Source: Callorhinchus milii
Lineage: Eukaryota
Direction: 5' to 3'
DNA: 64,000 nt
NCBI RefSeq assembly: GCF_018977255.1
Contig: NW_024704742.1
Span: 83,578,001 to 83,642,000 of the forward strand
Shown piece by piece: positions 1 through 64,000 of this stretch (positions are counted from its first letter, which is position 1; each line of letters starts with the position of its first letter). Under the pieces are notes generated by a model, which saw only the letters and a program-made list of their open reading frames with translations, searched no databases and was not told the DNA's origin. Position numbers and translations under genes: made by a program.

Positions 1-470
1 CCTGTGGAGGGAGGAGTTGGGGAGGCCGACAAGCATTGAGTTTGCATAGTCAAGCCTGGATGTTATGAAAGGGTATATGAGGGTTTCGGCGACCTGCGAT
101 GTGAGACAGTGGCGGAGCCGAGTGATATTGCGGAGGTTGGGGAAGGCAGAGCAGGACATGTCACAGATGTGGGGTAGAAATGATAGTAGAGGGTCAAACA
201 AGACGTCAAGTTCCGGACTGGCTCAGTAAGATGGAGTGTGCAACCATGGATGGTGATGCTGTCAGTGCCTGAGGTGTGGAGGCGCTGACGGGAGCCAATC
301 AGGAGAGCCTCGGCCTTGTTGACCTTCAACTGGAGAAAGTTAGCTCTCATCCAGGACTTGATGTCTGACAGACATTCTGTCAGGACAGCAGCGGTCCTGG
401 AGTCAAGGGTGGAGGCAGAGAGATAGAGTTGTCACCGGCAAACATGTGGACGTTGACCATGTCTGTTAAT
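1..470 (-). mobile_element. L2-clade LINE ORF2 fragment (end of RT)
   Basis: Minus-strand translation WMRANFLQLKVNKAEALLIG; near-identical to the copy at 3.7-4.3 kb. Confidence 0.88.
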
Positions 471-1594
471 AGGAGCTAAGTGGGGAGAATCCATGCCTCT
501 AATGATCCGCCCTTCCAAGTCCTGCTGACGAGTCAGGCAACTTTGTCTATCAACATTGCCTTGGAGCAATACGGACCCACCTGACTCAGGAACTAGACTA
601 CCAACTGGACTACCTATAGTTTGCCTGTATTTTGATTGATGCACTCGTGAAAACAAAACAGAAAAGATGATTTTTTTTTAAAAAACGCTCTCCATCTAGT
701 GGTCATTGCATACGATGCAGCCTCATTCTCCCTCATAACAATGCTAAATGAGAACGGGTGTAATAGACGCCCATCTCGAACATTGCTAATCGTTTTTGTT
801 ATATGTCATTAAAAGGTTCTGTTCCATAGGAACATATGAATGCATAGAAAAGATCACTAAATCCGCTTTTTCCACAAGGCATACAAAACTTACCCTAGGA
901 CTCTTCTCCCTATATCCTAGTAAAAACTCTATTACTCAACTCTACAACAACTTCATTTACGGTGGCATTGCCAGATGCCAAGCAAGGGAGAAGACGAACG
1001 TGACCTTAGGTGGTTTTAAGGTGTGATTTCAAGACAGATAGAGAGGGGAGAACAGAGGAATAGAGGCAGGGAGTTCCAGATGCTAAGGGCATAATGACTG
1101 AAGGCTTTTGCCAGCTGATGGGGTCACAGAGGGAACAGGAGATGCGCAGCAGGCCCATGTCAGCTGAGTAGAGGAGGTTTACTCGACATCCTAAACCACA
1201 AATCAACAAAAGAATGTTCAACTTATATTTGCACAATTCAACCCTGGCCTACTTTCCTCACCAAATAATGTGCCCTTTACCTGCTCCAGCTCTATATCAC
1301 ACAGCTGAAATTCCACCTAATCTTAGCCTGTAATCAACAGTGCCCTGAAATACTACGGACCGCCTGGCTCAGAAACCGAGACCACCACAAAGGATTGGCT
1401 CAATTCCGGCTTGAGCATGCAAATTCCATTGCAACAATCTGTCTCTGGGATTTCCATGTGTAGGTGGGATGCATGGAATCCTCAGTTTGGTTCGGATACT
1501 CTTGATAGTATGTGTCGGACACCTGGCTGATCAAACATAAACTTAGCCTTTAAGATAATTTTGTCTTAAAGTCTTAAAGTCTTAAAGCCTGTGC

Positions 1595-1778
1595 CAAATA
1601 TACAGTCAATTCACTTTACAGTATATTCTGTGAAGCGCTTTGGGACGTCCTCCCGACGTGAAAAGCGTTATATCAAATGCAAGGATTATTATTATTATTA
1701 TTTACAGTATATTCTGTGAAGCGCTTTGGGACGTCTAGAAGACGTGAAAAGCGCTATATCAAATGCAAGGATTATTAT
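1595..1778 (+). mobile_element. Two tandem 3' tails of the tRNA-derived SINE
   Basis: Two successive tttacagtatattctgtgaagcgctttgggacgtc..gacgtgaaaagcg..atatcaaatgcaagg(att)n units. Confidence 0.9.
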
Positions 1779-2026
1779 AAATGGCATCATAATTTGGAAG
1801 CAGAATAACAGGTACCAAATTCAAATTCAATTTAACAATTGAATCTTGAATTTTAAGGTTTGCTGGTTTTACCAGCTACAACTAGGTGGAATTTCAAAAC
1901 TATTTTTTTCTTGACGTATTTTTCATCTCAGGGTTCATCTATTTCTCATATTAATGGTATGACAATTTTTAGGTCAATTCCAAGTTCACAAGAAATACTC
2001 AGATGAAAAAGAGCATTTGATTCAAA

Positions 2027-2500
2027 TAATAATACTAATCATTGCATCTGGTATAGCACATTTCACGTCATGATGATTCCCAAATGCTTCACAGGATATA
2101 CTGTAAAGTGTAGTCACTGTGTATTTGTAGATAAACACAGCAGCCTATTTGTGCTCACAAACAGTGAATTTTATTTTGGATGATTGTTGGCCAGGAAACG
2201 GGGAGAAACTCACTTCTCTTTTCCAACAGTGCCATAGGATCTTTAATGTCCACTCAAACAGGCAGACGAGACCTCAGTTTAACGTATTATCCAAAGGATG
2301 GCACCTCCAACAATACAACACCCCCAGGACTGCATCGGGTGATTGTCAGCGCTTTGAGACGTCCTTCCGACATGAAAGGCGCTCTATAAATGTAATTATG
2401 TTGTTGTTTGTTGTTGTTGTTGTCAGCCTAGACTATGTGAATACAAAGTCTGGAAATTTTGAGCCACAACCTTCTGACTCAGAGGCAAGAGTGCCACTGA
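2027..2500 (-). mobile_element. Old SacSINE1/Deu-like SINE with a nested 69-bp opposite-strand tail insertion (2351-2419, TSD ttgtcagc)
   Basis: gtgccataggatctttaatgtccac...cacaaccttctgactcagaggc resembles the recalled SacSINE1 consensus and other copies in the window. Confidence 0.75.
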
Positions 2501-2934
2501 TTGTGTTAGGCCTGTGCCAAATCTGCATCCGCCTACAAGGTATCGTAGGTATCGATTACCCTTCATAAACACTTCATTTTACCTCTCTTCTGCTTCCCCA
2601 ACAAGGGCCAGAACTCAGCCAGACAATATTACTAGAATACTGCTCTGTCTCTGATCATAAGAAGACAAGATATCAATAATCATGACACGTTAACAAATCA
2701 AGAGTTTGCAAAAGTTTATTTGATTCTTACAGATGTATTATTAATTTTGCTGCACTGTGCCAAAATTGATAGAATCGAATAAAATAATATGGAAAATACT
2801 AAAGGCTTACTGAGTTCCAGATTTTACATAAGACACTACTGAACTCTTTAATACAGACCTTTATAAATTATACAATGCAGATCTTGGAGTCTTTCTTAAT
2901 CTCTCCTATATTCAGTGCTGTATTACAATACAAT

Positions 2935-3305
2935 ACAAAATTAAATTTGTAAAGCACCTTTCACGTCAGGAGGACATCCCACGGCGCTGAACAGTCAGAG
3001 ATTAATAATAATATTAATCTTTGCATTTGATATAGTGCTTTAGGACCCAAGCGGGATGGGAGTGGGGTTAGGATTAGGGAGGGTGGAGGGCAAAGAGGGG
3101 GGAGGGTGGCCGAAGGCACAGTCGAAGAGGCATACTTAGAAGGAGGCAAGGGAGGGATCGAGGCAAAGAGAATGTGGGATGGAGTTCCAGAGGAGTAGAG
3201 AGGCTGATGGCCCGACCGCCAATGGTGGGGTGGGCCGGTCGGGGGGCATGGACAAACCAGAGCCTGTTGATTGGAGGGAGCCGACAGGTTGATAAGGGGT
3301 TAGTA
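2935..3305 (-). mobile_element. L2 LINE 3' end fragment
   Basis: LWNSIP motif on the minus strand and the L2 tail cctttcacgtcaggaggacatccc. Confidence 0.75.
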
Positions 3306-3624
3306 ATCTCTTTTTGTTACATCTCCCTCTTACTATAGATTCTTTCAAGTCATGGCTGTACAAAATGATTGCTCTTTCATGGGAATAGTTTGTTGGTAAT
3401 TGTAGAGAATGTGCTTGGCTCTCAGATACTTCAGGTTTATAATAATCCTTGCATTTGACATAATGCTTCATCAAATCATCAAAACATCTCAAATTGCTTA
3501 ACACCATTTTATTTTTAAAGTGTAGTGACAATGTATTTGCAGGTGAATGAGGCAGCCAATTTATACACAGCAATGTCCCACAAACAGTCATGGAGTAAAT
3601 AACCAATTTTATTGTTCGATTCTT

Positions 3625-4705
3625 ACAACTTGAAGGCCTACCCACTAATGATGGGGCGGGCGAGGCGGGGGACAGCAGAGAGCAGGCAGGTTGGTAGGGA
3701 GTTAGAAGGTCCCAGAAATAGGGGGGAGCAAGGCTAAGGAGGGCTTTGAAGGTGAGGACCAGGATCTTGAACTGTATCCTCTGTGTGATGGGAAGCCAAG
3801 GATAGGGATGATAAAGTTACAGAGTCTGGTGTGGGAGAGGACACGGGCTGCAGAGTTCTGGATGATCTGCAGCCTATGGAGGGAGGAGTTGGGGAGGCCA
3901 ACAAGCAGAGAGTTTGCATAGTCGAGCCTGGATGTTTTGAATCCGTGTATGAGGGTTTCGGCAGCCTCCGGTGTGAGACAGTGACGGAGCCGGGCGACAT
4001 TGCGGTGGTGGGGGAAGGCAGAGCGGGTCGTGACATGAATGTGGGGTAGAAAGGATAGTTGAGGGTCATACAAGATGCCAAGGTTCTGGACTGGCTCAGT
4101 GAGGTGGAGTGTGCATGCTTGGTTGGTGATGCTGTCAGTGTCTGAGATGAGGAGGCGCTGACGGGAGCCATCAGGAGGGTCCTAGAGTTGAGGGTGGAGG
4201 CAGAAAGATAGAGTTGGTTGTCATCCGCATACATGTGGAAGTTGACCCCATGTCTGCGGATGATGTCACCAAGAGGGAGCATATAGATATTGAAGAGGAG
4301 GGGACCAAGGACAGAGCCCTGAGGAACACCACACAAGACAGTGTGGGGGCTAGAGGAGAAACGGTTTGTGGCGATGAAGTGGAGACAGTGTGAGAGGTAT
4401 GATCTGAACCATTCAAGGATAGAACTATAAAGGTTAAGGTGAGAGGAGAGCGATGTGGAGGAGGATAGAGTGGTCAATGGTATCGAAGGCAGCAGAAAGG
4501 TCAAGGAGGACGAGGAGGCAGATGTCATCTGTCACTTTGATCAAAGCTGTTTCTGTACTGTAGGTGGCACGGAAACCCAATTGGAGGGGTTTGTGAAGGG
4601 AGTGGTAGGAGAGGGAGGAGTGAAGCTGGAAAGCAATGACTCATTCCAGTGCCTTAGAAAGGAAAGGGAGATTGGAGATGGGGCGGTAATTTGAGAGCAG
4701 ATGGG
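3625..4705 (-). mobile_element. L2-clade LINE ORF2 fragment with RT domain (frameshifted, internally deleted)
   Basis: GVPQGSVLGPLLFNIYMLPLGDIIRRHGVNFHMYADDNQLY and SRLDYANSLLVGLP...LQIIQNSAAR. Confidence 0.93.
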
Positions 4706-4859
4706 TCCATAGATGATATGAGTTCGAAGTCAGGTACCACGGGAACTTTAATGTGCACCTTGAAGGGCACCCCTTGAACTACTAGGGCGGATGCTCACCT
4801 TGTGACACGGGGCAACTATCAGGTTGGAGACATCAGTGTGCCGCGAACCCTGAAACCGA

Positions 4860-5680
4860 TTCTGTGTGAAGACTGACAGTGCAGATTCAATGACTGCCAA
4901 TTTAGCCAAGGACTTTCTTGCTTCTACAGCTAAGGTAGTAAGAAAACTGAAGCTACAGACTGCATCCCTGAAGTTGGACCCTGTTGTCAGAGTAATCCCA
5001 AAGAGAAGGAGAACTATTAAGCAAATGCAGAAGGCCTTTAAAGTCATTTTGGAACCTTTCTTGGAGCAAGCTATGACTGGCATTCTATGATTAAGCTCGG
5101 CACAAAGCCAAGAAGTTATTAGAGAAATAAGTGGGCCCAATGTGTGGCTTCACTCCAAAGAGGGGTGCAACTACACAAGAACAATCCCAAATCTTTCTTT
5201 CACTGACTAAAGTCTGTCTTCAGTCATAGCTGGAGGTAGCAGTATTGAACAAGTTCTACATAAGACCAATAAGAGTATCATTGGGGCCTGCAGGTAGCGT
5301 TATGTGGAATTGGGATCTGACCCAACAGGCCATACATAGCACAGATCCATCTGCATGGAGGATGGAAGAGCTGGCGGAAGGTGTGAAACAGATTGAAGAC
5401 CTTAATGACACAATTTGTTGGGAGAGGTGGACTCCACACTTTAGTGCTTTGCAAATAGCAAGGTGGCAGATGCTGACGCCATTAATGCTGAGTTTCTAAA
5501 AGCTGCTCTGAGGGAGGAGATGGAGAATGGAAAGGATCTTTTTGATCCAAGCCAAGAACCTCTAACTCACCTTGGAACTGCCCTCCTAACATTATCCAGC
5601 ATGTCTATCCATCTCCAAGATCCATTTAAGGGTCAACGGTGAACTCACGAAGCCCAGCCTTCTTGAAAGGGGGGGGAGCC
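4860..5680 (+). mobile_element. Highly decayed non-LTR retrotransposon ORF2 fragment, not one of the L2/CR1 families seen elsewhere in the window
   Basis: Frameshifted motifs DLNDTICWE/EVDSTL..ANSKVADADAINAEFLK (cf. KAPGPDGIPAEFLK) and LRVNGELTKPSLLERG (cf. VNGxxSxPxxxxRGVRQG). Confidence 0.45.
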
Positions 5681-6936
5681 TGTCCATTGTTACCCACCCT
5701 ATTTAAAGTATTCTAAGCACGCTTAAGATGCTACCCTGCATGGAGGGTGCTATATAAGTGCAAGTTGTTGTTGCATTCATCAATGACTCACTGGGAGTAG
5801 GGAATCTTCCCACACAGCTCCAGTTAACCCTAAAAGCCATAGCCTTAATGGGTGGAATGGTTATGGCTGGACAAGTAGTGAGAAAGCTTGCCAGACAGTT
5901 CTTTCAATAACAAACTATGTGGTTTTAGCTGGTTGGACTCCAGCACTAACCCCAAAACACACCAAGGGGTCCCCAAACCTTGGATCTTGCCAACCTGCAC
6001 CAAATACTCTGAGGAATTGGGTAAGCAGGCTGCATCCTTCCACGGAGAAAGTGCATTCCATTCATATAAATATCTCTAAAATTTACATGGTTGTACATGT
6101 ATGTAAATTTGGGATCCAAGGAATTCTCAGTTTTGTTTTAAGCATGGATACTTTTAAGCATGGCGATGGGTTTCTGCAGCTGTCAGACACCTGACCTCAG
6201 TTTAACATCTCATCCAAAGGATGGCACCTCCAACAATACAGTGCTCTCTTCACTGTCAAGAATGGCAGAGAAGCAAGAGAAGTCAATAAATGGTTAATTG
6301 ACTCCACGTTTGGATTTTAAACCTTGGTATTGCAGAAATAAGGAATGAATGAGATAACAAGTTCCACAGAATCGAGGTCCGAATAAAGAATGAATCAGTA
6401 CTGCGTAAATGCTTACGTGTATAAATTGTATTTGCTCTTATTTAGTCAACATTTTGTTAAAATAGGAGAAACAGAGTGATAGAGACCAAGGTTGAATTAA
6501 GAACATAGGAAAATGGCCTGTTCATCAGTTTATTAGAGCTGGGCAGATCATTCAATCCCAACACAAAACAGTATAACACACATTCTGAGTTACATTGTCA
6601 ACCAGACATAACTGTGTACAGTTTTTGGAAATAAGTTATTTTCCAAACAAAAAATGTTATATGGGATAGTTTATCATATCTAAAAGACTTTGCAAAAAGA
6701 TTGTTATTGTTAGCAATCAGCGTATGGTATACCCACTGGGTGAAAAGTAACTCCAGTTGTATAATTTTGATTTAAGTTATTTCACTGTTTTGTACTAAAA
6801 CTATAAATCTGTTTTTTGGGGGGGGGGTTCAGACACTGGCTATTCTTTCTGGAGCAGCCCCACAATCACCCTCTCCCCACCGTTTGGGCATTAAAAACAA
6901 CAAGCAACTTGCATTTATACAGCACCCTTCATATTT

Positions 6937-7256
6937 GAATAATAATAATCCTTGCGTTTGATGTAACACCTTAGCATGTTGTCAAGACATCTCAAAGTGC
7001 TTCACAGGATGTACTGTAAAGAGACTGTGTTTTGTGGGTAAAACGCGGCAGCCAAATGCACACACAGTGTCCCACAAACACTCATGTATTGAGTGACCAT
7101 ATTATGATTATTATTATTTTTTCCTACTTACTGCTAGGTAAACAAAGGTGTGTGTGTGTGGAGTAAGGAAACTTGCCTAAGGTTTCGCCCTGCCTGGAAA
7201 TCAAACCCAGGTCCTCTCGCTTGCTAGGCGAGTGCGCTAACCACTATGCTACAAGG
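6937..7256 (-). mobile_element. tRNA-derived SINE, near full length
   Basis: (aat)n ccttgc tail to gctaaccactatgctac head. Confidence 0.85.
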
Positions 7257-8107
7257 CATAAAGTCTCAGAGCACTTCACACTGGTGGGGTTGGACACCAA
7301 GCAAGGAAGAAGTAGGAGGTGACCATAAGTGTGGTCTAAGAGGTAGCTTTTAAGCTGGAATAAAGACCAGAATAAAACCCTCCACTTTGGTTAGCAGAAT
7401 GTGAGGATCAGTGTATGAAAGGTGTTAGTTTACAACTTGAGATACCCGATCAGTAGAACACAAGGATCTATGATTAAGGTTGGCTTACAATTAGACTGCG
7501 CGAAGCTAACAAATTTTTCTACCGATTTAGTGTATCACCTAAAATCATCATTCTACTTCCTATCTCCTTTGTGCAAATTACATTATTAAAGTAACCAAAA
7601 GCTCTCTATTCATTTCAACACAAGCTAATATAATCAATCAGTTGGTTTATTTCTGATTCCACAAACTACCTTAAAGATCATGTTTGATACATAGTGCTTA
7701 TGCTATATTACTACATACTGTATTTCAGTTACATACTTTCAAGGACATTCTCATGAAACAAAGTTAATCTGCAGGTGATGCTACAGAGATACAAATAAGC
7801 AAGCCCAGAAAGTGGAGAGGAAACGCAGCTGAAGAACCAAGACCATCTGCTCTTAAAGAGGCTCCAGATGTATTACATGGTAGCTTTGGTGTCTTCCAAA
7901 TAAGGAAAGAGTTTATCTGCCCTACTCTTTGTTGTGGTTGACTTCCTGTGACAAGCTGGTACAGGTGTCTAACCAAATTAGTTTCCATCAACAAAGATGC
8001 ACTAAATAATTTCTTCCTCCATTAATTACCATTCACTGGATTTTCCCCTCCTGCCAGGTTCATTATGAATGGAAAATAATTCCACCCATTGCCTTCAAAC
8101 ATCTAAC

Positions 8108-8477
8108 ATCCTGTAGCTTAGTGGTTAGAGCACTCGCCTCGCAAGAGAGAGATCTGGGTTCTATTCCCAGAAGGGTGAAATGTTGTGCAAGTTTCCTTAC
8201 TCCGCTTGTCTCTGTTTACCAAGCAGTAAGTAGGAACTCAGTTGTTAGTCGATTGGTGGATCGCTTTTCCGGGGGTAATAATTTCTTTTTAAAAAAATTG
8301 GTCACTCAATCCACAACTGTTTGTGGGTCACTGCTGTGCACAATTGGCTACTGCATTTCGCCCACAAAATATACAGTCAATTCAGTACAATATACTCTGT
8401 GAAGAGCTTTTAAATGTCTTGAAGATGTGATGAAGCGCTACATCAAATGCAAGGATTATTATTATTATTATTATTAT
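8108..8477 (+). mobile_element. tRNA-derived SINE, long subfamily, full length
   Basis: A box tagcttagtgg, B-box-like gggttctattcc, central ctgtttaccaagcagtaagtagg segment, (att)n tail. Confidence 0.9.
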
Positions 8478-9268
8478 CCTCATCTGTACCAAACTCTGCG
8501 TGCTCCATTGTCTTCCTGTCTCCCAAAGGATTGATTTAAGATTTTCACCCTCAACAGTAGATCCGTTCACACCCTACTTTGTGCAGTTTCATTGCCCTAT
8601 ATATAAAGTCTCTCAGAGAAATGGAAGGGATTCAGAATCGATTTTTATATTGACACCAGAGGTAAGAGGATATAGTTAGAACAATAATAATCATTGCCAT
8701 TGATCCAGGACCATCGACATCAGGAGGTGTCTCAAAGTGCTTCATAAGATTCACTGTAAATTGTAGTGATTGAGTATTTTGTAGGCAAACAAGACAGTTA
8801 TGATTCCAATTGTGATAAAAGACGTTTGGTTGCCCAGCACTGGTTGCAAATATGGAGAATAAATGGGGACTTTGTGAAAGTGAATTGCCATGGCTCGCTG
8901 TTCCTGACACCACCTGAAGAAACTGGTTTGATGGCTTCACACCTCCATTGTAAAAATACACTGGGCTCGCTCTGCCATGTTCAAGGAAAACAGCTTTTTA
9001 AAATTCTGTGATTTCTGTTTCACCACAACACGGCCATGCTCTATCTACTGTTAGGGGTTGGTTTATTTATACTTAGATGAATATACATTGTGACCTCCAG
9101 AACTCAGCAACAATAAACAATATCCCTAGAACGTAGACAAAAATATAAAATTAGCAAAATTAACTCAAAATAATCAAATTTAACTCATTTTGTTTATCAA
9201 ATAGTCCTTTAAGTTAAAATTCCTTCCATATGAATAAACACCTTTCATGTGAGGTGGATGTCTCAAAG

Positions 9269-9735
9269 CAACAACAACAACTTGGATTTATATAGCGCCC
9301 TCCACGCCGAACGGCGTCTCAGAGAGCTTCACAGTAACGGATCCCGGGGCATAGTGGCTGAAGGCACGGCCGCTGAGGGTGGAGCGGAGGACTCGGGGGA
9401 CAAGGAGAAGGCCACACCCGGAGGAACGAAGACAACGGGTACTGTGTTGAGGAGAGAGGAGGTCAGAGAGGTAGGGAATGCAGAAGAGTGCAGGGACTTG
9501 AAGACAACGGTGAGGATCTTGAAGTCGATCCTCTCTGGGACAGGCAGCCAGTGCAGTCTGGCAAGGACTGGGGTGATCGGGGAGTGGAGTTTGGTGCGGG
9601 TGAGAATGCGGGCGGCAGAGTTTTGGATGACCTGGATTTTATGGATGGTAGTGGAGGGGAGACCGACGAGAAGGGCATTTGAATAGTCCAGCAGAGAGGT
9701 GACAAAGGCATGGACCAGGGATTCAGTGGCTTTTG
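9269..9735 (-). mobile_element. L2 LINE 3' fragment with (TTG)n tail
   Basis: HAFVTSLLDYSNALLVGLP...LHWLPVPERIDFKIL. Confidence 0.9.
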
Positions 9736-12278
9736 GATTCACTGTAAAGTGCAGTGACTGTATTTTGTAGATAACACCCAATGTGTGCACAGCAATGTTC
9801 CATAAATAGCTATGAGGTGAATGACCAATTATAACTGTTTGGGGGGATTATTGAACAAGACATTGGGAGAAACCTCTTCCCTTTGAGTAGTGCTATGGGA
9901 TAAAATTCACCTGAATAGGCAAATGGGAGCTCATTTTAACATCCCATCTGAAGAATGTAATTTATTGTTATTGTTAAATGCAATCCTTTAAAATCAGTGC
10001 AGATTTCCAGCTTGTTTAATCTCACAATCATCACTGGTCTGGATACTCAGCCTGTAAGTTTACACACAGGGACAAGCACTTCTGTTTTGACACAACATCA
10101 AATGCTGTTCTAAGAAGCTTCTGCAATATTATAGGAATCTTGTGTCACACTGGATCTAATTCAATGTGTTGTGTTCCTTGTAGGCAAACAGTCCTTGAAA
10201 CAATAACTGTCCAATAAATCAGTCAGGCTTTACAGTTAAATTGTTAACCAGATTTGCATAATGATATGGCCCATTTGTTACCAACAAGTTCAGAAAGTTC
10301 AGCTTCTGACATTATTCTGGTGGGAACATTTTTATCCAGCACTTGGAAATCAAGACTGGGTGAGGTTTATCTGTGATACAGTTCACACTATTTTGCCTGA
10401 CATAAATATATGTCTTCTAAAGTTGTTGTACATTATCGGTTTATCTTTGGTGCTTTAAAGGGAGAGACCATGCGATTTCCCATGACATTTAGGGATTCTC
10501 TCAGAGAGCCTGTAAATTGCCAATTGCTTTATATTCTACCTGAAACTTGATATGAATGTTATCATTGACTTTCATTATCACGATTAACTGGTTTGGGACA
10601 ATTTTCCACTCTGTTGGCTGCCTGCTTATGTATGTGTACCCATTAATATCCATCTATGTCTTCTATAGACAATTGTTTATTTTGCTCTTTTAATAATAGT
10701 GAGTCTTTCAGCTCACCAAAATTATAAATATTTGGAGGTATTTCCAAATTGTAGCAATTAATCAATACAGTAATCACTTGATTTGATTTCTTGAATTGAT
10801 ACCTAGTGCTTCATAGATGATTCTTGGAATAATGACTAGATAACAAAATTCACAATTTACAATATATTCTGTGAAGTGCTGTGAGATGTCTCAACAACGT
10901 GACAAGGAGCTGTATCAAATGCAAGGACTATTATCATTATTATACCATAAGACGTGTTTTAAAGTTGACCTTATAGATGCTTAATGGGATGGAAAGACCT
11001 AAACCAAAAATCTAAGGAAACAGGACAGGAGAGCACAGGTACAGGGCAGTAAGGGACACTTAGAGGACATAAATGAGTAAGTATTTATTTATACATGCAG
11101 AGGATAACCAATACTGTAGTTGGAACTGGTTACAGTGGAGGCGGGGTGTTAAAGCCTGGGATGCTGTTAGGAAAAAGGGTGATGCTGTGTAATGGAAAAA
11201 ATGTAGGACAGGTATTCTTGAAACAAGAGGTCGCAATACCATACTTGTTATTGAAGTGCAGCATCAGATTAAACCAAACTGCTGTCGGGCTATTTGCATG
11301 TAGTTAAAGATCCCATCACTCTTTTCAAAAAGAGAAGGGAGTTTCTCCTTGTATTCTCGTCACCAATTCTCCAGATACATTTTCCAGTCACATTCTGAGA
11401 CTTTGCTGGAACCATAACTGTTGTACCTGGACTGCAGACATTGCCACTCCTCTTGGCAGTAGCAGATTGTGAAGTACTGACCTTTTGAAACATTTCAACA
11501 CGATAAAGTGCTGTTAAAGTGCTGTTAAAGTGCAAGCTCGTCATTCCTTACCACTCTCTGGCACAGCACGTTGAATGCTCCAGGTGCACAGCAGCGTCGC
11601 TCGTGGTTATTTTGCTGTTTAATTCACATTTAACGAATTAATAATATCAGCTCACACAAATGACAAGCGTTTGCACCGTTCTTCCACACCGCAGCCGTTA
11701 ACTTATATCCCGTAGCAATCTCTAGTTCCACGGAATCTAATTCCCAATCGAATTTGGTTCAAGCCAACATCTTGGGGAGAGGTGAAAGTCAGATCGAAAC
11801 TGAACGCGAAGGCATCTCCGCTGATTTGACTGATGTGTAAAGCTTTAGGACCACATCAGTCGGGGGAACAGGGTATCCGGGGCTGACTCTGGGTCACTGG
11901 GGTTTATCTTTGACCCAGAAGTCACGCCAGTAACTAACTATGGTGTTGGCAAGTTATTTTTCTCACTTATATTCTGCTTATCGATCACCACAGGATGATC
12001 TGTGCTCATTTTTATTTACCCCCTTCTGCAATATACACGTTAAGCCGTCGGCTTTCCTGGGGTGTGGGGACAGATGACCTGTTCACCAAAGTGCTGCGAT
12101 GGTGATGCACAACAACGTGAGCATTGCACACCATGAGATTGCGTTGATCCACAATAACCAGAGAGTGCTCTGGATTCAGCTCATTCTGCTGAAGCCTCTC
12201 ATATCTGCTCCTCTTTCTCTTGGGAAGGGACCGACCGACACCTGTAGAGTGCACAAGTGTTAGTTATATGTATCCCAC

Positions 12279-12905
12279 TGTCTGTGTGTGTCTGTGTGTG
12301 TGTGTCGGTGTGTGTGTGTCTGTGTGTGTGTGTGTGTGTGTCTGTGTGTGTGTGTGTGGTGGGGGGGGGCTGTGTGTGTATGTGTCTGTGTGTGTGTCTG
12401 TGTGTGTGTCTGTGTCTGTCTGTGTGTCTGTGTGTGTCTGTGTGTGTGTGTGTGTCTGTGTCTGTGTGTGTGTGTGTCTGTGTGTGTGTCTGTGTGTCTG
12501 TGTGTGTGTGTCTGTGTGTGTGTGTGTCTGTGTGTGTGTGTGTGGTGGGGGGGGCTGTGTGTGTATGTGTCTGTGTGTGTGTCTGTGTGTGTGTCTGTGT
12601 GTGTCTGTGTGTCTGTGTGTGTCTGTGTGTGTGTGTGTGTCTGTGTCTGTGTGTGTCTGTGTGTGTGTCTGTGTGTCTGTGTGTGTGTGTCTGTGTGTGT
12701 GTGTGTCTGTGTGTGTGTGTGTGGTGGGGGGGGGGGCTGTGTGTGTGGGTGTGTGTGTGTCTGTGTGTGTGTGTGTGGTGGGGGGGGGCTGTGTGTGTAT
12801 GTGTCTGTGTGTGTGTCTGTGTGTGTGTCTGTGTGTGTGTGTGTGTCTGTGTGTGTGTGTGGTGGGGGGGGGGCTGTGTGTGTGGGTGTGTGTGTGTGTG
12901 TGTGT
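12279..12905. repeat. (GT)n/(GTGTCT)n compound microsatellite with G-run interruptions
   Basis: Directly visible; higher-order subunit gtggtggggggggctgtgtgtgt recurs. Confidence 0.98.
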
Positions 12906-13365
12906 CCGATGTCCCACAGGGCTCCGCCAGATGGTATCACTGGGGATGGGATGGGAACTGTTCAGCAATTCTCTGTTCGTGGCCTTTTCCGTAAAAGAAA
13001 AGTTCACAAAGTTCACCTTCACAGTGACTTCGCCGCCGCGATATGACCGAGTGGTGCAAACCCCCCACTCCCCCCCCCCCCCCCGGGGGCAGGTCCCCCC
13101 CCCCCCCCGGGGGCAGGTCCGTCCCCCCCCCCGGGGGCAGGTCCGTCCCCGTCCCCCCCCCCCCGGGGGCAGGTCCGTCCCCCCCCCCCCGGGGGCAGGT
13201 GTCCCCCCCCTCCCCGGGGCAGGTCCCCCCCCCCCCCCGGGGGCAGGTCTGACCCTCCGCCCGGACAGTGCGGGCGAGTGGATCGCCAACATGTGGCGGA
13301 TCGGAAATAAGGCGAATGTCACCCCAACCGCATAGATATCACACACCACCGACACAGACACCCCT
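12905..13365. promoter_or_regulatory. CpG-rich unique sequence near the GLDC 5' end (candidate CpG-island/promoter region)
   Basis: Many retained CpGs (cgccgccgcg, ccgcccgg, tgcgggcgag) compared with the CpG-poor rest of the window; exon 2 is also CpG-rich. Confidence 0.4.
13068..13250. repeat. GC-rich minisatellite, about 7 copies of C(n)GGGGGCAGGTC(CGT)
   Basis: Repeated ggggcaggt cores separated by long C runs. Confidence 0.93.
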
Positions 13366-13404
13366 GGGGGGGGGGGGGGGGTCTGTCAGACATCACTGAC
13401 TTTG

Positions 13405-14491
13405 GAGGGGGGGGGACTGGTGTGTGGGGGGGTGGGTGTGTGTGTGGTGTGTGTGTGTGGGGGGGTGTAGTGTGTGTGTGTGGGGGTGTAGTGTGTGTGT
13501 GGGTGTGTGTGTAGTGTGGGTGGGTGTGTGTGTAGTGTGTGTGTGGGGGGTGTTGTGTGTGTGTGTGTGGGGTGTTGTGTGTGTGTGTGGGGTGTTGTGT
13601 GTGTGTGTGTGTGGGGGGGGGTGTAGTGTGTGTGTGTGTGGTGTAGTGTGTGTGTGGGTGTGTGTGTAGTGTGGGTGGGTGTGTGTGTAGTGTGTGTGTG
13701 GGGGGTGTTGTGTGTGTGTGTGTGGGGTGTTGTGTGTGTGTGTGGGGTGTTGTGTGTGTGTGTGTGTGTGTGGGGTTGTAGTGTGTGTGTGGGGTGTTGT
13801 GTGTGTGTGTGGGGGGGGGGGTGTAGTGTGTGTGTGGGGTGTTGTGTGTGTGTGTGGGGTGTGTGTAGTGTGTGTGTGGGGGTGTGTGTGTGTGTGGGGG
13901 GGGTGTAGTGTGTGTGTGTGGTGTGTAGTGTGTGTGTGTGGGGTGTTGTGTGTAGTGTGTGTGTGGGGTGTTGTGTGTGTAGTGTGGGGTGTTGTGTGTG
14001 TGTGTGGGGTGTTGTGTGTGTGGTGTGTGGTGTGTGGGGGTGTGTGTGTGTGGGGGGGGGGTGTAGTGTGTGTGTGTGGTGTGTAGTGTGTGTGTGTGGG
14101 GTGTTGTGTGTAGTGTGTGTGTGGGGTGTTGTGTGTGTGGTGTGTGGGTGTGTGTGTGTGTGTGTGGGGTGTAGTGTGTGTGTGTGGTGTGGTGTGTGGG
14201 GCGGTATAAGTGACCCTGACCATAGTGGTCGGCACAGTAAAGGTGTGTGTGAGATGACGGATGACCGGAGCCACAAGTGGCGGTGATTGAAGCACTGAAT
14301 GTGCTGCACTTTATGGTGTGTTGAGAGAGGGGCTCGTCCCCGCGTCAGGTGTGTGGGGGGTGTGGGGTATGTGTGTGGGGGTGTGTGGGGGTGTGTATGT
14401 GTGTGGTGTGTGTGGGGGGATGTGTGTGTGTATGTGTGTGTGGGTGTATGGGGTGTGTGTGAGTGTATGTGTGTGTGGGTGTGTGGGGGGT
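13405..14491. repeat. GT/G-rich microsatellite block (GTGTAGT / GGGGTGTTGT variants) with a unique island at about 14200-14348
   Basis: Directly visible. Confidence 0.96.
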
Positions 14492-14516
14492 NNNNNNNNN
14501 NNNNNNNNNNNNNNNN
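14492..14516. other. Assembly gap (25 N), likely hiding GLDC exon 1 and promoter
   Basis: Run of N between low-complexity blocks. No exon encoding the expected ...DFARRHIGP... N-terminal segment was found upstream on either strand. Confidence 0.75.
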
Positions 14517-15400
14517 TCTCTCCCCCCCCGTGCCTCTCTCCCCCCGTGCCTCTCTCCCCCCCGTGTCTCTCTCCCCCCGTGCCTCTCTCCCCCCCCGTGC
14601 CTCTCTCCCCCCCCCGTGCCTCTCTCCCCCCCGTGCTCTCTCCCCCCCGTGCTCTCTCCCCCCCCGTGCCTCTCTCCCCCCCGTCTCTCTCCCCCCGTGC
14701 CTCTCTCCGCCCCCCCGTGTCTCTCTCCGCCCCCCGTGTCTCTCCGCCCCCCCGTGTCTCTCTCCCCCCCCTGTGTCTCTCTCCCCCACCGTGTCTCTCC
14801 CCCCCCCCGTGTCTCTCCCCCCCCCCCGTGTCTCTCCCCCCCTCCCTGTGTGTCTCCCCCCTCCCCGTGTTCTCTCCCCCTCCCCGTGTCTCTCCCCCCT
14901 CCCTGTGTCTCTCCCCCTCCCTGTGTCTCTCCCACCTCCCTGTACCTCTCTCTCCCGTCCCTGTGTCCTCTCCCCTCCCTGTGTCTCTCCCCCCCCACCC
15001 TCCCCGTGTCTCTCCCCCCTCCCTGTGTCTCTCCCCCGTCCCTGTGTCTCTCCCACCTCCCTGTACCTCTCTCTCCCGTCCCTGTGTCTCTCTCCCCTCC
15101 CTGTGTCTCTCCCCCCCCCGTGTCTCTCTCCTCTCCCTGTGACTCTCTCCCCCCTCCCTGTGACTCTCCCCCTCCCGTGTCTCTCCCCCCCCCCCCATGT
15201 CTCTCTCCCGTCCCTGTGTCTCTCCCCCCTCCCTGTACCTCTCTCCCCCTCCCTGTGCCTCTCCACTGCCACTCCCTGTGCCTTTCCACCCCCCCTCCCT
15301 GTGTATCTCCACCCCCCCTCCCTGTGCCTCTCCCCCCCCTCGTGCCTCTCCCCCCCCTCCCTGTGCCTCTCCCCCCCCCCCCGTGCCTCTCCCCCCACCC
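14517..15400. repeat. Pyrimidine-rich minisatellite (CCCCCGTGCCTCTCT / CCCTGTGTCTCTCCCC)
   Basis: Directly visible; ends immediately before the exon 2 acceptor. Confidence 0.97.
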
Positions 15401-15412
15401 ACTGTGTGACAG

Positions 15413-15491
15413 AGTATTGATCAGCTTATTGACAACACGGTGCCGGCTCGGATCCGCCTGAGGCGGCCGCTGAGGATGGAGGACGCTGTGT
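15413..15491 (+). CDS. GLDC: GLDC exon 2 (SIDQLIDNTVPARIRLRRPLRMEDAV-C)
   Basis: gacag|AGT...GTGT|gtgagt; 79 nt; similar to human [26 protein letters not shown]. Confidence 0.95.
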
Positions 15492-15587
15492 GTGAGTAAA
15501 ATGTCCCATTGTTGTTGTTGTTTCTGATAGTTTGTCAACATGAAACACTTGATTCTAATGAAATGCGGGGACACACGTGACAACAGA

Positions 15588-15890
15588 ACCCCCCACCACC
15601 CACCCCCGAACCACCCACACCCCACGATCCCCCCCCACAGCCCGCACCATCCCCCCCATAGCCCGCACCAGCCCCCACCCTCCATGCAGCCCCCACCCCC
15701 CACGCAGCCCCCCCCACGCAGCCTCCCCCACGCAGCCCCCCACGCACCCCCCCACGCAGCCCCCCCCACGCAGCCCCCCCCCACGCAGCCCCCCCCATGC
15801 AGCCCCCCCCATGCAGCCACCCCCCCGCAGCACCCCCCACGCAGCCCCCCCACGCAGCACCCCCCCCCACCCCCTCTCCCTTCCCCCACC
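15588..15890. repeat. C-rich minisatellite (CCCCCCACGCAG)n
   Basis: Directly visible. Confidence 0.93.
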
Positions 15891-17929
15891 TCTGTGTGTC
15901 CATATTAGGTCGAGGTGCAGCCTGTCTGTAAGCCTGTGCGCAGCACACCATTGGAGGAAGGAGCAAACACACTAGACAAGACCCGCCGGCGTAGACAGGC
16001 AGACAAGACGACAACAACAACTTGCATTAAATATAGCGCCCTTCACGCAGGGTAGCGTCCCGGAGTGCTTAGACAAGTCGACCAGACAGACGAGCAAAGA
16101 GGTTGAAGAAGTTTATCTTCAACATATGCCCATTTCTCTCTCTCTCTTCGCTCACCTAGCTTCCCATCCCCCCTCATCCCCTTCCCCCTTGCTTTGTGCA
16201 TCTGGCTTGTATTGGGGTTTGTTACTCAAATTGCTGGCGCTGATTTTCAGATATGGGAGGGGTACTTGTCATGTCCTTGAAAGCACTCTGGGCCACTATC
16301 CTTCGTAAGGGGCTCTTTTTAAATGCAAGTTGTTTTTGTGTGGGTGTATTAAAAAAAAACCTTCCCTTTGGCCGTGGGGACTATGCTACTCGCAGCTGTC
16401 ATTGCCCAAGCTATAGTGTGCGCCTCCAGGCTCCTCACAGTTGCGACTGCGCAGGAAAGTTAGCTCTACACTATTGTGTCACAGTCATGGATTGTTATCA
16501 TCTGGGCTTGATGATGAGACAGCTCTGGCCACTGGGTCTGGTTTGTGCAGGAGAGTCGCAGCTGTGGTTTCAGTCAGTCATGCGGGATCTGTTCCCAGAG
16601 TAAAGTCTGCTTTAGAAAGTTGTGGAGCTTTAATAATCTAAAACTAAAAACACAGCTGATCCTTCGCCCACAATATATGCAGTCAATTCACTTTACAGTA
16701 TAATCTGTGAAGCGCTTTGAGATGTCGAAAAAGATGTGATAAGGCGCTATATCAAATGCAAGGATTATTATCCTAGACAAACTAAGCTCTAATCAGCCTT
16801 TCTATCTCACAAGAAATGTGAGAGCACTTTGATTGTTGCCAATCGCCTGCACAAGTGTACAGTACTGAAGTATTGTTGCTATATCTGCTCAGTGAGACAC
16901 TTCAAGTATCTTCACCCATGTGTTTATATGGGGTGCGCATCGTGGGGGGAGGGATGGGGATGGGGAGGATGGGTGGTATAAGGAAGCTTGTCTTTTAGCT
17001 TTTTTTAAAAATGCTATAATTCCATAGCAAATCATTGCGATGTCTAGCAAGCAGTGGCCGCTGATTTTCCAGCGACGACCACCCTATTGTTTGGGATTTG
17101 GTTTGAGTTAACAGGAGCTGAGTGGGAAGGATCGCTGCCCTCGGGCTGGCTGGTCCATCATCAGCAGTACATTGGAGTACTGCAAACCCATCTGCCTCAG
17201 AATCTAAACTATGAGGACTACCACAGACGTTATTGTTTCATTCCATTGGTAAACACATCACCTTGAATGCATCTTAGCCTAGAGAAGACTGCAGGATAGT
17301 CACTAGATCTTTCTTGGTTGGGAGAGGGGGGTGGGGAGAGGAGAGGTGCTATGTCTGCTGTATGCTGCTGTTATTGGTATTCAGCACGCAAATCTATAAT
17401 GATCTCTATGATTCACTAGAGTGTTTGATCTCAATGTTGGTGGTGAGCCAAGCCAACCTAACTATATGGCCCTCATCTGTGCTGAGATGGCTGGGTTGAC
17501 TGCAGTTAATCCTTAGCTGTGTGATAGCTGCACAAGTGACTTTTCAATCAATCTTTGATTAAGCCTTTCGATTTAAAATATTTTAACAGAATAACAACTC
17601 TGTTTACAAAGTACTAGAAGTGTTTGTAAAGGCACAAGATGGGTGTCACATTGTGTGGGCATCACGGTGGACATGCGATGATCCCAGAAAGGGAATTGTG
17701 AAGATGTTCCCTCAATTCTTGCTGTAATAATGCAACTCGTAAACTTTCAAAATCTAAAATCCAATCATTTCTACCCTTTTCCCTTTATTTCTGTAGGACA
17801 GAAAAACCTCACAGAAATACCGTAAATACTAAAATGGGTCATTTTTCTATTCACTAATTGATCAGATTTTGTGAGTTGAAGATGGAAATCTGAATCCTCA
17901 TTTAACATTTATTATCTTGTCCTCGAGGG

Positions 17930-18104
17930 CAGTGTTTCTCAACCTTTTTGATACCAGGGACCCATTCAGTTTCTTCTTATAAACATGGTGGGCAGCGAGT
18001 AAATGAGCCTGGAAAGACAAACAATCTAAAGGGATCACTGGAATGGACTGGCCGTGAGATAATCACAGATGGGCCCTGGTTCTCTTAACAGTCGAGAAAC
18101 ACTG
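17930..18104. mobile_element. hAT-Charlie-like MITE (175 bp)
   Basis: TIRs CAGTGTTTCTCAAC ... GTCGAGAAACACTG and subterminal accagggacccat/atgggccctggt; no intact 8-bp TSD. Confidence 0.7.
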
Positions 18105-18371
18105 CACTGCTGTAACTTTTCCTGAGTGAAGAATGTTGTAATAATTTACACTGTATTTGTATTTAGGTCAGTGGGATAAAGCTTAGACATCAAGTTCATG
18201 TCAGGATGGGGCAATAATCGTGTTGATTCATCTATTTGATCACAATCGATAGTAACATTTACAAGTAGCAAGTTTGGATTTTTCCGTAAACATGTGATTT
18301 TGGGGAGGAAAGAAAGGTTGTAGATACTATTGCAAGATTGAATTGGTAGTCATGATCTTACATCATATGTG

Positions 18372-18935
18372 GTGTCCGTCTGGCTGAGTCGGTATGGTAG
18401 CACTTTTTGCCTGAGTCACAAAGGTTCAAAGCCCCACATCTTTGAACTCAGATCGTTCAGGCTATCACTCCAATGCAATGGTGATGGTGTGCTGCAATGG
18501 GAAAGGTACCAGCCTTCTGATGAGACGTTAAACCAAAGTGTGGAGTCCTGTAGCTCAGTGGTTAGAGCACTCGCTTTGCAAGTGAGAGACCTGAGTTCAA
18601 TTCCAGGCACAGGGCGAAACCTTGGGCAAGTTTCCTTACTCCACACGCCTAATAATAATCCCCCCAAAAAACCAAAAACAATAATAAATTGGTCATCTTC
18701 AATCCATGACTGTTTGTGGGACATTGCTGTGCGCAATTGGCTGCCGTGTTTGCCCACAAATATACAGTCAATTCACTTTACAGTATATTCTGTGAAACGC
18801 TTTGGGACGTCTAGAAGACGTGAAAAGCGCTATATCAAATGCAAGGATTATTATTATTAAAGTCCTCTCTGCCTATTTAGGTGGACATTAAAGATCCCAA
18901 GGCACCTCTCAAAGCGAAGAGTTTCTCTGACATTG
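18372..18935 (+). mobile_element. Old SacSINE1/Deu-like SINE interrupted by a young SINE
   Basis: ...gatgagacgttaaaccaaagt | insertion | aaagtcctctctgcctatttaggtggacattaaagatccc continues the old consensus. Confidence 0.75.
18540..18858 (+). mobile_element. Young tRNA(Ala-like)-derived SINE, short subfamily, full length, 5-bp TSD AAAGT
   Basis: A box TAGCTCAGTGG, arm CTCGC-TTTGCAA-GTGAG, B box GAGTTCAATTC, L2-type tail plus (ATT)n. Confidence 0.93.
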
Positions 18936-20158
18936 AAGGCATTATATCAATATTCTTATTTTATGACACCCACCCCCATCAGAAAGGTAGGGATTGGCTT
19001 GCTGGGATTTTCACTAAGAGCAAAGCAAAGGGCAGTTAACACTTTGCTCTTCAAATGTCCCAAACCATTATTGATCGTGCATGAGTTTAGTGCCCAGTTG
19101 TTGCTCAAATAGATGCATGACATGGCACAGCCAGAAATATTGAACCAATTGTTGGAAATCTGAAGCTTTGATCAGCATACAAATCCTCTTCATGAATGAA
19201 CTATAGTAACATTACAAAGGTAGAATAGATCGACACATTGTGCTTCACATTGCTATGCTTCATGTTCCCTTTGTTATTAAATTACATTGAATATTTAGTA
19301 GACAAATTTCTTCAAACGTTTTTTTTAAGGGGAAAGAACTCCCTTTGTCTATTGTGGTCAGTGCTAGTAAATTACTGTTTCACTGCAGCTGGTTCACTGC
19401 ACTGAATGTCTTCTGTTCAATACCATTGGATTATGTAAAAATGAGGAGTGCCAAATGGAACTGACAAGGAAATTGTGGACAAGGGAGCACCAATGCTGCT
19501 TTGCTAATGTGAGGGTAGAACCCTGTGTAGTAATGCAGAGTCTGTGAAACTGGTTGAAGATTGGTAGCTAAATTTAGTTATGCTCCATGCACTTGCTTTA
19601 TCATGGTTGTTGTTAATTATCAGGTAGTGTATCAGTTAGAGCGCATTAGTTAGAGCACTCACTTTGCCTCGATTCCTCGGTGAGGCGAAATCTTAAGCAA
19701 GTTTCCCTACTTCACATGCTTCTGTTTACCTAGCAGTAACTAGGAACCTGGATGTTAAGTTGATTCACGGATCGTTTTCCGTTGGTGGTCATCAATCCAC
19801 AACTGTTTGTAGGACACTGCTGTGTGTAGTTGGCTGCCCATTTTGCCCACAAAGGCCATTTGGGCTCACTTCTCTGAGTGCCTAAGAGTGACTCTTGCTC
19901 GCAAGTAGAAGTGCCTCAGTAATCATCATGCCAAATCACCAGTAATTGGAAGTGGATTGTTTTGGAGCACACTTCACACAGTTGGCATAACACACTTGAA
20001 TGTTATTGGCAGGAATGAATATTTCATTAGCAATTCCTATTATGCAAATCATTCTGGACCTCAAGGGCATACACCCAGTTGCTACTGCGTTGAAATACTA
20101 CATGTTTTCATTACTTGGACTTGGATCACATTTATACACCTTGTAGTGATATTGTATA

Positions 20159-20890
20159 GAACCTTGGCGTCTTGGTTGACACTCAACTATCCTTTCTACC
20201 CCACATCCGTGCCATGACCCGCTCTGCCTTCCCCCACCTCCGCAACATCGTCTGGCTCCACCACTGTCTCATACCACAGACTGCTGAAACCTCATACACA
20301 CATTCATAACATCCAGGCTTGACTATGAAAACTCCTTGCTTGTTGGCCTCCCCAACTCCTTCCTCCATAGGCTGCAGATCATCCAGAACCCTACAGCCTG
20401 TGTCCTCTCCAGCACCAGGTTCTGTGACCTTATCTCCCCCATCCTAGCTTGACTCCATTGGCTTCCCATCACACCGAGGTTACAGTTCAAGATCCTGGTC
20501 CTCACCTTTAAAGCCCTTCATGGCCTTGCCTCTGTGACCTCCTAACCCCAACCATCCTGCCCTCTCCCTCCGCTCAACTGGGGTGTGCGGGCAAGGGGAG
20601 ACCGAAAGGTTGAAGAAATGAGTCTTAATGCAGATCTTGAAAGCAGGAGGGAGGGCAAGGTGGAGTTACTGCGGGATGGCATTCCAGAGAGTAGGGCAAA
20701 ATAGCTGAAATCCCCCAACAATGGTTGGGTGGAACAGGCGGGAGACTTAAAGAGTTGGTATTTGCCAAGCAGATGGGGTAGCTCGGATATTGGGGTCAGT
20801 GGAGGTTGTAGAGGGAAGGTGGCGGAAACGTCCATTAAAAAGTGAGGACAAGAATTTTAAATTTGAATAGGAGACATGTGAGGATGGGAG
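20159..20890. mobile_element. Two adjacent L2 fragments (+ 20159-20545, - about 20590-20890)
   Basis: Plus part nearly identical to 42640-42970; minus part resembles the L2 3' region. Confidence 0.75.
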
Positions 20891-21741
20891 TAATGAGATG
20901 ACGGAACCTGTTACCAGTGAACAGTGTTGAGGACCAGAAGCAGGTGTCAGTGGTGCAAACTTTAACTGCATTTTGGTTGACTACCTGGATACCTAATCAT
21001 TCATTTATACCTGATTTTTATCATTTGTACCAACTCAGGACTTTTCCCTATTAAACTTCCAACAAATCAGCTGTGACATTAGCAAGGTTATGTTTGTACC
21101 AGTGTAATTAGAAGTATAACTGCAGATTTGAAACTTTTATGCTCGTCCATCTGATTTAATTTCATAATTATGGTGCCCATTATTTGAAATACAGTATATA
21201 TCCTCTACTGAAACAAATACCCCTTTATGTTGTACAATTTACATCTGCCTGAATCACAAGGCAGACAGAATCTAAAATGAATAAGATCAGCAAAAAAAGG
21301 ACGGTAAACTATAAATAAATAATTTAGTGTGCAAAAGCAGCAGTTAACTAATGTCAGCAGTTTGCAACACGCAATGAGTGAAACGAAAATTAAAAAAAGA
21401 AGAAACTAAAAGTAAAAGGAATGCATTAGAATATACAGCACAGAAACAGGCCATTTGTCCCAACTGGTCCATGATGGTGTTTATGCTCCACATGAGCCTC
21501 CTTCTGCCCTTCCTCAACTAAGCCTTCAAGCAAAAATAAAGCAAAAAGAAAGCAAAAGATGGACAGAGTCAGAGCATCAGGTCAGAGCAGCAGTCAGTAA
21601 TTTCACACATAAAGCATTTCAAGTCTATTTCAAGTATAGTCATGCTGTAGCTTCTTATTTTTCAATCTGGTTATTTGGGTGGTAACACAGAGTTCAAAGT
21701 GTGTTCTCTCTGCAGTTTCAACATCCCAGGGTGGCTCCAGA

Positions 21742-22131
21742 TAACAATAATGATCCTTGCATTTGATATAGCACCTTATTACATCGTTCAGACATCGCAA
21801 AGTGTTTCACAGGATATACTGAAAAGTGGTGTGATTGTATTTGAGGGCAAATGGAGCAGCCAGAGTGAGTGACCAATTTTATTGGGGGTTATTGACCAGG
21901 CACTGAGATAAACTCCCTTCTGTTTTCAAATAGTGCCATGGGATCTTTCACATCTGCCTGAAGAGGCAGACAAGACTTCAGCTTAACATTTTATCCGAAG
22001 GATGCCAGCTCCAACAATGCTGTGTTGCCCCTGTACTGCATTTGAGTACTAGACTCGACAGTGTTAAAGTCCCAAGGTGGGGTTTGAACCTACAACCTTC
22101 TGACAGATAGGCAACTGAGTCAGGCTGACAT
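21742..22131 (-). mobile_element. Old SacSINE1/Deu-like SINE
   Basis: atagtgccatgggatctttcacatc...tttgaacctacaaccttctgac...caggctgaca. Confidence 0.75.
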
Positions 22132-22468
22132 CAGCATAGACCAGGATCATAGATGGAAAATATACAGTCAATTCACTTTACAGTCTATTCTGTGAAGCAC
22201 GTTGGGACGTCTAGAAGACGTGAAAAGCGCTATATCAAATGCAAGGATTATTATTATTTTGGTGTGCATGGCTTCACATAAACTACACTTAACTGATGCC
22301 TTCATTCGCTACACCATCGAGAAGCTCTGAATATTGAAATTCGTTGGCTAGGAAATTCAAATAATAGATGACTAGCAGTCAGTCACGAGGCAGCAGTTCA
22401 GCCTGAGGCTGATTAACAAATTACAGTGCAAAGCTTGAAGAATTTGTGAGCATCAGCAGAATCCAAGG

Positions 22469-22891
22469 CGCAAAATACTGGGGGAGGGGGAAGGTGAGTT
22501 GTTATGGTCTGAAACTGAGCACCATATGTTTTTTTCAGACCATAACAGCTCACCTTCCCCCCTCCCCCTCTTCTGGGACCATTACCACATCTGGGTCTGG
22601 GTCCCAGACACACCTTTTCACTCTCTGGTCTGCCTATTTTGTTGCAATTCCTCACCCCTTTGTTTTGCATTATTAACATCCCTTTAACCCATCATTCCCT
22701 GTTCTCTACCCCATTTGCTCCTTTGTCTTCCTTGTCCTGCTTCCCCCCTGTCTGTTAGTCCTTAAAAACCTCTCCATCCCAACATGCCCCAGTTCTGATG
22801 AAGGGTCATGGACCCGAAACGTTGACTCACTTTCCATTCTCCATAGATGCTGCCTGATCTGCTGAGTGTTCCCAGTGATTTCTGTTTTTGT
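22469..22891 (+). mobile_element. Penelope-like element terminal fragment with 5' inversion; 14-bp TSD AGCAGAATCCAAGG
   Basis: TSD at 22455-22468 and 22892-22905; ctgatgaagggtc..gacccgaaacgt..gatgctgcctgatctgctgag matches the recalled pseudo-LTR of shark Penelope-like elements. Confidence 0.8.
22791..22827 (+). ncRNA. Minimal type I hammerhead ribozyme motif (Penelope-type)
   Basis: AGUU-CUGAUGA-A-GGGUC-AUG-GACCC-GAA-ACGU-U-GACU: core boxes, 5-bp stem II, palindromic ACGU stem III, 4-bp stem I. Confidence 0.7.
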
Positions 22892-25345
22892 AGCAGAATC
22901 CAAGGATTAGTTGATCGTTAAAGTTGCAGTATATCCTGATTTAATGAAGGCTTGTTATTTCAACATGATAATTGGGAAAAAATGATAATAAATGTGCAGC
23001 AAACAGAGTAAAATGATTCTGGTTATCACACACTGCACAACTTTAATTTTAACTGTAAATGAATTGTTTGGAAATACACAGACCCAAAACTCTTACATCA
23101 TTTTTCATGCCTCAGTGTATGAGCTTAAAGTGATTATATGGGGCTTGAGTTAACAGTAACTGTAAAAGAGACTTAAACCATTCTTTGATTCTGTAATAAG
23201 GATTATCATAGGCGTACAAAATGGGTCATGTAAACTGCCTCTTGCCACACTATCCAAAAGTAAGTGGCTGCAGTCATTTTGGAGGATGGTCGGGATTGAA
23301 TGTGCTGAGAGAGAGGTTAATGACCAGCGACAACCCAACTATAACAGCTTTCTGGGAGCTTCTCGTGTTTCTGGCCTGCACGTGGGACTTTTGCTAATAA
23401 TAATAGTAATCCCTGCATTTTATATAGTCACTTATCACGTCATTGAGACGTCTCAAAGCTCTTCACAGAATATACTCTCGTGGATTGACTGTGTATTTTG
23501 TGGGCAAAACCTCCTAGAGTGATCCTTTCAGAGTGGAATGTATACACCTTATTTTCCTTCACTGTAGACTTTATACACAGCATTAGGAGAAGCCCAGCTC
23601 AGCATTAAATGGGAAATTTATGGTTTTGTTGAGCATATAAGCGCTTTGAGACATCTAGAAGACGTGAAAAGCGTTATATCAAATGCAAGGATTATTATTA
23701 TTATATATAGACCTGCTTAATCTGGCTCCAAAGGGGGAGAGTCCCGGGAACAGTCTCTAAGTGAGAATCTCTCACTTCAAGTGAAGAAATTGCTTAATAA
23801 AGATGGTATTTTCTTCCATTCTAGAGGGAATGTTGAACAGAAAGCATTGCCTCTGGACCTTAGCCGAGGAATGAGAATGTCCTTCAGAGCAGATTGAAAA
23901 GCCTGTTGACAACATTTTGTTTATTATTTTTTGCATAATCATTACAGCACAGGCGTAACCAGGCTTTCTTGATTTCTCATCTATTCAGCTACTCTTTCTA
24001 ACAACCTGAACTTCAAGTTTTGGTCCTTAAAGGATATAATTTTTTCAATATATTTTAGAGAACAGACGCATTATTCCCATCACTCGTGTGGTAGAACTCA
24101 CATAAAGTGTTCTTAAACTATGGTTTGAGGAGAGAATCCTGCTAAAATATAATTTCCAGGAATCTACAATCTACCTGCTGAAGTTTGGAGGGGGCGGGGA
24201 GGGAGGGGGGAGGGAGATTACATTGTATGTATTAGAGCAAGAGTCAAATGATATGTTAATAGCTTCTTTTTGCTTTTTTTTATAAGATCACTGAACTTTG
24301 CGCTTTGTTTAGTCAGACCCTCTTGTCAAATTGCATTGTGTAACAGACTGGTGTGGAAACAGAAACAAGGTCATTGGCATCTGTTTATTCAGCATGAGGA
24401 AGTTGCCAGATTCAGTTCACTGAGATTACCTAAATATACTGAGTGGTATTAGACTTTTGTTCGACCGAATACTCCAGAGAAGGCTCACATCAAAAAAAAG
24501 GGCTTGTTCCTGCAGCATTCCTTATTTTTTGGCATGTAATAAATCATCACCTTTTTAGTGACACAAGTCTAATTGTTCCACTAATCCAACTGCAGAAGGT
24601 GTTCGTTCCCTGGACGATTATTTTGGTCTGTGTTGCTCTGAAATGACATATCATAGCAAGCCTACATGCACTTCTGTTTGTGAGAATGGTAATAATTTTA
24701 GAAACAAAGTCACTTGGGTGGTAAATTGATCAAAAGGTGATACTGGCACCACTTGGTAATGAAGCTTAGTACATCTTTCAGAGTACTGCAAAGCTCTGAT
24801 CAGCATGTGAACTGGGAATGGGTGTGTCTTTCACATTATGTAGGACAGGAGTTGGATTATCAACTAATCCTCATTGTATCTGACAACTGCTTAACTTCTC
24901 TTCTAAGGAAGCTCCTTAGCTACCTTTATTTTTAAATGTCTCTGGTGGTTCATACTGTTCCTTATATCCTCCAGGGTGCTCTATATCGATCCGAGGGAAG
25001 TATTGATAACAGTGAGGCTGAAGTCTTTTCCTGTTTGAGTTTATTGTAAGGAGTTAAATTGGTTATAAATGGGTGCACTGTGGACCCCATAAAAAGTACA
25101 TGTGCTGAAGCCAGCTTTTGCACCCAAACGGCCGACATCTGGGTTGTCCAGCTGCCACCAATGTCACTTCCTGCTTTGAGCATGTGCAGAGACCAAGAAG
25201 TGACATCAGCAGCGATCTGATGTCCTGGATGTGGACCAATGTTCTTTTAACACGGGGACAGGCTGGTGCACATGAACGAGCAGCGTGTCCGCTTAAGCAG
25301 TGAACCTGGCTATTGTGTTTCGTTATAGCATGGGGCTGGGACTTT

Positions 25346-25699
25346 ATAATAATAATCCTTGCATTTGATATAGCATCTTTTCACGTCTTCTAGACGTCTC
25401 AAAACGCTTCACAGAATATACTGTAAAGTGAATTGACTGTGTATTTTTGTGGGCAAACGCGGCAGCGCACAGCAGTGTCCCACAAACAGTCGTGGATTGA
25501 GTGACCAAATTTTTTTTTTGTGTGAGGGATTATTACCTCCGGAAAAGCAATCCGAAAATTGACTTACAACTGGGTTCCTACTTAGCGCTAGGTGAACAGA
25601 GGCGTGTGGAGTAAGGAAACTTGCCCAACGCTTCACCCTGCTGGGAATTGAACCCAGGATCTCTCGATTGTGAGGCGAGGGCTCTAACCACAAAGCTAC
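25346..25699 (-). mobile_element. tRNA-derived SINE, long subfamily, full length
   Basis: Reverse complement of the 8108 copy. Confidence 0.9.
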
Positions 25700-26517
25700 T
25701 AAGCATTAAGGGTGGGGTGGGATAGATCTCATTGATTTAGAGCATGACTCCTCTGCAGTTGGCTCTTGTGGAGGAGCTGACACCAGCAAAGACTCCAGTG
25801 GATGAATGGCCTCCTTTTGTGTTATAATTTCAATGATTGAGTTAGATTGTTTTTGTTGTGAATTTTTTTCCTCCCAAACTTTTTTTTAAACAAAGCAGTG
25901 GGTCTATTATGTGCTATGTGTAAATACAGCTTTGTTGTTTGTCATATTAAAATGCATATCGTGATTCTCAGCCAAAGGACGGCACCTCCAACTATATTGG
26001 AATCTGAGCCTGAACCATAACTTCACTTCCAGCTCTTATTGGAAAATAGGTTGTGGCAATACTTGGTCATGCATTCTGGTTATATATAAACTGTTTATCC
26101 TGGCCAGTAGAATTCCACTGTAAAGTTAATCCAAAGTTCATGATATATTCAGCTTGACTCAATTTGCTTATCATGCATTTAGGTTTTGGCATGAGCATAT
26201 CTCAACATTAGGTTATTGCACTGTAGTGTCAACTGCATGTAACATATCACATTTTACATTCAAAAATGGGACTGAAACCCGGGTTCAGACGATCTGCAAT
26301 TGTGCATCAAATGCAATTTTTTGCAGAGCTGATAGAAATGGCATTTTATACGCAAAACATTGCAATGTGAGCTAGAGGCTCTTAAAACTGTTTCAGCTTT
26401 AGGATTACTTTTCAGATGCCTATGCATCTTACCCAACATGTCTCAGTTGGTTGTACTCTTGTTTCTGAGTCAAGAGGGTTGTCAACACAAACCTTTTATC
26501 AGGGCTTTGAGATAATA

Positions 26518-27154
26518 GCCTCTGTTTACCTAGCAGTAAGTAGTAACCAGGTTGTTAGGCAATTGGCGAATTGCTTTTCTGAGGGTAATAATCCCTTCAA
26601 AAATAAATAAATACAATCACAACAAAATTACATTTGTATAGTGCCTTTCACGTCGGGAAGACATCCCAAGTTGCTGGACAGACAGAGTTACGGACCCGAG
26701 CTGAGTGTCAGGGTGGGGTGGGGGGAATCAGGGAGATCAAAAGCACAGTCGAAGAGGTGGGTCTGAAGGTGGCGAGAGAGAGAGCGAGATGGCGGGATTG
26801 CGGGATGGAGTTCCAGAGGGGTGGGTGCAGAGTGGCGGAAGGCCCTCCCACTGATAGTGGGGCGAGCAAGGCAGGGCACGTAAAACAGGCCAAAGCCTGC
26901 TGAGCGGAGGGAGGGAACAGGGTGGTAGGGGTTAGGAGATTGGAGAGGTAGGGAGGAGCAAGCCCATGGAGGGAATAATAATAATTTGGTCACTCAATCC
27001 ACGACTGTTTGTGGGACACTGCTGTGCGCAATTCGCTGCCGTGTTTCGCCCACAAAATATACAATCAATTCACTTTACAATATATACTGTAAAGGGCTTT
27101 GAGATGTCTCGAAGACGTGATAAAGTGCTTTATCAAATGCGAGAACTGTTATTA
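26518..27154. mobile_element. Plus-strand SINE split by a minus-strand L2 3' fragment (about 26620-26972)
   Basis: SINE middle at 26518-26606 resumes at 26976; L2 fragment (RPTISGRAFRHSAPT) lies between. Confidence 0.75.
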
Positions 27155-27854
27155 TAAACAACCATGAGGTAAATCCCAATTAATTTGGAGACCAGTAAGT
27201 CCACTGAGAGAAACTCCCATGTCTTACAGAATTATTAGTAATTATTTGTTTTAACAATAATTATTAATGATTTGATTAATATAATCAAATGGGATTGTTA
27301 ATGTTCACCTGGATGATAGAAGGGCCTCGGTTTATAATCCCATTCAAAAGACAGCGCCTCTTCCAATGCAATACTGCACTGGATTGCTAGCTAGACGAAG
27401 AGCCGCGGACTCAAAATAGGACTTGAATCAAGGCAGCACTGCCATTTACATGTCCACAATGACACCAAATTGAACGAAAAAATATATAATGCAGGAAATT
27501 TTATTTTGTTTCATCGAATTTCCTTTTTTTTACTCCTCCTTCTCAACATTTGTGAGTCATGTGATTGATTTGAATGTTGAAGCTGGTATAGCCATTGCTG
27601 CTTGTATTTGACTACAGTGTGCCAGCTGACCTCTGAAAAGGTTAAGTATTTGACTTTTTTCCAGTGTCTTACTTTGGAACCTCCCCATCACCCTGCAACT
27701 GTTTATATCAGGTGGGAGGATCTGACTAGTCCCTGGACTGTGTCATCGCTACTACAACATATAGTGTTACTATTTTCCTCTTATAACCTTTTGTAGCCTA
27801 TGAATCCACCTACACTACATGGACAGGGCTTTAGAGACTTTACTCAATCCTCCC

Positions 27855-28516
27855 AACAATAACTTGTATTTATATAGCGCCCCTCATGCGGAGTAGAGTC
27901 CCGGAGCACTTCACAGTGGCAGACTCTGACAACGAGCCAGAGGAGAGTGAGGGATGAGGTGACTCTAAGCACGATCAAAAAGGAAGGTGCCTGTGTTTGT
28001 CACCTCCCGCCTGGATTACTCAAACGCACTCCTCGCCGGTCTCCCCAGCTCCACTATTCAAAATATCCAGCTCACTCAGAACTCTGCCACCGCATACTGA
28101 CCCGGACCAAACTCCGTACCCCCATCTCACCAGGTCTGGCCAGGCTCCACTGGTTCCCCATCATCAAATAGATCAACTTCAAGATCGTCACACTCGTGTT
28201 CAAATCCCTTCACTCTCTGGCACCTCCTAACCTCTCCGACCTTCTCACTCCCCAATCCACCACCTGGTGCCTCCGCTCGACTGACACCGGCCTCCTGCTC
28301 ATCCCTCGCATCCTCCGCCCCACCATCGGAGGTTGCGCTTTCAGCCACTACGCCCCGAAACTCTGGAACACTCTCCCTCAATCCCTCCGTCTTGCCCCCT
28401 TTTTCAAGTTCCACCAGAAAACCTTCCTCTTCAACCGTGCTTACAGTCACCTTCCCCCCCCTTTGAGACGCTATCCGACATGGAGGGCGCTCTATAAGTG
28501 CAAGTTGTTGTTGTTG
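27855..28516. mobile_element. Back-to-back L2 3' ends (- 27855-27990; + 27991-28516)
   Basis: Minus-strand tail aacttgtatttatatagcgccc; plus-strand LARLHWFP...FSHYAPKLWNTLP and (TTG)n tail. Confidence 0.82.
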
Positions 28517-29544
28517 TATACAGAATGGCCTGCTCCCATTCCTGTTACATGTTTCCTACCCTAGCTTCCCTTGGTGGGCAAGCATTCAGGCATTCTATTC
28601 CCTACTTCTTGGAACTCCATCTCAGAGATCCTCTGCCTCGCCCCTCACCTATTAAGACAGCCGTAAGACAATTTTACGACCACTGTTGGTCACCTTCACC
28701 CTCCTCCCCAGTTCAGACTTCCAGTGAGCCATGTGAAGTGCTTTGGGATGTCCTTCTGACATGAAAGGCGTTATGCAAATGTAAACCGTGGTTGTTGATT
28801 TAAGATGTTGCTGCGAGCACAAGCTTCCAATTCTTATTTTGTTGCTTCTGAAGATTATGAACAATTCAATTCTGACTCAGTGAATCAAACTTTGACTTAG
28901 TGGCTCAAAAAATGGCTCACATGGAAGGGATAAAATGCTATAAATTTGATGTGGTGAGGCACCATAACATTTCAAGTTTTTTCATTTACTACCCCTATGG
29001 CGAGCACTCAACAATAGATTTATTTTTCTGGGAAAGGGATTGGGTGAGAATTGACAACAATCAATTTTCATGCAATGAGATCCCATAAACAGCATTTAAT
29101 GTGTACTTTTCCATCTCAGAGAAATTAACACAACCAACGAATGTATTATCACCCTCCTTTGCATTTGCCGGAGTAATGATAATTGCTGTTTACCAGGTTA
29201 ATAAGAGGAAATCAGTATATGATTTCTTTCAAAATAGCACCATGTGATCTTTAGCATGCCACTAAACACACCTCTGTTAACATTTCATCTGAAAGATGGT
29301 AATTTCTACTTTGCAGTGTTCACCTAGCATTGCGCTGGAGTGTCCGCCTGGACTCTGAGCTCAAAGCCTCAACCTGGGATTTGAATTTATAGTCTTCTGG
29401 ATCAAAGATGAGATTGCTACCAACTGAGGAAGGCTTCATATTATAAAGTCACAAATTGCAAACTTGTAACCAATGTGATTTTGACAATTTTTCAATTAGG
29501 TTTATGACAAGAACAACAACAACAACTTGCATTTATAAGTGAAT

Positions 29545-29770
29545 GATCTGGGGAATTGTTGGCCAGGACACTGGGAAAAACTCCCTTTTTTGAACACTCC
29601 CAATGGGATCTTTAACATCCACCTGAACAGGCCGTGGGCTCAGCCGAAAGACAGCTCACCCAGCACTGCACAGGAGTGTCAAACTGGACTGTGAGTCCCA
29701 CTGTGGACCTTGAACTCAGAACCTTCTGACTCAGAAGCAAGCATGCTACCAACTGAGCCAGGCTGACACT
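29545..29770 (-). mobile_element. Old SacSINE1/Deu-like SINE, 5' half
   Basis: ttggccaggacactgggaaaaactcc...accttctgactcagaagcaagcatgctaccaactgagccaggctgac. Confidence 0.75.
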
Positions 29771-29900
29771 CATATTAACAAATTTAGTTATTTGGGATTG
29801 TTGCATTACTCATTCACAAAGTATATTTTCACAATTTGTTTGAAACTTTATTCCCATTACGTTTGAGATAAGGACATCTATTCCTTTGTTTTAACCTCAG

Positions 29901-30036
29901 GTGAAAATGAAATCCTCAGTGTTCTACACAAGATTTCAAGCAAGAATAAAATCTGGAGATCCTACATTGGAATGGGCTATTACAACTGCTCGGTGCCACA
30001 ATCAATTCTCCGCAACCTGCTAGAAAATTCAGGATG
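29901..30036 (+). CDS. GLDC: GLDC exon 3 ([45 protein letters not shown])
   Basis: ctcag|GT...GGATG|gtaatg; 136 nt; in frame with exons 2 and 4. Confidence 0.97.
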
Positions 30037-32535
30037 GTAATGCTTTCTTAGTTTAAATGCACTTCCCTAAATGCTTTAATAATGAAGGAGAGGCAGCTCG
30101 AAGCTGCAGAGGATTGGTGCGGAGGTTGTTATGCAATAGTGTGCTCGGGTGCACATTTGTACAAGTGGTATTCTTGCAAACTGCCAAAGAATGAACTCTG
30201 GGGCATAAGAATAATAATCCTTGCATTTGATATCGTGCCTTACCATGTCGTTGAGATGTCAGCCCGAGCTCCCAGTTGGCTCAGTGAAGCGCTTTAAGAT
30301 GTCCACTTGACAAGAAAGGCACTATATAAATGTGCAGTTGTTGCTGTTGTTGTGGTAGATTCGGATGGACATTTTTCAAAGGCAGCAGATTGACATATCA
30401 AGACATTATGTATTGAGGAATCAAGGTACTATGGTGATTCCAGGCCCTGAATCAAGGCCAAGAACTTGCTGTAGCCATTGGTTTCAAACAGGAGCTGAGA
30501 GTATATATTTTCCTGTGGTCTGTTGGGCCTTTCAGAGTTTCAGGTGAGAGCTTGTCAGTTCAGTTGGAAGAAACAAATCTCTGGGGCCACACAACAATAA
30601 CAAATTACATCTGTATAGTGCCTTTCACGTCGGGAGGACGTTCCGGGGTGTTTGGCACTCACCGCCCCCTCCACCTAAGACATAGAATGGGGGGTCGGCT
30701 GCATTCAATGAAGAAAAAAATATTGGTCATTCAATCCACGACTGTTTGTGGGACCTGATGTGAGCAATTGGCTGCCGAGTTTCGGCCTCAAAACACACAG
30801 TCATTACACTTTACAGTATATTCCGTGAAGCGCTTTGAGACGTCTCGAAGATGTGATAAGGCGCTATATAAATTAAATCTTGTTGTTGTTGTATATCAAA
30901 TGCAAGGATTATTATTATTATTAATACTATGGGGCCAGAGGCAAAGTGATACTGAGAATTAAAGTATGTAATTTGAATTCAGACTTTTCACAAAAGAACA
31001 TGGTTATACAACACCACCAAAGAGGTAAAAAGGACATGTTTATAGTACAAAAACATCCAAAGTTACATTTAATAGTGGTCTTCTTGCAGGATAGCATCTT
31101 GGAATGCTGTTGGAATGCCGAGCAAAGGGGAGGGGGAAGGTTGGAGGTAATTATTGGCACAGTATAAGAAATAGGTCTTAAGGTGGGATTTAAGATGGGG
31201 AGCCAGTAGAGCCTGGTTTGGGGTGATAGGTTTGTAGAGTTTGGTTCATACAGCCTGGGAGTGGTGATAATTGTAGAATGGAGGGTATTATATAAGTGCG
31301 AGTTATTGTTGTTGTATGTGGTATTTACACCTCAGATCTACAGGGCATTCATCTTGCTTAAAAGCAAACGAGTGTTATGAGGGGAACCTTATAATGGGGT
31401 TCTACTGTATTAACCTTTCAGTCTTCAAAAACAAAAATGTTCTGGTGTGGCTTTGCTGTTGCAGTACTCGCAGGGTTAAATGAACCCTCCAGGATCGGAC
31501 CAGGCCTTGCAATGGCCCCATCATTAAAACATTCCTTTAATTAATATTTTGAAACTGTTCAAGCGAGTGAGAGAAACGTGAAGTACACCACACAGTGTAC
31601 AATGTACAAAAAGAGACGCTGTTTTTGTTCCCACCTCCTGTTGCCCAAACTTAACAGGGACCAGAATTTTCAGCCTTGTTTCCCTCTGTTTACTCAGCTC
31701 TGCTTTTAAAATGCCCCGAGTTCTTCTTTAAAATGTCAAATATAATTGCCACAAAATTGTTAATAGATGAGAGGAACGGGTTACACAAGAACATAGTACA
31801 TCATATGTTCTATGTAATGATCTAAGAACTGAATAGTGGATAACAAATTATCTAGGGCTATTAAAGAGATTCTTATTGCAACAACCCAGTAAGGTTACCT
31901 AGTAACCGTCTTAAATTACACCAGTGTGATGTGAAAGTAGAAGGCAAACTTTAGAAAAGAAGGTATAAAGAAATTTTGTTGTTGGAATAAATTTACATAA
32001 ATTGGTTGCTGGGACAAAAAATGGAATTTGGTGATGTATTTTTCACCTCATTGACACTGCCCTTTTTATTGCTAGTATATTCATGTCATTGACATAGACA
32101 ACCTGCTCGCATTGGCACTGTTTATGCTTTTGAGCGAAGGTGGAAAAAGGAAAAAACATTTAGGGACGCTCTCGATTATAATAATAATAATCCTTGCATT
32201 ATTGACTGAAGTTGTTATCAACAAGATTAACTTAACTAGTGGAAGGGAACTCCAGGGCGTTAGATTATAAGTTAATAAGTTATTGTAACCCTGTATAACT
32301 CATTGGTACAGCCACATTTTAAATATTGTGGCCAATTTTAGGTGTTTCCCCTTCAATAGGGCATTGGTGTATTGCAGCTAGGAATGAAAAATAAATCCAG
32401 GACTGAATTTGGATGAAACCCTTGCTCAATTAAACTTGATTTTCATTGGGAAAAGAATGAGGTGAGGGGAAGGTGTGATCCATGTATTTAAAATAGTGCA
32501 CCCAAACTGTAGAAAGTAAATGTAATATAATATAT

Positions 32536-33240
32536 AGTAATAATCCTTACATTTGATATAGAGCCTTATCATGTTGAGACATTTCAAAGCACTTCACAGA
32601 ATATAATAATAATCCTTGCATTTGATATAGCGCTTTTCACGTCTTCCAGACTTCTCAAAGCACTTCATAGAATATGCTGTAGAGTTAATTGACTGTATAT
32701 TTGTGGGCAAAACGTGTCAGCCAATTGCACACAACGGTGTCCCACAAACAGTCGTGGACTGAGTGACCAAATTATTATTATTATTTTTTTTAGGGATTAT
32801 TGTCCCCGGAAAAGCGATCCGCCCATCGACTAATAATCGGGTTCCTACTTACTGCTAGGTAAAACTATAATGTGAATTTGTGGGCAAAACAAGGCAGCCA
32901 ATTGTGCACAGCACTGTCCCACAAAGAGTTGTGGATTGAATGACCAAATTATTATTATTATTATTTGTTTTTGGTGGGACTATAACCCAGGAAAGTGATC
33001 TGCCAATCGACTAACAACAGGGTTCCTACTTACTGCTAGGTAAACAGAGGTTTGAGGAGTAATGAAGCTTACCTAAGGTTTCGCTCTGCCTGGGAATTGA
33101 GCTTGTCAGGCGAGTGCTCTAACCGATGCACTACAGGACTCCACTATAGAAAAGTAACAGTCATCCTTGCATTTGATATAGTATCTTTCACATCAGGGTT
33201 GTCTCAAAGTGCTTTGCAGGATTTACTGTAATGTAGTCGC
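32536..33240 (-). mobile_element. Cluster of nested/tandem tRNA-derived SINE pieces
   Basis: Several tails and two central segments; head ends ctacaggactccac at about 33143. Confidence 0.85.
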
Positions 33241-34549
33241 TGTTTATTCTGGAGTGGAAAATGATTGCTTAAACTAAAAGAGCAAGAATGTTTCCAAACT
33301 AGAAAGCCTCAAGCGAGATTAGAGATTTATTGTAGTTTTTATGGTACATGAATTGACACTTTCTGAAAGATGTCTATCTGGCAAACAGGATTGAAAGTTA
33401 GAATAGATAGTGCAAGAATAGATGTATTGGTGAAACATTACTCTGCAGAATACTCTGACTCCAGTCTTGCTAGCACCATGAAATTATCATCTGTAAAAAT
33501 GCATCGTGAAGCCAGAGTGAGTAATTTAGGTTGTAAAATTAGATTGGTATTTTGGGATTTTAATCTGATCACCATTTGGATCCAGGCAAAATATGAGAGA
33601 TTTACCTTGCATCTCATTTGTACTTCACTTTTAAATCAATCAGACACAATCTTCATGTGGTACTTTCGCCCACAAATATAGTCAATTCACTTTACAGCAT
33701 ATTCTATGAAGCGCTTTGAGACGTGAGAAGCGCTATATCAAATGCAAGGATTATTATTATTACTCAATTAATTGATTGGTAGATCGCTTTTCAGGGGAAA
33801 TAATCCCTTAAAAAAAATTACTCAATCCACAACTGTTTGTGGGACACTGCTGTGCGCAATTGGCTGCCTCGTTTCACCCACAAAATATAGTCAATTGATT
33901 TTGCAGTGTTCTGTGCTAACCCTTTGAGATGTCTTGAAGATGCGATAAGGTGCTATATTAACAACAACTTGCATTTATATAGCACCCTTCACGCGGGGTA
34001 ATGTCCCAGAGCACTAGTCAAGGACGCCACCCCAGATACAATGCAATAATAATCTTGCATATCAAATGCAAGGATTATTATTATTATTATTTCGACACTA
34101 AAAGTGCAATATTGTATAAATGCAAGACATCAAATTTTGAACCTTATTCCAGATTTTTAAAGTTCTTAGTTAAACTCCCGACTTTCTTTTAAAATAAAGT
34201 AATTGTCTATCATTTGATGTTGGTTTGCTCTCAACTTTATGAGTTGAAGCTCCCCTCAGCCCCTGGAGAGAGCAATGTGCAGTGTAGAATCCCATTCAGA
34301 ATTGCTCTACAACTAGATGTGATTACTTTTAGCAGTATAAAAGAAGCATTAGAAATTTTACTTGTGTTCATTAATTTATCTTCAGAGGTAAAGTAAGTTT
34401 GGGGAGAGAGAGTCCATTACACTAGATTCTGCATGTAGTTATTTGGAAGGCATGAACTCAAGAGGCCTTGGCTCATTCCACGCCTTTATGTTTTGCACAG
34501 CTAGTACCATGCTACCAAATTATTCTTCCAACTCACTGGCACAACCTCC

Positions 34550-34950
34550 GCACAGTTGGACTTTGTGAAAGGAAAGTGACAGGACTCCACTACACTGCAC
34601 ACTTTGAATGTGTAGTTTTGTTTGTTCCCATCAGTGCTTTATAGTGGTGGTGGGTTTGCTGTTCACTGAAGCAATAAAACTTTTTTTAGAAACGGTGAAG
34701 AAAATCACTTCAATGTGTCAATCGTACTGCATTTCATTCAGCACGGTTTTAAAATCTACAAATGGAAAACAGACCGGAGGTGGGGAAGGGGGAAACAATC
34801 CCCATCACTGCTTCTCATCGCCATGCTTGGTACATATGTGTGTGATCGAGATTATCTGGGCCACAGAACACTTTACACAAGTAACCAGCAAATGCTTTGA
34901 TAGACACTGTGCTTCTCTAGGGCAGCATTGGACTTAGCAAACTTTTCTAG
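34550..34950. repeat. Direct repeat copy A (partner 36698-37099)
   Basis: About 400 bp with roughly a dozen differences by eye; offset 2148. Confidence 0.95.
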
Positions 34951-35691
34951 ACCACCTAGAGAATGCTCTGGTGTCTTTACAGTAAGACCTGCATAAGTCC
35001 GATCTGTATAAATCGTATAATCACTTACAACTGCCCAAGTCCCATTCAAGAGTTTATAATCTATATATTCTACGCAAGTTTGAGATAACTCATATTTTGC
35101 ACAAATCATATTAAATGTATTGTCCCAACTGATACGACTTACTTGAGGTTCATGAGGTTTACTGTACTCTCATCTACAAGCTCAGACAAGAAGTGGAAGA
35201 ACTGCCCCATTGCATGTAGATGAGACTGCAAGTTATTGAGACTTGTAACTACACTCATAGGAATGTAATGCTGTACTCCTATATGCTTTCCCTCCCAGCC
35301 CCTGTACGTTTCCATTGGCAAACTTTTCTAGACCACATAGAGAATGCTCTGCTGTCTTTACAGTAAAACCTGCATAAGTCAGATCTGTATAAATCGTATA
35401 ATCGCTTACACGTGCCCAAGTCCCATTCAAGAGTTTATAATCTATATATTCTACGCAAGTTTGAGATAACTCATATTTTGCACAAATCATATTAAATGTA
35501 TTGTCCCAACTGATATGACTTACTTGAGTTTCATGAGGTTTACTGTATTCTCATCTACAAGCTCAGACAAGAAGTGGAAGAACTGCCCCATTGCATGTAG
35601 ATGAGACTGCAAGTTTTTGAGACTTGCATTTACACTCATAGGAATGTAATGTGTCTCTCCTATATGCTTTCTCTCCCTGTACGGTTCCATT
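34937..35691. repeat. Tandem duplication, 381-bp unit x2 (34937-35317, 35318-35691)
   Basis: Both units begin gcaaacttttctagaccac; paired ORFs in the track are offset by 381. Confidence 0.95.
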
Positions 35692-35914
35692 CCCTTCTCC
35701 ATTGTTTAGATTCATTGTATAGCGCCTTTGCACACCCTCCTTACATGAAAGGCGCAGTACAAATGTAATGTATTGTATTATTGGTTGCTGCATGTATATT
35801 TTATAAATAACTTATTAGTAATGAGGTGATGTCTTTTTCAAAATGAAAACACCTTAGAGGAGGAATTGGATGGGAGGCGTGGAGTAATGAAACCTTTGTG
35901 CTTCTGTTTGCCAG

Positions 35915-36079
35915 GGTTACCCAGTACACTCCGTATCAGCCTGAGGTGTCTCAGGGCAGACTGGAGAGCTTGCTAAACTACCAGACCATGGTGTGTGACC
36001 TCACCGGAATGGATGTGGCCAACGCTTCCTTGTTGGATGAGGGAACGGCTGCAGCAGAGGCGATGCAATTGTGCCACAG
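35915..36079 (+). CDS. GLDC: GLDC exon 4 ([55 protein letters not shown])
   Basis: ccag|G...CACAG|gtgaga; 165 nt; lies within ORF 35898..36083. Confidence 0.98.
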
Positions 36080-36697
36080 GTGAGATAACCAGAGGGTCTG
36101 ATCTCGAATTCTCCTCTCCCAGCGGGCAGCTCTGTGTCAACTTATTCATTTCCCTTGAGGTCACATTAGTTTCTGTAAACTTGGTCTGAAGAACACAAAG
36201 TGGCATTCTTAACACCACTCGTTTGCAGTAGGTTTCTTGTATATTCCTTAGGTCTTCTGGGCTGTTGTTCACATTGTCCTGGCTTGTAGGCAAATTCCAG
36301 TCATTGGAGACCAAAGTATGGTGATTTCTAGCAGGATTCCTTAACAAACAAACTGGAAGTACAGAGTATCCACAAAGTCCTGTTACCCCCTGTTACAAAA
36401 CAGTGATATGAGACTATGAAGGAGCTAAAACAAGCTCTCAGAGGTGCATTTCGCCTTATCACTCCATTCATGTTACCAAAATGTACCGAACATGGTGACG
36501 AAAATCTGTCGTGAAAATGATGGCGCTCACACACACCGATCCTCTGGACGGCTACATACAGTTAAACACTTGTACGGAATACAATTAAGTGCTTCTAAAT
36601 ACATTTACCGTAATTTTTCCACACGTTTCAGTTGTTGGCCAGTGAACTGTAGAAAAAACCTGGGGGTAACAGGACTTTGTGGATACATTGTATCTCT

Positions 36698-37099
36698 GCA
36701 CAGTTGGACTCTGTGAAAGGAAAGTGACAGGACTCCACTACACTGCACACTTTGAATGTATAGTTTTGTTTGTTCCCATCAGTGCTTTATAGTGGTGGTG
36801 GGTTTGCTGTTCACTGAAGCAATAAAACTTTTTTTAAGAAACGGTGAAGAAAATCACTTCAGTGTGTCAATCGTACTGCATTTCATTCAGCACGGTTTTA
36901 AAATCTACAAATGGAAAACAGACCGGAGGTGGGGAAAGGGAAAACAATCCCCATCACTGCTTTTCATCGCCATGCTTGGTACATATGTGTGTGATCGAGA
37001 TTATCTGGGCCACAGAACACTCTACACAAATAACCAGCAAATGCTTTGATAGACACTGTGCTTCTCTAGGGCAGCATTGGCCTTGGCAAACTTTTCCAG
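36698..37099. repeat. Direct repeat copy A'
   Basis: Same sequence as 34550-34950. Confidence 0.95.
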
Positions 37100-37365
37100 T
37101 TACTGCCTAGCGGGAAGCTTGCTTTGCTGTGATCTACTTTCAGGGCAGAGTTCCTGTGAATCAGCGTGATGTGTGTGCTTTACTTCCACTTACTAGACAG
37201 TGGGTGTGGGGGTGGGGGGGGGTGTGTGGGGTGGTGTGGGGTGGGTGAGTGGGGGGTGGGTAGCCGGTCTCCACTCGGTTTCCTCGTTAGGGAGTAGGGG
37301 GTTGGACATCACTGCACATTGAACTCCATTGAGCTAAGAGTCGTTTGCTTCCTATCATTCTCCAG

Positions 37366-37443
37366 GCTCAACAAACGCAGAAAGTTCTTCGTGGATGCTC
37401 ATTGCCATCCTCAAACAATTGCAGTTGTGCAGACACGAGCAAA
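37366..37443 (+). CDS. GLDC: GLDC exon 5 ([26 protein letters not shown])
   Basis: tccag|G...GCAAA|gtacgt; 78 nt. Confidence 0.97.
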
Positions 37444-38187
37444 GTACGTCAATATTTCACATTGTATCTTCCCTCCCTGTTTGAAGTCCCCCCCCACACA
37501 CACCTCTTCCCCCATGGAATATTTTCTAGGTTACAATTAACTCCTGATAATCCTGTTGACTTGCTGATAATCATTCTGTCAATGATGGCAATTAATTATG
37601 CCTACCTCGTCACTGAGCCCTTTTCTGTTGGAGTGATACGTTATCAGAAGTTCACAGTGACACAAACTAATAAGTCAGCAGTTTGAAATCTGCTAAATTG
37701 TTCAGATCAACCCTTAACCCTTAGCGTGCTAGAAAAAATATTTTAACTTCATGTACACTGTCCATTACAATTCTTCTTTCTAAAAAAAATCTTTAAAAAT
37801 AATTTCTCTTCTGGCTCACGTTGTGTATTCTGGAGGTGACGGATCCTCTTTTTTAAAAAAAACAAGTGTCTTACATTTTACATTGGGTTTAAAAAAAAGT
37901 ACTCATTATAAAGCAGTATAAATGACATCTCGAGGATCCATGAGAACTCAGCTCCAAACAGACGTCTGGTTAATGCCAGTATCTTGCACATCTCGTGCAA
38001 GAGGTTCCCAGATGGACTTGGGACTTTACATCCCAAGGCGCTTTCCTGGTGAGGAACCATTAAAATAGCTGTTTTCCCGAGCAAGTAGCGAATAGTTGGC
38101 CAGGGTGCATGAGAATTCTAATTTCTATATTTGCTGGATTCTGTGAGCCTGGGTTTGATTTGTTCTTTGCTGTATCTCTCCTCTCAG

Positions 38188-38335
38188 TTACATAGGAGTC
38201 ACGACAGAGTTGAAATTGCCCCACGAGATGGATTTCAGCAGGAAGGATATCAGTGGTGTGCTGTTCCAGTACCCAGATACTGAGGGAAGAATTGCCGATT
38301 TTTATGAACTTGTTGACCTCGCACATCAAAACGGG
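38188..38335 (+). CDS. GLDC: GLDC exon 6 ([49 protein letters not shown])
   Basis: ctcag|T...ACGGG|gtgagt; 148 nt. Confidence 0.97.
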
Positions 38336-38869
38336 GTGAGTGAGAGAATTGAGCTTGTGACTGACCGGCATGCTGATTAGCTGTGGCTTAGAGCTCCCAT
38401 TGTGCTGACCAAAATGATTTGATAATAAGCTGTTCTGTAGCCAGCCTAACCTTGTGTTAGCTGTATCAGTGAGTCTGTGTAGTTAACCTAAAACCATGTG
38501 TTTGCTTTTACATGGTAGAGCAGTATATTTGAATCCTATAATTATAATAATAATCTTTGCATTTGATACAGCGCCTTATCACATCATCGAGACGTCTCAA
38601 AGTGCTTCACAAAATATACTGTAATGTGGGACACCTTAGGTCATTCTTCCGACGTGAAAGGCGCTATACAAATATAATTTGTTGTTGTTGATTGACTGTG
38701 TATTTTGTGGGCGAAACACAGCAGCCAGTTTTGTAATGCTCCTTTTAGGCTTATTTATTTTTATTTATTGATTTATTTTCATGTCCTTGTTCAAGAAAGG
38801 GGTGGAGGTGGGGTGGTAGAAATCTGTGCATTGTTAATCTTTTCATAATCTCTTCTAATTAAACGAGAA

Positions 38870-39232
38870 AATAATAATCCTTGCATTTGATATAGCTCCT
38901 TATCATGTCTTCGAGATGTCTCAAAGCGCTTTACAGAATTTACTGTAAAGCGAAATGGCTGTATATTTTGTGGGTGAAATGAGGCAGTCAATTGCACACA
39001 GCAGCCAATCCACAAACAGTCATGGATTGAGTGACCAAATTATTTTTATTTATTTTGAAGAAATTTTTACCCCCGGAAAAGCAATCTGCAAATTGACTAA
39101 CAACTGGGTTCCTACTTAGTGCGAGGTAAACAGAGGCATGTGGAATAAGGAAACTTGCCCAACGTTTCACCCTGCCAATTTGAGGGTTGCCAGGTCCTCT
39201 CACTTGCTCTAACCACTACGCTACAGGATTCC
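38870..39232 (-). mobile_element. tRNA-derived SINE, long subfamily
   Basis: Tail to head, reverse complement of the family consensus. Confidence 0.87.
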
Positions 39233-40252
39233 AAATAATCATCTCATTGCTAATCAGTTACGGCATGTAGGATGATGTAATGTTAGTTTGAATTTGCACA
39301 TGGAGGCAGAGAGATAGGGAAAGAAAGGCTGAGAGTAACAAATGTACAACGTATGATTCTAAAGAAACATAAAATAATATGAACTGGGAGGGGAGTTCCT
39401 GGAAAAGATTGTTATTTTAACACATTTATCTCAAAGTGAAATAACACTGCATTTTGACTTATCTTTCATCTCATTCTTCCAGAATACCCACACTACCATC
39501 CCCATCACAGTATGAAGTTGTTTTTTTNCAAATGAGTCCAGTGTCTGGCCTCTACCAACTATCTTGGTAACCTTTACCAATCGTTAATTACCCTCTGAGT
39601 AAGGAAAAACTTCCTGTTGTCTGAACTGAAAATGCCCTTTGCAACTCAAAACGTATGCCCTATCCCAGCTCACCCATGAATGATGACTAGATGTGAGAGG
39701 TACCAGAAACAATCTGTACTCTTAGAGCCATACCCCAGCGGGAGGAAGAATGGAGTTGGAATGACTTCCAGAAGCCAGAAGGGGAGGGAAATTTAGTGGA
39801 GAAATGTGAAAACTTGAGAAACAGTATAAGCGAGTTCTATAAAGTGAGTGGCTAAAAAGACAACTTGGATTGTTGTTATGCTTTTAAAATGTTTGTGGAT
39901 ATTCAGGGGAAATGTGATGGGGTGACTACAAATGGGAATCAGGATGGAAGCAAACCCGAAATAGTCAAGGTGACCAAAAAAACATGATGTTCCATAAGAA
40001 TGAAATTACAGTATATCCGCTTAATATAAAGTCTGAGATTGGAACTAAATAGAAGGCATGTGTCGTAAGGTTACAGATTCCCATTGTGATTTGAGTTAAC
40101 CTTTAAATCCTTTCATGGTCTCACCCCACCTTACCTCTGCGTCAGTGGTCCAATAAGCTAGAGTGTTACATTTGTCCAATAGGCCACAGTGATAGATTGG
40201 TCCAACAGACTGATATGGAAATTCTTGATGCTAGCACTGGGTACCAAAGTAA

Positions 40253-40693
<441 letters not shown>

Positions 40694-40996
40694 TAATGTT
40701 ATCACTTCCCTGTATTGTAACTCCTAAGTCTATTGCACCGACACCTATGTTTTGGTTCACTATCCAGCTGTAGCACAATTTGATAGATCTGTGAGTAAGA
40801 AGTTAATCTACTCTCAAATATATGTTTCAAGTGAAAATGAATTTACTTCCTCAAATGGAGCTTTGTGGAAATAGAGCTCTTGTCGACCAATGTTAACTGT
40901 TAGCTTCACAGATGACTTTTCTAAAGGAACCAAGGCTATGGACTTAGCTGTAGTTTGTTCCAGGCAAATTGGTGTCCTTTCTGCTATTCCTCTTCC

Positions 40997-41323
40997 TAAT
41001 AATAATAATAATCCTTGCATTTGATATAGCGCTTTTCACGTCGGGAGGACGTCCCAAAGCGCTTCACAGAACACACTGTAAAGTGAATTGACTGTATATT
41101 TGTGGGCGAACGTGGCAGCCAATTGCGCACAGCAATGTCCCACAAACAGTCATATGGATTGAAAATGACCAATTTTTTTATTGGTTTTGGTTTTGGAGGG
41201 ATTATTATTAGGCTCTGTGTGGAGTAAGGAAACTTGCCCAAGGTTTCGCCCTCTGCCTGGAATTGAACTCAGGTCTCTCACTTGCAAAGCGAGTGCTCTA
41301 ACCACTGAGCTACAGGACTCCAC
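40997..41323 (-). mobile_element. Young tRNA-derived SINE, short subfamily, full length
   Basis: Head differs from the 18540 copy by one base over about 105 nt. Confidence 0.93.
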
Positions 41324-41397
41324 GGGGTATATTCCGTTCCTGTAGGAAATAATCAAACTGTCAAATACAACAATGAGATGATAATTCTGGACACTGG

Positions 41398-41978
41398 TAA
41401 TAATAATAATAATAATCCTTGAATTTGATACAGTGCTTTTCATGTCTTCTAGATGTCTCAAAGCGCTTTACAGAATATATTGTAAAGTGAATTGACCGTA
41501 TATTTGTGGGCGAAACGCAGCAACACAGCAGTGTCCCACAAACAGTCGTGGATTGAGAATGACCAATTTATTATTGTTTTGTTTTGGAGAGATTATTATT
41601 AGGTGTGTGGAGTAAGGAATCTTGCCCAAGGTTTCGCCCTCAAGGTTTCCTGGTCCCACAAACTATTATTTTCTGACCTACATGAGCTGGCTGTAAACCA
41701 GTATATACAATTTAATTAAAGAGGATGTGCCATATCCCCAGCAGGAAAGGTGGGTGAGGGGAAACATGACTATAAGCACAGTTGAAGAAGTGTTTAAAGA
41801 CAGATAGAGAGGGAGCTTGGCTGGGTGATTTAGGGTGTTGCCAAACCTCACGTTGGTGGTATTGACCACAAATATACGGTCAATTCACTTTGCAGTCTAT
41901 TCTGTGAAGCACTTTGAGACGTCAAGAAGACGTGAAAAGCGCTATATCAAATGCAAGGATTATTATCATTATTATTAT
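41398..41978. mobile_element. SINE (-, 41398-41640), degenerate L2 piece, and SINE tail (+, 41866-41978)
   Basis: Family-diagnostic tail and body sequences. Confidence 0.8.
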
Positions 41979-42637
41979 TGACTGAACAAATTGTCAAACA
42001 TTGATTAGCAGAGTGGTGAGAACAAGAGAGTAAACCACACAAACAGCTTAGACTGGTGTCTCTCCTCAATATCAGTGTCACCCTAGCTTAATTTCATCCA
42101 CTCTCTTCCCTAAGAGTATATATTGTTCTGCAGGATTATTATTTTATTGTTCTCTATTGAAGGAATGAGTTGTCCCATTTGAGTTTTGAACCCCAAATCT
42201 TCTGGTGATCAACCTATGGATCTTTGTTGTACAAAGAAAAATGCAAATTGCTCAACTCCAAATTAAATAGAACAACAACAACAACAAATAAGAATTTTAA
42301 CAACAACAACAAAGAATTTCCCAAAATAAACTCAATTCACTACATTTACAACTAAGCATTAAGATACTGCCCTGAGGCAGCGAGGTTATGTGAAGTGAAA
42401 CAAACAACCGAGTCTGAAAACATTCCGTGACTATTAGAAATAATGTGTACAGTACAGTACTTCCAACTGAGCTGAAAGCAACTTTGTGTCTACATCTTGT
42501 AAACAATACATATCTTCGAAATCGCATTAAAATCTTTGGCCTGCTATGAATCTATAAATAGCTTAGCCTGATATTATTTATTTAGGGGGAATGCATAATT
42601 TTTTAATAATAGTAATCCTTGCATTTGGTGTAGTGCT

Positions 42638-43319
42638 GTGGCATCTTGTTTGACCCTTAACTATGCTTTCTACCCCACATCAGTGCCTTGATCCATTCTG
42701 CGTTCCCCCACCACAGATACCCTCATACACGGATTCAAAACATCCAGGCTCGACTATGCAAACTCCCTGCTTGTCGGCCTCCCCAACTCCTCCCTCCATA
42801 GGCTGCAGATCATCCAGAACACTGCAGCCCGCGTCCTCTCCCACACCAGGCTCAGTGACCCTATCACTCCCACCCTCGCCCGACTTCACTGGCTTCCCAT
42901 CACACAGAGGATACAGTTCAAGATCCTGGTCCTCACCTTCAAAGCCCTCCATGACCTTGCTCCCCCCTACCTCTACAATCTCCTAACTCCCTACCAACCT
43001 GCCTGCTGTCTGCGCTCAGTGGGCTCTGGGCTGCTTCACATCCCCCGCTTTGACCGCCCCACCATTGGCAAGTCTTCAGCCGCTCTGCCCCCACCTTCTG
43101 GAACTCTATCCCACAGTCCCTCAGCCTCGTCCCCTCCCTTGCCTCCTTCAAGACCCACCTCAAAACCCTCCTCTTTGACCATGCTTTCGATTACCCTCGA
43201 TCCCCCTGCCCTCCACCCTCCCCGATCCTGACCCTCAGCTCGGGTCCGAAACACTGACTGTCCAGTCCCTTGGACGTCCTAATGACGTGAAAGGCGCTAT
43301 ACAAACGTTGTTGTTGTTG
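42638..43319 (+). mobile_element. L2 LINE 3' fragment with (TTG)n tail
   Basis: tccaggctcgactatgcaaactcc... gacgtgaaaggcgctatacaaacgttgttgttg. Confidence 0.9.
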
Positions 43320-43633
43320 CCTTAACATGACTTCGGGATTTCTTAAAGCGCTTCACAGAATATACTGCAAAGTGAATTGACTATATTTTGTGGGCGAAAC
43401 CCAGCAGACAATTGTGCACAGTAGTGTCCCACAAACATTTGTGGATTGAGTGACCAAATTATTATTATTATTGAATTATTTTTCAATGAAAAGGCAGTTT
43501 CTGAGTATGTGTTTGCTTTCCATGTAATCTCGATGCAATGCACTGCAAATAATTATTAGTAATAATAATATTTTAAAATCTGGAGTTTAAAATCTTCTGA
43601 AAGTTTGCATTGTGTAACATAAGATGAGGGTGA

Positions 43634-43927
<294 letters not shown>

Positions 43928-44656
43928 TGACAGCCCTTGACTCACAGTGAAAGCACTGTTGCTTTTACTTGTAAAAGAGATCTGGGATTTCCCGTAGTTT
44001 CTCTCAATCTTGCATAGCATCAGAAAAAACCTTGTGAGTGACACGTGGTGAAGGGGCATGGGGTAAAAATTAAAATGTTACGGTGCTGTGCTTAGTGCAC
44101 AGGTATATAGAATTCTTTGTAGCAATTACAATTTGACCCGTTACCATGAGAGTCAGAAGATGCACAGGAGTAGGAACCTATTACAGGGGTGTCTTATTTT
44201 AAATCAATAGGAATAAAAACCCTACCAATCACTATAGCGCCTGTCACATTGGGAGGATGTCCCAAAGTGCTTCGCAGAATATACTGTAGAGGACTGTGTA
44301 TGTTTTGCGGGAAGATTACAGTTACACCTGATTGATATTCCCCTTGGTTACTTTGGCAGTGTTTTGGATTCATTTCATCAAATAGTAGGCTTGGTGTTTT
44401 CAAAATGGAAAAAAACTAAGAAGGAGAAATGAGAAATTGCGTAGCTCAGGCAGACAAAATCAAAATGGCGAAAGTGAAGAGCCTGATGAGAAGGCCATGT
44501 TAAGAGCTAGATCTGAGAAAACGTCAATGTTGCAAACACAAAAAACATTGACTGGTGGATATGATTTGCACCAAAGTGGATCATTGAAAGGATGGACTTT
44601 CTCCTGAACTGAGGAACTCTAACAGTGCCATTGCTCTAACTGAGGAACACCAATTC

Positions 44657-45070
44657 TAGCCAGGCTCCACTGGCTCCCTATCGCTGAACAGATCAATTTC
44701 AAGATCCTCACACTCATTTTCAAATCCGTTCATACCCTGGCACCTCCCTACCTCTTTGACCTGCTTATTCCCAAACCCACTGCCCGCTGCCTCCATTCGA
44801 CTGGCTCCGGCCTCCTGCATGTCCCTTGTGCCTTCCGTTCCACCAAAGGTAGCCGCGCTTTCAGTCACTACGCTCCGAAACTCTGGAACACTCTTCCTCT
44901 ATCCCTTCACCTTACTCCGCCCTTCCCTATCTTCAGATAGTTCCTGAAGACCTTCCACTTCGACCGTGCCAATGGACAACTCCCTCCTCCCTCCGGCTTG
45001 GCATTGTGCTCCACCACTGTCAAGCCCTCTGGGAAGCTACCCTGAGAGGCGCTATATCAGTTATATGTTG
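44657..45070 (+). mobile_element. L2 LINE 3' fragment
   Basis: aggctccactggctccct...ctccgaaactctggaacactct. Confidence 0.8.
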
Positions 45071-46138
45071 TGAGGACCAGATGGGGAGTAAATCAGGGAA
45101 ATAAATTCCTGAAAGGCTGGTAAAAGCAACACAAAATGCAAAGGAAAACAGAGCTTCTGAAGAACAAAATGGATGCAGTAAAAATATTGATGTATGTTGG
45201 ACTGAAAGGAATAGGCCTCAATGATTGATGGCAACACTTTTCAACAGCCTTCTTGAGTTTCTGCAGATATAGATCCTTAAGGATGCAATGTGCTGTGAGT
45301 GCCTGGATTTACTGCATAAGGTTCTGTTACATCGATAGTATCAAGCACTTAAAGTCAGCACCCTTTTCAAAACAAATCGTGATGATATATTCCTAAGCAA
45401 TCGTTTGCTTTGATTGCTCAATTGCTCCCATTTTGCATGAAGAAATATTGTCTCCTGTCTGAAGTAACTGTGTGTTTGCAATCTTTTCAATTTGGCTCAA
45501 GAAGTGGCTTTTAATGATTATATAACACAGAGGATCAAATGGATTCCAGTCTTCCACTGCTAGGAGGTGATCTTTGAGGCAGCTCAGCCCCAAAGAGAGC
45601 ACACTGTCCTCCCACCCAAAGAGGATAGACACTAAATGGTCATTAGAAATATATTTATACTGATTTTCCTATTCTCTTCTGTTGCCCTTAATTTGAAGAT
45701 CTGATGATGGTAAGGCTATGTATCACAGGAAGTAGAGGATACTCAGTATCTTGAGACCCTCTTGCGATAAGACCCTCAGATAGTTCCCCTGTTCACCATG
45801 ACCTATTTTGAAGTACTGTATGAGAAAGACTGACAACTCCATTTGAAGAATGAGGAGGATACTCTTACCCAAGCATCTACTAAATAAAAAGTAAGATGTA
45901 GCAAAATTAAAAGTAAGATGTAAGATCTTACTGTTAAAAAAAATGATGGGAAAGAAAGGTTCCTGGCCAAAAAAAGTGAAAATATATATGTTTTATATGT
46001 ATAACAATTGGATTTGAATTGATGAATATGTGTTTGATCGGTACTGACATCTGCGCCAGACGGAGTGAAGCTACAACAACAACAACTTTAATTTATATAA
46101 AGCCTTTCACGTGGGGTAGGGTCCCGAAGCTATACCCA

Positions 46139-47050
46139 GCACAAATAGCCCATTGCAAGATTAAAGCTTTAAATCTTGAGAATCTTTGAAATGTTTATTG
46201 TTAATTTGTTAACTGTTCAAGAGGTTTGGCATGAATTCTGCATCATAAACCATTACCAGTTGGTTTGTTTCCAGTCTGAATAATACTGATAGGAGCGGGA
46301 AATATGAACCTGGTCTGGCATTCAACATTGCTGGCTTATTTGCTCCAGCCAGAACTACCAAAAAGAAGTAAACTTTGTAAATCAGCAGTATTACAGAGTT
46401 TATTTGACTGGAGCAAATAATAACGATGATAATATTCCTTGCATTTGATATAGCGCCTTTCACTTCAGGAGGACGTCCGATAGACAATATGTACTGTAAA
46501 GTGGAGTGACATCTGTTTTGTGGCCAAACTTGGCAGTTAATCTTGCACACCGTAATGTCTAACTAATGTCCAAGCAGTGAATAATCAATTTTATTTGGAG
46601 GATATGTTGGCCAGAACACCGGGAGAAACTCTTTCTCTTTTCAAATAGTGCCATGGGATCTTTAACGTCCACCTGGATAGGCAGACAGGACCTTGGTTTA
46701 ACATCTCATCTGAAGGATGGCACTGCTGACAATGAAGCATTCTCCCAGCACTGCTTTGGAGTGTCAGCTTAGACTGTGAATTCAAAGTCCTAGATGTGTG
46801 GCTTGAACCCACAACCTTCTGACACAGAAGCGAGAGTATCACCGACCGAGCCAGGCTGATATAACAAATAAGGCAGTGGTGTGGATTGCCAGGCCAGATT
46901 TATATTGCCTGCCCTGTATCACTATAAATCATACTGCAAACAAACCAACCATTAATGGCTATGATCTGGAATTCATGCCAACACTGTTGAACAACCCTTT
47001 CAGGGATTCTCGAGATTTAGGCTTTAATCTTGCGATGAGCTCCTGTGTGC
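46139..47050. repeat. Long inverted repeat (arms about 46139-46342 and 46865-47050) enclosing a SacSINE1-like copy
   Basis: ttgcaagattaaagctttaaatcttgagaatc vs gattctcgagatttaggctttaatcttgcga; ttggcatgaattc vs gaattcatgccaa; gttggtttgttt vs aaacaaaccaac. Confidence 0.85.
46425..46860 (-). mobile_element. Old SacSINE1/Deu-like SINE, near full length
   Basis: atagtgccatgggatctttaacgtccacctg...cttgaacccacaaccttctgac...gagccaggctga. Confidence 0.82.
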
Positions 47051-47304
47051 AATCACATTTGAGTGTTTGTAATTCCACCAGTGCTACTTTACTAGCACCC
47101 CGGAAAAGGCAGACTTGCAACATAATCAGAAACTTTTTTGCAGGAACTGTTCTGCAGATCTGTCACAAAAAGAAGAATTATCTTGAGTGAAAATAATACC
47201 ACTTTTCTATGACAAGCCTGCCGCTTCAGGCAGCTGGTAATGTAATGTAAAAGCAGAGGCATTTCCCTGTGTTACCTGATCCCTCCAATAATAATTTTTG
47301 CATT

Positions 47305-47625
47305 GTGGACTCCTGTAGCTCAGTGGTTAGAGCACTTGCCTCAAAAGCGTGAGGACCTGGGTTCGATTCCTGGGCTCGATTCCTGGGCAGGGCGAAACGT
47401 TGGGCAAGTTTCCTTACTCCATGTGCCTCTGTTTACCGAAAAAAAAAACTAAATAATAATTTGGTGACTCAATCCACGACTGTGTGGGACACTGCTGTGT
47501 GCAATTGGCTGCCGTGTTTCGCCTACAAAATATACAATCAATTCACTTTACAGCATATCCTGTCAAGCGCTTTGAGACGTCTCGAAGATGTGAGAAGGCA
47601 CTATATCAAGTGCAAGGATTATTGT
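47305..47625 (+). mobile_element. tRNA-derived SINE with tandemly duplicated B-box region
   Basis: gggttcgattcctgggctcgattcctggg. Confidence 0.87.
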
Positions 47626-48579
47626 TAGAATTTGGTATAGAGCCTTTCATGTCAATAGGGTGTTTCAAAGAACTTTACAGGATTTTGCTGTAAAATATAG
47701 TGGGCATGTATTCGGTGGGGGAGTGCAGCATCCAGTTTGCACAGCATTGCAGCTGATACTATTGCTCAAACTACTTATTTGTGCAATTTTTTGCAACATC
47801 CCACGAGCAGCTACTTACCCTCAATGATACCAGAAACTGTTCGGAAAAGTCCCTTAATATTCCGGTACACTATGTGTCCCAGGTTTCCAGTTGTCCATTG
47901 GTTTGATCTTTACATTAGTTATACTAATATTATGATCAATACTGACATTCACAAAACTTTCTACATCATATGACATTTCTAAGAAAAGCATCAGAGTATT
48001 TACGTGCAGTCATCACAGTTCATTTGAATTCAATTTAAAACACAAGACTTTTCAGAGGGTCAATTTCCACATGCAGTGACTGAACAATGCTTCTCTGTTG
48101 ACGTTGGTTTGAACCAATGTCTAATTATATCTTTGCACTTTTTGCTGGAAGTTGCAATGAATGCAATGATTGCGCTTGGTGAACGACCATATCACAGCAA
48201 GACGCCTCACAAAATAAATACTTTGAAAGCAAAAGAAGCAGCTAATTTTGCAGCAGCTAATGTGCAGCAGCTAATGTGCAGCAGTAATGTCCCACAAACA
48301 GCAATGAGATGAAAGCAAAATTGAATCTGTTTGGGTGTGTTCGGATTAGCGATGATAAAATTTGGTCAGCACAACAGGGCACTATGTTTCAACATAGTTT
48401 TTCACATGAACCATCAGAGCAGACAGAACAACTGCAGGATTCAACGTTTCACTGCAGGAAACGTTAACTTAGAACTTCCTGGACTAGAGTTATGAGCTCA
48501 AATCCTGGTTATGAGCTCAAGCCCTGCATGCCCCCCACCCTTTGGAATTCCTTGACTACCCTCTCAAAATGATATTCAC

Positions 48580-49047
48580 GAACATTATGCCAGGAGTCAA
48601 AGGGTTAAATTATGAGGACAGGTTGCATAAACTTGGTCTGTATTCCTTGAGTTTAGAAGGTTATGGAGTGATCTAATTGAGATTTTTAAAATGACAAAAG
48701 GATTCGAAGGGATAGACACAGAGAAACTATTTCCTCTGGTGGGGGAAATCCAGAAAAGGGGGCCATAATCTTAAAATCAGAGTTAGGCCATTTAGGAGTG
48801 AAACCTGGAAGCACTTTTTCACGCAAAGGGTAGTAGAAATCTGGAACTCTCTCCCCCCACCCCCGCAAAAGGCTGTGGATGCTGGTTCCTTTCAATTCTG
48901 AGGTGGATAGAATTTTATTAGATTAGGGTATCAAGGGATATGGGGCAAAAGTGGGCATTTAGAGTTGAGGTACAGATCAGCCATAATCTTATAGAATGAT
49001 GGAACAGGTTTGAGGGACTGAAAGGCTTACTCCTGTTCCTATGTTCC
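48580..49047 (+). mobile_element. CR1 LINE 3' end, nested within an L2 fragment
   Basis: ggttaaattatgaggacaggttgc...cactttttcacgcaaagggtagtagaaatctggaactc...cttactcctgttcctatgttcc. Confidence 0.85.
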
Positions 49048-49905
49048 AACTCATCCGCCTCTCAATCTGTCTTTAAATCCCACCTTAAAACCTGCCTCTG
49101 ACCGCATCTATGGTCACCTCTCCATTCTCCCTTGCCCAGGTTCAGACTCTGCCACTGTGAAGCAATCCAAGAAGTTAACTTACATAAAGGGAGCTATATA
49201 AATGCAAGTTGTTGTTGATGTTCTAGGGAACCAATTGTGGTGCCCAGCTGCTGCATGCAGCTGAGGTTGACAACAGGGGCTTTCCTGTTTTTGTAGCTCG
49301 ACTTCACACTAAAATGCCTTTACTAACCAAGCCATCAGGGTTGCGTACATCTGAAGTTTATTATCAAGGTTACTGCACCAGATGTTTTGAAAGTCTGTTG
49401 GAAGTGTGTCTGACGAAGCCAGACTACAGCTTCAGATGGGGGCTGTTGTGCTTGTGGCTTCACGCGCTGACCGGAGATGTTGTCCTTCTACTGCAGAAAT
49501 GCCAAAAGAGATAATGCTTCTCAGACCCTGCCACAAGAACAGATTTAGCCTACAAATACCCAGCCATTAGACCTTACTGTAAATCTTGTGAAGCGCTTTG
49601 GGACGTCCTCCTGACGCAAAAGCCGCTATGCTAAGTGCAAGGACTATTATTATGATTATTTAGTGAAAATTCCCTGAGCTTCTGTGTAAACATATCAATT
49701 CAAAATGAAAAAGAAGGTGCTTTTTCTGTGGAAAATGTTTTTGGCGCTTATCAAGACGTCAGAGGTGGGGAATAAGAATGGGGAGTAAATTGTACAACAT
49801 ATTGAACCTGCTCCAGTACCATATTAGCACGTGGCACCTCTTTATCTTTTCAGATTCCCTGACCCCAACTTTTTTTCCAGTGCCATTTTCTATTCTCGGC
49901 TACAT

Positions 49906-50244
49906 ATAATAATAATAATCCTTGCATTTGATATAGTGCCTTATCACATCTTCAAGACGTTTCAAAGCGCTTCACAGAATCTACTGTAAAGTGAATTGAC
50001 TGTATATTTGGGGGTCAAATGCGGCAGCCAATTACGCAATTTATTTATATATTTTTTAAAAAGGAATTATTACTCCCGGAGAAATGAATCGCCAATCGAC
50101 TAACAATCAGGTTCCTACTTAGTGCTAGTAAACAGAGGGCGTGTGGAGTAAGGAAACTTGCCCAACGTTTCAGCCTGCTGGGAATCGAACCCAGGTCTCT
50201 CGCTTGTGAGGCGAGTGCTCTAACCACTGAGCTGCAGGACTCCA
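49906..50244 (-). mobile_element. tRNA-derived SINE, long subfamily
   Basis: Tail to head gctgcaggactccac. Confidence 0.88.
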
Positions 50245-51263
50245 CAAAACACAAGATTCTTTTCACTTTGGCTAGATTCAGGTCTGCTGGCTGGAGACAT
50301 CCGAACTCACCGGTCAAGTGCTTGTTGGTTCCTACTCATTTCTATAATGGGGGACAGTAGGGTTTTGTAAAGCACGCTTCTGATCTTCAGTATGAGGCTG
50401 CTGCACGGATGTTTTATATTGAATTACATAACATTTTACAGCGTGGAAACAGACCATTTGCCCAATTAGTCCATATGGGTCTTCATATTCCACATGAGAC
50501 TCCACCCCTTCATTGTATCAAAGCAATTAATTTTCTGGGTTTACATTGCTTCTCTCCTATCAATAGCATCCTGCCTTTAGATCCAATGCATTTCGTGGGT
50601 TTTACCCTCAAATCGTGCACTGACAGCTTAAACTGGTATTCAGATATCTGCACAACTGCAGGCCAAACCGAGGCATAGGGATCATGAATCGGTCAAAGCT
50701 TAACCCAAACCCACTATTTTTGCTCAGTAATTATGGTCTTAAGCATAATAATAATAATATAATAATCATTGCAACGTTCCACAAACAGCCATGAAATGAA
50801 TGACCAATTTTAACCAATTGATGTGGAAAAGGGAAACTGTACAGTTCTGTAGCAGGGTTGTGGTAGTTGGGGATAGGGGCAGCAACTATCTTAAGAGAAG
50901 TTATTTGGGCACAATAGAAGGTTTAACCTACATCATCTTGTACTGTACCTGACCTGGGATTGTTTAATGATGACACGGCCCACAAAGAAGAACACAAACT
51001 ATCACAGGAAAAGTAAAAATAGCCACCAGTGTTCAAACAATCAACCCCCACCACCCCATGGCCAAGGATACATTTTAAGAATATTTTTGTAATATAAGTT
51101 AAGCTGAAATATATCCTGAAAGTTTCTGCACAGACTCAGTGATTTATTTTATTTTCACAACCGCGGCAAATTTTTGATACTGGTTTCTGACAAAGCGAAT
51201 ATTTTAATTTTCTATGATTCTTCTTGGATGAAATGTTTTGTCTTATCTTCCTTTTAATTTTAG

Positions 51264-51369
51264 GCACTTTTGGCCAACATGGCATCAATGTTTGCTGTTT
51301 ACCATGGTCCAAATGGATTGAAACACATCGCAAAGAGAGTGCACAATGGTACCTTAATTTTAGCTGAAG
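51264..51369 (+). CDS. GLDC: GLDC exon 9 ([36 protein letters not shown])
   Basis: tttag|GCA...TGAAG|gtaaga; 106 nt. Confidence 0.97.
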
Positions 51370-51456
51370 GTAAGACCTGTTGGTGAAAGAAAAGAAAATG
51401 GGTTTAAATTGGGGCATAGTTACAGCTCTTTGTCTAAAATGACTTTGTGTACTCAG

Positions 51457-51596
51457 GTCTGAAGCGTGCTGGGCATAAAATACAGCATGAATCATTCTTC
51501 GACACACTGAAGATCCACTGTGGCGTAGCTACCCAGGAGATAATTGACAGGGCTGCCCAACGGCAGATCAACCTCCGTGGATACGGTAACTGCATG
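51457..51596 (+). CDS. GLDC: GLDC exon 10 ([46 protein letters not shown])
   Basis: ctcag|GT...GCATG|gtgagc; 140 nt; preceded by an 87-nt intron. Confidence 0.97.
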
Positions 51597-52589
51597 GTGA
51601 GCTATATTGCCCTATGCTCTGTGTGTGACTTCATCTGAGTACTCAGGATTACTTAAGTATCATACAATCCTATACAAATTTACATTGATGTAGTGCCTTT
51701 CATGTCAGGAGGATGTTCCAAGGTATTGAACTGTCTAAGGTTTGCACCCAAGCTGGAAGGTGCATCGAGGTGGGGGGACAAGTGGGGTGGTGGTGAGGGT
51801 GGGGGGATATGGCCAAAAGCACGGCCGAAGAGGAAGGATCTTGAAGGAGATGATGAAGGGACTCTGGGATGGTGTTCCAGAGAATGAGAGCAGATATGCT
51901 GAAAGCCTGATGGTGGGTCGGGTGGGTTGGGGGATGTGAAGCAGGCTGGTGCCCGCTGAGCAGAGGGAATAATCCTTTTTTCTTTACCTCTTAGTAGTCT
52001 TACTTCCCATAATATTGATTTGTATTTATAATATAAGAGGAAACTTCACACGTACATGAGGGTGAAGGGAATAGAGGGGTGTAGGAGAGGGGAACATGAA
52101 GGGCAAAGGCTTATGTGAAGCATGGATGGACTAGGTCGCATGGCCTAGTTGGGCCAAATGCTTTGTGTAAATATTTCCATACTGTATCATTCTATGTAAT
52201 TGTACTCAATCACGTCTGTACTGTATATTCTCTTTTAAAAATGTATGTTCTGACTTTTCTGAGGAGACACTGGTCATCTTTCTGTTATGTGTTTGTGATG
52301 TGATTTCCCTACAAAATGACAAAAAAGGAAGCATTGTTTTGCTTGGGGGAGAAGGCCACAAAAGTTTTAAGAATTATACAGGTCATTGTCGAAACAGATA
52401 CAAAAAGTGATCACTTAATATCGTCAGGTATCGTGGATTCCCTGCACCAGCATCACCAAGAGAGTCTATTTCTGGCTCCCTTCCACAAGGAAATGTGTTA
52501 GAGAAGCCTGGGTGATTCGAAAGTCTTCACTGCCCACCCCACCCTCCATCCCCCTCCACCCCTAGCTTGCTGGGAGGAGCACTTGCCCT

Positions 52590-52950
52590 TTAGGAACATA
52601 GGAACAGGAGTAGGCCATTCAGCCCTTTGAGCCTGTTCCACCATTTAATTAGATCACGGCTGATCTGTACCTCAACTAATCATTTCAATTGCTCGCTTTC
52701 TCCCCATATCCCTTAATACCCTGACCTACCAAAAATCTATCAACCTCACTCTTGAAGATGTGGATGGATCTGGCATCCATGGCCTTTTTGGGGAGAGAAT
52801 TCCAGATTGCTACCATCCTTTGAGTGAAAAAGTGCTTCCTGCATAATTTCTTCCCTTTGTATTCCAGGCTCCATGAGATAAAGGCCAACATTTCATTCAC
52901 CTTTTTGATTACTTTTAGCACCTGGGAACTAGATTTTAGTGATTTGACTA
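52590..52950 (-). mobile_element. CR1 LINE 3' end
   Basis: KHFFTQRMVAIWNSLP on the minus strand; aggaacataggaacaggagtagg tail. Confidence 0.85.
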
Positions 52951-53779
52951 GTTTTTAGTGATTTGACTCTATAAGGCACCTCTTCATTATCCTGGTACCT
53001 ACCATCCACCTAGTGAGGGTTCAAACACACACTTGTTGGATGTCGAATGAACAACTAGTGACTATCCTCCTTGTGGGGGTGTGGTGGGGTCTCTTTGGAG
53101 CTGAACTGGTTCCAAGGTGACATGTTTGGCAACGGAATGTCATAATTGAGCCAACTCTCTGTGGTGGTGTCGGTCATCCAGTTCCTGAGCGAGCGGGTCC
53201 GCAGTATTCCTGGGCAGAGGCCATGACAGCACAGCCAGCCTGGCTCATTGGCAGGACTTGGAAGGGCAGACCAGTCACTGGGGCAGGGAGTCATTCCACT
53301 AAGCTCCTGTTAACCCTTCAAGCCAAAGCCCTCATGGGTAGGGTGGTCCTAGCTGGACACACGGTGGGAAAGCTTGCCAGACATGTTACAACTGAGATTG
53401 GTAACAATGTGCAAGACATTGATTTTTAGAAAGGAATGCAAGACAACTGGTAATTAATTCATTATACAATAGAGCAATTAGGTTCTTGTACACTTTCCAT
53501 GACTTTTTATAAAGTCTAAGATAAAGATGCAATTTGTGAAGTATAACTGCACTCCACAACATGCTGATTCCCACCCCCCCACCCAATCAATTAGATTCTT
53601 TGCCCTAATTATGCCGATACATAATATCGGGCCTCATGTATGGGATTGGATTGTGACCTTATTTATGTTGATATTTCCATCCTTTGAACCACATATAGTT
53701 TCAAAATGGTACTTTAAACGAGAATTGATAAACCCTGGGTGTTATTGATGTGTCCGACTTTTAATGTTCTATTTGACAG

Positions 53780-53860
53780 CTGGGGGTGTCCTTGGATGAG
53801 ACTGTGAATGAGAGAGACCTGGATGATCTGCTGTGGGTCTTCGGCTGCGAGTCATCTGCT
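53780..53860 (+). CDS. GLDC: GLDC exon 11 ([27 protein letters not shown])
   Basis: gacag|CTG...CTGCT|gtatgt; 81 nt. Confidence 0.97.
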
Positions 53861-54682
53861 GTATGTAGTTTTGCAATCAATATATGAGCTGTTTCTGTGA
53901 TAGAGAGGTATTGTGAGTTTCTAAGTTAACAGTTTGGGGTTTCTTTGTGGGTATACATCATGAGGAACCTCTCCTCCATGTGGTTACAAAGATAACCACC
54001 TTTTTTTGGGTCTCACAACAAGATTAGTTTCCTGACCACATCCTCCTTGCTTTAGATCCTGGTAATGTTTCTCTCTCACTTGAGAGTGATGAGTTGCTTC
54101 ATTGTTTATTATATATACAGTATAACCTTTATACTTTTTTATATTTTTATACTTTTTTATATTTTGTGTAAACTACTAGATATAATGTGTAACCATTTCA
54201 ATCATTCAAATGTGTGAGTTGTTCTGGTGCTAAAAGCCTAGGTTTTGCAGTGTTTCAAACTTCACATGATTCATTCCAGTGATATATATATATGGGATGG
54301 AAGTATTTGGAATTTTGGAGAAAAAAATGAGGAAAATTCAGAGGAGTAACACCATAGTAATATCAATAAAATAAAGACAGTAAACATTGCTTCAGATGTT
54401 AGAGGCTAGATCTGAGAGGAGATTGAGCTATCAGACTGAGATAAACCTTGTATGGTACAGATGATCAGATGGTTGAATTGGGCCCTGCAACACAAAGTTC
54501 TTACCACAGTTTCATACAAAATGTCTTAGTAGCTTTCAAGCATCCGCAAACAGTTTCTATGACCGTCTAATTGTGAATGTGAGGCAAAATGTACTTAACA
54601 ATAGATGTTACCTGATTTTTTTTAAAACTGTGTTTGGTGCATTGCTTTAATGTAATACTGTTATTGATTTTTATGTAAAAAG

Positions 54683-54780
54683 GAGTTGATAGCTGAAAGC
54701 ATGGGAGATGAACCAAAAGGTATCTTTGGCACGCAGTTTAAGAGGACAAGCAAATTCCTTTCACATCCAGTATTCAACAG
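54683..54780 (+). CDS. GLDC: GLDC exon 12 ([33 protein letters not shown])
   Basis: aaaag|GAG...AACAG|gttggt; 98 nt. Confidence 0.95.
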
Positions 54781-55561
54781 GTTGGTAAGACGACTCGAAT
54801 TGAGATAGCGTCTCAAGTTTACTAAAATAAAAATGCGACATATACAGATTATTAACCAGGTACAACACAGTGGGTTTGACTTGTCAGAGTGTTTGGTACC
54901 ATTACTGTTTCATGTTATATCGATGTTTGCAGCTCCCATCCTGTACAATATGCATTCATTACAAAATGAATTTCTATTGGACATTAATTGTACTACTTGT
55001 GTTTCTGGGACATTGACAAAAAAATTTAAAACCTTTTACACTTGACACATATCAAACATTAAAAGCACTGGGGGTTGACTTTGATCTGCCTTTGCCCACA
55101 CATCTTCTCCTGAACTTTCCCCAATACTTCAACAGCTTGTTCACATTCCCACTGAAAAAAAACACAATCAATTTAAATTGCCATTTTGTTTAGTTAGCGG
55201 AGCTCAGACTCTCTTAGACATTTCCGCCATTTCTAGTGACCCATCGACATTAATCTGATACATTTTCCCCTCATTACTAATAGAACCAAATGAATGAATA
55301 ATAATGGAGGTCTGACCTTAAGAGTTTTATAATAGGAAAACTAGACCCCCTTGGACAAATGCCACCTTTGTCACTTGCACAATGTTGTTGTTACAGCACA
55401 TATGGGATACAGGAATGTATCATTTGAAGGTTAAAAAAAACTATTTGAATGTTATTTGCTATAATCTGAAATTTGCTACCTGCTTTATTGTTTATTTTTT
55501 ATTGTTTTTTGTACAAAATTGCATGCTCCAGGCACTTCATTTGTTAACTTATATATTGCAG

Positions 55562-55646
55562 TTATCACTCAGAGACAAATATTGTCCGGTACATGAAGAA
55601 ATTAGAAAATAAAGATATTTCTCTAGTTCACAGCATGATTCCTCTG
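55562..55646 (+). CDS. GLDC: GLDC exon 13 ([28 protein letters not shown])
   Basis: tgcag|T...CTCTG|gtgggt; 85 nt. Confidence 0.97.
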
Positions 55647-55744
55647 GTGGGTGACTGTTAATTTTTATAATTTCCACTTTAAATATGATTAAACATTGCA
55701 CATTTGAAAAATTAACTCTAATCTGTTTTCTCAAATTGAACCAG

Positions 55745-55786
55745 GGATCCTGTACGATGAAGCTAAACAGCTCCTCTGAGCTTACT
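55745..55786 (+). CDS. GLDC: GLDC exon 14 (GSCTMKLNSSSELT)
   Basis: accag|GGA...TTACT|gtaagt; 42 nt; preceded by a 98-nt intron. Confidence 0.96.
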
Positions 55787-57113
55787 GTAAGTATTCCATC
55801 TTCGCACTGTATCTTCCCCATTCCAAAGTCGGAAGATAAAATGAAACATTTTTCTTACAGTCAAGTTGAGTTATCTCGTGAATGGACAGAATTGCTTGCC
55901 GGTTGCCTGGCCACTATCCTGAATTCTTTTATCATAGGAATGAATCATTCAAGATTGCCCTGTTGGTAGCCTGGTTGTTATAGCATTAGCTTCCTAAGAA
56001 GGGGTCAAGGTTGGAGTTCCAGGGCTTTTTGCCACTTTGTTAGTAGTAATCCTTCATTGTAGTGGATCACCCGACCTTGAAGGGAAAGGACAAATAAAGC
56101 AGACCATTGTGACTGACAGAGAATGTGTGCAAGTTTTGAAGCCCTGAGTGTTAGTGTTTTCATTCAGACATGGTACATTTTAACTCTTGTAGCTATAAGT
56201 CAACTTGCAGAGACTAAATGAAAATCCCAAATGTGTTGACAAACTGATAATCACAGACCAACAGTTCTCAAGACATGAGTTTACTGAAGCCAGATGTTGT
56301 GCTTCAGCCATTTTACATTGTACTAAAACAGTCGGCCACTCCAAATCAGAAATCCTTTTCATTTCTCATCCACTATAGCTGCTTTTCACTATGAGCCTGA
56401 TACATGTAGATCACAAGGCGTAGGCTTGTCTGTAACGTCCTCCATGGTTGAATAGCTGGCACTTATTTCTAGACTCACATATGAAGAAGAGCCATTAGTG
56501 CAAGGTACCAGAAGACAGCTGGCACCTGTAGAATCTTAACAAGAGTTATGCCTTCAGTGGGAAGGGCAGGTGGTGGGAATGAGGAAGATAAACTACACAG
56601 AATGAGAAAGATCACGGTAATGTTTGCCAGCCAGCCCAGCCAGGTAGTAATACCTAGCCATTAATGATGCTGCTGTAGTGCTGATATGTGGAGAAGAGTG
56701 TTTTCTTATGATTTGATACGAAATTTCATCCTTCCATTCTACATTTCCCTCTTCCCTACTATATTGGGAAAAGACAGGTAAATGGAACTGAAAGGATGGC
56801 TCTTAAAAGAGCAGGCACAGACACAATAAACTAAATGGCCTTCTATGCTGTACATTTCAGTGGTTTCCCCCTCCAAATTGCATGATGGGTTTAACCTAAA
56901 GCACGTGGGACAAAAGATTAATTTGAAAGAATGCAAAAAAAATTAAAGTAGAACTATTAGTTAGAATCTATTTGCATTGAAAGGAATAGAAAGTCATTTT
57001 CGTATGATACTGTGTGTAAACTAATCACCTGTATTCTGAAAATTTGAAATGTTGATTTTTATTGTAAATTATTTACTGTAAATGTTTTATTTGTTTCCTT
57101 GTTTTCCCTGCAG

Positions 57114-57256
57114 CCTATCACTTGGCCTGAATTTGGAAATATCCATCCCTTTGTGCCTCTGGATCAAGCACAAGGCTACCAGCAGTTATTTCATGAACTG
57201 GAACGGGACCTGTGCGAAATAACAGGCTATGATAAAATCTCCTTCCAACCTAACAG
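57114..57256 (+). CDS. GLDC: GLDC exon 15 ([48 protein letters not shown])
   Basis: tgcag|CCT...AACAG|gtaagc; 143 nt. Confidence 0.97.
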
Positions 57257-57406
57257 GTAAGCCTTCAGCTTTTTTAATATTCTGCCTTGTTAAATCTTGT
57301 ATGTATATTACAGTAGCATAGGTGTTAGCCGTCAATATCTCCATATAAACACATATTATCAACTATATTTGGTCTCCTTTCTCCTCCTAACTCAGTATTC
57401 TCGAAC

Positions 57407-58175
57407 ATACATTAGAATACATTAGAATATAGAGAACAGAAACAGGCCATTCGGCCCAACTGGTCTATGCCGGTGTTTATGCTCCACATGAGCCTCCTCC
57501 TGCCCTTCTTCCACTAAGCCTTCAAGCATAACCTTCTGTTCCTTTGTCCCTCATGTACTTATCTAGCTTCCCCTTAAACACATCTAGTCATTTTGCCTCA
57601 ACAACTCCTTGTGGTAGCATGTTCCACATTCTCACAATTCTCTGTGTAAAGAAATGTCTTCTAACTTCCCTATTTGATCTATTTGTGACTATTTTATATT
57701 GATGGCCCTGGCTTTGGTCTCCCCCACAAATGGAAACATCTTTCCTATGTCTACCCTATCAAAACCTTTCATCATTTTAAAGACCTCTATCAGGTCACCC
57801 CTTACCCTCCTCTTTTCAAGAGAAGAGTCCAAGCATGTTCAGCCTTTCCTGGTGGTTATAACCTCTCAGTTCTGGGATCATCCTTGTGAATCTCCTTTGC
57901 ACCCTCTCCAGTGGCTCTACACCCCTTCTATAATGTGGGGACCAGAACTGCACACAGTATTCTAAGTGTGGTCTAACCGAGGTTCTATAAATGTTTATCA
58001 TAACTTCCCTGCTTTTCATTTCTATTCCTTTAGAAATGAACCCCAATGCCTGGTTTGCTTTTTTATGGCCTTATTAACCTGCGTTGCTACATTTAGTGAA
58101 TTGTGTATGTGTACCCCTAGATCCCTTTGCTCCTCTACCCCAATTAGGTTTTTAGTTTCCAGGATGTATGTGATC
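57407..58175 (-). mobile_element. CR1 LINE 3' fragment
   Basis: YRTSVRPHLEYCVQFWSPHYRRGVEPLERVQRRFTRMIPEL; (acattagaat)n tail. Confidence 0.92.
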
Positions 58176-60039
58176 CTAATTGTTAAATGCTATATAAGTC
58201 CAATTTGTTGTTAATTGTAGATGAATATTTAGAATAATCTTATCTTTGATTGACAATGAATGTAGATCTCTTTCATCTGGATGTTACCAAGTCTGGAGAG
58301 TGAGCGGGGATTAGATTAATTTATATGGAGAAAAGAACCAGGGTGACTTGATGGGCCCAATAAAATATAATATGCTACATCTTTCATGTCACAGGATATT
58401 CCAAAGCACCTTTCACATTGCTAGATTGGCACCAATCTGAGGATGGGAACTGAAGGGGGAGGGGAAAGGTGACCAAAAGGTGGTAAAAGAAGTATGTTTT
58501 GAGACATGCCTTGAAAAAAGGGAAGGAGCGAATGAATCAGAAGACAGAGTTCCAGAGAGCTTGGACTAAATAGCTGAATCTTGTAAGGGCAGATAGGGAA
58601 CAGAAAAGAATCATGCAACAATACAGCTCAGAATTATACCAAATGCCTAGTAAATGGTGAGCCAGATAGAGCAGGTGACACAAAGCAAGTTGGTGTTTGC
58701 TGAGCAAATGGTCTGATTCTGAGCTGTAATGTTGCATAATTCTATTTTGCTGTTTTAGACCTCGTGAGAACAACACAACTCTCCTTCCTGCAATTGCTGG
58801 AAGGAGGTGCTCTGTGTTAGTCTGTGCTGCAACTTTGTACTGTTTGTGTTTTTCAAATTGTTCTGATCTATACAACAATCCATATTTGGAACTGTGCAGT
58901 TCACAAGTGATCAACATTTCTGAGCTTTCATTGGCCCCAATTTAACATGCTGATGTAGCACACTAGATAAGACGAGGCATGGAATTAAGATAAACAGAGC
59001 TCGATAACAAAATGATCCGTTGCAAATCTACCTGAATGGATTTGCACTTTGGAATTCATTTTATTTTTGATCAGCGATTACTGAAAGAAGATCTACGGTT
59101 CAAGCTATTTTCACTTACTACATCATTTTCTTATCAATGATTTTTCTGACCTTTAGTTAACTTTGTCTTATGTATTTAACTGAATTGTTCATTCTCTTGA
59201 ACGATGCATACAGAACGTGTTATTCCAGAAAGTGGTTGCTTTAATGGGTTAAAAGACAGTTCAGACTTTTGCTCAAAGTATCTTAATTTTTTATTACAGG
59301 TCATAAAACGCAATATAGGTAGCATGACTATAAATATAACAGCGAGTAGTAAATCTAATAGGGAGTTTAGAAGGAGCTTCTACACAGAGACGATGGTGAG
59401 ACAATAGAACTCGCTGCCATAAACTGTGATTGAAGCAAAAAGCATGAATGTATTGAAGAGGAAATATAAATCAGGGAGAAAGGAATAGAGGTACAGAGGA
59501 GGGGAATAGGGGATGGGGGCTTATGTGGAGTCCAGGCACCAGCACAAACTAGTGGAAATCTCAAGTTTGGTTTGGATACTCTTAAACATGGTGATGGGTT
59601 CCTGCATGTGTCAGATACTCGGCTGACCAAAATATATCAGGTGAGAACCATGCAAGTAAGTGGAGTTAAAAATCCTGCAGAAGCCTCCAAATTGCTGAAA
59701 AAACATTGCTTCCTGTTTACCTAATTTCAGAGAGTATTAAGTGCAGATTGGAATATCCAAAACTGTTCTCACGGAAAAGGGATTGACCAAATCCTATTGC
59801 ATAGTTTGCCCACAATACTCACATTTACTGCACTTTACAGCATATCCTGTGAAACACTTTGGCATTTTCCTTCTGATGTCAAAAGCGCTATACCAAAAGT
59901 AATAATTATTAAAGTATTTTTGTATTTACATTTCGTATAGCACCTTTCACATAAGCAGTAAAAGAAAGGGAAAATAGAGGGAATAATTATACATCATTGA
60001 GATGAGTCTAGATCCATTTAAGAATTGCAAGATATGCAA

Positions 60040-61005
60040 GATGGTTATTAAGTAGGGTGCCTCAGCAGTCTGTACTGGGATCCCTCCTATTTTGCTCATA
60101 TTAATGTCCTGGATTTGTAAACCCAATGTAATACAGTTACATTTGCAGATGATACAAAGTTAGGTCAACTGTGGATCAGAGGAGGCATCAAAGGTCCTAC
60201 AAAGAGAGCTTGATAGGATATGTACATGGGCTGATTACTGGCAAATTAAGTTTAATACTGATAAATGCAAGGTGCTACATATAGGATCCAAGAATAGGAA
60301 ATACAAGTACTCCGTAGTTGAGATAAAACTTGCCAAGGGGAAGTTGAAAGAGAATCTAGGGATGTTAGTTGACTCATCGCTCACTATGTCAAAATAGTGT
60401 GAGACAGCAATAAACAAGGCAAACAAGGCTGTGTTGCTAAATCAGTTGAGTATGAGTTTAGATCCCCATACGTTATACTCAGGCTGTACAGTTCTCTGGT
60501 TAGACCGCACCTTGAATATCACATATAGTTCTGATCACCGTGACATTAAAGAGGCTGCCCAGGCACTAGAGATAGTGTAGAGGAGAGAAACAAGGATGAT
60601 CCTCAAGTGTTAGAGGAATGAACTATGAGCAACACTTAGTCAAGCTAGAGAGGGCACTTCAGTCTTGAGAAGTCTCAGAAGGGACCTCATGCAGATGTAT
60701 AAAATTGTAAATGAGATTGAAAATGTAAACCCAGATCAGGATGTATTAAGACAGTACAATAAGAGGATGTAAGTTTAGAGTTGTCAATGACAATTTTAGG
60801 TAGATACCAGGACGTTTTTCTTTACTCAGAGGGTAATTAACGATTGGAACAGGTTTGCTGTGAAAAGGGGTAAAGGCTAGGACATGATGTTTAAAAAGTA
60901 GCTTGATACTGTGATGGGGGAATGGTAAGATGGGTGTTCTGGAGGGATGAGATTAAATGGGTCAAAGGACCTTCTTCATCCAGCCCAAACTTGTAATATT
61001 GTGAA
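60040..61005 (+). mobile_element. Degenerate CR1 LINE ORF2 3' half
   Basis: GVPQQSVLG, FADDTKLG, KFNTDKCKVLHIG and LYSSLVRPHLEY motifs with stops and frameshifts. Confidence 0.88.
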
Positions 61006-61864
61006 TTCTCTTTGGAATTGCAACAAACACGCGTTAAACATTGGACAAATAACTAAATGTTTGTGTTCACTAAATGCCGCACAAGACCTTAAAAATCCAG
61101 GCAGAGTCCAACGCGTAGTTCCTAAAAGATAATAGGATCAGGGTGGGGCTAGAGATACCTAGAGAAACCAGCCAATGGAATTGAAGAAATCAAGGTCTTT
61201 GCAAGGACAGCAAGGTATAAATGTTGGTTAAGACTGAACTTTGGTGCCTAATGGTTCCCCTAATCCTGTTCAATCATTTCACCACTCAAGATAGAGCATC
61301 AACAATATTTTTTTGGCCACAACTGCAGAAGGCTGCAACCAGTATTTGTCAGCGAGTCATCTTCTACATTTAAAAAACTAAACACATTGCTGGTCAGATA
61401 TCCGCTAGGTATACCATGAACCTTTTTCCAAATTAATGGATTATGAATTCCTGTTTGAGCTGGATAACTCCTGATTGCTTCAATATCTCCTTATCGTGCT
61501 CTCAGTATCTATTTGTGCAGCTTATTATCAGAACTGTGACTTTTGCAACAGGTTGGATGACAAGAATCAGCTGAGAGAACTTTACTATTGCAAGGTGCCT
61601 TAATGTTGAAGCTCGCAGTTCTTTCGTCTGATTCGAAATGGGGCAAATCTTTGATTAACTAAAAACACACAGCACTCCTATGGCTTCCGGTTTCATCATG
61701 AGGGCCTCATGAGCACTAGGTCGAAAGTCTTGTGAAAGTCGATGAACACAACGTTTCCCCTTAGACTTGTGACATTCTGTGATTTCATACAGAGCCACAG
61801 CCTGTCCGACACATTCCTCACGAGAACAGTAGCCAGTCTGCTCCTTCTTGATCACACCGCGAGC

Positions 61865-62565
61865 CTCCAATGCGTGTGGCATTGGCGTGTGGCCCCCCAA
61901 TTATCCTTCCTCCCCCACATCCGGTCTCTTACCAGCACCGCCTTTTTCCACCTCTGTCGCATCGCCCGTCTCCGCCAATACCTCTCCCCAAAAGCCGCTG
62001 AAACTCTGGTCCATGCTTTTGTCACCCCTCGGCTGGACTACTCTAACGCCCTCCTCGCCGGTCTCCCATCCATAAAATCCAAATCATTCAAAACTCTGCC
62101 GCCCGCATTCTCACCCACACGAAACTCCGCTCCCCGATCACCCCAGTCCTTGCCAGACTGCACTGGCTGCCTGTCCCAGAGAGGATCGATTTCAAGATCC
62201 TCACCCTCATATTCAAGTCTTTTGCACCCCCCTACCTCTCTGACCTCTCTCCTCAAAACACTACCCGTTGCCTTCGTTCCTCCAGGTCTGGCCTCCTCCT
62301 TGTCCCCCGAGTCCTCCGCTTCACCCTCGGTGGCCGTGCCTTCAGCCACTATGCCCCGAGGCTCTGGAACTGCCTTCCTCACTCCCTTCGTCTCGCTCCC
62401 TCCCTTCCCATTTTCAGGTCTCTGCTGAAGACCTTTCTTTTCGACCGCGCCTTTGGTCACCTTCCTCCCCCTTCCCTGACTCTTCCCCGGGATCTGAAAC
62501 TGTAAAGTGCTCTGAGATGCCGTCTGGCTTGGAGGGCGCTGTATAAATCCATGCTGCTGTTGGTG
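61865..62565 (+). mobile_element. L2 LINE 3' fragment
   Basis: AFFHLCRIARLRQYLSPKAAETLVHAFVTPRLDYSNALLAGLP. Confidence 0.92.
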
Positions 62566-62959
62566 TTGTGTGATACACATGCAGTGACTCCCCAAAGTAC
62601 CACTTTAAGAGTCACTGAAATCAGTGAGATCCCACTGTAATTATCAGTTTCACTAGAGCCACCCTTCTTGTGGATGGAATGTCACAATGCTGGGAAAATA
62701 GAGGGAGAGAGCAAATCTATACAATTGTGCTCCCGCTATTCCGGAAGCTTACCTGATCTTTTGAAGTTTGGTTAAGACCTAATCAAAAACATAAACATAG
62801 TCCAGTTATGAGCAAAAAAAACTGATAAAGCCTGATGCCTCCAATATAAATAAGCAATAGATCATAACATAACATGACCAAGCACCAATACTCCACACAA
62901 TCTCTGTCATCGCTGGTGGAGTGGGTAGTTATTCAGCTGGCTCCGGTCTCCTGCAACAT

Positions 62960-63280
62960 CTTTCGTCCAATCCGTTCCACCATCATCTGCCATGCTTTCA
63001 GCCTCCACATCCTGAAACTCTCTCCCTCAAGCCCACCACCTTGCCCTCTCCTTGTCAGTCTTCAAATCACACCTGAAGACCTTCCTCTCTTCAATTTTCT
63101 CTTCAATCGTGCCTTCAGCTCTCCTCTCGGCTCTCTACCCCCTCCTCGCTCCCTCCCTTCCCTCCCCTCACCCTGACCATTTTCCCCCTGCTCGAGTCCC
63201 AACTCAAACTGTCCAGCGCCTTGGGACGTCCTCCCGACGTGAAAGGCATTCTATAAATGCAATCTTGTTGTTGTTTTTGT
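62960..63280 (+). mobile_element. L2 3' UTR/tail fragment
   Basis: FKSHLKTFL motif and gcgccttgggacgtcctcccgacgtgaaaggc..(TTG)n. Confidence 0.75.
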
Positions 63281-63921
63281 TCCTCTCCGTGCCTACGGCC
63301 ACCAGCCCTCTGTCCCTGGCTTGGTGTCGTGTGCCGCCACTGTTAAGTCAGATGCTATCTGGCATGAAGGGCGTTAACTGCAGTACTGGAAGAGCACTAC
63401 AGTGTCAGAAGTGCTGTCCTTTGAATGAGACTTTAAACCTAAGTCCAGTCTGCCTGTTCCAGTTGGTAATAAAGGTTTCATAACAATATTCAAATGAAAT
63501 GTTCACCTGGCCAAAATTTGTGGAATAAAATACGGCAATTTGTGACTTTGCTGTGCACAATTTGGCTGACAGAGTCAGCACACTACAGTATAGCAATTTA
63601 GTGTTTTAAAATGCTTAAATGTTTTAGGCACTGTATCATAACAAAGGATTATTATTTTTATTGATAATGTCAATAATGAGATTTCCCCTATTATAACTGC
63701 ATTGTTGAAAGTGCCTTGTGTGATACCGTTTGGGGTAAAACACCTGACGTCTTCTAGCTCTGTATGGCTCAATTTCACACAACTCTGAAGCTTTTCTAAT
63801 TGGTTATTTTCAGAGTATACTAGTGTGTATTTAAGAAGAATCTTGGTATGTTAACCTGTTCGTCCACTACTGCATTGTCATATGTAGTGCGGTGAGTACA
63901 TACCTTCAACAACAACAACAA

Positions 63922-64000
63922 GTGGAGTCCTGTAGCTCAGTGGTTAGAGCACTCGCTTTGCAAGTGAGAGACCTGAGTTCAATTCCAGGCAGAGGGCGAA
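63922..64000 (+). mobile_element. Head of a young tRNA-derived SINE (truncated by the window edge)
   Basis: Identical over 79 nt to the reverse complement of the 41323 copy head. Confidence 0.92.

Follow-up and report, generated by a model that had tools for sequence, protein, structure and literature searches.

The hammerhead motif found at positions 22791-22827 of the window, i.e. the whole 64,000-nucleotide stretch of Callorhinchus milii DNA analyzed here, is with high confidence the minimal hammerhead of a Penelope-like element (PLE), contained within a 5'-truncated insertion bearing target-site duplications (TSDs) on both sides in intron 2 of GLDC, where it is likely an inactive passenger. 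A previous inspection of the letters alone, referred to as the sequence-only reading, had described the motif, assigned it to Penelope-type elements and proposed that it could act on GLDC. The observation and the family are correct; the proposed effect on GLDC is unsupported.

The letters, core boxes, stems and position on the + strand are exactly those given by the sequence-only reading:

22791-22827, + strand: minimal type I hammerhead motif, from sequence and descriptor; predicted cut 3' of 22823
22791-22794, + strand: 5' strand of helix I, AGTT (sequence)
22795-22801, + strand: core box CTGATGA (sequence)
22802, + strand: extra A after the core box (sequence)
22803-22807 and 22811-22815, + strand: helix II, GGGTC/GACCC, 5 bp with the 3-nt loop ATG
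22816-22819, + strand: core box GAAA, followed by CG at 22820-22821 and TT at 22822-22823 (sequence)
22819-22822, + strand: palindromic ACGU in place of helix III, with a 2-nt loop
22824-22827, + strand: 3' strand of helix I, GACT; helix I is the 4-bp AGUU/GACU

A GUU triplet stands at the predicted cut, in agreement with the U16.1-H17 rule, and the motif fits the minimal hammerhead ribozyme (min-HHR) by its CUGANGA and GAAA boxes, its G10.1-C11.1 pair, the extra base after A9 and the short helix I. A relaxed minimal-hammerhead descriptor produced two matches in 144 kb, corresponding to the GLDC intron 2 motif and to an antisense copy of the family located past the window end, and one match in 60 shuffled 64-kb windows. 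Because matches are so rare in shuffled windows, the motif is not a chance occurrence. A check by covariance models or by a type I descriptor had been recommended, and the two gave different answers: no match to the Rfam hammerhead models was obtained, either in the whole window at the gathering score or in 22500-23100 at E<=10, and the motif was found by our own type I descriptor. The Rfam hammerhead models likely expect a full helix III.

GLDC lies on the + strand, and one of its exons is 100% identical to proteins labelled as Callorhinchus milii. Its exons were mapped by tblastn from exon 2 through the last one, which falls about 25 kb past the window end; the two exons next to the motif, identified by homology (tblastn and splice sites), are:

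15413-15491, + strand: GLDC exon 2
29901-30036, + strand: GLDC exon 3

Intron 2 therefore spans 15492-29900, and the motif sits in the middle of it, with the splice sites about 7.3 kb and 7.1 kb away. The sense-strand location in GLDC intron 2, already proposed from the letters, is borne out by tblastn, splice sites and protein identity. Neither the window nor the 30 kb upstream yielded exon 1, and the exons are therefore numbered by homology with full-length fish and mammal proteins; exon 1 may sit in an assembly gap near 14.5 kb. Within the window, at about 12279-15900, exon 2 is surrounded by long TG and C-rich tandem repeats, adjoining a gap of Ns. Two of the listed proteins (P0003 and P0006) begin at exon 3 or close to it and have N-termini derived from intron sequence, likely as annotation artefacts.

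The motif is contained within a truncated Penelope-like insertion of 423 bp (22469-22891), whose parts and borders are as follows:

22455-22468, + strand: left target-site duplication, 14 bp, identical to 22892-22905
22469-22514, - strand: inverted end piece (self-BLAST), made of the last 12 nt of the family tail and an inverted copy of 22533-22568
22515-22532, no strand: junction filler of 18 nt between the inverted and direct pieces, unmatched among family copies
22533-22545, + strand: last codons and stop (F-R-P-stop) of the RT/GIY-YIG ORF, the 5' truncation point of the direct copy
22546-22891, + strand: 3' non-coding part, or pseudo-LTR (pLTR), ending without tail and matching 29 of 29 other loci
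22789-22795, + strand: initiator-like CCAGTTC, site of the 5'-end pile-up described below, with a likely transcription start at A22791/G22792
22892-22905, + strand: right target-site duplication, 14 bp, a perfect match to the left one

The inverted piece is an internally deleted second copy, and its reverse complement ends in the tail found in other copies. Upstream of F-R-P-stop, other copies extend into GLNIDFNNFRP-stop and VYCIRC..CGLLYIGET, and the last 132 nt of the pLTR share 93-95% identity with all of the 29 other loci. The traits of EN+ PLEs are all present: 5' truncation, inverted end copy, one-sided tail and TSD. Such a structure presumably formed when the endonuclease of the element nicked the intron with a 14-nt stagger and two rounds of reverse transcription began, one from the end of the pLTR and one from that of the tail, producing the direct and the inverted truncated copies.

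Searching the 992-Mb genome with 136 bases as query yielded 4,139 first-look candidates; the best of the scored matches were 92-95% identical. From exact genome-wide matches to the 20-mer just 3' of the motif, the family amounts to at least 5,216 copies, while a tight motif pattern was matched exactly at least 421 times; the reversed control produced no match in either case. In the 5' direction, longer copies include a GIY-YIG domain, then a CX4CXXC linker and the RT. For the parent protein, 134 homologues were obtained at E<=1e-20; shark and ray proteins rank best, and many of the homologues carry PF00078, PF26215 or PF01541. The RT/GIY-YIG assignment is based on these homologues and on the visible motifs; a Pfam search on three decayed ORF pieces returned no family. 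The linker joining RT to EN in one copy (L034) reads CQHRRCNTC, which fits the CX2-5CXXC pattern of Neptune, common to Nematis, and points to an element of Neptune/Nematis type. The pLTR, the tail and the ORF start follow one another in this order in L366 and L376; an intact full-length element, with its ORF between two pLTRs, was not found among the loci examined, and the translated ORF copies are all broken. The ORF upstream and the anatomy of the insertion thus support the Penelope-type minimal hammerhead proposed by the sequence-only reading, which had missed that the motif belongs to a TSD-flanked insertion of a family of over 5,000 copies. Three ray gene models (P0122, P0126 and P0199), which bear the names of the host genes DIPK1C, chitinase domain protein 1 and nicotinamide riboside kinase 1, contain sequence of the element protein and represent either exonized PLEs or mis-annotations.

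The ability of the GLDC copy to cut its own RNA was evaluated by folding predictions. Since a 2-base loop cannot close helix III in the monomer, a partner copy is needed. Only one other family copy (L061) is present in the 144 kb around GLDC: about 100 bp long, it maps at window-equivalent positions 67423-67521 on the - strand, in a later GLDC intron, starts near the edge of helix I and contains a descriptor-positive hammerhead. As this copy is antisense, there is no dimer partner in cis. With one sense and one antisense copy, the sense orientation of the insertion is a coin toss. In equilibrium folding, which ignores co-transcriptional folding and chaperones, the probability of the hammerhead shape was 0.07 for the bare 37 nt and at most 0.0007 with flanks. 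Monomers of 37, 81 and 132 nt showed no folding aptitude beyond that of their shuffles (z = -1.0, 0.8 and 0.0, respectively). The energy of the ACGU self-duplex is -1.7 kcal/mol, versus -3.5 for the competing AACGUU duplex. The monomer is devoid of helix III, a cis partner is absent and the fold is disfavoured by the flanks; for these reasons, cleavage of the GLDC pre-mRNA at the expected site is predicted to be unlikely.

Published experiments, as described in the parts of the sources covered here, can be set beside these predictions. Single min-HHRs did not cleave and dimers cleaved little (PMC4209133), and the same was reported in PMC6765202. The hammerhead of an Anolis PLE was active only in the presence of the PLE protein, and the substrate was mainly RNA that had not been cut; mutation of the hammerhead left insertion unaffected, and no RNA-seq reads ended at the cut site (PMC11167929). 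The co-transcriptional or trans cleavage of intron 2, suggested by the sequence-only reading, is therefore not supported: the gene offers no same-strand partner, the fold is disfavoured in its context, the copies are not under selection, and single motifs do not cleave alone in the published accounts (PMC4209133, PMC11167929). Of that interpretation, the half with better support is its caveat that a lone copy may lack activity. In order to cut, the hammerhead would need a second copy, providing an ACGU:ACGU helix III, and probably the protein of the element; no such partner being present in the GLDC pre-mRNA, the motif would be spliced out uncut.

The decay of the motif was analyzed in 56 copies, picked on the ORF or flank and not on the motif, and leaving out copies truncated inside it. 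The motif is intact in 11 of them, versus 11.9 +/- 2.8 in a neutral simulation, and CpG changes are found at 48/168 catalytic sites and 56/212 free sites. On the family average, genomic copies decay neutrally at catalytic bases, and the presence of an intact copy in GLDC is therefore unremarkable. The divergence of the window copy from the family majority is average, at 6.4% where the median is 5.6%; within the motif it departs from the majority at two tolerant positions, in both cases by a CpG transition. All its catalytic bases and both helices are intact, as in only about one in five copies, and this counts against its being a passenger.

Two subfamilies, seen among L235-L324 and L385-L444, are distinguished by paired changes, G10.1-C11.1 with G1.1 (36/66) and A10.1-U11.1 with A1.1 (13/66). 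The second features compensatory A10.1-U11.1 and U2.1-A1.1 pairs, and the co-change of helices I and II is one event, not many. Among metagenome contigs, selected on the core and helix II only, a helix I of at least 3 bp is formed by 86 of 107 matches; counted by flank type, it is formed by 18 of 33, versus 6.9 in shuffles. The hammerhead structure is meaningful in master elements, not in genomic copies; it would be under selection in the former and not in the GLDC copy. By chance, many introns of the C. milii genome should contain an intact copy in sense orientation.

Exact matches to the 20-mer just 5' of the motif number 561 genome-wide, versus 5,216 for the one on its 3' side. The 5' ends were determined for 92 distinct copies, all from the first 14 Mb of contig 1, obtained from the first 100 listed places (93 were retrieved, 1 being outside the set). 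Almost half of the ends (41/92) fall at 22787-22795, 12 of them at G22792, and the pile-up is observed in both subfamilies (22/49 and 19/43 copies). The stopping rate is 0.127 per base in this interval, versus 0.003-0.016 elsewhere. Genome-wide, a non-family base precedes A22791 in 477 copies and G22792 in 770, some of which are point changes in longer copies.

The Inr consensus is YYANWYY. Judging from the sequence, the likeliest cause of the pile-up is an RNA beginning at the equivalents of 22791-22792, because of the initiator-like CCAGTTC, the internal promoters carried by PLE pLTRs (PMC2377424) and the extra G before A22791. This G is found in 50 of 100 among the matches listed, versus a single-base background of 28% (p = 4e-6) and 39% before AG (p = 0.017); of 30 copies inspected, 5 are long copies with a point change. 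No excess of G is seen before G22792 (35 of 100 among the matches listed versus 31%, p = 0.2), and a cap-derived G before A22791 is only suggestive. On the whole, transcription starting at helix I, with uncleaved RNAs serving as templates, is rated as reasonably probable.

Other sources of the pile-up were considered. A cleaved template, leaving 5' ends at the cut site, was rejected, as only 2/92 ends map at 22821-22827, and a lariat-branch stop near 22765 was rejected likewise, with 1/92 ends there. There is no support for ends created by splicing, be it to a shared upstream exon or to donors of the host, upstream sequence being heterogeneous in 60 loci; in the 6/60 loci with a TSD, 0-3 nt separate it from the start of the element. 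Drosophila Penelope has an intron whose end falls at the structurally equivalent point (PMC4209133), and the pile-up site of the C. milii family is also acceptor-like; the copied RNAs would be mostly uncleaved under either the start-site or the splicing interpretation. In five loci (L400, L402, L404, L405 and L427), a short repeat of the GACGA(AG) of the motif directly precedes the element start, which suggests template jumps at the RNA 5' end. No account of this pile-up was found in the literature searched.

Three further ways in which the insertion could matter to GLDC were weighed. The motif could be a latent ribozyme, its intronic copy being cut in trans by short pLTR RNAs or with the element protein, so as to tune GLDC mRNA. 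The core is intact and lies on the transcribed strand, the tight-motif copies, at least 421, are a possible source of partner RNA, protein-assisted cleavage is known for an Anolis PLE (PMC11167929), and intronic ribozymes with proposed host roles exist (PMC6155905; also CPEB3). However, a trans helix would be only 4 bp long, with -1.7 kcal/mol, the 6-nt palindrome AACGUU (-3.5) would tie up A14 and the base at the cut in pairs, the protein may be absent, since all translated ORF copies are broken, and the copies show no selection on the motif. Splicing, moreover, need not be stopped by a cut that lies about 7 kb away from each splice site. We regard a latent ribozyme as unlikely, and as quite improbable the wider scheme in which the pLTR starts capped RNAs at helix I and the resulting stub RNAs partner intact intronic copies, cutting host pre-mRNAs including that of GLDC.

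Signals other than the ribozyme could also be involved, either a sense internal promoter at 22791 or a cryptic acceptor leading to a stop-containing pseudo-exon. The pile-up of 5' ends, the initiator-like CCAGTTC and the internal promoters held by PLE pLTRs (PMC2377424) agree with the former; a pyrimidine tract with CAG at 22790-22792 agrees with the latter, and the frame from exon 2 through this acceptor reaches a TGA at 22855-22857. However, such signals are short and common, and CpG decay points to methylation; an effect of this kind appears improbable. Amniote intronic hammerheads (RECK and others) are of canonical build. That the motif is a domesticated host hammerhead like the conserved amniote RECK type is hardly credible: it is intronic, on the sense strand and intact in its core, but its build is minimal, with no monomeric helix III and no Rfam hammerhead match, and the insertion that contains it, bounded by TSDs, is not better conserved than its sibling copies. 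An inactive passenger is the interpretation we retain.

The motif can be compared with several known systems, as described in the parts of the cited works covered here. The min-HHRs of metazoan PLE pLTRs (PMC4209133; Cervera and De la Pena 2014) are likewise type I, with a 4-bp helix I, an extra nucleotide at 9/10.1, G10.1-C11.1 and a palindromic 15.2-16.2, and are mostly lone genomic copies from truncated PLEs. Helix II has 5 bp here, versus 7-8 bp in the Schistosoma families (PMC4209133), and cartilaginous fish are not mentioned in the main-text parts of that paper covered. The EN+ PLEs Neptune and Nematis (Craig et al. 2021, PMC8557442) similarly feature an RT followed by a C-terminal GIY-YIG, a CX4CXXC linker, 5' truncation, an inverted copy at the 5' end and a one-sided tail of 30-40 bp; unlike them, the GLDC copy is a 423-bp stub retaining the last ORF codons only. 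Poseidon PAc of Anolis (Frangieh et al. 2024, PMC11167929) also has a tail between two RT start sites and a pLTR hammerhead, and uses uncleaved RNA as template, as the 5'-end distribution suggests here; its ORF starts within the hammerhead, whereas here the ORF-like region follows the tail, about 250 nt downstream of the motif start (L376). Amniote intronic hammerheads are also intronic, type I and on the sense strand, but they are conserved across species (PMC6155905), whereas here a minimal motif is found in a repeat copy that decays neutrally. Non-LTR retrozymes (bioRxiv 10.64898/2026.07.22.740005) similarly contain PLE-derived type I vertebrate hammerheads, including one chondrichthyan case; they are tandem arrays with at least two hammerheads, whereas the present copy is single and dispersed. 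A retrozyme was accordingly rejected for this site, a single copy with no tandem array of hammerhead units.

The GLDC feature itself matters little, being a typical Penelope stub. If the 5' ends mark a start at helix I, with few of them at the cut, the genome argues that PLE RNAs are copied uncleaved; this, if true, would give in vivo support to an in vitro result and bear on the purpose that PLE hammerheads serve. Were host introns shown to be cleaved in trans, a retroelement would have a new way of controlling host genes.

Other features were recorded in the window. GLDC intron 3 contains, in sense orientation, a match to the SNORA2/SNORA34 family of H/ACA snoRNAs (30441-30578, + strand; 87 bits, cut-off 70); its H box reads AGAGTA, and an ACA stands three bases before the end. 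In mammals the family presumably sits in another host gene and, because of this difference, the match may represent a host-gene switch or a retrocopy. In the same intron, a 381-bp unit is present as a tandem duplicate at 34937-35677, with 95% identity. Eight tRNA-like matches (7185-7258, 8107-8178, 18549-18609, 25633-25705, 41253-41315, 47316-47373, 50170-50241 and 63930-63992) are probably the heads of a tRNA-derived SINE.
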